NCBI GenBank assembly: GCA_964467845.1
Contig: CAYXTQ010000001.1
Coordinates: 1-49,463, forward strand
Length of the DNA: 49,463 nucleotides
Direction: 5' to 3'
From: an uncultured Methanosarcinales archaeon
GTDB lineage: Archaea > Nanobdellota > Nanobdellia > Woesearchaeales > CAYXTQ01
In this document: positions 1 to 49,463 of the stretch, in pieces
Layout: each line of letters begins with the position of its first letter
How positions within the stretch are numbered: the first letter of the stretch is position 1
Program-made: the position numbers and the translations under genes
Notes under the pieces: generated by a model
What the model was told of the DNA's origin: nothing
Database searches by the model: none
The model's input: the letters and a program-made list of their open reading frames with translations, nothing else

Positions 1-10
1 ATAAACATAT

Positions 11-120
11 AGTGGTTTTTTGACGCTCAAAATTCCACTTAATTTGGTTTTTGAGCACACAAAATTCCAGTTATGTGTTACCTATACTTAAACCACTTAT
101 CATAGATAAGTGGAATTTTG
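11..120. repeat. Cluster of TAAGTGGAATTTT-type 13-mers (29-41, 61-73 forward as AAAATTCCA[CG]TTA; 107-119 inverted) plus a 9-bp-stem hairpin at 93-113
   Basis: Read directly. Two ~32-bp tandem units (about 16-47 and 47-78) each contain TTTTTGA-GC-x-C..AAAATTCCA[CG]TTA. The third copy is inverted and forms CCACTTATC-ATA-GATAAGTGG. Confidence 0.7.
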
Positions 121-126
121 TTGTTT

Positions 127-288
127 AAAAAAAAAAAAATATTGGTGCAATTTCATGGTGTAGGCAAACTATGTTTGCCTTATTGTGTTTGTGCACCTTA
201 TTGTTTTTTTTTTTTTTATTTATTGATTTTTAATGGTATTTGATATTGATTTTTTTTTTTATTATTATTGATAGTTTATTTATTGAAC
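127..288 (-). repeat. Intergenic repeat module R1, copy A (3' of pelota): A-run, GGTGCA arm, GGCAAAC-TAT-GTTTGCC hairpin, TGCACC arm, T-run, TTGATAGTTTATTTATTGAA box
   Basis: The reverse complement of 127-288 aligns by eye with 43974-44082. Shared blocks are TTCAATAAATAAACTATCAAT, CACAAACAC, AAGGCAAAC/GTTTGCCTTA and CACCAATATTTTTTTT. The central hairpin is at 163-179. Confidence 0.75.
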
Positions 289-1353
289 TTAATAACTTAA
301 TTTATACCTCAACAAAGCCCCCACACCACCTAAGCCATCAAGCTTCTTGCCAGCATCATTATCAGAAGAGATTATATTTATCTCCCCTTTCATAGATTCT
401 ACTAAATTCAGTATTTGATCTATCTCCTCATATCTCTCTTCTTTTTTTTTTTTTTTTATAAAATAATCAGTTATTAATAAAATTCTTACCGCTCCAGCAT
501 TTACTGCGTTTTTCACCTCCTCAAAACCATAAACCGCTGCTCCATTTTTAGAGATTTCACCCAATAACTCATCTACTAATATAAGCTCTCTTGAAATTCT
601 GCTTTTTTTTAAAGCTTCTTTTAGCTCAGGCCTCTTTAATATTTCATTTATGGCAGTTCTATCAACAGATGAGCATGTTGCTAGTAAAATTTTTTTTTTT
701 AAATCTTCATCTTTTATGTTTTTCAATAGTTCTTCTTTCCAAAAAGATGTGCTTGCTAGTATAATCTGCCCAATTTCATATACTCTTATATATTCATTAA
801 GTGTTTTGATTATATCATTATAGAATGTGCTTTCTATCTTTTCTTTATCTTTTTTTTTCTGAACCCTTCCTTTAATATGAGACAGCAGCTTATAACCTTG
901 CTTTTTTAATAAAGCAAAATATGCCTCTTCCCTGTCTAAAACACAAATTAATATATTTGCTATTTTTTCTTGTGTTGCCTCTTTTAATTTATCCAATTGA
1001 AATTTCAGCCATTTTTTCTTGATTAGAGTTATAGTAGCATTATCATCAATATCAAAAGTATGGTAGCTGCCCCTTGGAACGTCATCCGGCCCTTCCTTGA
1101 TAACTCCAGAAACCCTCAGATCGTTAGAATATTTGTGAAATTTTATTTTTTCTACTTGTATTATAAGAAAAACCTCCCTTTTTGTTACTCTCTGTGCTCT
1201 CTCTTCTGCTTTGCTTACCTTGATTTTTCTTAAAGTTTTGCCTTTAATCAAATCATCCTTGTCAATTATATGACTCAAATACCATAAATCATCTAGATTC
1301 TCTGTTTTAATCTTTATTTCTCCCTTTCTTAAATCAGAATAAACAAGTTTCAT
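289..1353 (-). CDS. pelA: Pelota/Dom34 ribosome-rescue (no-go decay) factor
   Basis: 354-aa ORF. The N-terminus (MKLVYSDLRKGEIKIKTENLDDLWYLSHII) and the eRF1-like C-terminal domain (GGVGALLRY) are typical of archaeal Pelota. It contains an in-frame T16 run (442-457) encoding KKKKK. Confidence 0.85.
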   Translation of the reverse strand: MKLVYSDLRKGEIKIKTENLDDLWYLSHIIDKDDLIKGKTLRKIKVSKAEERAQRVTKREVFLIIQVEKIKFHKYSNDLRVSGVIKEGPDDVPRGSYHTFDIDDNATITLIKKKWLKFQLDKLKEATQEKIANILICVLDREEAYFALLKKQGYKLLSHIKGRVQKKKDKEKIESTFYNDIIKTLNEYIRVYEIGQIILASTSFWKEELLKNIKDEDLKKKILLATCSSVDRTAINEILKRPELKEALKKSRISRELILVDELLGEISKNGAAVYGFEEVKNAVNAGAVRILLITDYFIKKKKKEERYEEIDQILNLVESMKGEINIISSDNDAGKKLDGLGGVGALLRYKLSY

Positions 1354-1432
1354 TTCAACTTAAAAATAAAAACATTTATATATAAATTTATTTATTTTGT
1401 TATTTAATTAGTTATATTGTTAGGTGATATTA

Positions 1433-2623
1433 ATGAAAAAAAAAAAGAGGGGTCAAGAGCATCTCGAAGGTGGTAGAGCAGCAGGAGTTATTGGGTTAAT
1501 AATTGTTGTAATTGTTCTTTATATAATCCTTTTACCTCCTGAAGAAAGGGATGAACTGTTAGGAGAAGAGGATAGCGGAGTAACTCCTAGTGAAAAAGAA
1601 ACAAACCTTACCTTATTATCAGAAAATCCTGGCACAATATCATTTATAGGTCAAAAAGATGCAGATAAAACCATACCTAATATTTATTTGTACAAGGATA
1701 CTAATGCTCAGGTTATTGAAAAGTTTAATGATTTCTATACTAGAAACGGATATTTTGATAAGATAAAGAAAAACTTAACTTTTAGTATAAAGGATTTAGA
1801 GAATACTGATAATGTGATGTTGTCTTTTACTACAACAAAAAATACAGGTGTTCTAACAATAAAGCTTAATGATGAAATAATTTACGAGTATGATATCAAC
1901 ACATTAAATGTTAATCCGATTGAATTGAAAAAAAGTTCTTTGAAACAAAACAACGTATTAGAGTTTAGTGTAAGTAGTATTGGCTGGGGGTTTTGGAAAA
2001 CTAATGAATACTCATTTGAAAATTTGAAAGTAATAGGAGATATAACTGATGTTACAAGACAAAAAAGCAGAAATGTTTTTACATTAACTGAAGCAGAATA
2101 TCAAAATATTGACAAAGCAGAACTGAAGTTTGTGCCTTATTGTAAATATGAAAGAGATGTTGGTGTATTGGAAGCATTCATCAATAACAGAAATATATAT
2201 TCAGCTATACCCGTTTGTGATGATCCTGTAAAACAGCCATTTTCAATTGATATATTAAATTCTGGAGAGAATAACATTGTTTTTAAATCAACTAAAGGCA
2301 GTTATAGTATTGAGCAGATAAGGTTAGAGTTAGATTTAAAAGAAACTCAAAAGATAATTTATTATTTTGAATTGAATGAAAGCCAGTTCAAAAATATAAG
2401 CAGTGAAGGAAAAAGAGTTAGGTTGTATATTACATTTGTAGATGATGATGAGGAAAAGAAGTTAGATTTGAGCATTAATGGTCATCTTACTAGTATAAGA
2501 CAAGATGAATCAAAGTATAAAAAAGACATTACTCATTGGGTTGAAGAAGGCAATAACTATATTGAACTAAGACCAAAAACAACATTGTACATAGTAAAAT
2601 TAGAAATTAAGTACGAAGATTAA
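1433..2623 (+). CDS. N-terminally membrane-anchored secreted protein with three tandem ~100-aa beta-sandwich-like repeats; function unknown
   Basis: The track start at 1424 is GTG, while the ATG at 1433 lies 7 nt after a GGTGA SD. MKKKKRGQEHLE is followed by the hydrophobic GVIGLIIVVIVLYIILL. Three repeats show the pattern L-x-[IL]-x-[IL]-N-x-x-x-[IL]-Y ... G-x-N-x-[IV]-x-[FL] ... Y-x-[IF]-x-x-[IL]. Confidence 0.7.
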   Translation: MKKKKRGQEHLEGGRAAGVIGLIIVVIVLYIILLPPEERDELLGEEDSGVTPSEKETNLTLLSENPGTISFIGQKDADKTIPNIYLYKDTNAQVIEKFNDFYTRNGYFDKIKKNLTFSIKDLENTDNVMLSFTTTKNTGVLTIKLNDEIIYEYDINTLNVNPIELKKSSLKQNNVLEFSVSSIGWGFWKTNEYSFENLKVIGDITDVTRQKSRNVFTLTEAEYQNIDKAELKFVPYCKYERDVGVLEAFINNRNIYSAIPVCDDPVKQPFSIDILNSGENNIVFKSTKGSYSIEQIRLELDLKETQKIIYYFELNESQFKNISSEGKRVRLYITFVDDDEEKKLDLSINGHLTSIRQDESKYKKDITHWVEEGNNYIELRPKTTLYIVKLEIKYED

Positions 2624-2699
2624 TATTAAAAAGAGGTGTTTACACAAAGACTTCTTGGGGTATTATTTAGTAGAATAAAATCCATAAAAGAGGTTTAGT

Positions 2700-5600
2700 A
2701 TGGCTGAAAGAAGTGTTGATGAAGAAGCAAAAAGGATAGCAAGAATATTAGAAAAAAGAGGTTTTGCTCCAGATAAAATAAAAAAAAAAGTTGATGAGTA
2801 TAAAAATAGGCCTAAAGAAGATATTTCTGTAATCCGGAAATCTAATGAAAGTTTAGATAATTGGAAAAAAAGATTACTTAAAAAATATGAAAAAGATACT
2901 AGCGGTAAGTTTGTAAGAAAACAACCTGCTCAAGTTATTCCAGGAATACAAAGATTAAGTCAAGAAGAAAAAAAACTTGACAAAGAAAAAAGAGAAACTG
3001 CTAAAGCACAACAAAAAACTGCAGTGATTCAAAAAAAGGTAGAATTAGAAAAAGAAAGGGGCTTACGTAATCCATTTTTAAAATTTGGTCAAAGATTAAA
3101 TAATATATCTCAAGAGCCAACCGGCAGATTAATGTTTTTCTTTGCAATAGTGTTATGGATATTTGATATGGCTCTTGGATTTAGTGGTATTAACTACGAA
3201 TTTTTTCTAAATATTTTTAGAAACCCTTCTTCTGCTGGAAGTTTAATAAGAATAGCATGGAATGTTATAACCTTATTTATCTTTGGATTTATAATCTGGA
3301 GAATTATCTTCAACCGACCAGAAAAAAATGAATTAATTGCTTTAGGTCTTATGCTAGAAACTTTCAATATTGTATTTTCCCTGGGCGGATTTAATCTCAT
3401 GTTGTTAGCTCATTTAGTATTTTCAACATGTTTTTTATTATTTGTATTACTTCCTTATTACACATACCAAGGGAAAAAGCAGTTAGCTTATTGGTATACT
3501 ATGGGTTTCATAATTATTGATTTCTTCTTATTTCCGTATCTCAGTTATTATTATACTAAAACATCTAATATTAGGGGCGCATTCCCTGTTTGGGTTGTTA
3601 TTACTTTATATTATACTTTAAAGCTAAAAAGATCTCGCTTATTGGGTTTTGTTTCATTTTTTTTGATTATGTTTTATCTTTTTGCTTTCGCACAACCTTT
3701 GTTTGGTGGATTAGATGTGGGCTTAGCAGGAATGCAAACAGAAAATATGGGATTTAAAGCTATTGGAGGTATAGGAGCAAAAGCGTTTGCTAATGCTAAA
3801 CTTGCTTTTAAAAATGTTGGGAAAGGAATACAAGAATCTTACAATGAATCAATCTCTTATGCTACAGGAGACTATTATACTGGTAGAGTTGATCGTAACG
3901 TTAAAGAACCATTAGGAGTTTACATAACTAATATTGAAACTGCTGATCCTGAAGTCTATGAGGATGAAGCAATAGAAATTTGGGCTATTTTAAGAGCTAA
4001 GAGTATTGAAGAACCTATAGATTCAATTAAAGTACAATGTATAGCAGATAAAGATACTATAAAAGAAAAACCAGGTAAATCAAAAGTATCAGAATTCAAT
4101 AATTTTATTGATGAAGAAGAAGACATAGATTGCAAATTTGAAGAAAATGATTTAGAGGCAGGTTCTCATCTAATAACATTTACAGCTGAATTTGACTTTA
4201 CAACATTAGCTTATCTAAAAACCTATTTTATTGATGATGAAAGATTAAAGGCTTTAAAGAGAGAGGGTATTGATGTTTTTAAAGAGTATGGCATTACAGA
4301 TAAAAATCCGATAGCAGTTTATACAAACGGGCCTGTTGGCATTGGAATGGAAACGAAAACACCCCCAATAGGCATAAGCAAAGATTACGACAGTACACCA
4401 AAATTCGGCATAACAATAGAAAACAAATGGAAAGGAAAAATTACTGAAATAAAGGATTTAATTATCTATTTGCCAGAAGGTATCGAACTAGATGATAACT
4501 GTGATGAAGCATTTGAAAAAATCGAGACAAGAGAATACATTTTAGATGGTTATACTGCTTATAAAATGATTGATGCTGTAAAAGAATCAAAAGAATGGAA
4601 AGATATAGAACTTTACAAATCTCGCAATTGCAGATTGAACATAAAAGATAGAAACAAAATACTTGGAGACACACCAATTTCTACAAAATATATAAAAGCA
4701 AGAATAAAATATGTCTATAACTCACAAGAATCTATTAACATAAATGTTCAAACTCCAAAGGGTTTTAATGTTTATTTTGAACCTAAAAAACCATCAATGA
4801 AAGATGAAATAAAGTGTGTTGCTTCTCATAGTGATGCATATGTTATAATGGCTCCATTTTATATCTATAAAGAGAAAGAAGGATATGTTGACGAAGAAGA
4901 AAGATGGGATGAAATCGTAAATATAGAGGTAGAGTGTGGCAGCAAAGAAAATAAATGCGAGTATCCCATTCCTAAAGCTGGGCTTAAGAGAGGAGATAAG
5001 ATAAAATGTAAGGTATATAAAGCAAAATTATCTAATAATGTAGAAGAAACAGATAGTGCTGTTGTTGAAATACAAAACTCTGCTCCAGAAATAACTGCTT
5101 TTTTTGAACCAAAAAATGCTCCAGCTGATAAAGACTTAAAATGTGTTGGAGTAATAAAAGATGCTGATGGAGATAATGAATTCAAAATGATTTATGAAGT
5201 TAAAAATAATAATGAAAGACTAAGCTATGACAAACTAGAAACCAAGTGGATTAATAATCAATTTGAAATATTAATTAAAAAAGAAAATTTCAAGGAAGGA
5301 GACAAAACAGAATGCAAGATGACTGTAAAGGATATCCCAAGTAAGGGTGAAAGCAAGTATAGTGAACCTAAAGAGATAACAATAATTATAGGAAAATCAA
5401 CTGAAACAACTACCACAGGAAGTGGTGGAACTGGTACTAGTAGTAATCTTTATGCTGATTGTAATTTAGAAGAAAATCATGGACATGCATGTAGAGGTAG
5501 TACAAAGAGAAATTGTTATTATTATAAGGATAAAAAAATAGGTGAATGTCTAACAGAGTGCGAGTTCCTTGGAAAAACAGGAACACACCCTAAAATAAAA

Positions 5601-5738
5601 GATAGCTGGAAATGTGCATGTAATAAAGCTTCTTGGAAAGAACAATGTGAAGATGAAAGCTTCTTGACATGTGTTACTGGACATTGTCCTGAAGATATGA
5701 ATATGTACTGTTGTGATATGGTGGGATTGTTAGGATAA
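2700..5738 (+). CDS. Large polytopic membrane protein: Lys-rich cytoplasmic N-terminus, ~7-8 TM helices, ectodomain homologous to the three downstream lipoproteins, two FEPK..KCV repeats, Thr/Gly linker, 12-Cys C-terminal tail
   Basis: 1012-aa ORF with a GAGGT SD 7 nt upstream. The hydrophobic block covers about residues 145-340 (nt ~3130-3720). The shared module covers about residues 395-685. The repeats are YFEPKKPSMKDEIKCV and FFEPKNAPADKDLKCV. The linker is STETTTTGSGGTGTSS, and the last ~90 residues hold 12 Cys. Confidence 0.8.
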   Translation: MAERSVDEEAKRIARILEKRGFAPDKIKKKVDEYKNRPKEDISVIRKSNESLDNWKKRLLKKYEKDTSGKFVRKQPAQVIPGIQRLSQEEKKLDKEKRETAKAQQKTAVIQKKVELEKERGLRNPFLKFGQRLNNISQEPTGRLMFFFAIVLWIFDMALGFSGINYEFFLNIFRNPSSAGSLIRIAWNVITLFIFGFIIWRIIFNRPEKNELIALGLMLETFNIVFSLGGFNLMLLAHLVFSTCFLLFVLLPYYTYQGKKQLAYWYTMGFIIIDFFLFPYLSYYYTKTSNIRGAFPVWVVITLYYTLKLKRSRLLGFVSFFLIMFYLFAFAQPLFGGLDVGLAGMQTENMGFKAIGGIGAKAFANAKLAFKNVGKGIQESYNESISYATGDYYTGRVDRNVKEPLGVYITNIETADPEVYEDEAIEIWAILRAKSIEEPIDSIKVQCIADKDTIKEKPGKSKVSEFNNFIDEEEDIDCKFEENDLEAGSHLITFTAEFDFTTLAYLKTYFIDDERLKALKREGIDVFKEYGITDKNPIAVYTNGPVGIGMETKTPPIGISKDYDSTPKFGITIENKWKGKITEIKDLIIYLPEGIELDDNCDEAFEKIETREYILDGYTAYKMIDAVKESKEWKDIELYKSRNCRLNIKDRNKILGDTPISTKYIKARIKYVYNSQESININVQTPKGFNVYFEPKKPSMKDEIKCVASHSDAYVIMAPFYIYKEKEGYVDEEERWDEIVNIEVECGSKENKCEYPIPKAGLKRGDKIKCKVYKAKLSNNVEETDSAVVEIQNSAPEITAFFEPKNAPADKDLKCVGVIKDADGDNEFKMIYEVKNNNERLSYDKLETKWINNQFEILIKKENFKEGDKTECKMTVKDIPSKGESKYSEPKEITIIIGKSTETTTTGSGGTGTSSNLYADCNLEENHGHACRGSTKRNCYYYKDKKIGECLTECEFLGKTGTHPKIKDSWKCACNKASWKEQCEDESFLTCVTGHCPEDMNMYCCDMVGLLG

Positions 5739-5743
5739 TAAAA

Positions 5744-6670
5744 ATGCAAAAAAAAATATTACTATTGATTTTAATCATAATTTTTATCTCAGGTTGTGAT
5801 AGGTTTTCTCCTAATAAAGGGTCTATAAGTGATGTTAATGTTCACACAGGAACCTCTGCCTTAGAGATGGAATTTCTAAAAGACAGTCCGCCAAACGATA
5901 TTTATGAAGACCAAACTTTTAAAGCAGCTGTTTTATTACAAAATAAAGGTGCTTTTGACATAAAAAAAGGTTATCTGTTAATAGGTGTAGAGGAAGATTA
6001 CATGGAACTTTTATATGAAAGATATGGCAAAAAAATAGATTTACAATTAGAAGGAAAATCTATTAAAAACCCCGTAGGAGAAGAAAAAATAGAGGAATTT
6101 GTACTAAAAGCAAAAAAAATAGATCCTCAAACCCAGGAACACGATAGTTCAATTTATATAACATCATGTTATGAGTACAGAACAGAGTTATCTGAAACAG
6201 TATGCATAGATACTGATGTTTATAATGTAAAACCTATGGAAAAAGTATGCACAGTAAAGGATATTTCACTTATCTCACAGGGTGCTCCTGTTGCAGTTAC
6301 AAAAATTGAAGAAAGGATTTCTTCAAGTGAGAACGGAGAAATTATAATCCCTGAATTTACAGTATACATTGACAATAAAGGTAAAGGTGAGGTAATAGAC
6401 ATTAGTAAAATAGATGATGTTTGCTCTTCAAAGTCTTTAAATAGCGAGGATATAAACAAATTAAAGATAGAAGCTTACTTATCTGGCATTCCATTAGAAT
6501 GTAATCCTAATGAATTAAAGTTAAAAAAGAAGCAAGATAAAGTAATTTGTTCTTTAAAGGAAGGTGTTAAAAAGGATGAGCCTGCTTTTACAACTTTGTT
6601 ATCAGTAGTACTAAATTATGGTTATACCCAAACAATATCTAAAAAGATTACAATAAAAAAAAGTTATTAA
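5744..6670 (+). CDS. Predicted lipoprotein, paralog 1 of the two-domain surface module
   Basis: 308 aa. The signal peptide is MQKKILLLILIIIFISGC with lipobox ISGC. It shares the ordered motifs GTSALEMEFLKDSPPNDIY, QNKG, SCYEYRTELSETVCID, QGAPVAVTKIE, IDNKGKG and LNYGYTQ with paralogs 2 and 3. Confidence 0.8.
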   Translation: MQKKILLLILIIIFISGCDRFSPNKGSISDVNVHTGTSALEMEFLKDSPPNDIYEDQTFKAAVLLQNKGAFDIKKGYLLIGVEEDYMELLYERYGKKIDLQLEGKSIKNPVGEEKIEEFVLKAKKIDPQTQEHDSSIYITSCYEYRTELSETVCIDTDVYNVKPMEKVCTVKDISLISQGAPVAVTKIEERISSSENGEIIIPEFTVYIDNKGKGEVIDISKIDDVCSSKSLNSEDINKLKIEAYLSGIPLECNPNELKLKKKQDKVICSLKEGVKKDEPAFTTLLSVVLNYGYTQTISKKITIKKSY

Positions 6671-6689
6671 TCCGAAAAATTTAAATAGA

Positions 6690-7673
6690 ATGTTACTTAA
6701 TAAACCCATTATGAAAGAAACGAAGAAATTTGTATTCTTAATTTGCTTTTTTTTAATTATATTATTTATCACAAGCTGTACTCCTCGAGGCTATAATCCT
6801 GAAGTTAAAGAAACATATTTTATTGGAACAGAAGGTTTATTTATGAGATTTATAAAGAACGCCCCGCCTTATAAAGTATATGTAGGAGATAAAATAGATA
6901 TTACAGTTGAATTGTGGAACAGAGGCGCATGGCCTGATAGTGACGTTTTTGAAGGTTTCTTGGTAATAAGTGGTTTTGATTTGAGTGCTATAAATGGTGT
7001 TTGGGAGAAAGGTAATGCAGTATCTGTCTTAATACCTGCAAATTTGCAAGGTAAAAGTCAATTTAATCCTGAAGGTGGTTATGCTACACTAACATACGAG
7101 GATATAGACGGCGTAACTGTGCCTTTTGATGCTGATAGATATCCAGCAGAGATTTTAGTTACATCTTGCTATAGGTATAAAACATTCGCCAGACCAAGAA
7201 TCTGTATTGATCCTGACCCATATTCAATTGTTGCAGAAGACAAAGTCTGTCATGTAGATGATGAAGGAGAAATATCTGTTGAAGCTGGTGGCCAGGGTGC
7301 TCCAATAGCTGTGACAAGTGTTAGACAAGAAGTTGGTGCTGATAGAATCTACTTTAGGATATATGTCTCAAATGTTGGTGGTGGCCGAGTTATAGAACCT
7401 AATGCCTATAACTTTTGTCCTTTTGATTTAGAGAATGATGAAATTAATAAAGTATATGCAACAGTAACTCTACCCCATGATTCAAATCCTGTATGCACAC
7501 CAAGAGGAGATCCTTCTGATCCTATAAGACTGCAAGATGGCCGCGGCTATATGTTCTGTAGTTTTACCCTACCATCTACTGGCACTGCTTATTGGTCCCA
7601 ATTACACATAATCCTAGATTATGTTTATTCTTCATCTATTAAGACAAGAGTAGATGTCGTAAATCTTAGATAA
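6690..7673 (+). CDS. Predicted lipoprotein, paralog 2 of the two-domain surface module
   Basis: 327 aa. The hydrophobic signal ends in lipobox ITSC. Motifs are GTEGLFMRFIKNAPPYKVY, WNRG, SCYRYKTFARPRICID, QGAPIAVTSVRQE, VSNVGGG and LDYVYSS. An alternative ATG at 6720 (MKETKKF) is possible. Confidence 0.8.
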   Translation: MLLNKPIMKETKKFVFLICFFLIILFITSCTPRGYNPEVKETYFIGTEGLFMRFIKNAPPYKVYVGDKIDITVELWNRGAWPDSDVFEGFLVISGFDLSAINGVWEKGNAVSVLIPANLQGKSQFNPEGGYATLTYEDIDGVTVPFDADRYPAEILVTSCYRYKTFARPRICIDPDPYSIVAEDKVCHVDDEGEISVEAGGQGAPIAVTSVRQEVGADRIYFRIYVSNVGGGRVIEPNAYNFCPFDLENDEINKVYATVTLPHDSNPVCTPRGDPSDPIRLQDGRGYMFCSFTLPSTGTAYWSQLHIILDYVYSSSIKTRVDVVNLR

Positions 7674-7727
7674 ATGTGCTTCTATAAAGCAAAAGATTTA
7701 TACAATGAAAATCATAGATACGAGAAA

Positions 7728-7758
7728 ATCTTCGAAAATGCCTTACATTTTCGTAAGA
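7728..7758. other. Hairpin (CGAAAATG-CCTTA-CATTTTCG core, extendable to ~13 bp with one bulge) between lipoprotein paralogs 2 and 3
   Basis: Read directly. It is preceded by AGATACGAGAAAATC (7716-7730), which is identical to 44242-44256. Confidence 0.6.
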
Positions 7759-7825
7759 TTTATATATATTTAAAATTAATATATAGACAATTTACTTAAA
7801 AAAAAAAAAAAATGGAGGAATAAAA

Positions 7826-8803
7826 ATGAAAAAAGTTTTGATTTTGATTGGTTTATTATTATTTATAGTTGGTTGCGCTGAAGAGAAAGGAAAAGATGTT
7901 GGACCAAAAGAAACCCCTTTTGTTGGAGGTAAAACAGCTTTGGCTATGTCTTTTATAGAAGGTGCCCCTCCAGATGAAATTTTTGACAATGGACAATATC
8001 CTTTCTCTATTATCATAAAATTGGATAATAAAGGTGAAGATGACATTAGTGCTGGAGAAGGTTATATAAAAATAGTCGGTATTAATCCAACAGATTTTGG
8101 TAAAACGTCTGCTGACTTAAAACAAGATATTCCAGAAGATATTAAAGGAACAAGAAAAAATGCTGAAGGCGATATTGTTAATGGAGATACTATTATTATG
8201 GAATTTAATGATTTTAACTATTTGCCTGATGTGCAAGGTAACTTTGATGGTCCTAGAATAAGGCCAGAATTATGCTATGACTATGAAACAAAAACCTCTA
8301 CGCAAATTTGTGTTAAAAGTGATTTACTGCATGACTTTGAAACAAAAGAAATATGCAGTGTTAGTGGTGATAAAATAACCTATAACTCTGGTAGCCCAAT
8401 GCAGATAACAGAGTTCAAAGAAGCTCCTTTAGGCTCTGATAAAATACAAGTTAGTTTTAAGATAGAACACGTTGGTGATATTAATGACAGGTTCTTTAAG
8501 CAAGGAACAGAATGCAATTATAAAGTAACCAACCTTGATAAAAATAAGGTGTGGGTTGAAGTAACCTCCGACATTAACGGCAAGAAAGCTTCATGCTCTG
8601 GTTTACAAGAAGCTACTGCAGATAATTCTGCTGGTTATGTAACTTTATGGGACATGAAACCAAGAACAGTTGTTTGCAGCGTAGATATTGGTGATGTAGA
8701 AGGCATCTTTGAAGAATTATTTACAGTCAGCTTAAAGTATAGATATATGCAGTTTATAGAAAAGGGTATTTTAGTTAAGGATGTTTCTGCAGGCACAGAA
8801 TAG
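7826..8803 (+). CDS. Predicted lipoprotein, paralog 3 of the two-domain surface module
   Basis: 325 aa. The signal is MKKVLILIGLLLFIVGC with lipobox IVGC, and a GGAGG SD lies 8 nt upstream. Motifs are GKTALAMSFIEGAPPDEIF, DNKG, LCYDYETKTSTQICV, SGSPMQITEFKE, IEHVGD and LKYRYMQ. Confidence 0.8.
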   Translation: MKKVLILIGLLLFIVGCAEEKGKDVGPKETPFVGGKTALAMSFIEGAPPDEIFDNGQYPFSIIIKLDNKGEDDISAGEGYIKIVGINPTDFGKTSADLKQDIPEDIKGTRKNAEGDIVNGDTIIMEFNDFNYLPDVQGNFDGPRIRPELCYDYETKTSTQICVKSDLLHDFETKEICSVSGDKITYNSGSPMQITEFKEAPLGSDKIQVSFKIEHVGDINDRFFKQGTECNYKVTNLDKNKVWVEVTSDINGKKASCSGLQEATADNSAGYVTLWDMKPRTVVCSVDIGDVEGIFEELFTVSLKYRYMQFIEKGILVKDVSAGTE

Positions 8804-8814
8804 TTTTTTTTTTT
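8804..8814 (+). terminator. T11 run immediately after the stop of the last module gene
   Basis: The TAG stop at 8801-8803 is followed by 11 T. Oligo-T tracts are the known archaeal termination signal. Confidence 0.55.
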
Positions 8815-8830
8815 ATTTTTATTTTATTTT

Positions 8831-8930
8831 CAACCAATATTTAATTAATCATTAGGTTTTACACCACGATCACAATTATTTGTGCACTTTTTTCCAGTTT
8901 TTATTAATAAATTTTTCATTGAATTATTAA
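8831..8930 (-). repeat. Intergenic repeat module R2, copy B
   Basis: The reverse complement aligns by eye over ~100 nt with 44091-44200. Shared blocks are AATAAT(T)CAATGAA, AACTGGAA-AAGTGCACAA-TAATTGTGA, TGTA-AAC-CTAAT and ATATT-GTT. It contains the near-palindrome CACAATTATTTGTG. Confidence 0.7.
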
Positions 8931-8941
8931 AAAAAAAAAAT

Positions 8942-8981
8942 ATGAAAATTCCTTTACTCCTAACTTCATAGGAATTTTCAT
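8942..8981. other. Perfect 12-bp inverted repeat ATGAAAATTCCT (16-nt loop) AGGAATTTTCAT
   Basis: Read directly (8942-8953 pairs with 8970-8981). It is flanked by an A-run on one side, and the plus strand carries multiple T-runs further downstream (9067-9137). Confidence 0.7.
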
Positions 8982-9157
8982 CTTCTTCTCTTCCTTTAAT
9001 ATATACTTAAAGGAGCAACATAAGACGATTTTTGCTATCTGGTATAGGAGGATAAAACAAAATTGATTTTTTTTTTTAATTTTTTTTAATTTTTTATTAA
9101 ATTTTTTTTTTTTTTCAAATTTTTTTTGTTTTTTTTTTTTTTGATAATTAGAAATCT

Positions 9158-10108
9158 TTATTTTGCTAAAGTAAACTGACTTAGCAAAGCCTCCAACTGA
9201 ATAAATTCATCAGAACCTTCAACCAATCTGAACTCAATTTCTCCGCATTTCTCTATAAGTCCCATCTTTTTCTTATTATCAATATCTAAATTTAGAATTT
9301 CCTTTTGAATCTGTTTTATAACATCTATACCAGAAAGACCGTAGTTAAGCATAACATCAAGTAATTTTTTTCTTGCTTCAACAAATTTATTATCTATAGC
9401 TAATTTCAACACCTCGTTTATCTCTTTTGGTTTTGCTATTGAAGCTAAAGAATAAATGCTTTCTTCTGTTATATGTTTGTCTATAGCCGCTGTACTCTGT
9501 AAAATATTTTCTAATTTTCTGCAATCACCTTCACTTATCTCGTATAAAGCTTCTTTTGCTTTCTCATTTATTTTTAATTTTTCCTCTTTTGCAATATAAT
9601 CTATAAGCCCGAAGATTTCTTTTTTATCTAAAGGCTTAAACCTAAAAACAGCACATCTTGATTGTATTGGATCAATAATTTTGCTTGAATAATTTGCTGC
9701 TAAGATAAATCTGCATGTTTGTGTATAGTTTTCCATAGTCCTTCTTAAAGCTTGTTGCGCCTCTCTTGTTAAAGCATCCGATTCATCTAAGTATATTATT
9801 TTAAAAGGAACATCTCCAATAGATTTAGTTCTTGCAAAATCTTTTACTTTAATCCTTATAACATCAATGCCTCTTTCATCAGAAGCATTTAGCTCTAAAA
9901 AATTCTGATGCCATTTATCCTTAAATAGTTTTTTTGCAATTATTAAAGCCAAAGTGGTCTTTCCAGTGCCAGCAGGCCCTGCAAATAACAGATGAGGCAT
10001 ATTTTTATTATCAACAAATGCCTTTATCCTCCTAACAATCTCTTTCTGTCCTTTAATCTCTGAGAAATCTTGCGGCCTGTACTTTTCTGTCCAAATCGCA
10101 TGTTCCAT
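9158..10108 (-). CDS. rfcS: Replication factor C small subunit (clamp loader)
   Basis: 316 aa with Walker A GPAGTGKTT, DEAD-like YLDESD and the SRC motif (QSRCAVFRF). The overall RFC box order is typical. Confidence 0.9.
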   Translation of the reverse strand: MEHAIWTEKYRPQDFSEIKGQKEIVRRIKAFVDNKNMPHLLFAGPAGTGKTTLALIIAKKLFKDKWHQNFLELNASDERGIDVIRIKVKDFARTKSIGDVPFKIIYLDESDALTREAQQALRRTMENYTQTCRFILAANYSSKIIDPIQSRCAVFRFKPLDKKEIFGLIDYIAKEEKLKINEKAKEALYEISEGDCRKLENILQSTAAIDKHITEESIYSLASIAKPKEINEVLKLAIDNKFVEARKKLLDVMLNYGLSGIDVIKQIQKEILNLDIDNKKKMGLIEKCGEIEFRLVEGSDEFIQLEALLSQFTLAK

Positions 10109-10159
10109 TTTACAGAAGGATAGTTATAACTGGTTTATATATTTATTGATAGAAAAAAA

Positions 10160-10423
10160 TTAAATAATATCCTCTTCAGCTATAACCATAAAATCTCCAA
10201 TAGCTATAACTGCGCTAAAAGGAATTAGAATATTGCCTTCCTTATCTTTTTCAAGCTCTAATTTTTCAGTATAAGCTGTTGGATTGCGAAGAACTAAATG
10301 GATTAATTCTCCTGATCTGGTCTCAAATATTATGTCTCCTACTTCACCAAACCTCTTCCCCGTCTTAGAAACAACAGTCTTTCCCAGTAATTGCCTTGAA
10401 AATTTTTTTTCTTCTTCAGCCAT
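10160..10423 (-). CDS. PRC-barrel domain protein
   Basis: 87 aa. LLGKTVVSKTGKRFGEVGDIIFETRSGELIHLVL matches the small archaeal PRC-barrel pattern. Confidence 0.65.
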   Translation of the reverse strand: MAEEEKKFSRQLLGKTVVSKTGKRFGEVGDIIFETRSGELIHLVLRNPTAYTEKLELEKDKEGNILIPFSAVIAIGDFMVIAEEDII

Positions 10424-10463
10424 TATTACCCCTCTTTGCTTTGATAATTAAATTAAGTAATAT

Positions 10464-11333
10464 TTAAAGTTTTCTATTTAAGGTGGTTTTATTCAAGGTT
10501 TTAATTTTATTGTTTATTAAGCTGTTATTATAACATTGTTGTTTTAATCCGCACGAGTTACATTTGTTTGGGTTAGTAGTAAATTCAGGCACTTTATCAC
10601 TATTTATAGTTAATTGTACCTTGTTTATTAAAGAATTTACTTCATGCAATAAAAAAAAGTTTATAGCAATTTGCCTCTTTTGCTTTACATCTAAATAATT
10701 TACAAAACCCTCTTTTACCTTTTGTTTAAATTTCTCTTCCAATAATAAGGCATATGCTCCTACTTGAATCTTATGATTGGGCCATACATTCTCTTTCGGA
10801 CAATTACCTGTCTTTAGCTCAATTGGAACTATTCCATTGGTATAAATCTCAATTTGGTCAATAACCCCTTTTAAATTCAGTTTATCTGAATCAATAAAAA
10901 TCTCTGACTGTATCTTCGGAGTAAGTCTCTCCCATAATTCCTCTCCAAAAACCATGTGTGTTTCCATAAAATTAAATACATTATTAGCCCTTGCCTCAGA
11001 TTCTTCTATAATTAAAGGCCACGTGTCCTTAAAAAGTTGTTTTGAAGAAATATCTACTTTTTTTAATTCTTCCTTATACTTTGATATTGTCTTTCTCAAA
11101 AACCTTGATGTTTCTTTTTTATATATTTCTTTCAACTCCTCTAACGTTTTCTTTTCTTTAATGCTCTTTACAATATTTTCTTCTTCTTTATTAATTAAAT
11201 CATAAGTTTCATGCCTTATAGTTCCCTTTATAGTTGATTCCTTTACCGGCTCAATTAACCCTAAAACATATTGTAAGTATAGTTTTCTCTTGCAATACAT
11301 ATAAGATGTCAACATTGACACAGAAAGTTTCAT
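10464..11333 (-). CDS. Stand-alone Cas4/RecB-family PD-(D/E)XK nuclease with 4-Cys cluster
   Basis: 289 aa. It has an N-terminal Cys (YMYCKRKLY), GVIDQIE, IELK (ExK), the QVGAYALLL (QxxxY) motif and a C-terminal CNSCGLKQQC (CX2CX5C). No CRISPR array or other cas genes are in the window. Confidence 0.75.
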   Translation of the reverse strand: MKLSVSMLTSYMYCKRKLYLQYVLGLIEPVKESTIKGTIRHETYDLINKEEENIVKSIKEKKTLEELKEIYKKETSRFLRKTISKYKEELKKVDISSKQLFKDTWPLIIEESEARANNVFNFMETHMVFGEELWERLTPKIQSEIFIDSDKLNLKGVIDQIEIYTNGIVPIELKTGNCPKENVWPNHKIQVGAYALLLEEKFKQKVKEGFVNYLDVKQKRQIAINFFLLHEVNSLINKVQLTINSDKVPEFTTNPNKCNSCGLKQQCYNNSLINNKIKTLNKTTLNRKL

Positions 11334-11355
11334 ATCAATAAAAATTAAGTTTTAG

Positions 11356-11385
11356 TTTAAATACCTTACGCACACTTGGCTAGTG
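11356..11385. promoter_or_regulatory. 30-bp motif TTTAAATACCTTACGC[AG]CACTTGGC[TC]AGTG, copy 1 (TATA-like box 23-30 nt upstream of the Cas4-like ATG on the minus strand)
   Basis: 28 of 30 positions are identical to 15450-15479. The minus-strand reading is CACTAGCCAAGTGTGCGTAAGGTATTTAAA. Confidence 0.6.
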
Positions 11386-11401
11386 GGATTAATTACTTTA
11401 C

Positions 11402-11764
11402 CTAAGAAAGCCTAACTATTGCTTCAGATAATCTAACTAGCCTTTCTAGAAGACCGTGTACTCCATGATGGTCGTGTTTTTCGGCTTTTACCTCTTTATT
11501 TAAGTCATTAAGAAACCGTTTATAATATTCAAATAATTCTAAGGCAAATTCTTTATCATTTAATGCATCTCTTGGTCCACCATCTGTTTCAGGAAATTGA
11601 TAACTCAAGGTAGGATATGTGCTAACATGATTTAATACATCTTGATATAGGTTAGGAAACAGATTCTCAATTCCACTATCCCTAGCTAGAAGGTTTATAG
11701 CTTGTCTAAATTGTTTCTCAACCTTACGAAGCTGTATAATTAAGGCATCTTTTTCATTTATCAT
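11402..11764 (-). CDS. Hypothetical helical protein
   Basis: 120-aa ORF in a gene-dense minus-strand run. I recognise no motif. Confidence 0.5.
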   Translation of the reverse strand: MINEKDALIIQLRKVEKQFRQAINLLARDSGIENLFPNLYQDVLNHVSTYPTLSYQFPETDGGPRDALNDKEFALELFEYYKRFLNDLNKEVKAEKHDHHGVHGLLERLVRLSEAIVRLS

Positions 11765-11819
11765 TCTTTATTTATATATTACAAATTAAATATATTTAAA
11801 TTTATCTGTATGTTATAAT

Positions 11820-11923
11820 GGGGTTGCGAGGAATTTCAATGCTCAAGATTAAACTTGCAACACTTTGAACCCCGATCACGACGTCCCGAACGTCGTATGA
11901 TAGCCAAGTTACACTACAACCCC
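11820..11923 (-). tRNA. tRNA-Pro (anticodon CGG) with a 31-nt intron in the T-loop (between positions 59 and 60)
   Basis: The minus strand reads GGGGTTG-TA-GTGT-AACTTGGCTA-TCAT-A-CGACG-TTCGGGA-CGTCG-TGAT-CGGGG-TTCAAA[31-nt insert]T-CCTCG-CAACCCC. It has a 7-bp acceptor stem, a 5-bp anticodon stem, G37, G53-C61 and T54-T55-C56-A58. The insert pairs TTGAA with the T-loop TTCAA and forms a GTTGCAAG/CTTGAGCA helix, giving BHB-like geometry. Confidence 0.75.
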
Positions 11924-12036
11924 GAATATAAACTTTATTTTAATATTAATATTTAAATTTTTCATTGATTGCTAACTGAATTGGATATGAAGAAATAATA
12001 AAAATATTTAAATATAAGTCTTATTAAATTAAAATT

Positions 12037-12648
12037 ATGTTTGTTCCTACTAGGATGTTTTTGACAAAAGGGGTTGGCATTAACAGGGACCGCCTTGCTT
12101 CTTTCGAAGCTGCTCTTAGAGATGCTGGAATAGAAAACTGCAACCTTGTTTATGTTTCGAGCATTCTTCCTCCTTATTGTAAAATAATCCCTAGAGAAGA
12201 AGGTCTAAAATTATTAAAACCAGGACAAATAACGTTCTGCGTTATGGCAAGAACTGAAACAAATGAACCAAATAGGCTGGTGTCTTCTTCTGTTGGGGTT
12301 GCTGTTCCGAAAGACAGCAACAACTATGGCTATCTTTCTGAGCATCATGGTTACGGCGAGACTGCCAAAAAATCAGGAGAATATGCTGAAGATTTGGCTG
12401 CAACAATGTTAGCAACCACTTTAGGGGTTGAATTTGACCCGGATAAGGCTTGGGAAGAAAGGGAGCAGATTTACAAAGCATCAGGTAATATATTCAAAAC
12501 TACGCACATTTGCCAGTCATCTGAAGGTAATAAAGATGGTTTGTGGACAACTGCAATTGCTGTAGCTGTATTAATTTTAGATAAAATTCCTAACGCAGAA
12601 AATGCTGTTCCAGTATCTCAGCAAACAACGTCTAATCATTTAAATTAA
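12037..12648 (+). CDS. pdaD: Pyruvoyl-dependent arginine decarboxylase
   Basis: 203 aa. It has the N-terminus [12 protein letters not shown] and the self-cleavage motif VYVSSILPP typical of PvlArgDC. Confidence 0.8.
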
Positions 12649-12697
12649 ATTCTAAATCTCAGAAACATTTTTATACTATATTCTTTAGCTAAATATT

Positions 12698-13774
12698 ATG
12701 GATATTCAATCTAGATTAAATTTAATAAAAGAGGTTGGGGAAGAGATTATAACAGAACAAGAACTAAAAACATTGTTAGAAACTAAATCTAAGCCTGTTG
12801 CATATGATGGTTTTGAGCCTTCAGGATATTCTGTCCATATTGCGCAGGGCCTTCTTCGTGCTATAACTGTGAATAAGATGCTCAAGGCAGGTGTCAAATT
12901 TGTTATGTATGCTGCTGATTGGCATGGATGGGCAAATCTAAAGTTGGGTGGAGATTTAGACAAAATCCATATCGCTGGAGATTATCTTGTTGAGATTTGG
13001 AAAGCCTGTGGTATGGATACTGAGAATGTAAAGATGATCAGGGCTACTGATATAGTATATAAAAAAAGTTACTGGAAAACTGTAGTGAGGATTGCTCAAG
13101 CTGCAACTCTAAAAAGATTGGTTCGTTGTTCTCAGATAATGGGAAGAAAAGAGAGTGACACTTTATCAGGATCGCAGATAATTTATCCATGTATGCAAGC
13201 AGCTGATGTTTATGAGATTGGAGCAGATATAACTTCTTTAGGAATAGACCAAAAAAAAGTATATGTATTATGTAGAGAAATTGCACCAAAACTTGGATTA
13301 TGGAAACCTGTTATAGTAAGCCACCATATGTTAATGGGTTTATTAGAACCACCCAAGGATGTGAAGGATCCTGTTGAAAGGGCTATAGCTATGAAAATGT
13401 CAAAATCTATGCCTGATTCCGCAATATTTATGACAGATAGTCAGGAAGATATAAAGAGGAAAATTAACAAAGCTTTCTGTCCTGAAGGAGTAGCTGATGA
13501 AAACCCCATCTTAGAATACTGTAAATACATTATTTTTGAGAAATTTAAAGAATTCAAAGTTGAAAGACCAGCTAAATTTGGTGGAGATATTAGCTTCGGA
13601 AGTTATGATGAGTTAGAAAAATCGTTTATTAAAAAGGAGCTTCATCCTATGGATCTTAAACAAGCAACTGCTAATTATATTAATCAACTTCTTTCTCCTG
13701 TGAGAAAACATTTCGAAACAGGAAAAGCAAAGAAATTATTAGAACAGGTAAGAAGCTTTAAAATTACAAGGTAG
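12698..13774 (+). CDS. tyrS: Tyrosyl-tRNA synthetase (archaeal type)
   Basis: 358 aa with a HIGH-like motif (EPSGYSVHIAQG) and KMSKS. The C-terminal RPAKFGGDISFGSYDELEKSFIKKELHPMDLK closely resembles M. jannaschii TyrS from memory. Confidence 0.9.
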   Translation: MDIQSRLNLIKEVGEEIITEQELKTLLETKSKPVAYDGFEPSGYSVHIAQGLLRAITVNKMLKAGVKFVMYAADWHGWANLKLGGDLDKIHIAGDYLVEIWKACGMDTENVKMIRATDIVYKKSYWKTVVRIAQAATLKRLVRCSQIMGRKESDTLSGSQIIYPCMQAADVYEIGADITSLGIDQKKVYVLCREIAPKLGLWKPVIVSHHMLMGLLEPPKDVKDPVERAIAMKMSKSMPDSAIFMTDSQEDIKRKINKAFCPEGVADENPILEYCKYIIFEKFKEFKVERPAKFGGDISFGSYDELEKSFIKKELHPMDLKQATANYINQLLSPVRKHFETGKAKKLLEQVRSFKITR

Positions 13775-15335
13775 GTTGTAATTTAAGATTTATCGGAATT
13801 CCTTTAGAAAAATCCAGACTATTTATTCTTTCATTCTTTATTTTTAAAATTAGATTCTCTTTCTTAAACAAAAAATTCCAAGCTTCTTCTTTAGAACATA
13901 AAGATTCAACCCACTTTGGCATAAACGGTTGATATTTACCATTATTTATTGGATATTGCTTCTCCAATGCTTTGATTTTAGTTTTAAAGTCTGCCTTAAT
14001 TGCTAAATTTCTTATCTCTTTTTGTAGTGGATGACAACTTCTGTATTCACCATATTTTCTTGAAGTTATTTTTTTCATCATATTTATGAACTTATGAACT
14101 TTATCAGGCCTTATACTGTTTTCTGCAGCTTTAATGAAAAATTCAAGTTGTTGTACTATTTGTTTAGAACCATAATTCTCTGATAAGTGATTTAAGGAGC
14201 CAGGGGCAAATCTAATCCTGTATAAATATCTACTTTTACTTTTAGAATATGAAACATAGTTTCTTTTGCCTTGCATGGTTGATGTAGGAATTAGATTTAA
14301 GACATTAACAAATGCAGAGTAATCTATGTTTGGTGATGTTGCCAAATCTATTATTGGTGATGGCTTGAAACTGTATGTGCCATCTCCATCAAATACTCCT
14401 TGAAAATACTCCTGAGTTGAGTCTAATTCTCTCAAGAAGTTATAAGGAATACTCTTTTTATATCCAGAGGTAAGGGATTTATTTATTTTTTGTACAAGAT
14501 CCTTCTCTTTCAGTTTATTCATAAAGACTGGTGAAACTGAAGAAATATTGGTTTTAAATACTGTTTTGTTGGATTTTTTGTCTAGTACAACGTAAGTGTT
14601 ACTTATCTTTTTTTTATTTTTGAAAATAGGAAATACTCTCTGAATGAATTGAGGGTACCAATACCCCTGAAAAATGTCTGAACTTCCTACTTGATAAGTG
14701 AATGAAAAATCACTACCATTATTCCTTAAATGACCGTCTGAAAGAAATAAACCTAAAAAATATAAATTATGCTTCGAGAATGAAAAAACATCCTTTTCAT
14801 ATATTATAGGCAAATTTTTGTTAGTCTTCCAGCTTCTTATTCCTCTTTCATTTATATCTATCTTGTTATAAAGTGAGGATGTTAGTAAACCATATTTGTG
14901 AGAATTATCTAAATGGTGCTTTAACTCATTCCAGTACTTATCATAAACATACGCATTTCCTTTTGGATGTGTAACCCAAAACGAAGGTACTGGACATCCT
15001 TCAATCTTAATTCGATTTAAGTTACAAAGAGGACAAAAATAAGAGAATCCGTGCTTACACCCATTTCCACTATGTCTCGTTGTATTAAAATTTTCAACAA
15101 TAATTGGTTTTCTGACTCCACTGAGCCAACCTTGGATCGCTCTTTGACTAATTTTGTTATCTGTAATCTTTGAAATGTACTTGGATAGGTCGCTCTTTGT
15201 TCGAAATCTCTTATCTTTAAGTTGTTTTTGTATGAATTTCCAAAATGATTTTGATAAGGCATAATATTTCTTGCCTTTTCCTCCATGAAGTACTCTAAGT
15301 TCTGGGTATGTGTTTTTTAAATGATGCGATGTCAT
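13764..15335 (-). CDS. Free-standing double-motif LAGLIDADG homing-endonuclease-like protein with an N-terminal HTH-like/Cys-rich extension
   Basis: 523 aa with two LAGLIDADG motifs (LGLFLSDGHL and FQGVFDGDGTY). The N-terminus repeats ISQRAIQGWLSGVRKPI and ERGIRSWKTNKNLPI and has a Cys cluster CKHGFSYFCPLCN. It overlaps the tyrS 3' end by 11 nt in convergent orientation. Confidence 0.75.
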   Translation of the reverse strand: MTSHHLKNTYPELRVLHGGKGKKYYALSKSFWKFIQKQLKDKRFRTKSDLSKYISKITDNKISQRAIQGWLSGVRKPIIVENFNTTRHSGNGCKHGFSYFCPLCNLNRIKIEGCPVPSFWVTHPKGNAYVYDKYWNELKHHLDNSHKYGLLTSSLYNKIDINERGIRSWKTNKNLPIIYEKDVFSFSKHNLYFLGLFLSDGHLRNNGSDFSFTYQVGSSDIFQGYWYPQFIQRVFPIFKNKKKISNTYVVLDKKSNKTVFKTNISSVSPVFMNKLKEKDLVQKINKSLTSGYKKSIPYNFLRELDSTQEYFQGVFDGDGTYSFKPSPIIDLATSPNIDYSAFVNVLNLIPTSTMQGKRNYVSYSKSKSRYLYRIRFAPGSLNHLSENYGSKQIVQQLEFFIKAAENSIRPDKVHKFINMMKKITSRKYGEYRSCHPLQKEIRNLAIKADFKTKIKALEKQYPINNGKYQPFMPKWVESLCSKEEAWNFLFKKENLILKIKNERINSLDFSKGIPINLKLQPTL

Positions 15336-15449
15336 TTCAAATCACTCAACCCATGATTAAATCTTCTTTTTAAATGATTTTAGGAAATCTTTCCAAAATC
15401 ATAATTTAAAGGGATTAAAAATATCAAAGATTTGAAATATACGAGCACC

Positions 15450-15479
15450 TTTAAATACCTTACGCGCACTTGGCCAGTG
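15450..15479. promoter_or_regulatory. 30-bp motif, copy 2, in the divergent region between the LAGLIDADG gene and the M24 peptidase gene
   Basis: TTTAAATACCTTACGCGCACTTGGCCAGTG matches 28 of 30 positions in 11356-11385. Confidence 0.6.
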
Positions 15480-15527
15480 CTTGTGGGTGGGTTATATGGG
15501 CTGATTATTTCATCAAAAAGGTTATAA

Positions 15528-16229
15528 ATGCAATCAAAAACCACAGAGGTTATAAACATGAATAAAACTGAAATAAAAAACATCACTAAAAGCTGCCTTA
15601 TAGCTTCTAGAATATTAACCAAGTGCATAAAAAACATTAAAAAATTTAAAAACGAACTAGAAGTTGCTCAATTCTTAAAAAAAGAGGCAAAAAAAAATAA
15701 ATGCACTTTAGCTTTTAAGCCAATTGTTGCTATTGCAAATAATGCTTCTATTATCCATCATAAACCAACTAATAGAAAATTAAAAAAGGGTTTTTTAATC
15801 CTAGACTTCGGAGTTAAGTACAAAGGTTATTGCTCTGATATGACAAGAACAATATACATTGGAAACCCTACTAAAAGAGAAAAACGCCTTTATAATTTGG
15901 TTCTAAAAACGCAACTTTTGGCTATAAAAAAAATAAAAGTTGGAATGAAAGCTTGTGAGGTTTATAATATAGCAGTAAAAAGATTAGGTAACTATAAAAA
16001 ATATTTTAAACACAGACTAGGTCATGGTGTTGGCAAAAGAATCCATGAATCTCCAAGTCTAGGCCCAAAAAACAAAAGAAGAATAAAAGATAACATTATC
16101 TTAACTATAGAGCCGGGCATATATTTTAAAAAAAAGTTTGGCATTAGAATTGAAGACACTGTTTTATTAAAAAATAATAAAGTTAAGATATTGACAAAAG
16201 TTCCAAAGAAATTAATAATAGTAAAGTAA
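15528..16229 (+). CDS. M24-family Xaa-Pro peptidase, catalytic domain only
   Basis: 233 aa with DFGVKYKGYCSDMTRT, HGVGKRIHE, EPGIY and IRIEDTV metal-ligand motifs. An alternative ATG is at 15558. Confidence 0.7.
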   Translation: MQSKTTEVINMNKTEIKNITKSCLIASRILTKCIKNIKKFKNELEVAQFLKKEAKKNKCTLAFKPIVAIANNASIIHHKPTNRKLKKGFLILDFGVKYKGYCSDMTRTIYIGNPTKREKRLYNLVLKTQLLAIKKIKVGMKACEVYNIAVKRLGNYKKYFKHRLGHGVGKRIHESPSLGPKNKRRIKDNIILTIEPGIYFKKKFGIRIEDTVLLKNNKVKILTKVPKKLIIVK

Positions 16230-16262
16230 AGATTTTTATATCATTTTAATTTCTTCTTAAAT

Positions 16263-17708
16263 ATGATTAACCAAGATTTAGCAGATTTTGCAGTAAAATA
16301 TGCATTAAGATTAGGAGCAAGTTATGCAGAAGCTAGATTGGAGAATATACAGGCAAACGGCTTTGTTTTAAAAAACGGCATCTTAGAGGTATCTGGGTTT
16401 GAAAGAAATACTGGAATTGGAATTAGGTTGATAAAAGATGGCATTTTAAGCTTTGCATCAACAGATGATTTAAAAAAAAAAGAAATTGCTGCCTTAATTA
16501 AAAATTCTTTACAAATTCAGAAAAACTCTTCTAAATTAAAGGAATGTGATTTAAATTTTTCAGAAAAAAAAGCTGTAAAATCAAAAGATATTGTAAAGCA
16601 AAAAATTAATATTAAAAATGTTGGCCCGGAAGAAAAATTAGATTATGTCATGGACGTAGAAAAAAGCATTAAAAGTAAAAATGTTCCTTTTAGATACCTT
16701 TCCTTAACAGACCATTTAAGCAAAAAATATTTTGTTGATTCTGACGGAACTAAGATTTATTCAGAAATTCCATACATAGGTTTTTATTATGTTATAACAA
16801 TAAAAGAATCCAATAAAACACTGCAGAGATATTGGCAATATGGCAACAGTAGCGGTTGGGAAATAACTAATTATTGGAATATAAGCAAAGATTTAATTGA
16901 ACAAGTAAAGGCATTAAGAGATAATATAAGAGAAGGGATCAAAGCACCAAAAAAAAAAATAGATTTGGTAATAGGCCATGAAGTAACTGGCATTATTGTG
17001 CATGAAAGCTGCGGCCACCCTTACGAGGCAGATAGAGTATTTGGAAGAGAGGCTGCACAGGGAGGTGAGTCATTTATCACAAAACAAATGATTGGAGAAG
17101 ATATCAGCAATCCTATTGTAAATGTTGTTGATGAACCAAATATTAATAATTTTCCTGCGTATTACCAATTTGATGACGAGGGTGTTAAAGCAAAAAAAAA
17201 ATATTTGATTAAATATGGAAAAATAAATGAGCTGTTACATAACAGAGAAACTTCTTTTAAAATGGGTATAAGAAGTAATGGTTCTGCAAGAGCCTCCTCC
17301 TATAACAAAGAGCCTATTGTAAGGATGTCTAATACCTTTATGTTACCTGGTGACTATAAAGAAGAAGAATTATTTGAAGATATAAAACTTGGTGTTTACA
17401 TTAAAAACTTTGGAGAATGGAATATAGATGATAAAAGATTGCATCAAAGGTATATAGGTAATGAATCTTATTTGATTAAGAACGGTAAAATAAAGGAATC
17501 TATTAGGAAGCCAATTCTAGAAATTTCTACCTTTGGTTTTTACAGGGCAATAGATGCACTTTCAAATAAAATTAGGATATATGCTGCAGTCTGTGGAAAA
17601 GGAGAACCATTACAAGGGATTAATGTTGGTTTAGGAGGCCCTTTAGTCAGGTTAAGAAACATTAAGTTAGGAGGTAAATCTAATGCAACCCTTACTAAGA
17701 TATGTTAA
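16263..17708 (+). CDS. tldD: TldD-type U62 metallopeptidase
   Basis: 481 aa with the HESCGHPYEADRV (HExxxH) motif and a GxC C-terminal region. It is paired with a PmbA-like gene. Confidence 0.8.
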   Translation: MINQDLADFAVKYALRLGASYAEARLENIQANGFVLKNGILEVSGFERNTGIGIRLIKDGILSFASTDDLKKKEIAALIKNSLQIQKNSSKLKECDLNFSEKKAVKSKDIVKQKINIKNVGPEEKLDYVMDVEKSIKSKNVPFRYLSLTDHLSKKYFVDSDGTKIYSEIPYIGFYYVITIKESNKTLQRYWQYGNSSGWEITNYWNISKDLIEQVKALRDNIREGIKAPKKKIDLVIGHEVTGIIVHESCGHPYEADRVFGREAAQGGESFITKQMIGEDISNPIVNVVDEPNINNFPAYYQFDDEGVKAKKKYLIKYGKINELLHNRETSFKMGIRSNGSARASSYNKEPIVRMSNTFMLPGDYKEEELFEDIKLGVYIKNFGEWNIDDKRLHQRYIGNESYLIKNGKIKESIRKPILEISTFGFYRAIDALSNKIRIYAAVCGKGEPLQGINVGLGGPLVRLRNIKLGGKSNATLTKIC

Positions 17709-19008
17709 CAAAAAACTAATTCAAAAAGGAGCAGATGATATAGTTTTAGTCCTAGAAAAAAAAAAAAATAATCAAATAAAATTCACAAACAACAACATCA
17801 CAAGCATTAATTCTTGGAGCGAGAATATAATTTCTGTGTTTTGCTCAATAAAAAAAAAAATTGTAGTTAGTAACCTAGAAGATTTCTCTAAAAAAGGGGT
17901 AAATGATTTAATTAAAAATATATTCAATTTCCAGAGAACAATAAAACCAAAAGAGGATTATTATGGAATTGCTAAAGGCCCTTTTAATTATAAAAAAATA
18001 GAAAGAACATATGATAAAAAAATCATTAACTTAGGAGATAATGCCGTTGATTTAGTTGAAGACGGAATAAATACCGCATTAAATCACGGTGCTGATAGAT
18101 CTTCTGGATTATTAGAATTTGGAAATTTTGAAATATTCTTACTTACTTCAAATAATGTTGAGGCAAATGACAAAGGAACCAATATTTATTATTCTATCAG
18201 GGTTTTTAATAAAGATGGTTCTGGACATAAAGTTGGTTGTGATAGGTTTCTAAAAAATCTTAAATTAGAATTAATATCTAAAGAGGCTGCTATAACTGCA
18301 AAAGAATCAAGAAATCCTAAGCACGTTCTACCTGGAAAATATGATATAATTTTTGATGTAATGCCTTTTGCAAATCTGCTAAATCATGTAACAATCTCTT
18401 CTTCAATTGCTGCTGTTGAGTCTGGACTTTCCTTTTTTATTAATAAACTAAATAAGAAAGTTGCTAATAATAATTTTACTTTAATAGATAATGGGGCGTT
18501 ACAAAATGGTTATAACTCAGTTAAATTTGATCATGAAGGTGTTCCAACAAAAAAAAATATAATAATTGATAAGGGCATTCTAAAAACATATTTGTGCAAT
18601 ACTTCTTATGCTAAAAAATATAATACAAAAACAACAGCTAATGCTGGCCTAATAGACCCCCACCCCTTTAATATCATATTAAAAAAAGGAAACTATAACA
18701 AGGAAGAATTAATTAAAGAGGTTAAGAAGGGTTTATACGTAACAAACACATGGTATACAAGATTCCAAGATTATGTTAAGGGAGATTTTTCTACTATGCC
18801 GAGAGATGCTGTTTTTTTTATAGAAAACGGTAAGATAAAACATTCTGTAAAAGATATTAGGGTGAGTGATAATTTATTGAATATATTAAAAAATATAAGA
18901 TGTATTGGTAATAAAACTGAACAAGTAATTGGATGGGAAATTGAAATTCCAACTATAACGCCAACGGTTTTAGCAAAAAATATAAATATAACTAGGTCAA
19001 CTGCATAG
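17683..19008 (+). CDS. pmbA: PmbA/TldE-type U62 peptidase partner
   Basis: 441 aa. It overlaps tldD by 26 nt and has its own GGAGGT SD. The family-typical C-terminal beta-rich region is present. Confidence 0.75.
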   Translation: MQPLLRYVNKKLIQKGADDIVLVLEKKKNNQIKFTNNNITSINSWSENIISVFCSIKKKIVVSNLEDFSKKGVNDLIKNIFNFQRTIKPKEDYYGIAKGPFNYKKIERTYDKKIINLGDNAVDLVEDGINTALNHGADRSSGLLEFGNFEIFLLTSNNVEANDKGTNIYYSIRVFNKDGSGHKVGCDRFLKNLKLELISKEAAITAKESRNPKHVLPGKYDIIFDVMPFANLLNHVTISSSIAAVESGLSFFINKLNKKVANNNFTLIDNGALQNGYNSVKFDHEGVPTKKNIIIDKGILKTYLCNTSYAKKYNTKTTANAGLIDPHPFNIILKKGNYNKEELIKEVKKGLYVTNTWYTRFQDYVKGDFSTMPRDAVFFIENGKIKHSVKDIRVSDNLLNILKNIRCIGNKTEQVIGWEIEIPTITPTVLAKNINITRSTA

Positions 19009-19011
19009 GGA

Positions 19012-20157
19012 ATGAAAACCAAAGATAAGAACATATTGGATAGTGTAATATATAATTATGCAACTAATATTCCTCAGTTAGAAGAAGAAAATAAAATATT
19101 AAAAGAAACAATAGGAAGACTAAAAGAAGAGTTGAATAAGTTTAGAGATCCTCCTTTAATGGTTTGTGAGATATCAGATATTATTGGTAATCAGGCAATA
19201 ATATCAATACCTAACGGCAATAGATTTTCTGTAAACATTAGTTCGGAATGTGAAAAAATTAATCCGGGTGACTTGGTTTTAGCAGAGCAGAAAAACTTAA
19301 CCGTAATGCAAAAAATACCATTAACTAGACGATTCAATGTTGAAAAATTTGTAATAGTAGAAAAACCAAAAATATCTTGGCAAGATGTCGGTGGTCTTGA
19401 TGACCAAATTAGAGAAATACAGGAGGTTGTTGAATTGCCTTTAAAAAAACCCGAATTATTTAAAAAAGTTGGAATTCAGCCACCAAAAGGAATTTTACTT
19501 TATGGAGAGCCTGGAACTGGAAAAACTTTATTGGCAAAGGCTGTTGCCTCTTCCACAAATTCTACATTTATAGAGATTGTTGGCTCTGAGTTAGTCCAAA
19601 AATTCATTGGCGAAGGTGCAAAGCTGGTTAAGGAAATATTTCAGTTGGCAAGGAATAAAGCGCCATCTATTATATTCATTGACGAACTTGACAGCTTAGC
19701 TGCAAAAAGAATGGAGATTGGAACTTCTGGCGAAAGAGAGGTAAACAGAACTTTTATGCAGCTTTTGGCAGAAATTGATGGTTTTAAACATTTAGGTAAT
19801 GTAAAGGTTATTGGTGCAACAAACAGAAGAGATATTCTAGACCCTGCTGTTCTAAGACCTGGAAGGCTTGATAGATTAATTAAAATACCTATACCAGATA
19901 AAAAAGCCAGAGAATCTATATTTAATATACACACAAGAAATATGACGCCTGATAAAAAGATTAATACAAACAAACTCATAGATGAGATGGAACATTTTTC
20001 TGGTGCAGAAATTAAAGCAGTTTGCACAGAAGCAGGTTATTTTGCAATAAGGAAGAATAAAACAAAAGTCATAGAAGATGATTTCTTAAAGGCAATAAAG
20101 AAAGTTAAGGAAAAAGAAGAAGCTGAAGGAGAAGATTACATGCACATGTTCGGTTAA
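19012..20157 (+). CDS. pan: Proteasome-activating nucleotidase (AAA ATPase)
   Basis: 381 aa with an N-terminal coiled coil, an OB region, Walker A GEPGTGKT, Walker B IIFIDELD and the second region of homology. Confidence 0.85.
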   Translation: MKTKDKNILDSVIYNYATNIPQLEEENKILKETIGRLKEELNKFRDPPLMVCEISDIIGNQAIISIPNGNRFSVNISSECEKINPGDLVLAEQKNLTVMQKIPLTRRFNVEKFVIVEKPKISWQDVGGLDDQIREIQEVVELPLKKPELFKKVGIQPPKGILLYGEPGTGKTLLAKAVASSTNSTFIEIVGSELVQKFIGEGAKLVKEIFQLARNKAPSIIFIDELDSLAAKRMEIGTSGEREVNRTFMQLLAEIDGFKHLGNVKVIGATNRRDILDPAVLRPGRLDRLIKIPIPDKKARESIFNIHTRNMTPDKKINTNKLIDEMEHFSGAEIKAVCTEAGYFAIRKNKTKVIEDDFLKAIKKVKEKEEAEGEDYMHMFG

Positions 20158-20175
20158 TTTTTTTTTTTTTTTTTT
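20158..20175 (+). terminator. T18 run directly after the pan stop codon
   Basis: Read directly. Confidence 0.6.
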
Positions 20176-20216
20176 AATGATTTTATTTTTTTTTATTGAA
20201 TTCTAAAAATAAAAAT

Positions 20217-20290
20217 GCATGTGCTAACCAGTTACTTCCGTTAATCATTGCTTTCGCTCATCTGGTGTTCACTAGTATCATCGCACATGC
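20217..20290. ncRNA. Candidate 74-nt structured RNA (GC-richer island closed by an 8-bp stem GCATGTGC/GCACATGC); class unknown
   Basis: It sits between convergent genes in otherwise A/T homopolymer-rich spacer. The minus strand has only degenerate C/D-like boxes (GCGATGA .. CAGA .. ATGATTA .. CTGG). It does not fold as a canonical tRNA by eye. Confidence 0.3.
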
Positions 20291-20311
20291 AATAAGTAAG
20301 AATTAACTTGA

Positions 20312-20572
20312 TTATTTAATATTTTTGTTCTTTTCACAAAGGTCGTAAAGAACATTATAGGCTTTCATCAAATCTTTTTCTTTGAAAAAAATAATTATTT
20401 CAGGAATACAGCTCATTACCTCAATTATATTTATATTATTCATAGAAAGTTCAGATGTAAGAACAGCAACAACACCTGGTGTTGACCAAGTGCGCTCATC
20501 AAGATGTATTGTAACTTCAGCCAAGCCTTGGTCTATTTTTTTTATTTTTTTATATTCTTCTAAAATCCACAC
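20312..20572 (-). CDS. Small ACT-domain protein
   Basis: 86 aa. GVVAVLTSELSMNNINIIEVMS fits a beta-alpha-beta-beta-alpha-beta ACT pattern. It overlaps the trm5 3' end by 23 nt. Confidence 0.5.
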   Translation of the reverse strand: MWILEEYKKIKKIDQGLAEVTIHLDERTWSTPGVVAVLTSELSMNNINIIEVMSCIPEIIIFFKEKDLMKAYNVLYDLCEKNKNIK

Positions 20573-21305
20573 AAACCCTATATACTCTAGGAGAAAACTG
20601 ACCGCATTTAACTAATTTTAATATTTTATACTTTTTTTCTTGTTTCTTACAAGCCTTATCTATTTTCTTTATTGCTTTATCAAATTCTTCTTCATTTAAA
20701 AAATCGTAAAAATGGATTATTCCTTTTTTCTTTACAGTTTTTAATGCTAAATCTAAATAGTTCTCTGCACCTTTTGGCAAAGGCATTAAAACTCTATCAA
20801 ACTTTTTCTTTAATTTTGGAATTATTTTCCTTACATCTCCTAAAAATAACTTAACATTTTTTATTTTATTTAATTTTAAATTCTCTAACGCATATTTATG
20901 TGCAATTGGATTTATTTCAATACCATAAATCTCCTTAGCTTTAGTATTTTTAGCAATAACACATGGATAAGGCGCAACACCTGAAAACATTACCAAAATA
21001 CTTTCTCCATCTTTTACTTGCAAAAAAATCCTTTTTCTTTCAGTAGCCATTCTAGAAGAAAAATAAACTTTCTCAGGATTTAATTTCAACCTCACATTGT
21101 TCTCTTTATGTGCTGTTTCTTTTCTTCTCTCACCTGCTATAATCTTTAATTTAGGTAATCTATATTTGCCAGAATTTTTTTTTTTTTTTTTTAAGATTAC
21201 TTTTACATTCCTATGTGTTTGTAGTAATTTCTTTGCAACCTTTTTTTCATTTTTATCAATATCATTAATAATTATTAGGTCACCAACAATATCATAAGAA
21301 ACCAT
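20550..21305 (-). CDS. trm5: tRNA (guanine37-N1)-methyltransferase Trm5/Met-10+ family
   Basis: 251 aa with YFSSRMATERKRI and the SAM motif VMFSGVAPYPCVIAKN..GIEINPIAHKYALENLKLNK. It contains an in-frame 18-nt homopolymer at 21175-21192. Confidence 0.85.
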   Translation of the reverse strand: MVSYDIVGDLIIINDIDKNEKKVAKKLLQTHRNVKVILKKKKKNSGKYRLPKLKIIAGERRKETAHKENNVRLKLNPEKVYFSSRMATERKRIFLQVKDGESILVMFSGVAPYPCVIAKNTKAKEIYGIEINPIAHKYALENLKLNKIKNVKLFLGDVRKIIPKLKKKFDRVLMPLPKGAENYLDLALKTVKKKGIIHFYDFLNEEEFDKAIKKIDKACKKQEKKYKILKLVKCGQFSPRVYRVCVDFRRI

Positions 21306-21360
21306 TTTAGAAAAAGTCTCCTAACCCTTTTTGTGGTATTAAAGATCTCATTTTTAATGC

Positions 21361-22392
21361 TCAGAAATCCACTAGGGATTTCTGTTTTTTTTTTTCCTTT
21401 TCTTTCATTAACCTTTCTATACCGCTGTTAACCCTTTCCTCAGAAAAATCGTGCTCATCCACTAACAACTTCAGAACTTTTTCTTTATCAATATCCTTCC
21501 ATTCTAACTTAAATTTGTCTGTAACAGGTATGTTCTTGAATAAATCAAAAACCTCTTTCCAAGAAAATTTAAAATAATCTTCCCATTTAACTTCTTTGAA
21601 TAATTTGTCAAAATTTGTTTTATACTTCTTTAAAAGTTCTAAAGCCCTTTTCGGACCAATGCCTTTAATGCCTCCTGGATTATAATCAGTCCCGACCAAC
21701 ATTCCCAAAACAATTAATTGGTTTTGGTCTACTCCTAGCTTGTTTAGATTTTCTGCTAATTCAATAATCTCTGGTTTAAATATTTCATATGCGAGTTTAT
21801 TTGTTTTTTTTTTTTTTCCGACAACAGAAAGGTTTCTTACTAAGTTGGGTGCCCCAAACAACAAAGCATCAGCATCCTGAGATGCGACTGCAAACGCTTT
21901 TTTTTTTTTTACTAAATAAGCTGCCTGTGCTTCTCCTTCGGAAGGAGCCTCAATAATAGGAACTCCTAAAGCGCTAATAAGTTTTTTTGCTTCTTCAATC
22001 ATCTCTCCTGTTAATTTTGTTGTTCTCGCAGCATATTTTCTCATCTCTTCTAAATCTTCTTTCTTCACAGCCTCTTCATACTTTTTCTGTGCCTCTATTT
22101 TTAGTTCAGCCCTTTTTTCCCTTTCCTCATGCTTTAATTTTGGTGGTTCACCATCAAAAACATAAACCAGCTTTATACCTGATTCCATTAACTTAGTTGA
22201 TCTTGTAAATAACCCTGCTAAATGGGATGTTACTCTGCCTTTAGAATCTATTAGTAAACTCCCATCTCTCTGCCTGATTGTAGTTAAAAACTGGTACAAA
22301 AAAAGATGAGAATCTACAGCAATAATTTTATTAGCTAAATCATTAAGATTAATTTCCTTCCTTGACAATAACTCTGTAATTTGAACTCCCAT
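21361..22392 (-). CDS. fen: Flap endonuclease 1
   Basis: 343 aa with the N-terminus MGVQITELL, XPG-N and XPG-I motifs (SQDADALLFGAP), H3TH (GTDYNPGGIKGIGPKRA) and a C-terminal PIP-like tail (QKSLVDF). Confidence 0.9.
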   Translation of the reverse strand: MGVQITELLSRKEINLNDLANKIIAVDSHLFLYQFLTTIRQRDGSLLIDSKGRVTSHLAGLFTRSTKLMESGIKLVYVFDGEPPKLKHEEREKRAELKIEAQKKYEEAVKKEDLEEMRKYAARTTKLTGEMIEEAKKLISALGVPIIEAPSEGEAQAAYLVKKKKAFAVASQDADALLFGAPNLVRNLSVVGKKKKTNKLAYEIFKPEIIELAENLNKLGVDQNQLIVLGMLVGTDYNPGGIKGIGPKRALELLKKYKTNFDKLFKEVKWEDYFKFSWKEVFDLFKNIPVTDKFKLEWKDIDKEKVLKLLVDEHDFSEERVNSGIERLMKEKEKKKQKSLVDF

Positions 22393-22418
22393 TTTTGACT
22401 CAGTTAAAAATGGGGCTT

Positions 22419-22435
22419 GAAAATCGTAGATTTTC
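22419..22435. other. GAAAATC-GTA-GATTTTC hairpin between the wHTH gene and fen
   Basis: Read directly. An outer TGGG/CCCA pairing is possible. Confidence 0.6.
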
Positions 22436-22446
22436 TTTGTCCCATT

Positions 22447-23310
22447 TTACAATTGCTTTACTTTTAAACCTTTGAATTCTTTTTCTAGCAGTTCATTTGC
22501 TTTTTTTGTAAGTTCACCTGTGGTTATAAACAAAACAGGAAGTTTTTTTGATTGTCCTTGAATGTATACAGAACTTAAATCTCCGTCATTAATTTTTTTC
22601 TTTTTTTTTGCTTTGCAAAAATATTTTAAGTTACCAACCGGGCTCGGAATTTCAACCAACATCTCTATATCTTTATTTTTTCTTATAATTTTTTTATCAA
22701 TAATGTTTATTTTATTTCTGCTAAAGTACTGTTGGATTTTATCATGGAATTCGTCAGTTAAGGTAACTTCTTTCTTAACTGTTTTTATTTCTTTTTGCTC
22801 ATCTTCTTTTAATGGTTTTTGCACTTCTTTTTTTTTTTCTTTTTCTTCAGTCTTTGTAGAAGGCATTAGTTCTATCTTAATTAGATCCTCAGCCTCCTTA
22901 TTCGGCAATAAATACCATTTCCAAAAAATTTCTGATTTGTCCTGATAATCAACTTTTAGAGGAAATGCAAAATCCTTCATATTCCTTAAAGTAACCCTTG
23001 AAACAGGATCTAGACTTGTATCCCTTAAAACCTTGTTTTGTTTTAATAAGTCATAACTTTTTTTTTCTTTTTCATGTAGTTTATTAGCAAAATCTTGAAG
23101 TCTATGCTCCTGGCCAGGCAAGTAATACAATGGACTGTCACCAATTTTGATATTAGATATTTTAACCAAATTATTTGAAGAAAGTTCAGATAAATAAGCA
23201 GAAGCCATAAGTATATTGGTATTAATCTCTTTAGATATCTGTGCTGGAATAACAGGGCCTTTTATCCTTATTAGTTGTAGTATCTTCTCTTTTGCGTCGT
23301 TCATAATCAT
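22447..23310 (-). CDS. Winged-helix protein with a Lys/Glu-rich linker and an unassigned C-terminal alpha/beta domain
   Basis: 287 aa with an N-terminal wHTH-like segment (ILQLIRIKGPVIPAQISKEINTNILMASAYLSEL). A restriction-endonuclease-like fold for the C-terminal ~80 aa (DIEMLVEI..YFCKAKKKK) is only a guess. Confidence 0.5.
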   Translation of the reverse strand: MIMNDAKEKILQLIRIKGPVIPAQISKEINTNILMASAYLSELSSNNLVKISNIKIGDSPLYYLPGQEHRLQDFANKLHEKEKKSYDLLKQNKVLRDTSLDPVSRVTLRNMKDFAFPLKVDYQDKSEIFWKWYLLPNKEAEDLIKIELMPSTKTEEKEKKKEVQKPLKEDEQKEIKTVKKEVTLTDEFHDKIQQYFSRNKINIIDKKIIRKNKDIEMLVEIPSPVGNLKYFCKAKKKKKINDGDLSSVYIQGQSKKLPVLFITTGELTKKANELLEKEFKGLKVKQL

Positions 23311-23363
23311 TAAAATAGAATATATGTTTATATATTTTATTGTGAGGTATTATACATAACCTA

Positions 23364-23933
23364 TTATGGCCTTATCCATCTTATTTCATAATAAGTTACG
23401 CTGTTTTCATTATCAACAATTCCTATCATTAACCTTTTCCGTGTAGAATGCGCAACCCTGTTTTTTGCTGCAAACTCGTACCAAGTTAAACTAGAACTCT
23501 CAGCAACAGGATAAACAATCCATCTGGCATGGTCTTCTCCTGGCTTTACACCCCTGTCATATACCCTAAATTCTGCTCCAAATTTTAAAGCTGTTTTTAT
23601 AATATAGCCTCTGTCTCTTATATCCTTAAAAACACAGTATCTTGTCCAAAACTGTGGCTCAAGCCTTTGACTTTTTTTTAAGAAATTATCAAAATCAATT
23701 CTTTTATTTTTTCTGTCTACAATTTTTATTTTTTTTTTTTCTAGAAGATAAAGCCCCTCTATTAGAGAAAGCTGAACCTTTCCGTCCTCTAATAAAGTAC
23801 CATACCTGCTCTGATTATAAAATTCTCTAGCAGCATCAGAGTTTTCTGTTAAAATTCTTTCTTTTGCAAATATTGCTTTTATATTTTTTTTTTTTTTGTT
23901 TTTTATTATTTCTTTTTCTTCTTCTTTTGTCAT
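23364..23933 (-). CDS. endA: tRNA-splicing endonuclease
   Basis: 189 aa. The C-terminal catalytic domain pattern is FRVYDRG..HARWIVYP..AHSTRKRL (Tyr/His/Lys). The length fits a single-unit homo-oligomeric type. Confidence 0.8.
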   Translation of the reverse strand: MTKEEEKEIIKNKKKKNIKAIFAKERILTENSDAAREFYNQSRYGTLLEDGKVQLSLIEGLYLLEKKKIKIVDRKNKRIDFDNFLKKSQRLEPQFWTRYCVFKDIRDRGYIIKTALKFGAEFRVYDRGVKPGEDHARWIVYPVAESSSLTWYEFAAKNRVAHSTRKRLMIGIVDNENSVTYYEIRWIRP

Positions 23934-24072
23934 ATTTAGTTAGATATTTTGATTTACTTAAAAAATCTTTCTTTATACATATTTATTTTCTATATTGAAA
24001 ATAAGTAAAGTAACTAATATATACTTAGAAATTAAAAAATATTATAAACAAACACAAATTAACATTCATAAA

Positions 24073-24963
24073 ATGGAAATAACATTTTTAGGAACAACAA
24101 GCATGGTTCCGACTAAAGAAAGAAACCATATTGCCACTTTTATTAATTATGGCTCTGAAGGGATTTTAATTGATTGTGGAGAGGGTACTCAAAGGCAGAT
24201 GAAAATATCTGGAATTAAAGTTACTAAAGTAACTAAAATTTTAATCTCACATTGGCACGGAGATCATATCCTTGGTTTGCCAGGGCTAATACAAACAATG
24301 GCTGCCTCTGAATATAACGGCGTTTTAGAGATTTATGGCCCTGTTGGAATAAAAAAAAGAATTAAGGATATATTTGATGTTTTTATTTTTGACAAAAATA
24401 TTCAAATAAAAGTAAAAGAAATCAAAAAAAAGAAGTTCTATGACGGAAAATATTTTTATTTGGAGGCTTTAGAATTAAGCCATGGAATAAAATGTTTTGG
24501 ATTTAATTTTATAGAAAAAGACCATAGAAGGATTAACATAAGGAAGATAAAGGAATTGGGAATTCCAGAATGCCCTTTATTGGGAAAATTGCAGGAAAAC
24601 AAATCAATTGTTTTTAAAGGTAAGAAAATAACACCAGAAGAAACAACATATGTGGTTAAAGGTAAGAAAATAACAATAATTTCTGATACTCTTGTCTGTA
24701 AAAATTGTTATGAGCTGTCTAAAGATGCTGATTTATTGATTTGTGAAGCATCATATAAATCAGACTTAGAGGAAAAAGCACAGGAATATAAGCATTTAAC
24801 TGCAAAACAGGCAGCACAAATAGCAAGCATAAGTAATGTAAAAAGGCTAATATTGACGCATATAAGCGCCAGATACAAAGACCCAAAAGAGATAGAAGAA
24901 GATGCTAAACAAATCTTTGACAATGTTGTTGTTGCATATGACTTAATGAAGGTTAAGGTATAA
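24073..24963 (+). CDS. rnz: Ribonuclease Z (tRNA 3' processing)
   Basis: The track ORF starts at an upstream TTG. The ATG at 24073 gives MEITFLGT. It has the metallo-beta-lactamase HWHGDH motif. Confidence 0.85.
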   Translation: MEITFLGTTSMVPTKERNHIATFINYGSEGILIDCGEGTQRQMKISGIKVTKVTKILISHWHGDHILGLPGLIQTMAASEYNGVLEIYGPVGIKKRIKDIFDVFIFDKNIQIKVKEIKKKKFYDGKYFYLEALELSHGIKCFGFNFIEKDHRRINIRKIKELGIPECPLLGKLQENKSIVFKGKKITPEETTYVVKGKKITIISDTLVCKNCYELSKDADLLICEASYKSDLEEKAQEYKHLTAKQAAQIASISNVKRLILTHISARYKDPKEIEEDAKQIFDNVVVAYDLMKVKV

Positions 24964-25355
24964 TGTCAACAAAATCTAAAGGAATAAATGCTGAAAGAGA
25001 GCTTATACACATGTTTTGGGCTAAAGGTTTTGCTGCCCTAAGAGTAGCTGGCTCTGGTTCTTCTAAATATCCTTCTACAGACCTTATAGTTGGCAATAAA
25101 GACAAGAAATTAGCAATTGAATGCAAAACAACAAGAGAACAAAAAAAATACATTTCTAGGGAAGATATAGAGCAATTAAAATCCTTTTCTACCTTATTTG
25201 GCGCTTTAGCCATTGTAGCTGTTAAATTTAAGGGTTTTGACTGGTTTTTCCTTTTTTTGGATGATTTAGGACAAAAAGAAAAAAGTTATTATATAGATAT
25301 AGACATAGCAAAAAATAAAGGGCTGTTATTTGAGGAATTAGTAGAAAAAATATAA
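24963..25355 (+). CDS. hjc: Holliday junction resolvase Hjc
   Basis: 130 aa with KGINAERELIHMFWAKGFAALRVAGSG ... DLIVG ... IECK. The ATG overlaps the rnz stop (TAATG). Confidence 0.85.
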   Translation: MSTKSKGINAERELIHMFWAKGFAALRVAGSGSSKYPSTDLIVGNKDKKLAIECKTTREQKKYISREDIEQLKSFSTLFGALAIVAVKFKGFDWFFLFLDDLGQKEKSYYIDIDIAKNKGLLFEELVEKI

Positions 25356-25524
25356 TTATTAATTAGTAATGAATTTAGCCCCTTCTTAACAAAAAAAAAA
25401 AATTCTTATCAAATAAAAACAAAAAACTTTTATTTTTTTTTATTAAAAACCTATTTAACCTTATTTTAATAATATAAAAATCGAAAAGTTTTTAAATGTT
25501 TTTAACCATAGAATATAGAACAAA

Positions 25525-26028
25525 ATGAAGATTACAAATAAGATCATAGAAGATGTTTCAACAGAGGTTGCTGGTGAAGACGTAGTTCCACTAGTAAAGA
25601 ATCTGAAGAATAAAAAAAACGTCTCTGAATTCAAATTAGCTGAAAATATAAAAAAAGAGGTAAATGAGGTTAGAAATATGTTATATAGGCTTTATGATGC
25701 TAACCTTGTCTCCTTTATAAGAAGAAAGGATAAGAAGAAAGGCTGGTACATTTATTATTGGACATTTAATTTAAAAAGGGTTAAATACCTTATTAAAGAT
25801 TTAAAAAAAAAAAAAGTAGAAAAGCTAAAGGAGAGGTTAGAAAGAGAACTTAGCAGTCATTTTTTTATTTGTAACAAAAATTGCATAAGGCTGGATTTTG
25901 AACAAGCAACCGGTTTTAGTTTTAAATGCCCTGAATGCGGTGAATTAATGAACCAAGAGGACAATGCTGGAACTATTAAAAAAATAGAGGAAGAGGTAAA
26001 AACCTTACAAAAAGAGTTAAAGAACTAA
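25525..26028 (+). CDS. tfe: Transcription factor E (TFE alpha)
   Basis: 167 aa with an N-terminal winged helix plus a Zn ribbon (CNKNC...CPECG). Confidence 0.75.
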   Translation: MKITNKIIEDVSTEVAGEDVVPLVKNLKNKKNVSEFKLAENIKKEVNEVRNMLYRLYDANLVSFIRRKDKKKGWYIYYWTFNLKRVKYLIKDLKKKKVEKLKERLERELSSHFFICNKNCIRLDFEQATGFSFKCPECGELMNQEDNAGTIKKIEEEVKTLQKELKN

Positions 26029-26039
26029 AATTTTTTTAT

Positions 26040-26729
26040 TTATTTTACTAACCAGGGGTAATTTAGCTTTAGTTCTTGGACAAATATTTCTGGCTCAAAA
26101 ATACCTATCTCTGAAATTATTGATTTAACCAAATTTGGTTTTATTATTGATTTTTTTTTTATTTTTGGAGTATAGTTCAAAGAGTGTGTATAACAATAAA
26201 CAGGTATATCAAGTTCTTTTGCTTTTTTTATTAATTGTACAGAATCTTTATTGGTGAATATATTTGCATGAGAATCTATTCTATCAATATGCACCAAAGC
26301 CAAATCTATATGTTCAAAGTTAACTTTTTTATCTTTTAATGAGGTAACAAAATTGATTTTTATGTTCTTGTTTTTGGTGATATTCAATAACTGTGGAAGT
26401 AGGGGATTTTTTTCAGTTGTCAGGACAGTATATGTATGCTTAACTTTTTTTAATATGTTTTTTATTATCTTCTCCTCCGCCTTATCAACAAGATTCATAA
26501 CCTCCTCTGCTCTTTTTTGTATTTTTTCTCTCAAATGCTCAACATCCTTCCCCTCTAAGTCTGAAAAAATATAACTTAAAACATTTTTTAGATGCAAATC
26601 ACTTTTATCTATTTTTATTTTTTCTAATTTATTAATAAACCTTGTTTTTGTTATAACATTTAATTTATCAGATTCTCCTAGTAATAATTCAATTTTTTTT
26701 TTTATTCTCTCTTTTTTACGATATACCAT
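26040..26729 (-). CDS. Short eIF-2B alpha/beta/delta-like (IF-2B family) protein, probably truncated or degenerate
   Basis: 229 aa. The C-terminal Rossmann-like part (VLTTEKNPLL..INFVTSL..DLALVHIDRIDSHANIFTNKDSVQLIKKAKELDIPVYC) resembles the IF-2B family. The N-terminal domain is missing or diverged. Confidence 0.4.
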   Translation of the reverse strand: MVYRKKERIKKKIELLLGESDKLNVITKTRFINKLEKIKIDKSDLHLKNVLSYIFSDLEGKDVEHLREKIQKRAEEVMNLVDKAEEKIIKNILKKVKHTYTVLTTEKNPLLPQLLNITKNKNIKINFVTSLKDKKVNFEHIDLALVHIDRIDSHANIFTNKDSVQLIKKAKELDIPVYCYTHSLNYTPKIKKKSIIKPNLVKSIISEIGIFEPEIFVQELKLNYPWLVK

Positions 26730-26793
26730 CTTAGAAATAGATATTAATAAAAACTAGTTTAAATACTTTTTCATAAAAAAAAAAAATTTTTAT

Positions 26794-26982
26794 TTATTTC
26801 TTTTTGGTAAGTTTTTTCTCTATCTTTAGCTCCTCTCTTACAATCTTTGTTGCTATTTTTTCAATATGCATTTCCATTCTTGCTATCCTGCGCTCCATTA
26901 AAACCAACACCCTCAAAGAATAAACAATTGCAGCTAAAGTTCCGATTATTACAGAAAGTATAACTCCTTGTATGTCTAACAT
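26794..26982 (-). CDS. Small single-TM protein with a charged coiled C-terminus
   Basis: 62 aa with TM segment GVILSVIIGTLAAIVYSL. A GGTGA SD lies 5 nt upstream of the ATG. Confidence 0.55.
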   Translation of the reverse strand: MLDIQGVILSVIIGTLAAIVYSLRVLVLMERRIARMEMHIEKIATKIVREELKIEKKLTKKK

Positions 26983-27032
26983 TCTATCACCTTCTTTTTA
27001 TTTTAAATTATAAGTTATAATAAATAGTAGTA

Positions 27033-27109
27033 TATAAAGTTATCGAAACCTTTTTGGGTTTCGGGAACTTTATACTTAGAAATGTTATACATTTCTCTCG
27101 TATAAAGTT
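27033..27109. other. Two mutually exclusive long hairpins sharing the arm AACTTTATA (27033-27074 and 27066-27109)
   Basis: TATAAAGTT (27033-41), AACTTTATA(C) (27066-75) and GTATAAAGTT (27100-09). The inner stems are CGAAACC/GGTTTCG and AGAAATG/CATTTCT. Confidence 0.65.
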
Positions 27110-27127
27110 TTTGATAAATTAAAGTTT

Positions 27128-27144
27128 AAAAAAAAAAAAAAAAA
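27128..27144 (-). terminator. T17 run (minus strand) directly after the TrmB-family gene stop
   Basis: Read directly. Confidence 0.6.
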
Positions 27145-27945
27145 TTATTCAACAGACTTCATCTTTTTCCATTCTGAATCAAAGAAATCTTGCAAAGTTG
27201 ATGCAAATAATTTTGTTTTTACCCAAATTCCAACATCATAGCTTGAATGTATATCCTTATCATCCAATAACATAAACATTATTTCATCACTATCAACTAT
27301 GCAGAATCTGCTTTTACTTGTAGTATTCTTTATCTCAGCTATCTTAGAAATACTATTTGCTATTTTTGATGTTTCTTTTGTGATTGGTGCTGCTATCTTT
27401 ATTTTAACTCCTCTTTCTTTGGCCTTTGTTAATGCTCTTTTTAATGATTCTACTTTTCTTATTAAACCAGATTCAGTAGTCATTATCGTCACGCTTTTCT
27501 TACTATTTTTTATCATAGTCTCAAGGTGTTGATAGATAGAACTTCTTCCTCTAAAAGATCCTGAAAGGTCATTTGGTTCAACTGATTCAATGCCTTGTTT
27601 ATGAAGTAATGTCAACTCACTTAATATATCGCTTTGTTTAAGCTCTTCCATTAACATTGCTCTTTCTTGTGCCTCTTCTTCTAATTTCTTCTTTACCCTC
27701 TCAATTACCTCTTCAGGCGGAACTGCTATATACTTTATTGGCTTACCTAGCTTCATTATTATGAATCCTTTTTTCTCTAAACTTTCTAGAACATCATAAC
27801 TTCTGCTTCTTGGTACATTTGCAATATCAGAAAGCTCTCCTGCAGTTGAAATCCCACGAGACAATAAAGCAGTCCACAACTTGCTTTCATACGTATTTAG
27901 ACCAAAATCTTTTAATTTATTTAAAAAGCTTTTTTGAATAATCAT
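27145..27945 (-). CDS. TrmB-family transcriptional regulator
   Basis: 266 aa. The N-terminus LKDFGLNTYESKLWTALLSRGISTAGELSDIANVPRSRSYDVLESLEKKGFI is typical of TrmB wHTH proteins. Confidence 0.8.
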   Translation of the reverse strand: MIIQKSFLNKLKDFGLNTYESKLWTALLSRGISTAGELSDIANVPRSRSYDVLESLEKKGFIIMKLGKPIKYIAVPPEEVIERVKKKLEEEAQERAMLMEELKQSDILSELTLLHKQGIESVEPNDLSGSFRGRSSIYQHLETMIKNSKKSVTIMTTESGLIRKVESLKRALTKAKERGVKIKIAAPITKETSKIANSISKIAEIKNTTSKSRFCIVDSDEIMFMLLDDKDIHSSYDVGIWVKTKLFASTLQDFFDSEWKKMKSVE

Positions 27946-28121
27946 TTTATACTCCCTGTTTTATATATTATTAAATAGTTAATTCAAAATATAAGACTTG
28001 AAATGTAGAACTAATATTTAAATCTTTCGTTTTTATTACTATTTTAAAGTAGCAAAATTACCCTTTTGGTGGTTATATGACAAGTAGATTTATATATTAG
28101 CGTAATTATACAAAAAAAAAA

Positions 28122-28529
28122 ATGGAATACGAGAAATTATTGAAAGAGGCAAGGAAAATGTTGCCTGAGTCTATTTTAAAAAAAGAGCGCTTTGAAGTAC
28201 CAAAGGTAATAGGGCATATACAAGGCAATAAAACAGTCATTAGTAATTTCCACCAGATTGCATATTCCCTAAGAAAAGATGTTAATCATCTGGTTAAATA
28301 TGTTTTAAAAGAGTTAGCAGCTCCTGGTAATTTAACAAAAACCGCTTTAATAATAGGAACAAAAGTAAGTGCCTCTAGAATTAATGAAAAAATAAACCAG
28401 TATGTAAAAGGATATGTGCTATGCCCTGAATGCGGTAAACCTGATACTAAAATTGAGAAAGAAGGTAATTTCTTGTTCATAAAGTGCACAGCATGTGGTG
28501 CTAGGCGTAGCATAAAATCTAGGATATAA
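28122..28529 (+). CDS. eif2b: Translation initiation factor aIF2 beta subunit
   Basis: 135 aa with a C-terminal Zn ribbon CPECGKPDT...CTACG and a conserved central domain. Confidence 0.85.
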   Translation: MEYEKLLKEARKMLPESILKKERFEVPKVIGHIQGNKTVISNFHQIAYSLRKDVNHLVKYVLKELAAPGNLTKTALIIGTKVSASRINEKINQYVKGYVLCPECGKPDTKIEKEGNFLFIKCTACGARRSIKSRI

Positions 28530-28531
28530 TA

Positions 28532-28822
28532 ATGATTGCAAAAATTCATAAAACATTTGATGGTAGAAATGTTCTTGCTGTTTGTGATTCAGATTTATTA
28601 GGTAAGAAATTTGAAGAAAAAGATTTGCAGATTGATTTGAATTCTGCTTTCTATAAAGGCGAAGAAAAAAGTGAAAAAGAAATCTTAGAATTATTCAAAA
28701 AAGCTTCTACAATAAATTTAGTTGGGAAAAAATCTGTTGAATTAGGGATAAAAGCGGGTATTATTGACAAAGAAAAAGTGATAAAGATTAAAGGTGTGCC
28801 TCACGCGCAGGTATTATTATAA
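28532..28822 (+). CDS. DUF424-family protein
   Basis: 96 aa. VLAVCDSDLLGKKF...FYKGEE matches the archaeal DUF424 pattern. It is co-oriented with aIF2 beta, 2 nt downstream. Confidence 0.6.
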   Translation: MIAKIHKTFDGRNVLAVCDSDLLGKKFEEKDLQIDLNSAFYKGEEKSEKEILELFKKASTINLVGKKSVELGIKAGIIDKEKVIKIKGVPHAQVLL

Positions 28823-28825
28823 ATA

Positions 28826-31800
28826 TCAGCCAAACCACTTTCCTAATCCTTCTTGTTTTTCCTTTTCTTTTCCAAAAACCCCCTCTATCCTCCTTTTGGT
28901 TAATTCTAAACTTTGTTTAAGATAAACAGGCACGTTATATTTATTAGCTAGACTAATAGAAGGCTCTAGGTATTTTATTATAGAGCCTTCAGAAATAGTA
29001 AATATGATTCTGCCGCCACATTTAGTACATTTTCCTATTAAAGGCACTCTCCTGTACTTTTCATTGCACTGCACACACCTAACTTGCTGCATTGAAAATT
29101 TTCTTAAATTTCCCCTTATATCTTTTAAAAAATGCTTTTCTATTACTAGCCTAGCAACATCGCTTGCATCAACTGCTCTTATTTTTTCTGCTAATTCCAT
29201 CTGTCCTTTTAATTTTTCTTCCATGGAAGGTATTAACTTATAAGCAGAACACTTTACTCCTTGATTTATATTAGCAACTGGATGTGTATAGCCAATATCA
29301 TAATATTCTTTCTCTGTCCCCAATCTAGAACCAAGCTGTTCAACTTTAATCTCCCATGGGTTTTTGTACTGCAAACACCCTTCATAGAACTCAAGGGGAT
29401 ATCTCCAAGAAATATCAAGGTCAAAAACCATATCATCAACTTCTGAAGGTATTAATGTAGAGGTTAAAACCAAAGGCGCATCCTGAGCAGAGCCTCTATG
29501 TGCAGGTAAATAGTGTTTTGAAAAATTTAATAAAGCATCCAATAATAATATCACACAACTTTCATCTCCATCTAAATCTCTTCTATGTGCTGCATGAAAC
29601 AAAGGATGCGCATAATAACCTTGTGCCCTTGAAAAGCCAATTATTCTTCCTAATATTGCAGCAGAAGTGTGTGGTGCTAATCCAAGAATAAGCTTGCCTA
29701 CTAAGTCCTGTTCTGATTTGAGATTATAAAAAGGTTCTAAACCATAAAGTTTCATTAATAAATCGTCTATAAAGTTTGCTACTTTATAAAGAATTTTGTC
29801 TGCTCCTTTATCAGGTGATTCTTTGCATGCCGGTAAAATTACGTCTTGAGGTAAAATTTCTAATACCTGATTATTATCTTGTAATTCTTTACCATAAATA
29901 TCTGTTTCATAACCAAGTTGTTTTAATTTTTCTATACTTGTAGAGACCTCTTTTGGTTTAAAATGAGTTATACCAAGCTGCGTCATATCATACCTTGTTG
30001 TTCCGTCTTTGTTTACATATATGTCGTGTTTTGCCCTTAATATTCCTTTTATTAAATGTTCTGGAATATGGTCTTTGTTTGATGTACCCCTTACTCCTTT
30101 AATCAAATCAGGGTATGATTTTGTTTTAAGTTTTTTAAGAGCAAGGTCAAAATATTCTTTTATATCAATTGTTTGGGTTTTAAAAGTAGCTGCTGGCCCG
30201 TGTTTTTGGCAATTTTCTTTTGGAATGTTTCCGCAAAATTTACAATAATACATTCTTTTTGTTTTTTTATCACAATTTAGACAAATGCTTAATACTGTTT
30301 CTTTATCACAATTATTACAATAATAAATGGGAAAATCTGCCCTGATTTTTCCAGTCTCTAACGCTGCCTGAAATGATCTTAATCTCCCACCTTCTTCTCC
30401 AACAGGAAATAAAACCTGTGGTGAGCCTGTCAATTCCCTTACCTTTGCTTTTTCTGGCCTGCCCATTCTTGCACCTATAAATGTGCCTGCTTTATCCATA
30501 ACCTTTACTTCAGAAATTAGATTTATTATTTCTAAAACATTCTTCTCTTTATTCTCCTTAATAATCTGCTCTTTTTTTTTTTTTTTTTCTTCATTAGATA
30601 TTCCTAACGAAGAACAAAACGCAACCGCATTATCCTTTTCAATAACAACAAACTCATTGCCTGTGACAATATGTGGCACACCTAATAACTCTAAAACCCT
30701 TTTTGGTTCTTGCTCTAGCGGCAATATAACTTTTTGAACCTCATTATCTTGTATAACAACGTTTGCTTTATTTATCCAATCTAACAATAAGAGAAATTGT
30801 TCTAATGAAATGGTCTTCCAATAATAAGTGTATGCTGGATGCATTGGTGTCTTTAATTTTTTTGAAAGCGATATTGAAGCAGAAGCTGTTATTTTTGTAT
30901 TTAACGGCTCTTTTAGTAAAATTTCCAAAGAAGTCTTAGGAATCTCTACTAATTCAGAAAGTTTATCTAAGTCTAAATTTCCAAAAAGATTAACTGTTTG
31001 TTTTTCTATTTCCTGTGCCCACCACTCCTCACAATAGCCTGCAGGAACCAGCACATGCGCCCTATTATAAAAATCACCGTAACTTATTAGTATGTCCCCT
31101 AAAAAAAGTATTTCTTTTATATCATCAACAATCTGCTTTGCTTGCTTTTCTGATTCTACTTTAACAACAGAACTGTTGTTTAGTAAAACAATAGGCCCTT
31201 CAATGCTTCCGCATGTAGTTAATGCTGTTGATTTTCCTGGCCTTTCAGTTTTTAATTGTGTGCCAATAGCAATATAATTTTTTAATACAACCATTGTAGC
31301 GGGGTGTATTGAAGCAGAAGAGAAACCGCTTGTCCTGGCTCTTCCGTACCTCAACCTAAATCCTCCGACAGCCAACGGTCCTGCAAGCACAGGCCTGCCT
31401 GCAGGCAAATCTTTAAGAAATGTATAATCTGGGTTTATCTTTGTTTTTTCCTCTCTCACTTTACCTTCGGATTTAATTTTTTTTTGTAGTTTTATGAACT
31501 CTTTTAAAAATGACCAATGTCCTAAATCAAAATCTTCTGACCATTTAGATAGTTGTTTCAAAAGTTTTGGTGCTTTTTGTGCTAAGCACTCTCCGATTAC
31601 TAGGCAAGGCCCATTTCTTATCCTGTTTGTTTCTATTCTTTCTATATCTTTATAAGTAGAGACCTCTATCTTCTCTGAAGGATCTCCGTCTATCTGCACA
31701 GGCAGATTTCTAACTAAAAAATCAATTTCTTCTTCACTTGGCAAATATTGTAAGTTGGTAACCCTCTCATGATAATCGTTTATTTCTGTGATTGCTCTTC

Positions 31801-32353
31801 TGATTTCCTCTTCTGTCGGGTCATATTCTCCGTAACCTAGTTTCTTTCTGACATAATCTGCTATTAAAACGGAGACTGCTGCTCCTGTTCCTCCTGCAGA
31901 CCTTATCGGGCCAGAATAAAAAATTGCAAAATAGTCCTCTCCTTTCCTGTTCTTTCTTAATTTGATATTAGTAAAGCCTTCCAAAGGAGATGCTACTGTG
32001 CCTAAAGTTAAATAAGCAAACCCAACCCTTATTCCTACTTCTATAGCCTGTAATTTATCCTTAAATTTGCAAAATTTTTCTTTAGCAATCTCTTCTGCAA
32101 TAGTTAATGAAATCCTCCAATCTAACACCCCGTATTTTTTTTCTAACTCTTTAATCCTTTTTGGTATTCCTACACCAATAATCTGGGGGGCCATAGTAGA
32201 AATCAGTCCTTCAACACGTTCTGCCATGTTTTTTGCAACAGGTATCTCTACTTCTGGTTCAGGATCGTAATTTTTTTTTCTTGCTTCTGTAGCTATTTTG
32301 TATGCTTCCTTTAATTGCAAATTAATGTTATCAAAATATCTTTTAATATTCAT
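28826..32353 (-). CDS. polD2: DNA polymerase D large (catalytic) subunit DP2
   Basis: 1175 aa. Several Zn-finger CxxC clusters and conserved DP2 blocks are present (GPIRSAGGTGAA, HAAHRRDLDGDE). The size argues against an intein. It has an in-frame T17 run at 30572-30588. Confidence 0.9.
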   Translation of the reverse strand: MNIKRYFDNINLQLKEAYKIATEARKKNYDPEPEVEIPVAKNMAERVEGLISTMAPQIIGVGIPKRIKELEKKYGVLDWRISLTIAEEIAKEKFCKFKDKLQAIEVGIRVGFAYLTLGTVASPLEGFTNIKLRKNRKGEDYFAIFYSGPIRSAGGTGAAVSVLIADYVRKKLGYGEYDPTEEEIRRAITEINDYHERVTNLQYLPSEEEIDFLVRNLPVQIDGDPSEKIEVSTYKDIERIETNRIRNGPCLVIGECLAQKAPKLLKQLSKWSEDFDLGHWSFLKEFIKLQKKIKSEGKVREEKTKINPDYTFLKDLPAGRPVLAGPLAVGGFRLRYGRARTSGFSSASIHPATMVVLKNYIAIGTQLKTERPGKSTALTTCGSIEGPIVLLNNSSVVKVESEKQAKQIVDDIKEILFLGDILISYGDFYNRAHVLVPAGYCEEWWAQEIEKQTVNLFGNLDLDKLSELVEIPKTSLEILLKEPLNTKITASASISLSKKLKTPMHPAYTYYWKTISLEQFLLLLDWINKANVVIQDNEVQKVILPLEQEPKRVLELLGVPHIVTGNEFVVIEKDNAVAFCSSLGISNEEKKKKKEQIIKENKEKNVLEIINLISEVKVMDKAGTFIGARMGRPEKAKVRELTGSPQVLFPVGEEGGRLRSFQAALETGKIRADFPIYYCNNCDKETVLSICLNCDKKTKRMYYCKFCGNIPKENCQKHGPAATFKTQTIDIKEYFDLALKKLKTKSYPDLIKGVRGTSNKDHIPEHLIKGILRAKHDIYVNKDGTTRYDMTQLGITHFKPKEVSTSIEKLKQLGYETDIYGKELQDNNQVLEILPQDVILPACKESPDKGADKILYKVANFIDDLLMKLYGLEPFYNLKSEQDLVGKLILGLAPHTSAAILGRIIGFSRAQGYYAHPLFHAAHRRDLDGDESCVILLLDALLNFSKHYLPAHRGSAQDAPLVLTSTLIPSEVDDMVFDLDISWRYPLEFYEGCLQYKNPWEIKVEQLGSRLGTEKEYYDIGYTHPVANINQGVKCSAYKLIPSMEEKLKGQMELAEKIRAVDASDVARLVIEKHFLKDIRGNLRKFSMQQVRCVQCNEKYRRVPLIGKCTKCGGRIIFTISEGSIIKYLEPSISLANKYNVPVYLKQSLELTKRRIEGVFGKEKEKQEGLGKWFG

Positions 32354-32354
32354 T

Positions 32355-33815
32355 TTAAAATTTCAGTATCTTTACCTCTCTTGTTTGTAAATTTACAATA
32401 GGCACCCTACAAGGCTCTGGGTGGTGCCCGACTTTTTCTTGGAAAGGTGTTTTTGATTGCCAACAACTACCGCAAATTAATGTGGTGTTTCTATAATTTG
32501 ATACAGATGTTTTATGGATGTGTCCTGTAACAAAAAAATCTGGTATTTTTGTGATAACTAAAGGATCTTGGTTTGCATCAGGTAAGTATAAGGTAGAGGC
32601 GTGTGTTGGTGCAAGATGTCTTCTCTGAAGTAAAAATTTCATTATTAAGTCTGCCCTGTCATACCCTCCTTGGCTCCTTATTGAATCAACATTTGCAACA
32701 TAATAATCAAAACTATAACCATGATACATCAAAACATCAAATCCTGGAAAATCTTCAGTTGATGCTATATTAACAATACCTGGATTACTAACCATAACAA
32801 TGTTTGGAAGTTCATATAAAGGTGCTGCAAAATCTCTGTAAAGTTCTGGTTGTGGTTCTGCTATGCGCATTGCATCATGATTTCCTGGGCAGACTATTAA
32901 GGTTATATGATTTGGTATTTTTTTTAATAAATTTGCGCACTCTTTGTATTGTTGATAAACGTCCTTGATTACCAATTCCTTGTCTTGTTCAGGATACACC
33001 CCCACACCATCTATCAGATCTCCAATAACAAAGATATATTTTACATTGCTAGCAACCTCTTTTTGTTTCTCACTGCCTGTTTTGCAGTTAATCCATTGTA
33101 AAAATCTATTAAATTCCTCTGCTAAAAAATGATCTGAACCTACATGAAAGTCTGAAAGAAATAAGGCATATTCTTTTGTTGGGCTCTTCCTTATTTCTTT
33201 GTGTAAAGGTATTTCTGGCCATAATACGTTATTTACAAAAACAATATTTTCAGCATTTGCTCCTGTAACCCCTATTATTTCGTCCAAAACAATGTTTTTT
33301 GCTTCAGAATATAACTCTGGTTTGTTTTTGTTTACTATGGCCTTGATCTGGCCGGTATTGTCCTCTAAGGTTAATAGTATGTTGTTGTTCTTTGTGAATT
33401 GTTTGTCTGTAACCATTGCTATTAGAGAAATCGTTTCTTTTTCTTTTTTTTTTTTTATTCTGTTGATTGATGTAATGTTTTGTAGTTCTTGCCTGTTGTA
33501 AAGCATGTTTTTTATTGCCTCATACCTTTTATTAAAAAGTAGAACAAAATCTTGAATCTCTCTTTTTTTTGATTCTTCTTTATATGAAAAAATAACCACG
33601 ACGTTTCCTTCTGATCTTTTAGTTTCTTTTTTTTTTTTTAATAATTCTCTATGAAGCAAAAAAGGGTCTTCTGAAGTTAAAATCTTGCTGCATAATTCAT
33701 TTACATCCTCTTCCCCGAGTTTGTCTAATAAATCCTTACTAAGCAAAATATCGTGCTCTAAAAAATATTTAATTAACCTCTTTTTGTTGTCCTCTTGAAT
33801 ATTCTTTAATTCCAT
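32355..33815 (-). CDS. polD1: DNA polymerase D small subunit DP1 (3'-5' exonuclease)
   Basis: The track ORF begins at a TTG (33854). The first ATG (33815) gives MELKNIQ. The calcineurin-like phosphoesterase motifs are DFHVGS, GDLIDG, GNHD and GHIH. Confidence 0.85.
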   Translation of the reverse strand: MELKNIQEDNKKRLIKYFLEHDILLSKDLLDKLGEEDVNELCSKILTSEDPFLLHRELLKKKKETKRSEGNVVVIFSYKEESKKREIQDFVLLFNKRYEAIKNMLYNRQELQNITSINRIKKKKEKETISLIAMVTDKQFTKNNNILLTLEDNTGQIKAIVNKNKPELYSEAKNIVLDEIIGVTGANAENIVFVNNVLWPEIPLHKEIRKSPTKEYALFLSDFHVGSDHFLAEEFNRFLQWINCKTGSEKQKEVASNVKYIFVIGDLIDGVGVYPEQDKELVIKDVYQQYKECANLLKKIPNHITLIVCPGNHDAMRIAEPQPELYRDFAAPLYELPNIVMVSNPGIVNIASTEDFPGFDVLMYHGYSFDYYVANVDSIRSQGGYDRADLIMKFLLQRRHLAPTHASTLYLPDANQDPLVITKIPDFFVTGHIHKTSVSNYRNTTLICGSCWQSKTPFQEKVGHHPEPCRVPIVNLQTREVKILKF

Positions 33816-33840
33816 TTTAACAAAATAGTTTACCTTGTAA

Positions 33841-35052
33841 TCAAGACAGCCCAATCCCTTCTTCCAGTATCTCTTTTATTTTTAGATTAACTGAAGATGG
33901 GGTTATTAATGCTATTTCCCTTGTTCTGCCGTATCTTCCTTTTGATATTACTTTTGCATTTATTATTCCTAACATATCTAACTCAGATATTACATCAGAA
34001 ACCCTTCTCTGTGTTAATGGCCTTAAGTTTGTTTTTTTGCAGAGTTGCTTATACAATTCATATATCTCTCCTGTAAATAAAATCTTGTTTCTTTGTAAGT
34101 ACAAAGAGAGTATTGAGTACAGTGTTACCTGGAATTGTTTTGGTTGTGTATTAATTATGTCTAATACTCTATCGCGTTCTATTTTTTCTTCTGCATCATC
34201 TATATGCTTAATTCCAACCTTATTAGAGTTTGTTCTTTCTGCTATTTCTGCTGCTACCCTCAATAACTCTAGTGCTCTTCTGGCGTCTCCATGTTCTCTG
34301 GCAGCATAAGCAGCACATTTCTCTATTGCACCAGACGCAATTGTGTTCTTTTTAAAAGCAATTTTTATTCTTTGTTGTAGTATGTCCTTTATTTGAAGCG
34401 CATTATAAGGCGGAAACAAAACCTCTTCCTCTGAAAGGGAACTTTTCACTCTTGGATCAAGATTGTCAGCAAAGATAAGATCATTAGAAACCCCGATTAG
34501 GGTTATTTGTGAATTTTTTAGTTCTTCATTTATTCTTGTCAAATTATACAATATTCCGTCTCCTGCCTTCTTTACTAATTGGTCTAATTCATCCAAAACC
34601 AACAGCAAAAGTTGTTTTTCTTTGTCCAATGCAGAAAAAAATATTTTGTATATTTCATCTGTTGGCAATCCTGTCGGAGGAATCTCTTTTTTGAATTCTC
34701 TGGCAAGTTGTGCAATTAGCCTGTACTCAGTATCAGCAATCTTTTTTAATTTGCAATTTATATATGTAACTTTGAGAGGAATATTATTTTTTTTTGCTAC
34801 CTCTATTATTTGTCCTGTGGTGTATTTTACCGATAGTGTTTTTCCTGTACCTGTTTTCCCATAAATAAATACATTAGACGGCCTTTCTAATTTTAATGCT
34901 GGCGCTAAAATGTCTGCTACTTGTTTTATTTGCTCATCTCTATGCTGTATAAGCTCTGGTGTGTAGCTTGACTGTAAAGCCTTTTTATCTAAAAACAAGG
35001 ATTCCCTCTTTAAGAAATTTTCAAAAAAACCTGTAAGACTTTTTTGTTGCAT
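33841..35052 (-). CDS. cdc6: Orc1/Cdc6 replication initiator
   Basis: 403 aa with Walker A YGKTGTGKT, Walker B LVLDELD and a C-terminal winged helix. It lies directly next to an AT-rich spacer. Confidence 0.9.
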   Translation of the reverse strand: MQQKSLTGFFENFLKRESLFLDKKALQSSYTPELIQHRDEQIKQVADILAPALKLERPSNVFIYGKTGTGKTLSVKYTTGQIIEVAKKNNIPLKVTYINCKLKKIADTEYRLIAQLAREFKKEIPPTGLPTDEIYKIFFSALDKEKQLLLLVLDELDQLVKKAGDGILYNLTRINEELKNSQITLIGVSNDLIFADNLDPRVKSSLSEEEVLFPPYNALQIKDILQQRIKIAFKKNTIASGAIEKCAAYAAREHGDARRALELLRVAAEIAERTNSNKVGIKHIDDAEEKIERDRVLDIINTQPKQFQVTLYSILSLYLQRNKILFTGEIYELYKQLCKKTNLRPLTQRRVSDVISELDMLGIINAKVISKGRYGRTREIALITPSSVNLKIKEILEEGIGLS

Positions 35053-35496
35053 AGGAAAAATTGTAAAAATAAAAAGTTTATAAGCCTTATTGTAGCATAA
35101 TATACATACCCCTTTGTTTCTATTGGAAACTATATTTTAAAAATATATTTAATAATTTTTAATTAATTTATTATTATAAAAAACAATATATACTAAAAAA
35201 TATTTATTGTAATATATATTTTAAAATAAATAAAATACAAATATAATCTATTTATTTTCTATATAGAAAAAAATAAAATAAAAATATATAATATATAATA
35301 TATAATTAAGAATATAACAACAAAATAAATTATAAACAAAAAAAATTTCCATTTTATTATTTTTACTTCTCCATAAGAAACATAGGTGTCAGAGAAAAAA
35401 AAAAATTGAAAAATATGATTTTTTTTTTTTATTCATACAACCTTCAAATTTTTACTCAAAATACAAAAATTTAAATATATATATTCCGTTGCGTTA
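35053..35496. other. Candidate replication origin (oriC): extreme AT-rich unwinding region with ORB-like elements
   Basis: 444-nt non-coding spacer upstream of cdc6. It contains (ATATATA)n-like tracts (about 35283-35310). The ORB-like elements are CCTTTGTTTCTATTGGAAAC (35111-35130), ACTTCTCCATAAGAAACATAGG (35365-35386) and TTTCCATTTT (35346-35355). Confidence 0.6.
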
Positions 35497-35838
35497 ATGG
35501 GCCTTTTAGAATTTTTTGGTATAGAAAGTAAAAGAGAAAGAGAGATTAAACAATTTACGAGAGAACTTAATGATATCAGAAAAAAAAGAAAAGAAAAAGA
35601 AAAAGACCTTGATTTCAAGGAAGGTCTGTTTACACACACCTTAAAAGAATTTGAAAAGTTTCAGGAAAATTCTCTTAAAATGAATCCTCAAACTGCAAGA
35701 ATGCGTGCTGAGTATTATAATAGGGTGCTCTTCTTCAGCCTCCCCGAATCAATTAAGAAATTACAAAAAGAAATTTCTCTTTTAAATAAAAAGGAAGAGG
35801 ATTTGCTTGCTAGAACACAAGTCTTAGTTAATAAATGA
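35497..35838 (+). CDS. Hypothetical coiled-coil protein
   Basis: 113 aa, charged and heptad-like. I recognise no motif. Confidence 0.45.
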   Translation: MGLLEFFGIESKREREIKQFTRELNDIRKKRKEKEKDLDFKEGLFTHTLKEFEKFQENSLKMNPQTARMRAEYYNRVLFFSLPESIKKLQKEISLLNKKEEDLLARTQVLVNK

Positions 35839-35966
35839 TTAACAAAAATAAAATTTCTCAAATAAAGCAAACTTAAGCGTAAATGTTGTTTTGATGGAAA
35901 AATTAACAAACACAGATTACATATAAAAACAAAAAATATTTATAATGAGTGCTTTACAAAATAGTT

Positions 35967-36818
35967 ATGGTGCTCGAATCTCTAATAAGCCCTTTAAAAG
36001 CTGAGAAAAAGCCATGGGAAATGTTTTTTCTAGGCATAATTTATTCCTCAGTTGCTATTGTTTTGTCTTTATGGATATTTGAGAAACACGCTAGTTTAAT
36101 TTTTGTTTTTCTGACAGTAATGGCATGCATCCCTTTAATCTATAGAACAATCAAACTTGAAGAAAAAAAAAGCCTCGTCATAGATAAAGAAAAAACATTA
36201 CTTAAGGAACACAGCAAGGTTTTATATTTCTTAATCCTGCTTTTTGTCGGAGTTACCCTCTCAGTTGCATTGTGGTATGTTTTTTCGCCTGCAGACCTGG
36301 TTTCTAACCTATTTGATGTGCAGCAAAAAACCATTATAGGCATAAACACCAGTGTTACTGGTCAAGCAGTTCAACAATTTCATCTGTTTACTAAAATATT
36401 TTTTAATAATATGAAAGTTCTGACCTTTTGTTTGTTGTTTGCTTTTGTGTATGGTGTAGGAGCAATTTTTATTCTTACATGGAATGCATCTGTTATAGGG
36501 GTTGCGATTGGTAATGTTATCAGATCTAATCTTGCCCAATTAAGTGGCACTGTAGGATTAACCAAAATAGGGGGTTACTTTAACATTATTTCTTATAGCG
36601 TATTACGTTATTTTATACATGGCATCCCAGAGATTGCTGCTTATTTTATTGGAGGCTTAGCAGGAAGCATCATTTCAATAGCGATAATAAGGCACGATTT
36701 TAGAACAAAAAAATTCGAGCACATAATCCTTGATTCAACTGACTTAATTATAATCTCAGTTTTATTTTTGTTGATAGCAGCACTTATTGAGGTTTATATT
36801 ACCCCGATTTTATTCTAA
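35967..36818 (+). CDS. SpoIIM/DUF95-family integral membrane protein
   Basis: Multi-TM protein with the family-typical HGIPEIAAYFIGGLAG motif. The track start at 35949 is GTG, and the first ATG is at 35967. Confidence 0.75.
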   Translation: MVLESLISPLKAEKKPWEMFFLGIIYSSVAIVLSLWIFEKHASLIFVFLTVMACIPLIYRTIKLEEKKSLVIDKEKTLLKEHSKVLYFLILLFVGVTLSVALWYVFSPADLVSNLFDVQQKTIIGINTSVTGQAVQQFHLFTKIFFNNMKVLTFCLLFAFVYGVGAIFILTWNASVIGVAIGNVIRSNLAQLSGTVGLTKIGGYFNIISYSVLRYFIHGIPEIAAYFIGGLAGSIISIAIIRHDFRTKKFEHIILDSTDLIIISVLFLLIAALIEVYITPILF

Positions 36819-37448
36819 AACCTTTAATTTTCCGGGCCTCAACTCAAATACCTCTCCTTCTTGAAGTAAATTAGAAATTATTTCTTCAGTGTTGCTTAAG
36901 TTTGAATTCTTTATTACACTATCAAAATCAACACCATTGCCATTATCCATTTTTTTTATTAAGTTATAGATAACTTGGGAAGAGGGCTCTGTTATAACCT
37001 CTTCTTCAGATACGCGTTCTACTTTTTCCTCTATTTTTTTTTTTTCTTCATTCTTTCTTAATTCTAATTTCCTTACCTCAATCCACCCCTTGTTTTCTAT
37101 TTTTTTTATAATTTCTGGTATTACATATCTCTCTTTGCCATACTCCCTTGCCCTTCCAATCAATAAAACAACATCTCCAATTTCTAAATTTTCAATGATA
37201 TAGTTTTTTTCAAAACTTCTTGCAGAAATCTTTGATGTGCCATCATCTAATAACAAGCTATAATAATTTGTGTCTGTTTGGTTAGATTTTGATAGAACAA
37301 CAGAAATTAAATTAATTCTATAAATTTTTTTTCCGTCTGTGATTATATAATTAGGATTCCAGCCGTCTTCCTTGACATATTCTCCTTGGAGTATCTCTTT
37401 GATGCTTACCTTTTGTGCTACTAATCTTTTTTGATTTTCAGAGGGCAT
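36810..37448 (-). CDS. RPA2/RPA32-like OB-fold protein with a C-terminal winged helix
   Basis: The OB-fold pattern is INLISVVL...YYSLLLDDGTSKISARSF...GDVVLLIGRAREYGKERYVIPEII. The acidic linker is followed by a terminal wH-like segment (EEIISNLLQEGEVFELRPGKLKVL). Starting at the second Met (37448) abuts the mcm stop instead of overlapping it by 44 nt. Confidence 0.6.
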   Translation of the reverse strand: MPSENQKRLVAQKVSIKEILQGEYVKEDGWNPNYIITDGKKIYRINLISVVLSKSNQTDTNYYSLLLDDGTSKISARSFEKNYIIENLEIGDVVLLIGRAREYGKERYVIPEIIKKIENKGWIEVRKLELRKNEEKKKIEEKVERVSEEEVITEPSSQVIYNLIKKMDNGNGVDFDSVIKNSNLSNTEEIISNLLQEGEVFELRPGKLKVLE

Positions 37449-37449
37449 T

Positions 37450-39468
37450 TTAAATTCTTTGAATGAAGCCCCTACGGGGCTCAAAGACGTCACCCGAACG
37501 CTTCAGCTTTTCCAATACTTCCTCTACTTTAATATCCTCTATACCAGCTTCTGCAGCCTCTTTTAAAACATCTTCTATAGGAATCGTTCTTCCAATCTTG
37601 CTTTCTAAATCAGCTATTATCTCTTTTATTGTTAAAATATGGCCCCTTTGTGAAGCAGTAATACCAGTAACAATCTTATCAATATCTATCTTACCTGTTG
37701 TTTGATCTAACCCAACCTCACTAAGGCAGTGATGTAATAAACTTATTGCTCTTCTAGCATCTTTTCTTAAAACCTTATCTGAAAGTCTTATTCTGGCACT
37801 AGCCTCGCTTAATCTTACTAAAGCCTCGAGCTGCCTTGGTGAAATTGGTATTGTTTTTATAGCTCCTTCTTCAGTAAGTTCTTTTGTCCTCATCTCAATA
37901 TAATAATTTTTGATCTCTTCCATAGCGCTGTCTGTTAATTTAGGATTTATTTTTTGCCTTGCATAAGCAAGATATTTTTTTAACAACCTTGTTGGCACTT
38001 CAGGCAACTCTAACTCAGGACGTTGATGCAAAGCAAGTATATGCGTAGCCATTTTTTGGTCTTTGTCTTTATCAGGCACATCCTTAATAGGAAAAATTAA
38101 ATCAAACCTGTTGATTAGCGTAGGAGGCATATCAATCTGTTTTGCTAGCACATCATAAGGATCAAACCTTCCAAATTTTGGGTTTGCTGCAGCTAAAACA
38201 GTTGTTCTTGCCACTAATGTTGCCTGGATGTTTGCCTTTGATATACTAATAGTTTGATTCTCTAGAGCCTCATGCATTGCAGATCTGTCTTCTACACTCA
38301 TTTTATCCAGCTCATCAATACAACAAATTCCATCAGAAGCTAAAACCATTGCTCCTGCTTCCAAACTCCATCCTCTTAAAAATTCATCTTTAACAACAGT
38401 AGCTGTAAGACCTGCTGCTGAAACACCCTTTCCAGAAATATACCTTCCTTTGGGAGCAATTATAGATATCCTCTTAAGTAATTGTGATTTACCGCTGCCA
38501 GGATCTCCGACTAATAAAACATGCATATCTCCTCTTACTGTAGTACCGTCTGCTCTTTTTTTTTGAACGCCTCCAGCCAATTGTAAAATTAAAGCCTCTT
38601 TTATCCTCTCATAACCAAAAATTGAAGGTGCTACCGAGTTAATTAATTTTTTAAACAGATTTGGATCTTCAGCAATTTTTTTTATTTCTTTTTCTTCTTT
38701 TTTTGTAATCTTTATATCATAGAAAGTTTCCTCCACAGATTCAACATAGTTAGACTCAATTATTAAATCAGATCTCGTTGATTTAGTTCCAGAACGTAAA
38801 ATTATTGGAATCTCTTTTATCATTCCCATAACTCTGATCTTACTTCCTGGCTGGGTTTTTCTCTCACTAATTGGGCTTACTAAATCATCCTTTAAAAGTA
38901 TGTTTATCCTTTTTGGTTGTGCACCTCCTTCTAAGTCTTCAGGCGCTTCTTCTAAAACAATACCCTGGGCATCAACCAACTCCTTGCTTAGCAACCTAAA
39001 CTTACCCTTTCTTCCACAACTACATCTTGTAGGTTCTTTGAAAGCAGAATCTAATTGTAAAACAGTTATTATTTGTCCGCAACTTGGGCATTCAAATCTT
39101 GCTGTTGTAACCTGCGGCCTTACATCTGATTTTTGTCTTACTACTCCCTGTACTGATACAAATTTTCCTATATCCTTACTTCTGATGTTTTTGATCATTG
39201 TCTCCTGGCTTTTTGGTAAGTTCGTGAACCTAATCCTAAATCCTTTTGTATCACCTAAATCAAAATTTTCTACTGCCAGTTCTGCAGCTTTTATAACATC
39301 TTCAGGCTCTTCAAGTAATGCTTCTGCCAATTCTGGGTCAAAACTTGCTAGAATTGAAAAATCAACAACCAAGAATTTTTTTCCTTTTCTCGTCCTTTCT
39401 GACAATAAATCAAGATAATTATCCTCAAGAAACTCCTGGAATTTTTTGATTTGGTCTACTATAACCAT
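37450..39468 (-). CDS. mcm: MCM replicative helicase
   Basis: 672 aa with Zn finger CPSCG...CSCG, Walker A GDPGSGKSQ, Walker B CCIDELDKM and an arginine-finger region. It has no intein-sized insertion. Confidence 0.92.
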   Translation of the reverse strand: MVIVDQIKKFQEFLEDNYLDLLSERTRKGKKFLVVDFSILASFDPELAEALLEEPEDVIKAAELAVENFDLGDTKGFRIRFTNLPKSQETMIKNIRSKDIGKFVSVQGVVRQKSDVRPQVTTARFECPSCGQIITVLQLDSAFKEPTRCSCGRKGKFRLLSKELVDAQGIVLEEAPEDLEGGAQPKRINILLKDDLVSPISERKTQPGSKIRVMGMIKEIPIILRSGTKSTRSDLIIESNYVESVEETFYDIKITKKEEKEIKKIAEDPNLFKKLINSVAPSIFGYERIKEALILQLAGGVQKKRADGTTVRGDMHVLLVGDPGSGKSQLLKRISIIAPKGRYISGKGVSAAGLTATVVKDEFLRGWSLEAGAMVLASDGICCIDELDKMSVEDRSAMHEALENQTISISKANIQATLVARTTVLAAANPKFGRFDPYDVLAKQIDMPPTLINRFDLIFPIKDVPDKDKDQKMATHILALHQRPELELPEVPTRLLKKYLAYARQKINPKLTDSAMEEIKNYYIEMRTKELTEEGAIKTIPISPRQLEALVRLSEASARIRLSDKVLRKDARRAISLLHHCLSEVGLDQTTGKIDIDKIVTGITASQRGHILTIKEIIADLESKIGRTIPIEDVLKEAAEAGIEDIKVEEVLEKLKRSGDVFEPRRGFIQRI

Positions 39469-39522
39469 TTTTTTTTCCCCCCAACTTTGACAACATTATC
39501 TATGAATCAAAAAAATAAAAAA

Positions 39523-40077
39523 TTATTTGACCTTCTTTAAATTTACAATTAATTTATCTAAAGCAACATGTACTTCCTTTTCTGATTTTGTTCCTGTACA
39601 AACAACCTTTCCATTACTAAATAATAAGAATGTTGCTTTTATTTGCGCTTCTTCCAGTTTATACACTAGTCCTGGAAATTGTTCTGGTTCATATTCGGTG
39701 TTCTCTAACTTCATAGCTAATGTGTTAAGATTAAGGTCCATGCCAATTGAACCAGAAGCAACAATGTTTTGTATTTCAATTTCAGGCTTGATAGTAATCT
39801 TAATATTTATTTTTTCAAGGCTTTTTATAATCTTTTTTATTGATTCATGGACTTTATCCATGCTTCTAGCACCAGTACAAACAACCTTACCAGAGCTAAA
39901 AATTAGCGCAGAGGTTTTTGGTTCTTTTATCCTTATTACAAGGCCAGGAAACTGTTCTGGGTTGTATTCTGTATTAGATAACGTAGCAGCCATCTTTTCA
40001 AGCGGTATATCATGTTTTAAAGACGTACTGACAACTATATTTACCACTTTTATATTTTTCTGGATTTTTTTAGTCAT
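39523..40077 (-). CDS. tbp: TATA-box binding protein
   Basis: 184 aa with two direct repeats (NIVVST...EYNPEQFPGLVIR and NIVASG...EYEPEQFPGLVYK). Confidence 0.92.
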   Translation of the reverse strand: MTKKIQKNIKVVNIVVSTSLKHDIPLEKMAATLSNTEYNPEQFPGLVIRIKEPKTSALIFSSGKVVCTGARSMDKVHESIKKIIKSLEKINIKITIKPEIEIQNIVASGSIGMDLNLNTLAMKLENTEYEPEQFPGLVYKLEEAQIKATFLLFSNGKVVCTGTKSEKEVHVALDKLIVNLKKVK

Positions 40078-40178
40078 TTTTATACCCCCAAATATTGGTT
40101 TTATTTATAAACTTTATAAATAGAACTCCTTTATAAATACTTGCGTTTTTAAATACTTATTCTAGAGTTTATAAACCT

Positions 40179-40198
40179 CCTTTGTTTCCTGTGGAAAT
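40179..40198. promoter_or_regulatory. Second copy of the ORB-like motif: CCTTTGTTTCCTGTGGAAAT
   Basis: It shares CCTTTGTTTC and TGGAAA with 35111-35130, with a 3-nt versus 4-nt spacer between the two blocks. It lies in the divergent tbp/fbp spacer and has the internal palindrome TTTCC-TGT-GGAAA. Confidence 0.5.
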
Positions 40199-40271
40199 TT
40201 AATTATAAAACCACAATCTTTATATATTTTTGGCATTTAGAGTTTATTCTCAACTAGTTGGGGGATGAAAA

Positions 40272-41366
40272 ATGAAAATAACCTTAAGTTTAATAAAAGC
40301 AGATATAGGTTCTATTGGAGGTCATATTAAACCAAGTAAAAAAGTTATTGAAAGGGTTAGAGATTTTGTTAAAAACAGCAAATCAATAATTGATAGTTAT
40401 GTTTTTCATACAGGAGATGATATTTCTATATTAATGACGCACACAAAAGGAGAAAGTAATGAAGAAATACATAAACTCGCTTGGGATGCATTCACAGAAG
40501 GAACAGAGGTTGCAAAAGAGCAAGGACTTTATGGAGCAGGACAGGACTTATTAAAAGATTCTTTTTCAGGAAATGTAAAAGGAATGGGTCCAGCAGTAGC
40601 TGAGTTAGAGTTTGAAGAACGCCCAAATGAACCGTTTGTAGTTTTCGCAGCAGACAAAACAGATCCAGGTGCTTATAACTTACCATTATATCTTGGCTTT
40701 GTTGATCCAATGCACAACTCTGGCTTAATCTTAAGTCCAAAAATGAAAAAAGGATTTAAATTTTTAATAATGGATGTAGCATATACAAAAGGAGACAGAA
40801 TTATTGAGCTAAATGCTCCAGAAGAATTATATGATATTGCTTGCTTGTTAAGGGAAACAGACCGCTATGTTATAGAAAAAGTCTTTTCAAGAACAACAAA
40901 TGGGCAAGCAGCAGCTGTTTCTACAACAAGATTGCACAACATTGCAGGAGTTTATACTGGAAAGGATGATCCAATTATGATTGCTCGTACTCAAGGAGAA
41001 TTTCCAGCAACAGGAGAACTTTTAAGCCCATACGAAACATGTCATTTTGTTTCTGGTTTTATGAGAGGAAGTCATACAGGACCTTTAATGCCTGTAAGGC
41101 ATAATGCTACTATAAGTTTTTTTGATGGGCCTCCAATAGTTGGTGCTATTGGCTTTTGTGTTCATAACGGCAAACTAACAGAACCTGTTGATTTATTTGA
41201 CCATCATTTCTGGGAGTTTGTTAGGGACAAGGCAGCACACAAGGCAATCAGCATAAGAGAGCAAGGCTTTTTCGGCAATGCAATGCTAGGAATGAATGAA
41301 TTGGAATATGGAGGCATTAAAGAAAAATTAAAAAGCCTAGAGCCAAAATTCAAAATAAGAAAGTAA
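40272..41366 (+). CDS. fbp: Bifunctional fructose-1,6-bisphosphate aldolase/phosphatase (class V FBPase)
   Basis: 364 aa. The N-terminus ITLSLIKADIGSIGGH is diagnostic of the archaeal FBP aldolase/phosphatase family. Confidence 0.9.
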   Translation: MKITLSLIKADIGSIGGHIKPSKKVIERVRDFVKNSKSIIDSYVFHTGDDISILMTHTKGESNEEIHKLAWDAFTEGTEVAKEQGLYGAGQDLLKDSFSGNVKGMGPAVAELEFEERPNEPFVVFAADKTDPGAYNLPLYLGFVDPMHNSGLILSPKMKKGFKFLIMDVAYTKGDRIIELNAPEELYDIACLLRETDRYVIEKVFSRTTNGQAAAVSTTRLHNIAGVYTGKDDPIMIARTQGEFPATGELLSPYETCHFVSGFMRGSHTGPLMPVRHNATISFFDGPPIVGAIGFCVHNGKLTEPVDLFDHHFWEFVRDKAAHKAISIREQGFFGNAMLGMNELEYGGIKEKLKSLEPKFKIRK

Positions 41367-41367
41367 A

Positions 41368-42216
41368 ATGTTTGCTTCAATGAAAGGGGTTTTAGTTAAA
41401 GCTTACAGAAAAAAATATGCTGTTGGCGCATTTAACTTTTCCACAATTGAAATTTTGAATGCAATTTTTCAAGCTAGTTTAAATACAAAATCAGACATAA
41501 TAATAAGCACTTCTGAAGGCGAATTAAATCATTTTGGTATAGAAAATGCGGTTGCAATTGTAAAATCTCTGGGTAATAGAACAAAAAATAATCTTACATT
41601 GCATTTAGACCACGGTAAAAGTTTTGAAATAGTAAAACATTGTATTAAAGCAGGATATCCTAGTGTTCATATTGATGCTTCTAGTAAAGATTTCAAAGAA
41701 AACATAAAATTAACAAAAAAAGTTGTTGATTTTGCAAAAAATAAAGTCTGGGTTGAAGGAGAACTTGGCAGCATAAGTGGAAGTTCAACATTGCACGATC
41801 AAACTTATAGCGAAATAGTGAAAGAAGAATTTTTGACAAATCCAGATTTGGCAAAAGAATTTGTAGAAAAAACAAATATAGATACATTAGCAGTTTCTGT
41901 TGGTAATGTTCATGGTATTTGGAAAGGCCTGCCTAAACTTGATTTTAACAGATTAAAAAAAATACATGAAAAAGTAAAGATTCCTTTAGTTTTGCATGGT
42001 GGCTCAGGAATTCCGGATAAAGACGTAAGACAAGCTATAAAGTTCGGAATTGCAAAAATAAATGTTAACACAGAATTAAGAGTTGCATTTGCAAACTCTT
42101 TAAGAGAATCCTTAAATAAAAACCCAAAAGAAAATGTTCCTTACAATATATTAAATTCAACAATTCCTGCTGTTCAAGAAGTTGTGAAAAAAAAAATAAA
42201 ATTGTTTAAAGGGTGA
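41368..42216 (+). CDS. fba: Class II (metal-dependent) fructose/tagatose-bisphosphate aldolase family protein
   Basis: 282 aa with YAVGAFNF, LHLDHG, HIDAS, GELG, VLHGGSG and INVNTEL blocks of the F_bP_aldolase family. Confidence 0.8.
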   Translation: MFASMKGVLVKAYRKKYAVGAFNFSTIEILNAIFQASLNTKSDIIISTSEGELNHFGIENAVAIVKSLGNRTKNNLTLHLDHGKSFEIVKHCIKAGYPSVHIDASSKDFKENIKLTKKVVDFAKNKVWVEGELGSISGSSTLHDQTYSEIVKEEFLTNPDLAKEFVEKTNIDTLAVSVGNVHGIWKGLPKLDFNRLKKIHEKVKIPLVLHGGSGIPDKDVRQAIKFGIAKINVNTELRVAFANSLRESLNKNPKENVPYNILNSTIPAVQEVVKKKIKLFKG

Positions 42217-42220
42217 TAGT

Positions 42221-43231
42221 ATGGCAATAAAGGTTGGTGTTATAGGTTATGGAACTATTGGCAAAAGAGTAGCTGATGCTGTTGTACTACAAAAAGATAT
42301 GAAACTTGTTGGAATAACTGCACACAACTATAATTGGAGAATTAAAATAGCAAATGATCGTAAATTTAAGATATTTTCTTCAGATGGAAAAGAACTTTTT
42401 GAACCTTATGGAATAAAAATCGAAGGAAGCACTAATGATTTAATACAAGAATGTGATGTTATAGTAGATTGCACTCCAAAAAAAGTCGGCAAAGAAAACA
42501 AGGAAAAATATTATTTGCCAAATAAGGTTAAAGCATTATTCCAAGGTGGGGAAAAGCCCGATGTAGCACAAGCAAGTTTTGTTGCACAATGCAACTATAA
42601 AGAAGCCTTAAACAAAGATTATATTAGGGTAGTTAGCTGTAATACAACGGGCTTGTGCAGAACTTTAAATGCTGTTGACAAGGAATATGGTGTTGAAGAA
42701 GTGCACGCCACTATGATACGTCGTGGTGCAGATCCTTGGGACATACACCACGGACCAATTAATGCAATAGTTCCTGTTTTGGAGCTGCCCTCTCATCATG
42801 GTCCAGATGTTAGAACTGTCTTGCATAATTTAGAAATTTTTACAACAGCAATTTCAGTTTCAAGCACATTAATGCATATGCATAATCTAATAGTTGATTG
42901 TAAAAAAGCGCCGACAGTAGATGGTGTTTTAAACTTATTTGATAAAACTACAAGGGTAAGATTAGTTGATAACGCCTCTATGATAAGATCAACTGCAGAA
43001 ATTATGGAATATGCTAAAGATCTTGGCAGGGATACTAGAGGAGATATGCCTGAAATCTGTATTTGGAGAGAAGGAGTTGGTGCTTACAAGAAAAAGTTAC
43101 TGTACATGCAGGCAATACACCAGGAAAGTGATGTTATTCCTGAAAACATTGATGCACTTAGGGCAGTTATGGGTTTCGAGGATGGAGAAAAAAGCATTCA
43201 ACTGACAAATAAAAGCTTAAAGATTAAATAA
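42221..43231 (+). CDS. gap: Archaeal-type glyceraldehyde-3-phosphate dehydrogenase
   Basis: 336 aa with the N-terminus IKVGVIGYGTIGKRVA, catalytic SCNTTGL and the HHGPDV motif. Confidence 0.9.
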   Translation: MAIKVGVIGYGTIGKRVADAVVLQKDMKLVGITAHNYNWRIKIANDRKFKIFSSDGKELFEPYGIKIEGSTNDLIQECDVIVDCTPKKVGKENKEKYYLPNKVKALFQGGEKPDVAQASFVAQCNYKEALNKDYIRVVSCNTTGLCRTLNAVDKEYGVEEVHATMIRRGADPWDIHHGPINAIVPVLELPSHHGPDVRTVLHNLEIFTTAISVSSTLMHMHNLIVDCKKAPTVDGVLNLFDKTTRVRLVDNASMIRSTAEIMEYAKDLGRDTRGDMPEICIWREGVGAYKKKLLYMQAIHQESDVIPENIDALRAVMGFEDGEKSIQLTNKSLKIK

Positions 43232-43301
43232 TTTATACTTTTCTTTATTTCTCAAATTTAAAACAAAAAAGTTTAAATAAACTCCAATAATATTCCAATT
43301 T

Positions 43302-43907
43302 ATGTTTGCTGATATTGTTTTTCCTAGAGATAATGAGAGGAAATTAATTAATATGGCTGTGAGGTTAGGTTATTCTACTTTATATCTTATTTATGATTTT
43401 AAAGAAAATTTTGATAAAAAAAAAATAGAGGAACTAAGTGAAGATACAGACATTAAAATCAAGATGGGGTTTAAAACAGACATTAAGAATATTCAAAAAT
43501 TCAAGAGATTTGGTTTTACAGTAATAGAAGCAACTGATAAAAGCAGGCATATAATAGAAAAATGCAAGCCAAACTTAATTTACAACTTAGAATTAATTGG
43601 AAAAAAAGATTTTATCCATCATAGGAATAGTGGCTTAAATCAGGTTTTGTGTAAGTTGGCTAATAAAAACAAGGTTATTGTTGGCATCAATTTTAATAAT
43701 TTTTTAAAAGAAACAAAATTAAGAAAAGACATAATTATTGGGAGAATACAACAAAACATAAAACTTTGCAGAAAATACAAAGTAAAAATGTTGATTGCAA
43801 GCTTCGCCACTACACCCTATGAAATGCGAAATCCTCAGGATTTACTTAGTTTTTGTGTTGTCCTAGGAATGCATCCAAAAGAAGCAAAAGAAAGTTTAAG
43901 TTATTAA
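43302..43907 (+). CDS. rnp3: RNase P protein component 3 (Rpp30-like)
   Basis: 201 aa. The N-terminus FADIVFP....INMAVRLGYS and the alternating beta/alpha pattern fit the p30 TIM-barrel family. Confidence 0.6.
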   Translation: MFADIVFPRDNERKLINMAVRLGYSTLYLIYDFKENFDKKKIEELSEDTDIKIKMGFKTDIKNIQKFKRFGFTVIEATDKSRHIIEKCKPNLIYNLELIGKKDFIHHRNSGLNQVLCKLANKNKVIVGINFNNFLKETKLRKDIIIGRIQQNIKLCRKYKVKMLIASFATTPYEMRNPQDLLSFCVVLGMHPKEAKESLSY

Positions 43908-43922
43908 AAAATCATTATAAAA

Positions 43923-43971
43923 ACACGAAGAAATCGAAGATTTCTTGTGTCCCGAAAATCATAGATTTTCG
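43923..43971. other. Two tandem hairpins 3' of rnp3 (ACACGAAGAAATC-GAA-GATTTCTTGTGT and CGAAAATC-ATA-GATTTTCG)
   Basis: Read directly. They belong to the same GAAA(A)TC-NNN-GAT(T)TTC family seen at 22419, 44243 and 44276. Confidence 0.65.
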
Positions 43972-43973
43972 TG

Positions 43974-44082
43974 AATTCAATAAATAAACTATCAATAAAA
44001 AAAAAAAATCGTTTGGTTCACAAACACATTAAGGCAAACTATGTTTGCCTTAATGATAAGATAACACCAATATTTTTTTTTT
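43974..44082 (+). repeat. Intergenic repeat module R1, copy C (12-bp perfect central stem ATTAAGGCAAAC-TAT-GTTTGCCTTAAT at 44028-44054; A12 upstream, T10 downstream)
   Basis: It aligns with the reverse complement of 127-288. Relative to the preceding gene it has the same orientation as copy A. Confidence 0.75.
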
Positions 44083-44090
44083 AAATTTTA

Positions 44091-44200
44091 AATAATCAAT
44101 GAATTAAAAATAATAAAAAAAAAAACAAAACTGGAACAAGTGCACAATTAATTGTGAATGTTGTATAACACTTAATTGTTTATTGAATATTAGTTAAAAA
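44091..44200 (+). repeat. Intergenic repeat module R2, copy C (contains the perfect 14-bp palindrome CACAATTAATTGTG)
   Basis: It aligns with the reverse complement of 8831-8930. Confidence 0.7.
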
Positions 44201-44242
44201 ATAAAAAATAAAAAGCGATAATTTTAAACAAAGGAAATCGAA

Positions 44243-44337
44243 GATACGAGAAAATCGAAGATTTTCTGTATCTCCTGAAAATCTTGATTTTCATGAGATT
44301 TCCAAGTTTAAAATTCCGAAAATTACTTAAATTTTCG
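44243..44337. other. Three consecutive hairpins upstream of the giant ORF (44243-44272, 44272-44297, 44317-44337)
   Basis: The hairpins are GATACGAGAAAATC-GAA-GATTTTCTGTATC, TGAAAAT-CTTG-ATTTTCA and CGAAAATT-ACTTA-AATTTTCG. Confidence 0.65.
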
Positions 44338-44412
44338 ATAATTTTAAATATCTGTATAAAAGATATCTGAGTATAAGAGAAATAACTATAAAAAAAAAAA
44401 GAGGTTTATTGA

Positions 44413-47400
44413 ATGAATAAAAAAAATAAAAAAGTTTTTTTAATCCTCACAATATTATTAATAATCCTAAGTACGCAAGTTAAACAAATTTATGCGGCCT
44501 CATCATGCAGTGATTGCTCAGAATGTGAAAGATGTGTAACACTACCAACAGGAAGAGAGGGAAATGAATATGATTGTATACCAATGAACACAGGTACATG
44601 TACTACATGTGCTTCTGGTACTTGCAAATGTCAATCTGGTGTTTGTGTTGATTCAACTGGAGCAGGATCAAACGGAGATTATATCATAGATGTTAAATTA
44701 GCGACGAGCTGCTCTGGGTGGAAATCAGCAGGCTCTGGATATGCATCCTTGAATGTATGTTACAAAGAAGGAAGTGCAGCACCTTATCTTGAGGATGTTA
44801 CATATCACGCGAAACATCCTTCAACTTCTTGTACAGGTGTTGCAACATGTCCTAATGGTTATACTGAAGCAGGTAAAATTTACGTATCAAATTCTAAAAT
44901 TTGTTATTGGTTATGTAAAAAAACAGGAAGTTCCCCAAAAGTAATTGATATCAAATATCAACAAAAATATAGTACTCAAAATATCAACCCCCCCATCTGT
45001 CCTAGTGAATACGATCAGCAAGGTATTGAATGGGATGGAACAAACTATTATTTTACTCAACTCTGTGTAAAAAAAGGTAGTGGTATTACTTACTCTTGTA
45101 CAGATCCTGATGGAAATGATATAAGGACAGCTGAAACCGTAACATACGAAGAGAAACAAGGTACAAATGTTATTCAAACAATAACACTAAAAGACACGTG
45201 TGCGCTTCCTAAAGATTATCTTTTTTCTACGCAAAACCCAAACAAACTTCCAGAGACTATATCTTCTGCAGATGGTACAACAATTAAGATTTGGGACGAT
45301 CTTTTAAAAGAAAAATATACCGAAGCAGGAATTACCTCTGCCACTGAAGGAGCCCCATGTAAAAAATTAATAGAGTGGACATGCAAGGATAATAAACCAG
45401 AACCAATAATACATGAATGTGATGTTACTGATTTATTTGCATCATCAGACCAAAAATACGGCTGTTTAGATGGCAAATGTTTTTGGGAAGAAGACATTTT
45501 ATCTGACTCAGCAATTTACGGCTCTTGTAAGGTGTGGATGGGTAAAGCGTGTTTTTCAAGTATGAACCCAGGATCTACACTAACAACATCAGGACCTTAT
45601 TGGTCTCGCTGTTCGCATCATACTGATGAATCTCGCACAAGTCAATGCGAACCTTGTTTTGTATATTGTAATGACCAAAGCAAACCATGTCATAGAGCTA
45701 CACCTTATGATGCTTTACCTTGGGATATAGGTAATAAAGAATGCTGGACAAAAGATAAATGTTCCCCGAACTATCCTCCATGTAAACCTGGAGTAAAGCT
45801 TGGATATGGTACTCCAGATTATTGCCCATATGTTGCACCATACTGTGTTGATGATTGGGATGGTTATACTATAGATACTACTCCTGAAGTTCCAATTTGC
45901 CATATGTGTGACTTTAATAAAGAAACTTGCAGCTTTTGTAACGGCGCTTGGGTCCAACCCAATCAACCAACAGGCACAGTAGGTGTTGTTGAAGGAGGCT
46001 GTTGTGATACAAATTTCTATGACGATTACAAGAAAGAAGGGGGAGTAAGAGGGTCGTATCCAGACTGCGGAAAAACATTTGGAAATGTAATTTGTGATGC
46101 AATGGATTACTCATATCTAGACCCCACCTATATAAGTTCCTGGACAGATAGCGAAGGCCATCCTACTGGAGTTCCAGAAGAAAAAGAACCCCTCCTAAGA
46201 GAAGGAGGTAAATGGTTAGATGCATCAAATGATGTAATAAAAACCTTAAAATGCAACAATATTAATTATCTTTTTGATAATCAAAACTGGCTTAAATCTA
46301 AAGGTGATTGTAGTATTGTAAATTTAAATGGCCATGAATTTTTAGATGTAAAAATAGAAAATTCAAGTGAATCACCCCCAATTACCGGCAATGTTGTTTC
46401 TGATTTAGAATCTATAACTGGCTTTGGTGCAGCTGATGTTCCTCCTTGGAATGACGGCCCAACTTGTGCTAGTGCAGGATGGGGTTGGGCAATATCTGGT
46501 GTTGGCACTGCTGGTGCTGATTATTGTGATGAGGATAATGCTCTTCAACGTCCTCCTCAGGGTGGCCCTTATGCATTAGTTTGTACTGGTGGAGGCACTG
46601 GTTACTTGCTAAGTTCTGCTGTTGGTAGTAGTTGGGGTGGTGACAATCCTGCAACTTGCATTAATTACCTTAATCCAAGTCAAATTATGATACAAGTTAA
46701 TTGTAACGGTATGCCAGTTCCAATTACAGATCAACAAAGGGCAAATGCCAATCAGATTGCCGCTACTGGTAGTAGTGCTAGGATTAGGATTTGTGATAAG
46801 AGTGCAGGCACTTCACCACCACCTGAAGAAAATATAAGCATCAAATCATATTGGGCAGAATGTGCTGGAAACGATGTTGCTTATAATGATGAAAGCACTG
46901 GTGGAAAAAACTTTTTTATTGGAGAACAAGTTTCTTGTAATAATATAACATATTTTTGTTCTGCTAATAACACATGGATTAATGATTTGGATTTTGATAA
47001 AGATACATGTGAAGCAGCAGGTCTTGTATGGATTGGACCAAGCGATACAGAAGGTTATTGTTGTGGAGATGATGGCTTTTATGACACATTTAGCTATTAC
47101 CAGCCCTTTGGAGATGCTTGCTTTAGAGGCCAAGTTTTATTCCATTGCGATCAAATAACTCTTAACCAGATAAGCTATAATTTCGGAGTTTTAAATAAGA
47201 TAATTGGTTTTGGAGTTGAAAACTCTCAATCTGGCTTTGACAATCTTGTAATTATGGACAAGGTATATGGCAACATTTTATACAAAAATAATTTTAGTGA
47301 ATCTTCCCAAATACAAAACTTTCAATCATTAAGTGGAACTTGGCAAATTAAAAATGGCGAATACATTGGCACTATAATAAATGGTTTTGGCATAAGTTTA

Positions 47401-49463
47401 ATACCATGGAACCTTACAAATGATGTAATTGAATTTACTTTAAACACCAAACCCACAATTCCTGCAAAAAACGGTTTAATTGTTTTTGGTTTTGTTGATA
47501 TAAATAATTTCTGGTATGGTGCTGTAAGACCAGACATAAATAGCATAGAATTAGGACAAGTAGTTAATGGCAATAAATATATTTTGTCTAAAGAAACAAT
47601 AAACTTACCCAATCAAGATTTAAAGATTAGAGTTGAAACACAAGATGGCTACGTTAGTTTACTAGTAATACTAGAAAACATAAATGGTGCAATAGTAAAT
47701 GAAAATGGAATCTTATCTTATTGTTCTGATAACGGAGAAAATTACTGTGAAACACGCTGTAGTCAATATTTCTGTTCTTATGAGACCTCTAATTGGGAAT
47801 ATTATTACGGAGAACCAAGAGATAAAGCAAGTAAATGGCCAGGAAAACTACCAGAGAATGGAATAAAAACAGAATGCTGTGAACAAAACCAATGTTGGAA
47901 TGGCACATTTTGCATTACTGACCAATCCAATGACCCAAAAGCAAAACCATATGAAAAATGGAGGTGTGTTAATGGTGAATGGACAGAAGCTTTATTAAAA
48001 TACACATGGGATTTAAAAGAAGAAGGCTATTGTCCTAAAATAGACCAATGCTTAGTTAATCCTTACAGCGTAAACACCAACTTTAACAACGCAAAATACC
48101 TAGACATAGACAACCCTTTAAATAATGATATACAATGCATAAACGATAAGGAGTATATTGGAGATCATTATTGTGAAGATGGTGTTTGGACAACAAGAAC
48201 AAAACTCATTGCTTTACAACTTTTGGACATAACTGAAAATAGTTATGATCCAAATGATTATGTTTTATTCTGTGACAGCTATCAAAATACCTTAAACTAC
48301 TATGATTATGAAATTGTCACAAACTACGGAACCAATAAAGCAATGGATTATATAATAAAGCAAAACAATAAATGCTTACTTCTTGACAAACCAGTTCCTT
48401 GTGTAAACAAATTCTGCGTTTTAAAGTTTAAGAAAACAGATAAAGATTTTGGAGTTGCAATAGGCACTTCCTTAAATAACGAAATTAACAATCCAAATAA
48501 CTATTCCATATTAGAATTATTTGGAAAAAATACTGCTTATTGTGATAGCGTAATAAATAATAATGATGGGCAATTTCATTTTTGTGACCCAAACCAAGAT
48601 ACATGGTACAACAACAAGATAAAAAGTATAATCTATTCAAAAGACACTATTGGTTTGCAAAAAATTATATTTTTTGATAAATTTTTGGACTTTTTAAAAA
48701 ATCCATTTAACAGCATCTTTCATATAATCCTTAATGTAATCAAGCCAAAATATCCTGGAGGAGCTGAATTTGATTACAAATTTATTGATCAAACAAAGGA
48801 TTTCAGTAGATTATATCTAAACAGAAAAGGAGATCAATCAATTAAGGGCATAACGGAAAAAATTAAAGATAAGGAATTTTTGTCAGTAATCTATGAAGGA
48901 TTTAATGCAAACATCTGTACTTCTGTAGATAGATATTGGATGTTGCAGCCAAATCTAGGTGTTATTAGTTGTGATATAAATAATAGCATCTACTATATTG
49001 AAACACAAGCTCCAGGAAGAATGGATATTTGGAAAGATTTGACTTCCAAACTAAGGATAAGAAAAGAAAGTATAACTCCTCCAAAAGAGTGTGAACTCCT
49101 CTCTGCAATATGGACAAACTCAGCTGGCAATCAAATAACACAAACAAATGAGAATAGTGTTGTTTATTTGGAGGTTAAGGGAAATAATAATTGTAATGGC
49201 TTACAAGCAAGCTATAAAATCTATGAAAACGATATTGCAATAGACGATTATATACCTCCAGACCCATCTAGCACCAATTTTATTAATGGCGTTGCTAAAA
49301 CAATCTGGACAGCAAGACAAGTATATGATGGTATTTTAGGAGGTGATCCTGAATTCTACTTTAAAGCATCTGCAGAGGGGTTAGAAATAAAATCTGATGA
49401 CCTTACAGTTTCTAAATATGTATCTATCTGTAATAATAATGGCCAGTGTGAGCCTTTAAATGG
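44413..49463 (+). CDS. Giant secreted/surface Cys-rich protein, 3'-truncated by the window end (more than 1683 aa), with a Cys-free lectin/LamG-like jelly-roll insert
   Basis: It is not in the ORF track. I translated every 60-nt line from 44413 to 49463 in frame and found no stop. A TGA lies immediately upstream in frame, and a GAGGT SD lies 7 nt upstream. The N-terminus MNKKNKKVFLILTILLIILSTQVKQIYA is signal-like. I counted about 86 Cys codons by hand. The Cys-free block at 47161-47700 includes SGTWQIKNGEYIGT...LIVFGFVDINNFWYGAVRP...LKIRVETQDGYVSLLV. Confidence 0.85.
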   Translation, partial: MNKKNKKVFLILTILLIILSTQVKQIYAASSCSDCSECERCVTLPTGREGNEYDCIPMNTGTCTTCASGTCKCQSGVCVDSTGAGSNGDYIIDVKLATSCSGWKSAGSGYASLNVCYKEGSAAPYLEDVTYHAKHPSTSCTGVATCPNGYTEAGKIYVSNSKICYWLCKKTGSSPKVIDIKYQQKYSTQNINPPICPSEYDQQGIEWDGTNYYFTQLCVKKGSGITYSCTDPDGNDIRTAETVTYEEKQGTNVIQTITLKDTCALPKDYLFSTQNPNKLPETISSADGTTIKIWDDLLKEKYTEAGITSATEGAPCKKLIEWTCKDNKPEPIIHECDVTDLFASSDQKYGCLDGKCFWEEDILSDSAIYGSCKVWMGKACFSSMNPGSTLTTSGPYWSRCSHHTDESRTSQCEPCFVYCNDQSKPCHRATPYDALPWDIGNKECWTKDKCSPNYPPCKPGVKLGYGTPDYCPYVAPYCVDDWDGYTIDTTPEVPICHMCDFNKETCSFCNGAWVQPNQPTGTVGVVEGGCCDTNFYDDYKKEGGVRGSYPDCGKTFGNVICDAMDYSYLDPTYISSWTDSEGHPTGVPEEKEPLLREGGKWLDASNDVIKTLKCNNINYLFDNQNWLKSKGDCSIVNLNGHEFLDVKIENSSESPPITGNVVSDLESITGFGAADVPPWNDGPTCASAGWGWAISGVGTAGADYCDEDNALQRPPQGGPYALVCTGGGTGYLLSSAVGSSWGGDNPATCINYLNPSQIMIQVNCNGMPVPITDQQRANANQIAATGSSARIRICDKSAGTSPPPEENISIKSYWAECAGNDVAYNDESTGGKNFFIGEQVSCNNITYFCSANNTWINDLDFDKDTCEAAGLVWIGPSDTEGYCCGDDGFYDTFSYYQPFGDACFRGQVLFHCDQITLNQISYNFGVLNKIIGFGVENSQSGFDNLVIMDKVYGNILYKNNFSESSQIQNFQSLSGTWQIKNGEYIGTIINGFGISLIPWNLTNDVIEFTLNTKPTIPAKNGLIVFGFVDINNFWYGAVRPDINSIELGQVVNGNKYILSKETINLPNQDLKIRVETQDGYVSLLVILENINGAIVNENGILSYCSDNGENYCETRCSQYFCSYETSNWEYYYGEPRDKASKWPGKLPENGIKTECCEQNQCWNGTFCITDQSNDPKAKPYEKWRCVNGEWTEALLKYTWDLKEEGYCPKIDQCLVNPYSVNTNFNNAKYLDIDNPLNNDIQCINDKEYIGDHYCEDGVWTTRTKLIALQLLDITENSYDPNDYVLFCDSYQNTLNYYDYEIVTNYGTNKAMDYIIKQNNKCLLLDKPVPCVNKFCVLKFKKTDKDFGVAIGTSLNNEINNPNNYSILELFGKNTAYCDSVINNNDGQFHFCDPNQDTWYNNKIKSIIYSKDTIGLQKIIFFDKFLDFLKNPFNSIFHIILNVIKPKYPGGAEFDYKFIDQTKDFSRLYLNRKGDQSIKGITEKIKDKEFLSVIYEGFNANICTSVDRYWMLQPNLGVISCDINNSIYYIETQAPGRMDIWKDLTSKLRIRKESITPPKECELLSAIWTNSAGNQITQTNENSVVYLEVKGNNNCNGLQASYKIYENDIAIDDYIPPDPSSTNFINGVAKTIWTARQVYDGILGGDPEFYFKASAEGLEIKSDDLTVSKYVSICNNNGQCEPLN

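Follow-up and report, generated by a model that had tools for sequence, protein, structure and literature searches.

Wall-cutting domains are carried on larger machines, where they act locally, by phage virion-associated lysins and by the lytic transglycosylases of secretion systems and flagella, and bacterial BAM combines an integral core with several lipoproteins that act together. Archaeal S-layer proteins are abundant, form lattices and are typically N-glycosylated. Archaeal peptidoglycan hydrolases that kill bacteria have been described, and the Nanoarchaeota were found to be especially rich and diverse in them (PMC12352652). In the passages available from two further studies, large SLT proteins of the lineages treated here were proposed to bind bacterial walls (PMC8204110; PMC9723730). 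Additionally, DPANN archaea were reported to encode AliA, an enzyme of lipidation, and many predicted lipoproteins of the lipobox type (PMC12462473).

The window, that is, the whole 49,463-nt stretch of DNA that was analyzed, contains five genes (g1 to g5) that we tentatively regard as a lineage-specific, uncharacterised, predicted cell-surface module of Woesearchaeota/Pacearchaeota-type DPANN archaea (Nanobdellota). As read in the preliminary description, the five open reading frames lie on the + strand at 1433-2623, 2700-5738, 5744-6670, 6690-7673 and 7826-8803, with gaps of 76, 5, 19 and 152 nt from g1 to g5. The SD-like motifs it had noted were identified as GGTGA before 1433, GAGGT before 2700 and GGAGGA before 7826. 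The features are as follows.

1433 to 2623, + strand: g1, 396 aa, an open reading frame with an NCBI gene call of equal length
2700 to 3119, + strand: g2 head, residues 1-140, Lys/Arg-rich and lineage-variable
3120 to 3716, + strand: g2 membrane domain, residues ~141-339, from hydropathy and AF2 helices
3852 to 4769, + strand: g2 conserved ectodomain, residues ~385-690, from AF2 and family conservation
4752 to 5393, + strand: g2 distal part, residues 685-898, with two FEPK...KC repeats, from a blastp repeat comparison
5394 to 5738, + strand: g2 Thr/Gly-rich linker (residues 899-918) and 94-aa terminal domain (919-1012), from the sequence
5744 to 6670, + strand: g3, 308 aa, lipobox ISGC, with a separate ortholog in every related locus
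6690 to 7673, + strand: g4, 327 aa, lipobox ITSC, with 143 homologues and an AF2 model of pLDDT 90.3
7726 to 7761, + strand: hairpin with a 15-bp stem in the g4-g5 spacer, from shuffle folding and a pattern scan
7826 to 8803, + strand: g5, 325 aa, lipobox IVGC, the most divergent paralog, with a poly-T tract after the stop codon

The proposed five-gene unit was found to be co-conserved wherever a related locus had sufficient flanking sequence. In particular, the order g1-g2-g3-g4-g5 was kept in 9/9 such informative loci (L001, L006, L007, L008, L011, L012, L013, L014 and one 292-kb JGI contig), each of which showed one-to-one orthology for all five genes and had the cluster flanked by pelota and RFC. 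Sequence identity between loci fell to 25-35%. The packing was operon-like, with overlapping start and stop codons in some loci. The surrounding synteny block is deeply conserved and of a housekeeping kind (pelota, RFC, PRC and TyrRS), a setting as compatible with a core role in the envelope as with host contact.

A profile of the g2 TM domain and ectodomain (A4) revealed a core family of 1380 representatives at 50% identity, 844 of which had E <= 1e-30. The window g2 (P0121) matched this profile over its full length (E 4e-166), and its second-gene position was conserved across loci. The family, defined by the TM domain, the juxtamembrane ATGDYYTGxVD motif and two beta-sandwiches, is still without a name. 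When the 125 best-scoring members were sampled, with one hydrolase family per protein assumed, up to 45 carried a peptidoglycan hydrolase domain from one of six Pfam families: SLT (34), M23 (4), NlpC/P60 (2), Amidase_2 (2), Amidase_3 (1) and Glucosaminidase (2). The hydrolase was located C-terminal to the core in the three members inspected from intact five-gene clusters, namely L001 (SLT, E 6e-12), L008 (SLT, 5.5e-9) and L011 (Glucosaminidase (GH73), 6e-15). Because six unrelated enzyme families occur on one scaffold, these sequences point to murein as the probable target of the g2 tips. Of the envelope, lattice and host-contact roles suggested in the preliminary description, it is host contact that the fusions independently support. 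The Pfam search of the window g2 revealed no SLT or other peptidoglycan hydrolase; 27% of 161 family members had no tail, and about two thirds of the family had no recognisable hydrolase. Since tail-less and hydrolase-less members are common, wall cutting cannot be the function of the g2 core. The distal position is lineage-variable, being occupied by hydrolases in homologues and by two repeats and a 12-Cys knob in the window copy.

The tips resemble those of phage lysins and machine-associated transglycosylases in the free swapping of SLT, M23, NlpC/P60, amidase and glucosaminidase modules, whereas the g2 scaffold is archaeal, has no sequence or fold relation to those machines and is accompanied by predicted lipid-anchored partners. 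The archaeal peptidoglycan hydrolases belong to the same kind of Pfam families, but the main text describing them does not use the term "transmembrane" (PMC12352652), and in the g2 family the enzyme is a tip that may or may not be present on a membrane-rooted scaffold with four partner genes. The SLT/GH23 proteins (PMC8204110; Vigneron et al. 2022, PMC9723730) are alike in lineage and in proposed bacterial-wall role; among the sequences found here, those that bear SLT (L001, L008 and the 34 of the 125 best-scoring) match the g2 core at E <= 1e-100. In contrast, the available passages of those two studies describe a domain match, which the window g2 does not have; the core of TM domain and two sandwiches, the exchange among six hydrolase families and the clustering of five genes do not appear in those passages.

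The g2 head, described as Lys-rich, is rich in Lys and Arg (39 K+R versus 23 D+E within 140 aa); it is presumably cytoplasmic by the positive-inside rule, and in most orthologs it is short or missing. The membrane domain was also polytopic, with about 7 TM helices evident from hydropathy and from AF2 helices at low pLDDT (about 50-70). Across 134 family members, this domain showed moderate conservation at D156 and P296-x-W298 only, and a conserved multi-pass domain of this kind exceeds what an anchor needs. The ectodomain (pLDDT about 90) contained, beyond the juxtamembrane motif, two beta-sandwich domains (about 406-512 and 546-684) and four conserved Cys. The two FEPK repeats matched each other (blastp E 6e-6), had no match in PDB or Pfam, and were shared only with P0122 and P0123 among the homologues compared. 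The Thr/Gly linker and the 12-Cys tail were likewise present, with the Cys counted in the sequence; searches of PDB and Pfam returned no match for the terminal domain.

The paralogy proposed for g3, g4 and g5 was evident from highly significant BLASTP alignments (4e-32, 5e-11 and 3e-13), and the reported motifs formed the family consensus (GTxGLxMxFxxNAPP, NKG, CYxYxT..VCID, GGQGAPVAVT, NVGxG and LxYxY). The lipobox Cys was invariant in a 34-sequence alignment (A1), and the positive n-region and hydrophobic core were present; a strict lipobox was found in 80/123 family members and a relaxed form in 33 more, against a class pattern of [LVI][ASTVI][GAS]C. Lipid modification of g3-g5 is predicted from this pattern. 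Beyond the lipid-anchor Cys, exactly six Cys were found in 87/119 members, as had been claimed. The AF2 model of g4 is all-beta and revealed two beta-sandwich domains; g3 likewise has two predicted beta-sandwich domains, along with the six conserved Cys. All 143 g4 homologues are unnamed or hypothetical. Taken with some reserve, these patterns suggest that g3, g4 and g5 are anciently separated, disulfide-stapled two-sandwich proteins, predicted to be lipid-anchored near the membrane.

The preliminary description further held that residues ~395-685 of g2 repeat the lipoprotein module. AF2 revealed a two-beta-sandwich structure for both the g2 ectodomain and g4, with the domains running in the order of the profile alignment, but statistical support was marginal. 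BLASTP produced a single 18-aa match (E about 0.1), hhalign gave E-values of 0.013, 0.0087 and 0.086 by profile depth versus 0.32 for the reversed control, and HMM scores lay above the 95th percentile of shuffled decoys in 38-53% of sequences, an enrichment. The predicted homology of the g2 ectodomain to g3-g5 is marginal on this evidence.

Profile and structure searches found no Pfam, NCBIfam or PDB family into which any of the five proteins fits, in agreement with the view that the module cannot be placed in a characterised one. Foldseek revealed only generic tandem Ig-like matches for the g4 model, comprising integrin legs and MG domains in PDB and a DUF11 protein as the best BFVD match, with TM-scores of only about 0.2. 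The CARDB (PF07705), DUF11 and S-layer Pfam profiles had no match at E <= 1 in the five proteins or their relatives. The earlier Ig/CARDB-like guess agrees with the AF2 and Foldseek results at the level of fold class only, and CARDB/DUF11 membership was rejected because the profile match is absent and the resemblance is at the fold-class level. Beta-sandwiches with strand-end N-x-G motifs are common to the module, the CARDB/DUF11 Ig-like proteins and S-layer proteins; the module differs in its lipobox anchor and in being nearly sequon-free. An ABC substrate-binding lipoprotein was rejected on the basis of the missing profile match, the all-beta sandwich model and the lack of ABC genes in the cluster. 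AglB/STT3 was rejected for g2, which has no WWD or W[WY]D[YFW]G motif and no Pfam STT3 match; the Foldseek matches to the oligosaccharyltransferase structures 2zai and 3vu1 (TM-scores of 0.17-0.25), like the remaining matches, probably reflect beta-rich domains only. One polytopic core with several lipoproteins also recalls BAM, an analogy of architecture only, as the module has no known homology to BAM and no outer membrane.

The g1 protein contained an N-terminal M-[KR]-K-G-Q, one TM helix (~residues 17-35), an LPPEEReLLG motif and three tandem repeats. Of the triple beta-sandwich previously read, the threefold repetition was recovered by internal hhalign self-hits (P 9e-8 and 1.6e-5) with a unit of ~95 aa. 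A g1 ortholog occupied the first position of the cluster in 8 loci, and Pfam and PDB searches returned no match. Compared with a type IV pilin class III signal, in which a hydrophobic helix directly follows [KR]-G and a prepilin peptidase cleaves, K/R-G-Q is invariant (G7 and Q8 in the family alignment A5), and 3-12 polar residues precede the helix; in the window copy, EHLEGGRAAG lies between them. What we take to be a FlaFind-type pattern, judged by eye on the g1 orthologs, fits L012 only.

Our best explanation, which we advance tentatively and hold at somewhat less than even, is that the module is a membrane-rooted surface complex whose exchangeable tip engages bacterial cell walls; we infer its assembly, topology, lipidation and target. 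The g2 protein would be a membrane-rooted spike: its variable head would lie in the cytoplasm, followed by the multi-pass domain, the juxtamembrane helix, the pair of Ig-like beta-sandwiches and the tip, which would be a murein hydrolase in roughly a third of the sampled family representatives. In the window copy, the tip would consist of the two repeats, the flexible Thr/Gly linker and the 12-Cys knob, and because of this composition it would bind rather than cut. The g3, g4 and g5 proteins would be lipid-anchored close to the membrane, and g1 would be held by its N-terminal helix and bear three repeat domains; together, these four would surround the g2 stalk as a base or collar on the outside of the membrane. 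The assembled complex would hold out the tip of g2 toward bacterial cell walls, whether of a partner or of prey. With wall-cutting enzymes on the g2 protein in about a third of related lineages, the module is a candidate means by which these archaea make contact with bacteria. Against this reading stand the lack of a hydrolase in the window g2, the frequent tail-less and hydrolase-less members, the housekeeping synteny block and the conserved multi-pass domain.

The extracellular parts of the module were also found to be poor in N-X-S/T sequons. The lipoproteins contained 6 sequons versus 255 expected, a ~40-fold depletion, and the corresponding values were 64/223 for g2 tails, 10/30 for g1 and 181/297 for g2 ectodomains. 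No such depletion was seen for control tripeptides, for cytoplasmic proteins or for two further exported proteins; the poverty is selective and common to all extracellular parts. It is consistent with exposed, naked contact surfaces and would tie the five products together. The depletion also bears on the main rival explanation, in which a general envelope scaffold needed by every cell of the lineage would be built from g1, the g2 ectodomain and the three lipoproteins. It would be a membrane-proximal layer, S-layer-like or an S-layer anchor, and the hydrolase tips would be passengers that exploit an abundant surface anchor. We consider this unlikely. It would account for the apparently near lineage-wide conservation within a housekeeping synteny block, the many tail-less g2 proteins, the tandem Ig-like domains typical of archaeal surface-layer proteins, and a g5 with its own strong SD and possible promoter. 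However, the near-absence of N-glycosylation sequons is atypical of archaeal S-layer glycoproteins, and no Pfam family, S-layer ones included, was significant for any of the five proteins. Furthermore, the linker after the lipid Cys is short in the AF2 model and leaves no pseudo-periplasm, and hitch-hiking is hard to credit when six murein-hydrolase families were gained independently at one position. According to a review (PMC5744192), archaeal S-layers consist of one or two proteins, whereas five components are present here.

Still less probable is a surface device for digestion or scavenging, by which murein or wall debris would be degraded for nutrition and the products handled by the g2 membrane domain or the lipoproteins, with no need for contact with a living host. 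The common hydrolase tips, the conserved polytopic g2 domain with its membrane-embedded Asp and P-x-W motif, and weak CBM-like Pfam hints in the g1 repeats (E 0.0026-0.24, all below threshold) are in line with such a device. In contrast, the cluster contains no recognisable transporter family, the lipoproteins do not have a substrate-binding-protein fold, and the window copy and most family members carry no recognised hydrolase.

That the genes are mere neighbours, with g2 acting alone as a surface enzyme or adhesin and with functions of g1 and the lipoproteins that are unrelated, is very improbable: the 152-nt spacer and hairpin before g5 suggest at least two transcripts, but order and adjacency were kept in all nine informative loci at 25-50% identity, some of these loci have overlapping start and stop codons, and sequon depletion is common to all five products. 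Folding of the g4-g5 spacer yielded z = -4.1 versus shuffles, and the pattern scan recovered the same stem. An A/T-rich TATA-like stretch and then the g5 SD GGAGGA follow 3' of the hairpin, and this region may be a candidate terminator or processing site together with an internal promoter.

We found five same-strand open reading frames at the positions assigned to a surface module in the preliminary description, separated by the same gaps of 76, 5, 19 and 152 nt and preceded at 1433, 2700 and 7826 by the proposed SD sites (SD-like GGTGA before g1, GAGGT before g2 and GGAGGA before g5). The genes, together with a stable hairpin in the last spacer, are as follows.

1433-2623, plus strand: g1, single-helix membrane protein
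2700-5738, plus strand: g2, polytopic membrane protein with ectodomain
5744-6670, plus strand: g3, lipoprotein
6690-7673, plus strand: g4, lipoprotein
7726-7761, g4-g5 spacer: hairpin with a 15-bp stem (spacer fold z = -4.1)
7826-8803, plus strand: g5, lipoprotein

The 49.5-kb archaeal contig, which is the entire NCBI record (~30% GC), also carries housekeeping genes (pelota, RFC, PolD DP1/DP2, Cdc6, MCM, TldD/PmbA, FBPase and a class I (Trp/Tyr-type) tRNA synthetase). An A/T-rich TATA-like stretch lies downstream of the hairpin, and a poly-T tract was found 3' of g5. The spacer may hold a putative terminator or processing site and an internal g5 promoter; the hairpin and the A/T-rich box together suggest a two-part reading in which transcription may be split into g1-g4 plus g5. 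The same spacer is only 74 nt in the closest relative, locus L003. A sigma-70 promoter scan was uninformative, the organism being an archaeon.

The gene-neighbourhood check revealed the order g1-g2-g3-g4-g5 in eight related loci (L001, L006, L007, L008, L011, L012, L013 and L014) and in a 292-kb JGI contig, where the order was judged from the sizes and positions of the genes alone. The DNA of the eight loci, searched with tblastn, gave each window gene its own best ortholog, and wherever genes had been called (five loci) the cluster lay between pelota and RFC-PRC. Two additional loci, L009 and L010, contained the same lipoprotein run, with the cluster cut off by contig ends. Ortholog identities drop to 25-35%, which indicates an old origin of both the triplication and the cluster.

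The proposed layout of g2 was borne out: the head is rich in K/R, and about seven predicted TM helices, two FEPK repeats, a Thr/Gly linker and a 12-Cys tail are present. The FEPK repeats aligned with each other at E 6e-6, the C-terminal tail with its 12 Cys comprised 94 aa, and the juxtamembrane motif ATGDYYTGxVD was strongly conserved. The AF2 model displayed two beta-sandwich domains with a pLDDT of about 90, with values of about 50-70 in the membrane part. Across g2 orthologs, conservation was confined to the membrane domain and the ectodomain with its two sandwiches, and the heads and tails were variable. The closest g2 homologues, P0122 and P0123, have N-terminal, presumably cytoplasmic heads with a GIG...-type helix-hairpin-helix-like motif by eye, which is absent from the Lys-rich head of window g2; Pfam gave no match for the P0122 and P0123 heads. 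The terminal tail motif C-P-x-[DN]-x-Y-C-C-S has a hevein-like look by eye, which stays a lead only, and Pfam chitin-binding models do not match it. An identity of g2 with AglB/STT3 was rejected, as the WWDYG motif and a profile match are absent despite a Foldseek resemblance.

When the g2 core (membrane domain plus ectodomain) served as the profile in an exhaustive search, 1380 representatives at 50% identity were returned, of which 844 reached E <= 1e-30; the 150 members listed ranged from 324 to 1470 aa. The tip, the part C-terminal to this core, was variable: 44 of 161 members ended within 30 residues of the ectodomain, 104 had tails of more than 100 aa, and 72 of these 104 tails contained at least six Cys. 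Among the 125 best-scoring members scanned with Pfam, we found SLT (34), Peptidase_M23 (4), NlpC/P60 (2), Amidase_2 (2), Amidase_3 (1) and Glucosaminidase (2) domains. Within the loci checked, a hydrolase was located C-terminal to the core in an intact five-gene cluster in L001 and L008 (SLT) and in L011 (GH73), and Pfam revealed no hydrolase tip in window g2. Because six unrelated murein-specific enzyme families occur on one scaffold, the fusions provide strong guilt-by-fusion evidence for a predicted contact between the distal end of g2 and bacterial peptidoglycan. Non-hydrolase tips, with beta/gamma-crystallin, PKD, fn3 and purple-acid-phosphatase-N-like domains, were observed in P0140, another g2-family protein, and in other g2 tails; most long tails of the family are Cys-rich and carry no domain assignment.

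The products of g3, g4 and g5 proved to be paralogs (BLASTP 4e-32, 5e-11 and 3e-13). Aligning 34 sequences showed an invariant lipobox Cys and six more Cys that were invariant or nearly so; the ordered motifs initially described from the window were the family consensus. The lipobox was strict in 80 of the 123 family members and relaxed in another 33, and the modal Cys count of the family was six. A search with g4 yielded 143 relatives, all unnamed or 'hypothetical' and with no Pfam domain, whose named sources were Woesearchaeota or Nanoarchaeota MAGs. In the g4 AF2 model (pLDDT 90.3), a short disordered linker separates a signal helix from two beta-sandwich domains. Foldseek searches of PDB and BFVD gave only generic tandem Ig-like matches for the g4 and g2 models (TM about 0.1-0.25, and about 0.2 for g4); those of g4 were integrin legs, complement MG domains, Vps26, CFA/I pilins and a DUF11 protein.

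The g2 ectodomain had been taken as a further copy of the lipoprotein module, and this claim stood for the architecture and was marginal in its statistics. The predicted models showed a two-sandwich architecture common to both, the profile alignment was collinear over ~260 columns with the predicted strands of both models paired, and the PDB match sets of the g4 and g2 models overlapped in Foldseek. With small profiles, hhalign gave E values of 0.013 and 0.0087; a g2 profile of 155 sequences gave 0.086, compared with 0.32 for a reversed control. The link was thus weaker, not stronger, with the enlarged profile. Tested against decoys, 38% and 53% of members had real HMM scores above the 95th percentile of shuffled sequences. 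Common descent is plausible but unproven.

The g1 protein carries an invariant [KR]-G-Q motif at its N terminus, a single TM helix and, as a further conserved motif, LPPEEReLLG; it also contains three internal repeats (hhalign self-matches P 9e-8 and 1.6e-5). Pfam and PDB searches gave no family assignment for g1, and kinship with the lipoprotein or g2 modules was rejected (hhalign E 0.21). In two g1 orthologs (L001:4877-6556 and L012:3751-5421), a Cys-rich insert of ~165 aa with repeated C-P..C...DCC motifs, absent from window g1, was placed between repeats two and three. Pfam and NCBIfam scans of the five proteins and of g1 and g2 family members placed the module in no characterised family, giving only sub-threshold noise. 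PDB sequence and profile searches with the lipoprotein profile, the g2 TM-plus-ectodomain profile, the g1 alignment, the Cys tail and the FEPK repeats returned nothing below E 0.07, and the lipoproteins had no match in Pfam, NCBIfam or PDB profile searches.

The 123 members of the lipoprotein family contained 6 N-X-S/T sequons, compared with 255 +/- 14 expected, with the control tripeptides Q-x-[ST], D-x-[ST] and N-x-[DE] at expectation. Observed and expected counts in locus-derived orthologs were 1 vs 12 for g3, 0 vs 11 for g4 and 0 vs 17 for g5. Weaker depletion was found in g2 tails (64 vs 223), g1 (10 vs 30) and g2 ectodomains (181 vs 297). Cytoplasmic window proteins were not depleted (17 vs 13.5), and in a small and mixed set of exported controls, two other signal-peptide proteins from related loci were not depleted (10 vs 7.6 and 14 vs 7.7) and two further proteins were low (2 vs 6.7 and 1 vs 2.5). 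This extreme purge gives the module an unusual signature that is easy to check. It supports a probable extracytoplasmic location of the exported parts and would imply selection for glycan-free surfaces, as in tight protein-protein or protein-ligand contacts. The sequon-poor module proteins are in this respect unlike typical archaeal S-layer glycoproteins.

The initial observation was largely upheld, and its interpretation as a dedicated envelope, lattice or host-contact apparatus held in part and was sharpened by the tip fusions. We infer a putative five-protein assembly in which g2 would be rooted in the membrane with its partners around it. It is quite possible, though short of an even chance, that the five products form a membrane-rooted surface complex in which g2 is a spike with an exchangeable tip and g1 and g3-g5 form a base or collar. 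In many lineages, such a complex would engage or cut the bacterial wall; in the window genome, g2 would carry a non-enzymatic Cys-knob tip. Against this complex stand the lack of a recognised hydrolase in most family members, the position of the cluster within core synteny, and the conserved polytopic g2 domain, which is left unaccounted for. A more specific proposal, which we regard as rather doubtful, is that the five proteins are an undescribed Woesearchaeota/Pacearchaeota organelle for attachment and wall breaching, at the interface of archaeon-bacterium episymbiosis or predation. Its exchangeable spike tips would be murein hydrolases, lectin-like domains or Cys-knob adhesins, and the three lipid-anchored paralogs and g1 would form a glycan-free collar holding the spike; if so, the kind of tip would follow the partner's wall chemistry.

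A general envelope scaffold appears unlikely. The enzyme tips would also suit a murein-scavenging device, which is quite improbable for a family whose window member has no hydrolase tip. That the five genes are mere neighbours with no joint function is very improbable beside the shared gene order.

Few uncultured archaea are as widespread as Woesearchaeota and Pacearchaeota, and we know of no host or attachment machinery identified in them; to our knowledge, the sole prior molecular hint is the 'large SLT-domain proteins'. Earlier work has recorded 'large SLT proteins' in these lineages and proposed that they bind or attack bacterial walls (PMC8204110, PMC9723730, PMC11537232, PMC12352652). 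Literature searches yielded no description of the five-gene cluster, and the operon, the core of the scaffold and the swapping of tips were described in none of the papers searched. The module is uncharacterised, a variant with several components built around a class of proteins noticed before. Among the SLT-bearing proteins is one variant of a far larger scaffold family; this family is encoded with four partner surface proteins in fixed order (nine informative loci), and its enzyme tip is exchangeable and missing in the window genome. Scattered annotation is thereby turned into a defined, testable five-component candidate for a cell-cell interface, and tip type is offered as a marker locus for predicting the partner kind of a lineage.

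The cluster lies in a long housekeeping synteny block extending from window 289-1353 to 20157, as compared with L001, L008, L013 and L014, in the order TrmB, pelota, five-gene cluster, RFC, PRC-barrel, (Cas4-like), class I (Trp/Tyr-type) tRNA synthetase, and peptidases or AAA ATPase. The stability of this block is unusual for genomes so divergent. In some Woesearchaeota genomes, two extra small minus-strand genes with no family assignment (about 210 and 155-170 aa) sit between pelota and g1, at L013:5626-6732 and L014:5571-6718, with no counterpart in the window. One further window gene comes after the tRNA synthetase gene.

13764-15335, minus strand: 523-aa ORF with two LAGLIDADG-like motifs by eye, LYFLGLFLSDGHL and EYFQGVFDGDGTY

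This ORF, which had no Pfam match at 1e-5, may on its motifs be a free-standing homing-endonuclease-like gene; syntenic loci have other genes in its place (peptidases, Dus or AAA ATPase). The L003 and L008 MAGs are labelled 'uncultured Methanosarcinales archaeon' and carry the Woesearchaeota-type cluster and synteny, and this label is probably wrong. The g4 protein of L003 shares 83% identity with window g4.

What the first reader, a model, noticed from the sequence alone, without database searches (positions are those of the whole stretch)
44413..49463. Unlisted giant ORF (more than 1683 codons, open at the window end) encoding a Cys-rich surface protein
The ORF track shows only short antisense ORFs here. 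The plus frame starting at ATG 44413 has a GAGGT SD and an in-frame TGA just upstream. It runs without a stop to the last base; I checked every codon. The product has a signal-like N-terminus and about 86 Cys by manual count, often in CxxC, CC and CxC clusters (CSDCSECERC, GGCCD, GYCCGDD, TECCEQNQCWNGTFC). A ~180-aa completely Cys-free block (47161-47700) has strand patterns that look like a concanavalin/LamG-type lectin fold. The end of the window shows Ig-like beta-rich sequence. Giant disulfide-rich extracellular proteins are plausible host-adhesion or host-recognition factors in episymbiotic archaea. This one sits behind an unusually structured 505-nt leader region.
Basis: seen in the sequence. 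Interest (0 to 1): 0.75.

Follow-up and report, generated by a model that had tools for sequence, protein, structure and literature searches.

The report
Giant cysteine-rich DPANN surface protein
The open reading frame is real and encodes the first ~1,680 residues of a secreted, cysteine-rich protein of a Woesearchaeota (DPANN) archaeon. It belongs to a large uncurated family whose conserved core domain is nearly always followed by a gene for a pilin-like protein, so it is probably a cell-surface filament-associated adhesin.

Summary
ATG 44413 opens a stop-free frame of 1683 codons to the window end. It has a GAGGT ribosome-binding site, an in-frame TGA just upstream, a Sec-type signal peptide, 86 Cys (5.1%) and a 191-aa Cys-free block.

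It is not an orphan. An exhaustive HMMER search found 865 relatives. Nearly all share one ~450-aa module (aa ~1104-1550) that has no Pfam or NCBIfam model and no PDB fold match.

In 34 independently fetched loci, a homologous partner with a type-IV-prepilin-like N-terminus lies directly downstream in 21 of 28 testable cases. A second giant Cys-rich protein and 3-5 small pilin-like genes usually follow, and a prepilin peptidase is sometimes adjacent.

The locus sits after RNase P p30 in about 15 deeply diverged Woesearchaeota, as it does here. It is therefore a core-genome locus with a hypervariable N-terminal architecture.

The closest relative (L088, 64% identity over 594 aa) implies about 250 more residues, ending in a cohesin domain.

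The LamG and Ig-like claims found no support. The hairpin-rich "leader" is real (z = -7.6) but is mostly an insertion missing from the closest relative.

Best reading: a filament- or pilin-docked adhesin, as an inference.

The parts
43908..44335 (.). Hairpin-rich spacer sequence between RNase P p30 and the promoter-proximal region. It is absent from the closest relative. It is probably not part of the gene's transcript leader.
   Evidence: RNA fold z=-7.55 against shuffles. Repeats and palindromes are listed. Only window 44336-44394 aligns to L003, whose spacer is ~83 nt. No Rfam family matches.
44336..44394 (+). Conserved promoter-proximal region with a TATA-like TTTTAAATAT (44343-44352). The inferred transcription start lies about 35-40 nt before the ATG.
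   Evidence: 82% identity to L003:9004-9062, directly upstream of the ortholog's start. The promoter role is an inference from archaeal promoter geometry.
44401..44405 (+). GAGGT ribosome-binding site 7 nt before the ATG. An in-frame TGA lies at 44410-44412.
   Evidence: Sequence read. The same AAAAAGAGGTT(T)ATTGA-ATG context occurs in L003.
44413..49463 (+). Partial coding sequence (1683 codons, 3' end outside the window) of a secreted Cys-rich multidomain protein. Predicted full length is about 1,930 aa.
   Evidence: The length estimate comes from the alignment to L088.
44413..44496 (+). Sec-type signal peptide (aa 1-28), with likely cleavage after IYA.
   Evidence: KD 2.08 over aa 8-26 and no other TM-like segment. 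Equivalent signal peptides occur in relatives P0002, P0013, P0025 and L003. No signal-peptide predictor was available.
44497..45102 (+). N-terminal Cys-rich region (aa 29-230, 9.4% Cys).
   Evidence: aa 114-234 match the L003 ortholog P0001 (E 2e-16; 39% identity by tblastn).
45295..46362 (+). Block shared with only a few family members (aa 295-650).
   Evidence: phmmer: P0060 E 1e-46, P0134 E 2e-40, P0070 E 7e-22. No Pfam hit.
46345..46848 (+). Highly conserved ~165-aa block (aa 645-812; ITGFG..PPWNDGPTC..GGPYALVCTGGGTGYLL), function unknown.
   Evidence: P0013 E 8e-62 and P0025 E 3e-53. No Pfam hit.
46846..47187 (+). Cys-rich 'CCGDD' unit (aa ~812-925). It is a repeat of the Cys-rich unit that opens the module.
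   Evidence: Shared by about 36 of the 150 best hits. The module HMM positions 5-59 also hit aa 836-888.
47149..47721 (+). Cys-free, predicted all-beta block (aa 913-1103). It has no detectable homolog and its fold is unresolved.
   Evidence: There are no homologs. Pfam, the LamG HMM and hhalign are all negative. AF2 pLDDT is 25-45.
47722..47997 (+). Cys-rich 'ECCxxxxCWNGxxC' unit that opens the family module (aa 1104-1195).
   Evidence: Alignment A1. In one subclade this unit ends a separate upstream gene.
47998..49062 (+). Family-defining core domain (aa 1196-1550; DHYCxxGxWTTRTK ... GTSLN ... LTSKLR). It is an alpha/beta fold with no known structural relative.
   Evidence: 865 relatives. 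24 columns are invariant, 14 of them Cys. AF2 gives pLDDT 71.5 and pTM 0.71. Foldseek best E is 0.015 with TM 0.21 against PDB, with no hit in BFVD. The PDB profile search is empty. The domain occurs as a stand-alone secreted protein in L093, L096, L098 and L102.
49063..49463 (+). Start of a C-terminal extension (aa 1551-1683), cut by the window end.
   Evidence: 64% identical to the equivalent part of L088, which continues ~250 aa and ends in a Pfam Cohesin domain. This segment itself has no Pfam hit.

Best explanation
The gene encodes a Sec-exported, disulfide-stabilised, modular cell-surface protein of a Woesearchaeota-type DPANN archaeon.

Its variable N-terminal two-thirds, and probably a C-terminal cohesin-bearing extension, act as binding modules. 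These parts are Cys-rich units, a lineage-restricted conserved block and a Cys-free beta block.

The conserved ~355-aa core domain (aa ~1196-1550) is the constant part. I propose that this core domain docks the protein onto the product of the gene that almost always follows it in relatives. That product is a 400-840-aa protein with a type-IV-prepilin-like N-terminus. The adhesin would then be displayed on, or at the base or tip of, a type-4-filament-like structure. The small pilin-like proteins encoded further downstream would build that structure.

This resembles how bacterial PilY1/PilC adhesins combine a conserved C-terminal domain with a variable N-terminus and associate with minor pilins.

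Shown: a real gene; a signal peptide by inspection; Cys richness; family membership; the gene-pair and cluster conservation; synteny after RNase P p30; rapid architectural turnover.

Inferred: extracellular disulfides, docking to the partner, filament association and host adhesion.
For: - **Gene and export signal.**
- **Family size.** 865 relatives, 292 at E<=1e-30, nearly all through aa ~1093-1550. The module is at the very C-terminus in about 100 of 126 hits.
- **Family composition.** The best 150 hits have a median of 4.7% Cys. Their accessory domains are PKD, LamG, Disintegrin, SLH, CBM, Big, Cohesin/Dockerin and Hint, all extracellular types.
- **Partner gene.** It is homologous across loci (E 1e-30 to 1e-42). 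It lies immediately downstream on the same strand in 21 of 28 module genes with at least 600 nt of downstream sequence, and in 18 of 20 when the module is C-terminal. That count includes three near-duplicate locus pairs; collapsing them gives 18 of 25.
- **Partner N-terminus.** The motif [KR][GAS]Q[ILVM]T[ILVM] plus ~20 hydrophobic residues occurs in 16 of 20 partners and in none of 371 unrelated ORFs.
- **Downstream cluster.** A second giant Cys-rich protein and 3-5 small proteins with similar N-termini follow in L087, L093, L099, L104, L105, L115 and L120.
- **Prepilin peptidase.** An A24 prepilin-peptidase homolog (Arc_PepC E 9e-12; Peptidase_A24 E 0.003, below Pfam's cutoff) lies next to the locus in L083, L086/87, L101 and L121.
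- **Core domain as an autonomous unit.** It is secreted on its own in a subclade.
- **Conserved position.** The locus follows RNase P p30 in about 15 loci whose p30 is only 31-46% identical.
- **Fast turnover.** Neighbours are 62-90% identical to L003. The giant protein keeps 39-56% identity over only about a third of its length.
[quoted passage not shown] DPANN dark-matter islands have been read as diverged pilin loci (PMC6393860).
Against: - The window ends inside the gene. The partner and pilin-like genes are therefore inferred from relatives, not seen here. tblastn finds no partner in the 44 kb upstream.
- Nothing tests a physical interaction between the core domain and the partner.
- The pilin-like assignment rests on an N-terminal motif only. 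No Pfam or NCBIfam pilin or class-III-signal model hits the partner or the small genes. Only 5 of 20 partners have the canonical G/A at position -1, and most have Ser.
- I recognised no filament ATPase or platform protein in the flanks held (up to 10 kb each side). Only the P0010, P0085 and P0156 loci carried Pfam annotation; the other flanks were only listed as ORFs, not scanned.
- Seven of 28 testable family genes lack the partner, mostly those with C-terminal extensions. Some carry other anchoring domains such as SLH. P0156 sits in an unrelated context.
- The module model is only moderately confident and has no structural analogue, so its fold says nothing about its function.
Confidence: 0.5

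Rival explanations
1. It is a general envelope- or S-layer-associated adhesin or structural surface protein that works independently of the pilin-like proteins. The adjacency would reflect only co-regulation of surface-protein genes in one conserved 'surface island'. The core domain would bind the cell's own envelope or a common ligand.
For: Most family members have no membrane anchor and end right after the module. Some members add SLH or cohesin/dockerin domains, which are envelope- or scaffold-binding. Seven of 28 lack the partner. No filament ATPase or platform gene was recognised in the flanks.
Against: The partner is adjacent, often with overlapping stop and start codons, across genomes whose p30 is only 31-46% identical. 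That tightness is more typical of interacting products. The partner, the small genes and the nearby A24 peptidase all point to class-III-signal biology.
Confidence: 0.27
2. It is a secreted effector or enzyme acting on the host envelope, for example lytic or membrane-active. The conserved core domain would be the active part. The pilin-like proteins would form a pseudopilus that exports or positions it, in a type-II-secretion-like way.
For: Large extracellular lytic-transglycosylase proteins are known in Woese/Pacearchaeota (PMC8204110). One family member carries a GH123 catalytic domain. The core domain contains a conserved long amphipathic or hydrophobic helix (aa ~1420-1443). The weak top Foldseek hits are the lipid-binding proteins TP0453 and RseB, and they are not significant.
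Against: The invariant columns of the core domain are almost all Cys, Trp, Gly and other structural residues, with no recognisable catalytic constellation. There is no Pfam, NCBIfam or PDB similarity to any enzyme. A single-membrane archaeon has no obvious need for a type-II-like export step (own knowledge).
Confidence: 0.1
3. It is a target of a diversity-generating retroelement, or another programmed hypervariation system.
For: DGRs are common in DPANN (own knowledge). The protein evolves very fast relative to its neighbours. Its C-terminus, where DGR variable regions usually lie, is outside the window.
Against: No repeat of any part of the gene exists elsewhere in the 49-kb window. None of the window ORFs I scanned hit a reverse-transcriptase Pfam model, though not every ORF was scanned. 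The closest relative ends in a cohesin domain, not a C-type-lectin or Ig-type DGR variable region. The divergence seen is domain shuffling rather than localised point variation.
Confidence: 0.03
4. It is an artefact: a chance open frame, an assembly chimera or a pseudogene.
For: The region is AT-rich and the gene is cut by the window end. The closest ortholog's gene call was broken, but by a 10-N scaffold gap.
Against: The chance of such an open frame is about 5e-60. Protein-level homology supports the frame along most of its length. The start context, signal peptide and genomic position are conserved.
Confidence: 0.01

Closest known systems
Large adhesin-like proteins encoded in archaeal type-4-filament (TFF) loci (bioRxiv 10.64898/2026.04.22.720090), and the diverged pilin islands predicted in DPANN genomes (Makarova et al. 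2019, PMC6393860)
   Same: A large secreted multidomain protein is encoded next to several proteins with class-III-signal-like N-termini, sometimes beside an A24 prepilin peptidase. The presumed role is adhesion or recognition.
   Different: Those adhesins are described as Ig-fold-rich or PilY-like. This family is instead defined by a Cys-rich unit plus an alpha/beta core domain with no Pfam model or PDB fold match. I recognised no ATPase or platform gene near the loci examined.
Bacterial type IV pilus adhesins PilY1/PilC with the minor pilins (own knowledge; PilY is discussed in the same preprint)
   Same: Sec signal, variable N-terminal region, conserved C-terminal domain, and a gene embedded among pilin-like genes. 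This is the analogy behind the proposed mechanism.
   Different: There is no sequence or fold similarity. The PilY1 C-terminal domain is a beta-propeller, while this core domain is predicted alpha/beta, and Pfam finds no PilC/PilY1 domain. It works like PilY1 at most and is not a member of that family.
Large extracellular proteins of Woesearchaeota/Pacearchaeota with a lytic-transglycosylase domain (fam00969; Castelle et al. 2021, PMC8204110)
   Same: Same lineages, very large secreted proteins, and a proposed role in attachment to host cells. They belong to the poorly annotated lineage-specific protein families.
   Different: No transglycosylase or any other catalytic domain is detected here. 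The conserved element is a different, uncharacterised module.
Cohesin-dockerin scaffold proteins (cellulosome-type and non-cellulosomal)
   Same: The closest relative, L088, ends in a Pfam Cohesin domain. One family member has a dockerin. Surface assembly through cohesin-dockerin pairing is therefore plausible.
   Different: The cohesin is not visible in the window. No glycoside-hydrolase context exists here, and the rest of the architecture is unrelated to scaffoldins.
Giant surface proteins of Nanohaloarchaeota
   Same: Giant secreted proteins of DPANN episymbionts, implicated in host contact.
   Different: As I recall, SPEARE proteins combine protease, adhesion and nuclease domains. None of these is detected here.

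Membership tests
Uncurated Woesearchaeota Cys-rich 'core-domain' family (defined here by profile A1) | Match to the ~430-position module (Cys-rich CWNG unit plus the DHYC..WTTRTK..GTSLN..LTSKLR core) | tested here: met
   phmmer with the window protein alone gives 865 hits, the best at E 5e-126. The match covers aa 1109-1549 (the window sequence is itself part of A1, so one search is the independent test).
Uncurated Woesearchaeota Cys-rich 'core-domain' family (defined here by profile A1) | N-terminal Sec-type signal peptide and high Cys content | tested here: met
   The family median is 4.7% Cys. The signal peptide was judged by inspection and hydropathy only.
Uncurated Woesearchaeota Cys-rich 'core-domain' family (defined here by profile A1) | Pilin-like partner gene immediately downstream | not testable with these tools
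   The gene runs off the window end. The source contig is absent from both contig collections. The partner is present in the two closest relatives, L003 and L088.
Uncurated Woesearchaeota Cys-rich 'core-domain' family (defined here by profile A1) | Position downstream of RNase P p30 on the same strand | tested here: met
   Window p30 is at 43302-43907. The same arrangement occurs in about 15 independent loci.
LamG / concanavalin-A-like lectin domain (Pfam Laminin_G_3 and relatives) for aa 913-1103 | Profile match to a LamG/ConA-like family | tested here: not met
   Pfam gives nothing at E<=10. A family-derived LamG HMM gives no hit at E<=100. hhalign gives 0.3% probability, equal to shuffles, with the positive control at 99.9%.
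LamG / concanavalin-A-like lectin domain (Pfam Laminin_G_3 and relatives) for aa 913-1103 | Beta-jelly-roll fold | tested here: inconclusive
   The AF2 model, made without homologs, is all-beta but has pLDDT 25-45. Foldseek hits were meaningless.
Ig-like / PKD / Big domains for aa 1551-1683 | Profile match or Ig-like beta-sandwich fold | tested here: inconclusive
   No Pfam hit at E<=10 other than a chance META match at E 0.16. AF2 pLDDT is 30-57. The segment is conserved with L088.
PilY1/PilC type IV pilus adhesins | PilY1/PilC C-terminal beta-propeller domain | tested here: not met
   No Pfam hit. The predicted core is alpha/beta. No PDB fold match.
PilY1/PilC type IV pilus adhesins | Encoded among (minor) pilin genes | tested here: inconclusive
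   True for relatives, by motif only. Not visible in the window.
DGR target protein | Reverse transcriptase and template repeat matching a variable region | tested here: not met
   No repeat of the gene exists in the window. None of the window ORFs I scanned hit an RT model. The 3' end of the gene was not available.
Cohesin-bearing surface scaffold | Pfam Cohesin domain | not testable with these tools
   Present in L088 at E 6e-14. The corresponding region of the window protein lies beyond the window end.

The most novel reading that the evidence does not exclude
The core domain and its pilin-like partner form a previously undescribed adhesin-display system of a type-4-filament kind, specific to Woesearchaeota-type DPANN archaea. 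It is fixed at one core-genome locus after RNase P p30. Its Cys-rich passenger region is replaced by domain shuffling, and it acts as the main determinant of which host cell the episymbiont can attach to.
Probability: 0.3. Interest if true: 0.8.

Novelty: new variant of a known kind. Interest (0 to 1): 0.55.

Why it matters
How DPANN archaea recognise and hold on to their hosts is largely unknown, and most of their lineage-specific surface proteins have no annotation. This analysis turns one "hypothetical" giant gene into a defined object with four properties.

- It has at least 865 relatives.
- It has an autonomous core domain of unknown fold.
- It has a conserved partner gene and gene cluster.
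- It has a fixed chromosomal address.

That gives experimentalists and structural modellers a concrete pair of proteins to test. It gives comparative genomicists a locus whose variable part can be compared with host range.

Tried and rejected
**Searches that found nothing**
- The word-index homolog search with the full protein gave 0 hits. The same search with the Cys-free block also gave 0. The first result was misleading, because the exhaustive search found 865 relatives. When seeded with the module alignment, the word index returned only proteins of 820 aa or less. I cannot explain this.
- Pfam and NCBIfam on the whole protein and on six segments found nothing.
- PDB sequence and profile searches found nothing.
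- Foldseek of the module model against PDB and BFVD found nothing significant.
- A viral-contig scan for the core domain found nothing.

**Extending the contig**
- Exact end-of-window DNA is absent from the genome and metagenome collections.
- The neighbouring p30 protein occurs only on two ~1.3-kb ENA contigs.

**Structure prediction of the flanking regions**
- The second structure job (aa 905-1683) gave unusable confidence outside the module. Its fold search was meaningless.

**Ideas rejected or withdrawn**
- Internal repeats or paralogs in the window: none.
- A DGR-style repeat: none.
- Rfam in the spacer: only a sub-threshold FourU match.
- From GAPDH-anchored loci I first concluded that synteny was limited to L003. 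That was wrong. Anchoring on the family itself showed that the conserved neighbour is p30, not GAPDH.
- I suspected a programmed frameshift or recoded stop in a subclade. It turned out to be gene fission with a new signal peptide.
- The first attempt to scan metagenomes with the broad alignment A1 failed because it had no conserved stretch.
Full report
**Observation**

The plus-strand frame from ATG 44413 is open for all 1683 codons to the last base of the window. With the local base composition, about 7.8% of codons would be stops, so the chance of such a run is about 5e-60.

GAGGT lies at 44401-44405 and an in-frame TGA at 44410-44412. The next in-frame start is 57 codons downstream.

The product has exactly 86 Cys (5.1%). 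Every other ORF of at least 180 aa in the window has 0-2.9%.

The longest Cys-free stretch is aa 913-1103 (nt 47149-47721), slightly longer than stated.

The N-terminus has a Lys-rich n-region, a 19-residue hydrophobic core (KD 2.08) and an IYA/AS site. No other segment reaches transmembrane hydrophobicity.

The gene was 'unlisted' simply because the ORF lister does not report ORFs that run off the end of the source.

**Organism and context**

The window is archaeal. It holds PolD DP1/DP2, Cdc6, MCM, TBP, archaeal FBPase, class II aldolase, GAPDH and RNase P p30. GC content is 31%.

GAPDH-anchored relatives are Woesearchaeota/Nanoarchaeota MAGs. Some TPA records are titled 'uncultured Methanosarcinales'. 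The closest is L003, with 79% GAPDH identity.

**Not an orphan**

Pfam, NCBIfam and PDB sequence searches are empty. The word-index protein search returned nothing.

The exhaustive HMMER search with aa 484-1683 found 865 representatives at E<=1e-3, and 292 at E<=1e-30. Almost all of them match aa ~1093-1550.

In about 100 of 126 hits this module is the extreme C-terminus. About 24 hits have extensions of 129-1191 aa after it.

The named relatives are all 'hypothetical protein' or 'PKD domain-containing protein' from Woesearchaeota, Nanoarchaeota or one 'Euryarchaeota archaeon SM23-78'. The best 150 hits are 179-2768 aa long, with a median of 4.7% Cys.

**Mosaic architecture**

Local phmmer of the whole protein against the 150 best hits gives this map:

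| Residues | Feature | Shared with |
|---|---|---|
| 114-234 | Cys-rich N-terminal region | only the L003 ortholog P0001 |
| 295-650 | block | three proteins |
| 645-812 | very conserved block | two proteins (E 8e-62 and 3e-53) |
| ~812-925 | 'CCGDD' Cys-rich unit | about 36 hits |
| 913-1103 | Cys-free block | nothing |
| 1104-1550 | family module | essentially all hits |
| 1551-1683 | C-terminal extension | none of the 150 |

The 'CCGDD' unit is a repeat of the unit that opens the module.

Pfam on 32 full-length members finds only extracellular accessory domains. These are PKD, Laminin_G_3, MopE, Disintegrin, SLH, GLUG, Big, PPC, CBM_4_9, Hint, dockerin and GH123.

**The module**

A 23-sequence alignment has 24 invariant columns, 14 of them Cys. 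Its motifs include ECCxxxxCWNGxxC, DHYCxNGxWTTRTK, NNFCVL, GTSLN and a terminal LTSKLR.

AF2 with a 16-sequence alignment gives pLDDT 71.5 and pTM 0.71. The model has a poorly ordered Cys-rich N-part and an alpha/beta body.

Foldseek finds nothing significant in PDB (best E 0.015, TM 0.21) or BFVD. The PDB profile search is also empty.

In one subclade (L093/94, L096, L098, L102) the upstream gene ends after the Cys-rich unit. A separate gene with its own signal peptide encodes only profile positions ~90-430. The core domain (giant aa ~1196-1550) is therefore an autonomous secreted unit.

**Conserved partner and cluster**

Neighbourhoods of P0010 and P0085 showed the family gene followed by a 397-533-aa protein, then a ~1830-aa TSP3/Big protein. 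A small RHH-like ORF overlapped the family gene's start.

L003 has the same downstream gene (714 aa). The three partners are homologous (E 1e-30 to 1e-42).

I then fetched 34 independent metagenomic loci with a core-domain alignment and scored them with module and partner HMMs:

- Of 28 module genes with at least 600 nt of downstream sequence, 21 have the partner directly downstream on the same strand. The gaps run from -72 to +122 nt, with one case (two near-duplicate loci) at 1160 nt.
- The count is 18 of 20 when the module is C-terminal and 3 of 8 when there is an extension.
- Three locus pairs are near-duplicates. Collapsing them gives 18 of 25.

All partners begin with [KR]-x-[GAS]-Q-[IVL]-T followed by about 20 hydrophobic residues. 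A regular expression for this motif hits 16 of 20 partners and none of 371 unrelated ORFs. Only 5 of 20 meet the strict G/A(-1) prepilin rule.

Downstream of the partner come a second giant Cys-rich secreted protein (1556-2118 aa) and 3-5 small proteins with similar N-termini. This holds in L087, L093, L099, L104, L105, L115 and L120.

An A24 prepilin-peptidase homolog lies next to the locus in L083, L086/87, L101 and L121. It matches Arc_PepC at E 9e-12 and Peptidase_A24 at E 0.003 (below Pfam's cutoff), and it is fused to PMT_2.

Neither the partner nor the small proteins match any Pfam, NCBIfam or PDB entry. I recognised no filament ATPase or platform gene in the flanks. Most flanks were only listed as ORFs and were not scanned.

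**Core-genome locus**

An RNase P p30 homolog sits upstream on the same strand of the family gene in about 15 of these loci. It is only 31-46% identical to the window's p30.

The same SpoIIM-OB-fold-MCM-TBP-p30 block as in the window appears in L095, L113, L115/117 and L120. The window and L003 differ only in having FBPase-aldolase-GAPDH inserted between TBP and p30.

The locus is therefore old and vertically inherited. The gene itself turns over fast. Between the window and L003 the neighbours are 62-90% identical, while the giant protein keeps 39-56% identity over roughly a third of its length and has a different architecture.

No viral relatives were found.

**How the protein probably ends**

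L088 is the closest relative. Giant aa 1087-1673 align to it at 63.8% identity over 594 aa, extension included.

L088 continues about 250 aa beyond the point that corresponds to the window end. It has a Cys-rich linker and a Pfam Cohesin domain (E 6e-14). The partner gene follows, then another Cys-rich secreted ORF.

By inference, the window protein is about 1,930 aa long and is followed by the same genes.

- **LamG:** there is no support from Pfam, a family-derived LamG HMM or hhalign (0.3%, equal to shuffles; control 99.9%). The AF2 model of that region is too poor to judge. Genuine LamG domains do occupy the same relative position in about 10 family members. A beta-sandwich binding insert there is therefore plausible but unproven.
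- **Ig-like end:** this is unresolved.
- **Leader:** the 505-nt spacer folds far better than shuffles (z = -7.55). Only 44336-44394 is conserved with L003, whose spacer is ~83 nt. About 420 nt is therefore an insertion of stacked hairpins, not a conserved 5' UTR.
- **DGR:** there is no template/variable repeat in the window.

**Interpretation**

The best-supported reading is a secreted, disulfide-rich adhesin. Its conserved core domain pairs with a pilin-like partner, within a cluster of pilin-like genes. This is analogous to PilY1/PilC with the minor pilins. [quoted passage not shown]

Docking, filament association and host binding are all inferences. The main rival is an envelope-associated surface protein that is merely co-located with the pilin-like genes.

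The general kind, giant extracellular DPANN proteins, is already known. This family, its core domain and its gene pair are not described in the literature I could search.

Noticed in passing
window 43908-44335 (also 22419-22435): About 420 nt of stacked near-perfect hairpins lie between RNase P p30 and the giant gene's promoter region (fold z=-7.55). This sequence is absent from the closest relative. The palindrome GAAAATCnnAGATTTTC occurs three times in the window, against 0.67 expected. It could be a MITE/REP-like insertion or an unknown small RNA. No Rfam family matches.
   Followed up: partly
window 5744-6670, 6690-7673, 7826-8803 (and 2700-5738): Three tandem ORFs of 308-327 aa have lipobox-like N-termini (..ISGC, ..ITSC, ..IVGC) and no Pfam family. 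A 1012-aa ORF with no Pfam or NCBIfam match lies just upstream. This may be another surface-protein cluster.
   Followed up: partly
L093/L094, L096, L098, L102 (junctions near L093:9920-9960): In one subclade the family gene is split. The upstream gene ends after the Cys-rich CWNG unit, and a new gene with its own signal peptide encodes only the core domain. This is gene fission or fusion at a domain boundary.
   Followed up: yes
L083:9864-10004, L087:9858-10004, L003:15127-15273: A 46-49-aa ribbon-helix-helix-like ORF (weak ParD/HicB/VapB matches) overlaps the start codon of Cys-rich giant genes in three loci. It may be a dedicated regulator. No equivalent ORF exists upstream of the window's gene.
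   Followed up: partly
L083, L086, L087 (upstream 0-9.7 kb); L101:7338-8498: A cluster of radical-SAM/SPASM genes plus HxsD (a His-Xaa-Ser-system-like peptide maturation set) lies next to the family locus in several genomes.
   Followed up: no
P0013 (aa ~300-440), a family member: One 1902-aa family member contains a Hint/intein-type domain (Pfam PT-HINT, Hint, Intein_splicing) inside its extracellular region.
   Followed up: no
window 44413-49461 (protein): N-glycosylation sequons (N-x-S/T) are depleted: 9 observed against 19 +/- 3.9 expected from composition. One sequon inside the conserved CWNGT motif is retained across the family.
   Followed up: partly
L003:9083-9130: The closest ortholog's database gene call (P0001, 1100 aa, no signal peptide) is truncated by a 10-N scaffold gap. 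The real start, with RBS and signal peptide, lies about 195 nt upstream.
   Followed up: yes
window 40272-43231: The FBPase-aldolase-GAPDH trio is inserted between TBP and RNase P p30 in the window and in L003. In other Woesearchaeota loci TBP and p30 are adjacent or nearly so.
   Followed up: partly
tool behaviour: The word-index protein search returned 0 hits for the full-length query, although relatives at up to 57% identity exist. When seeded with an alignment it returned only members of 820 aa or less. Long proteins may be under-retrieved by that index.
   Followed up: no
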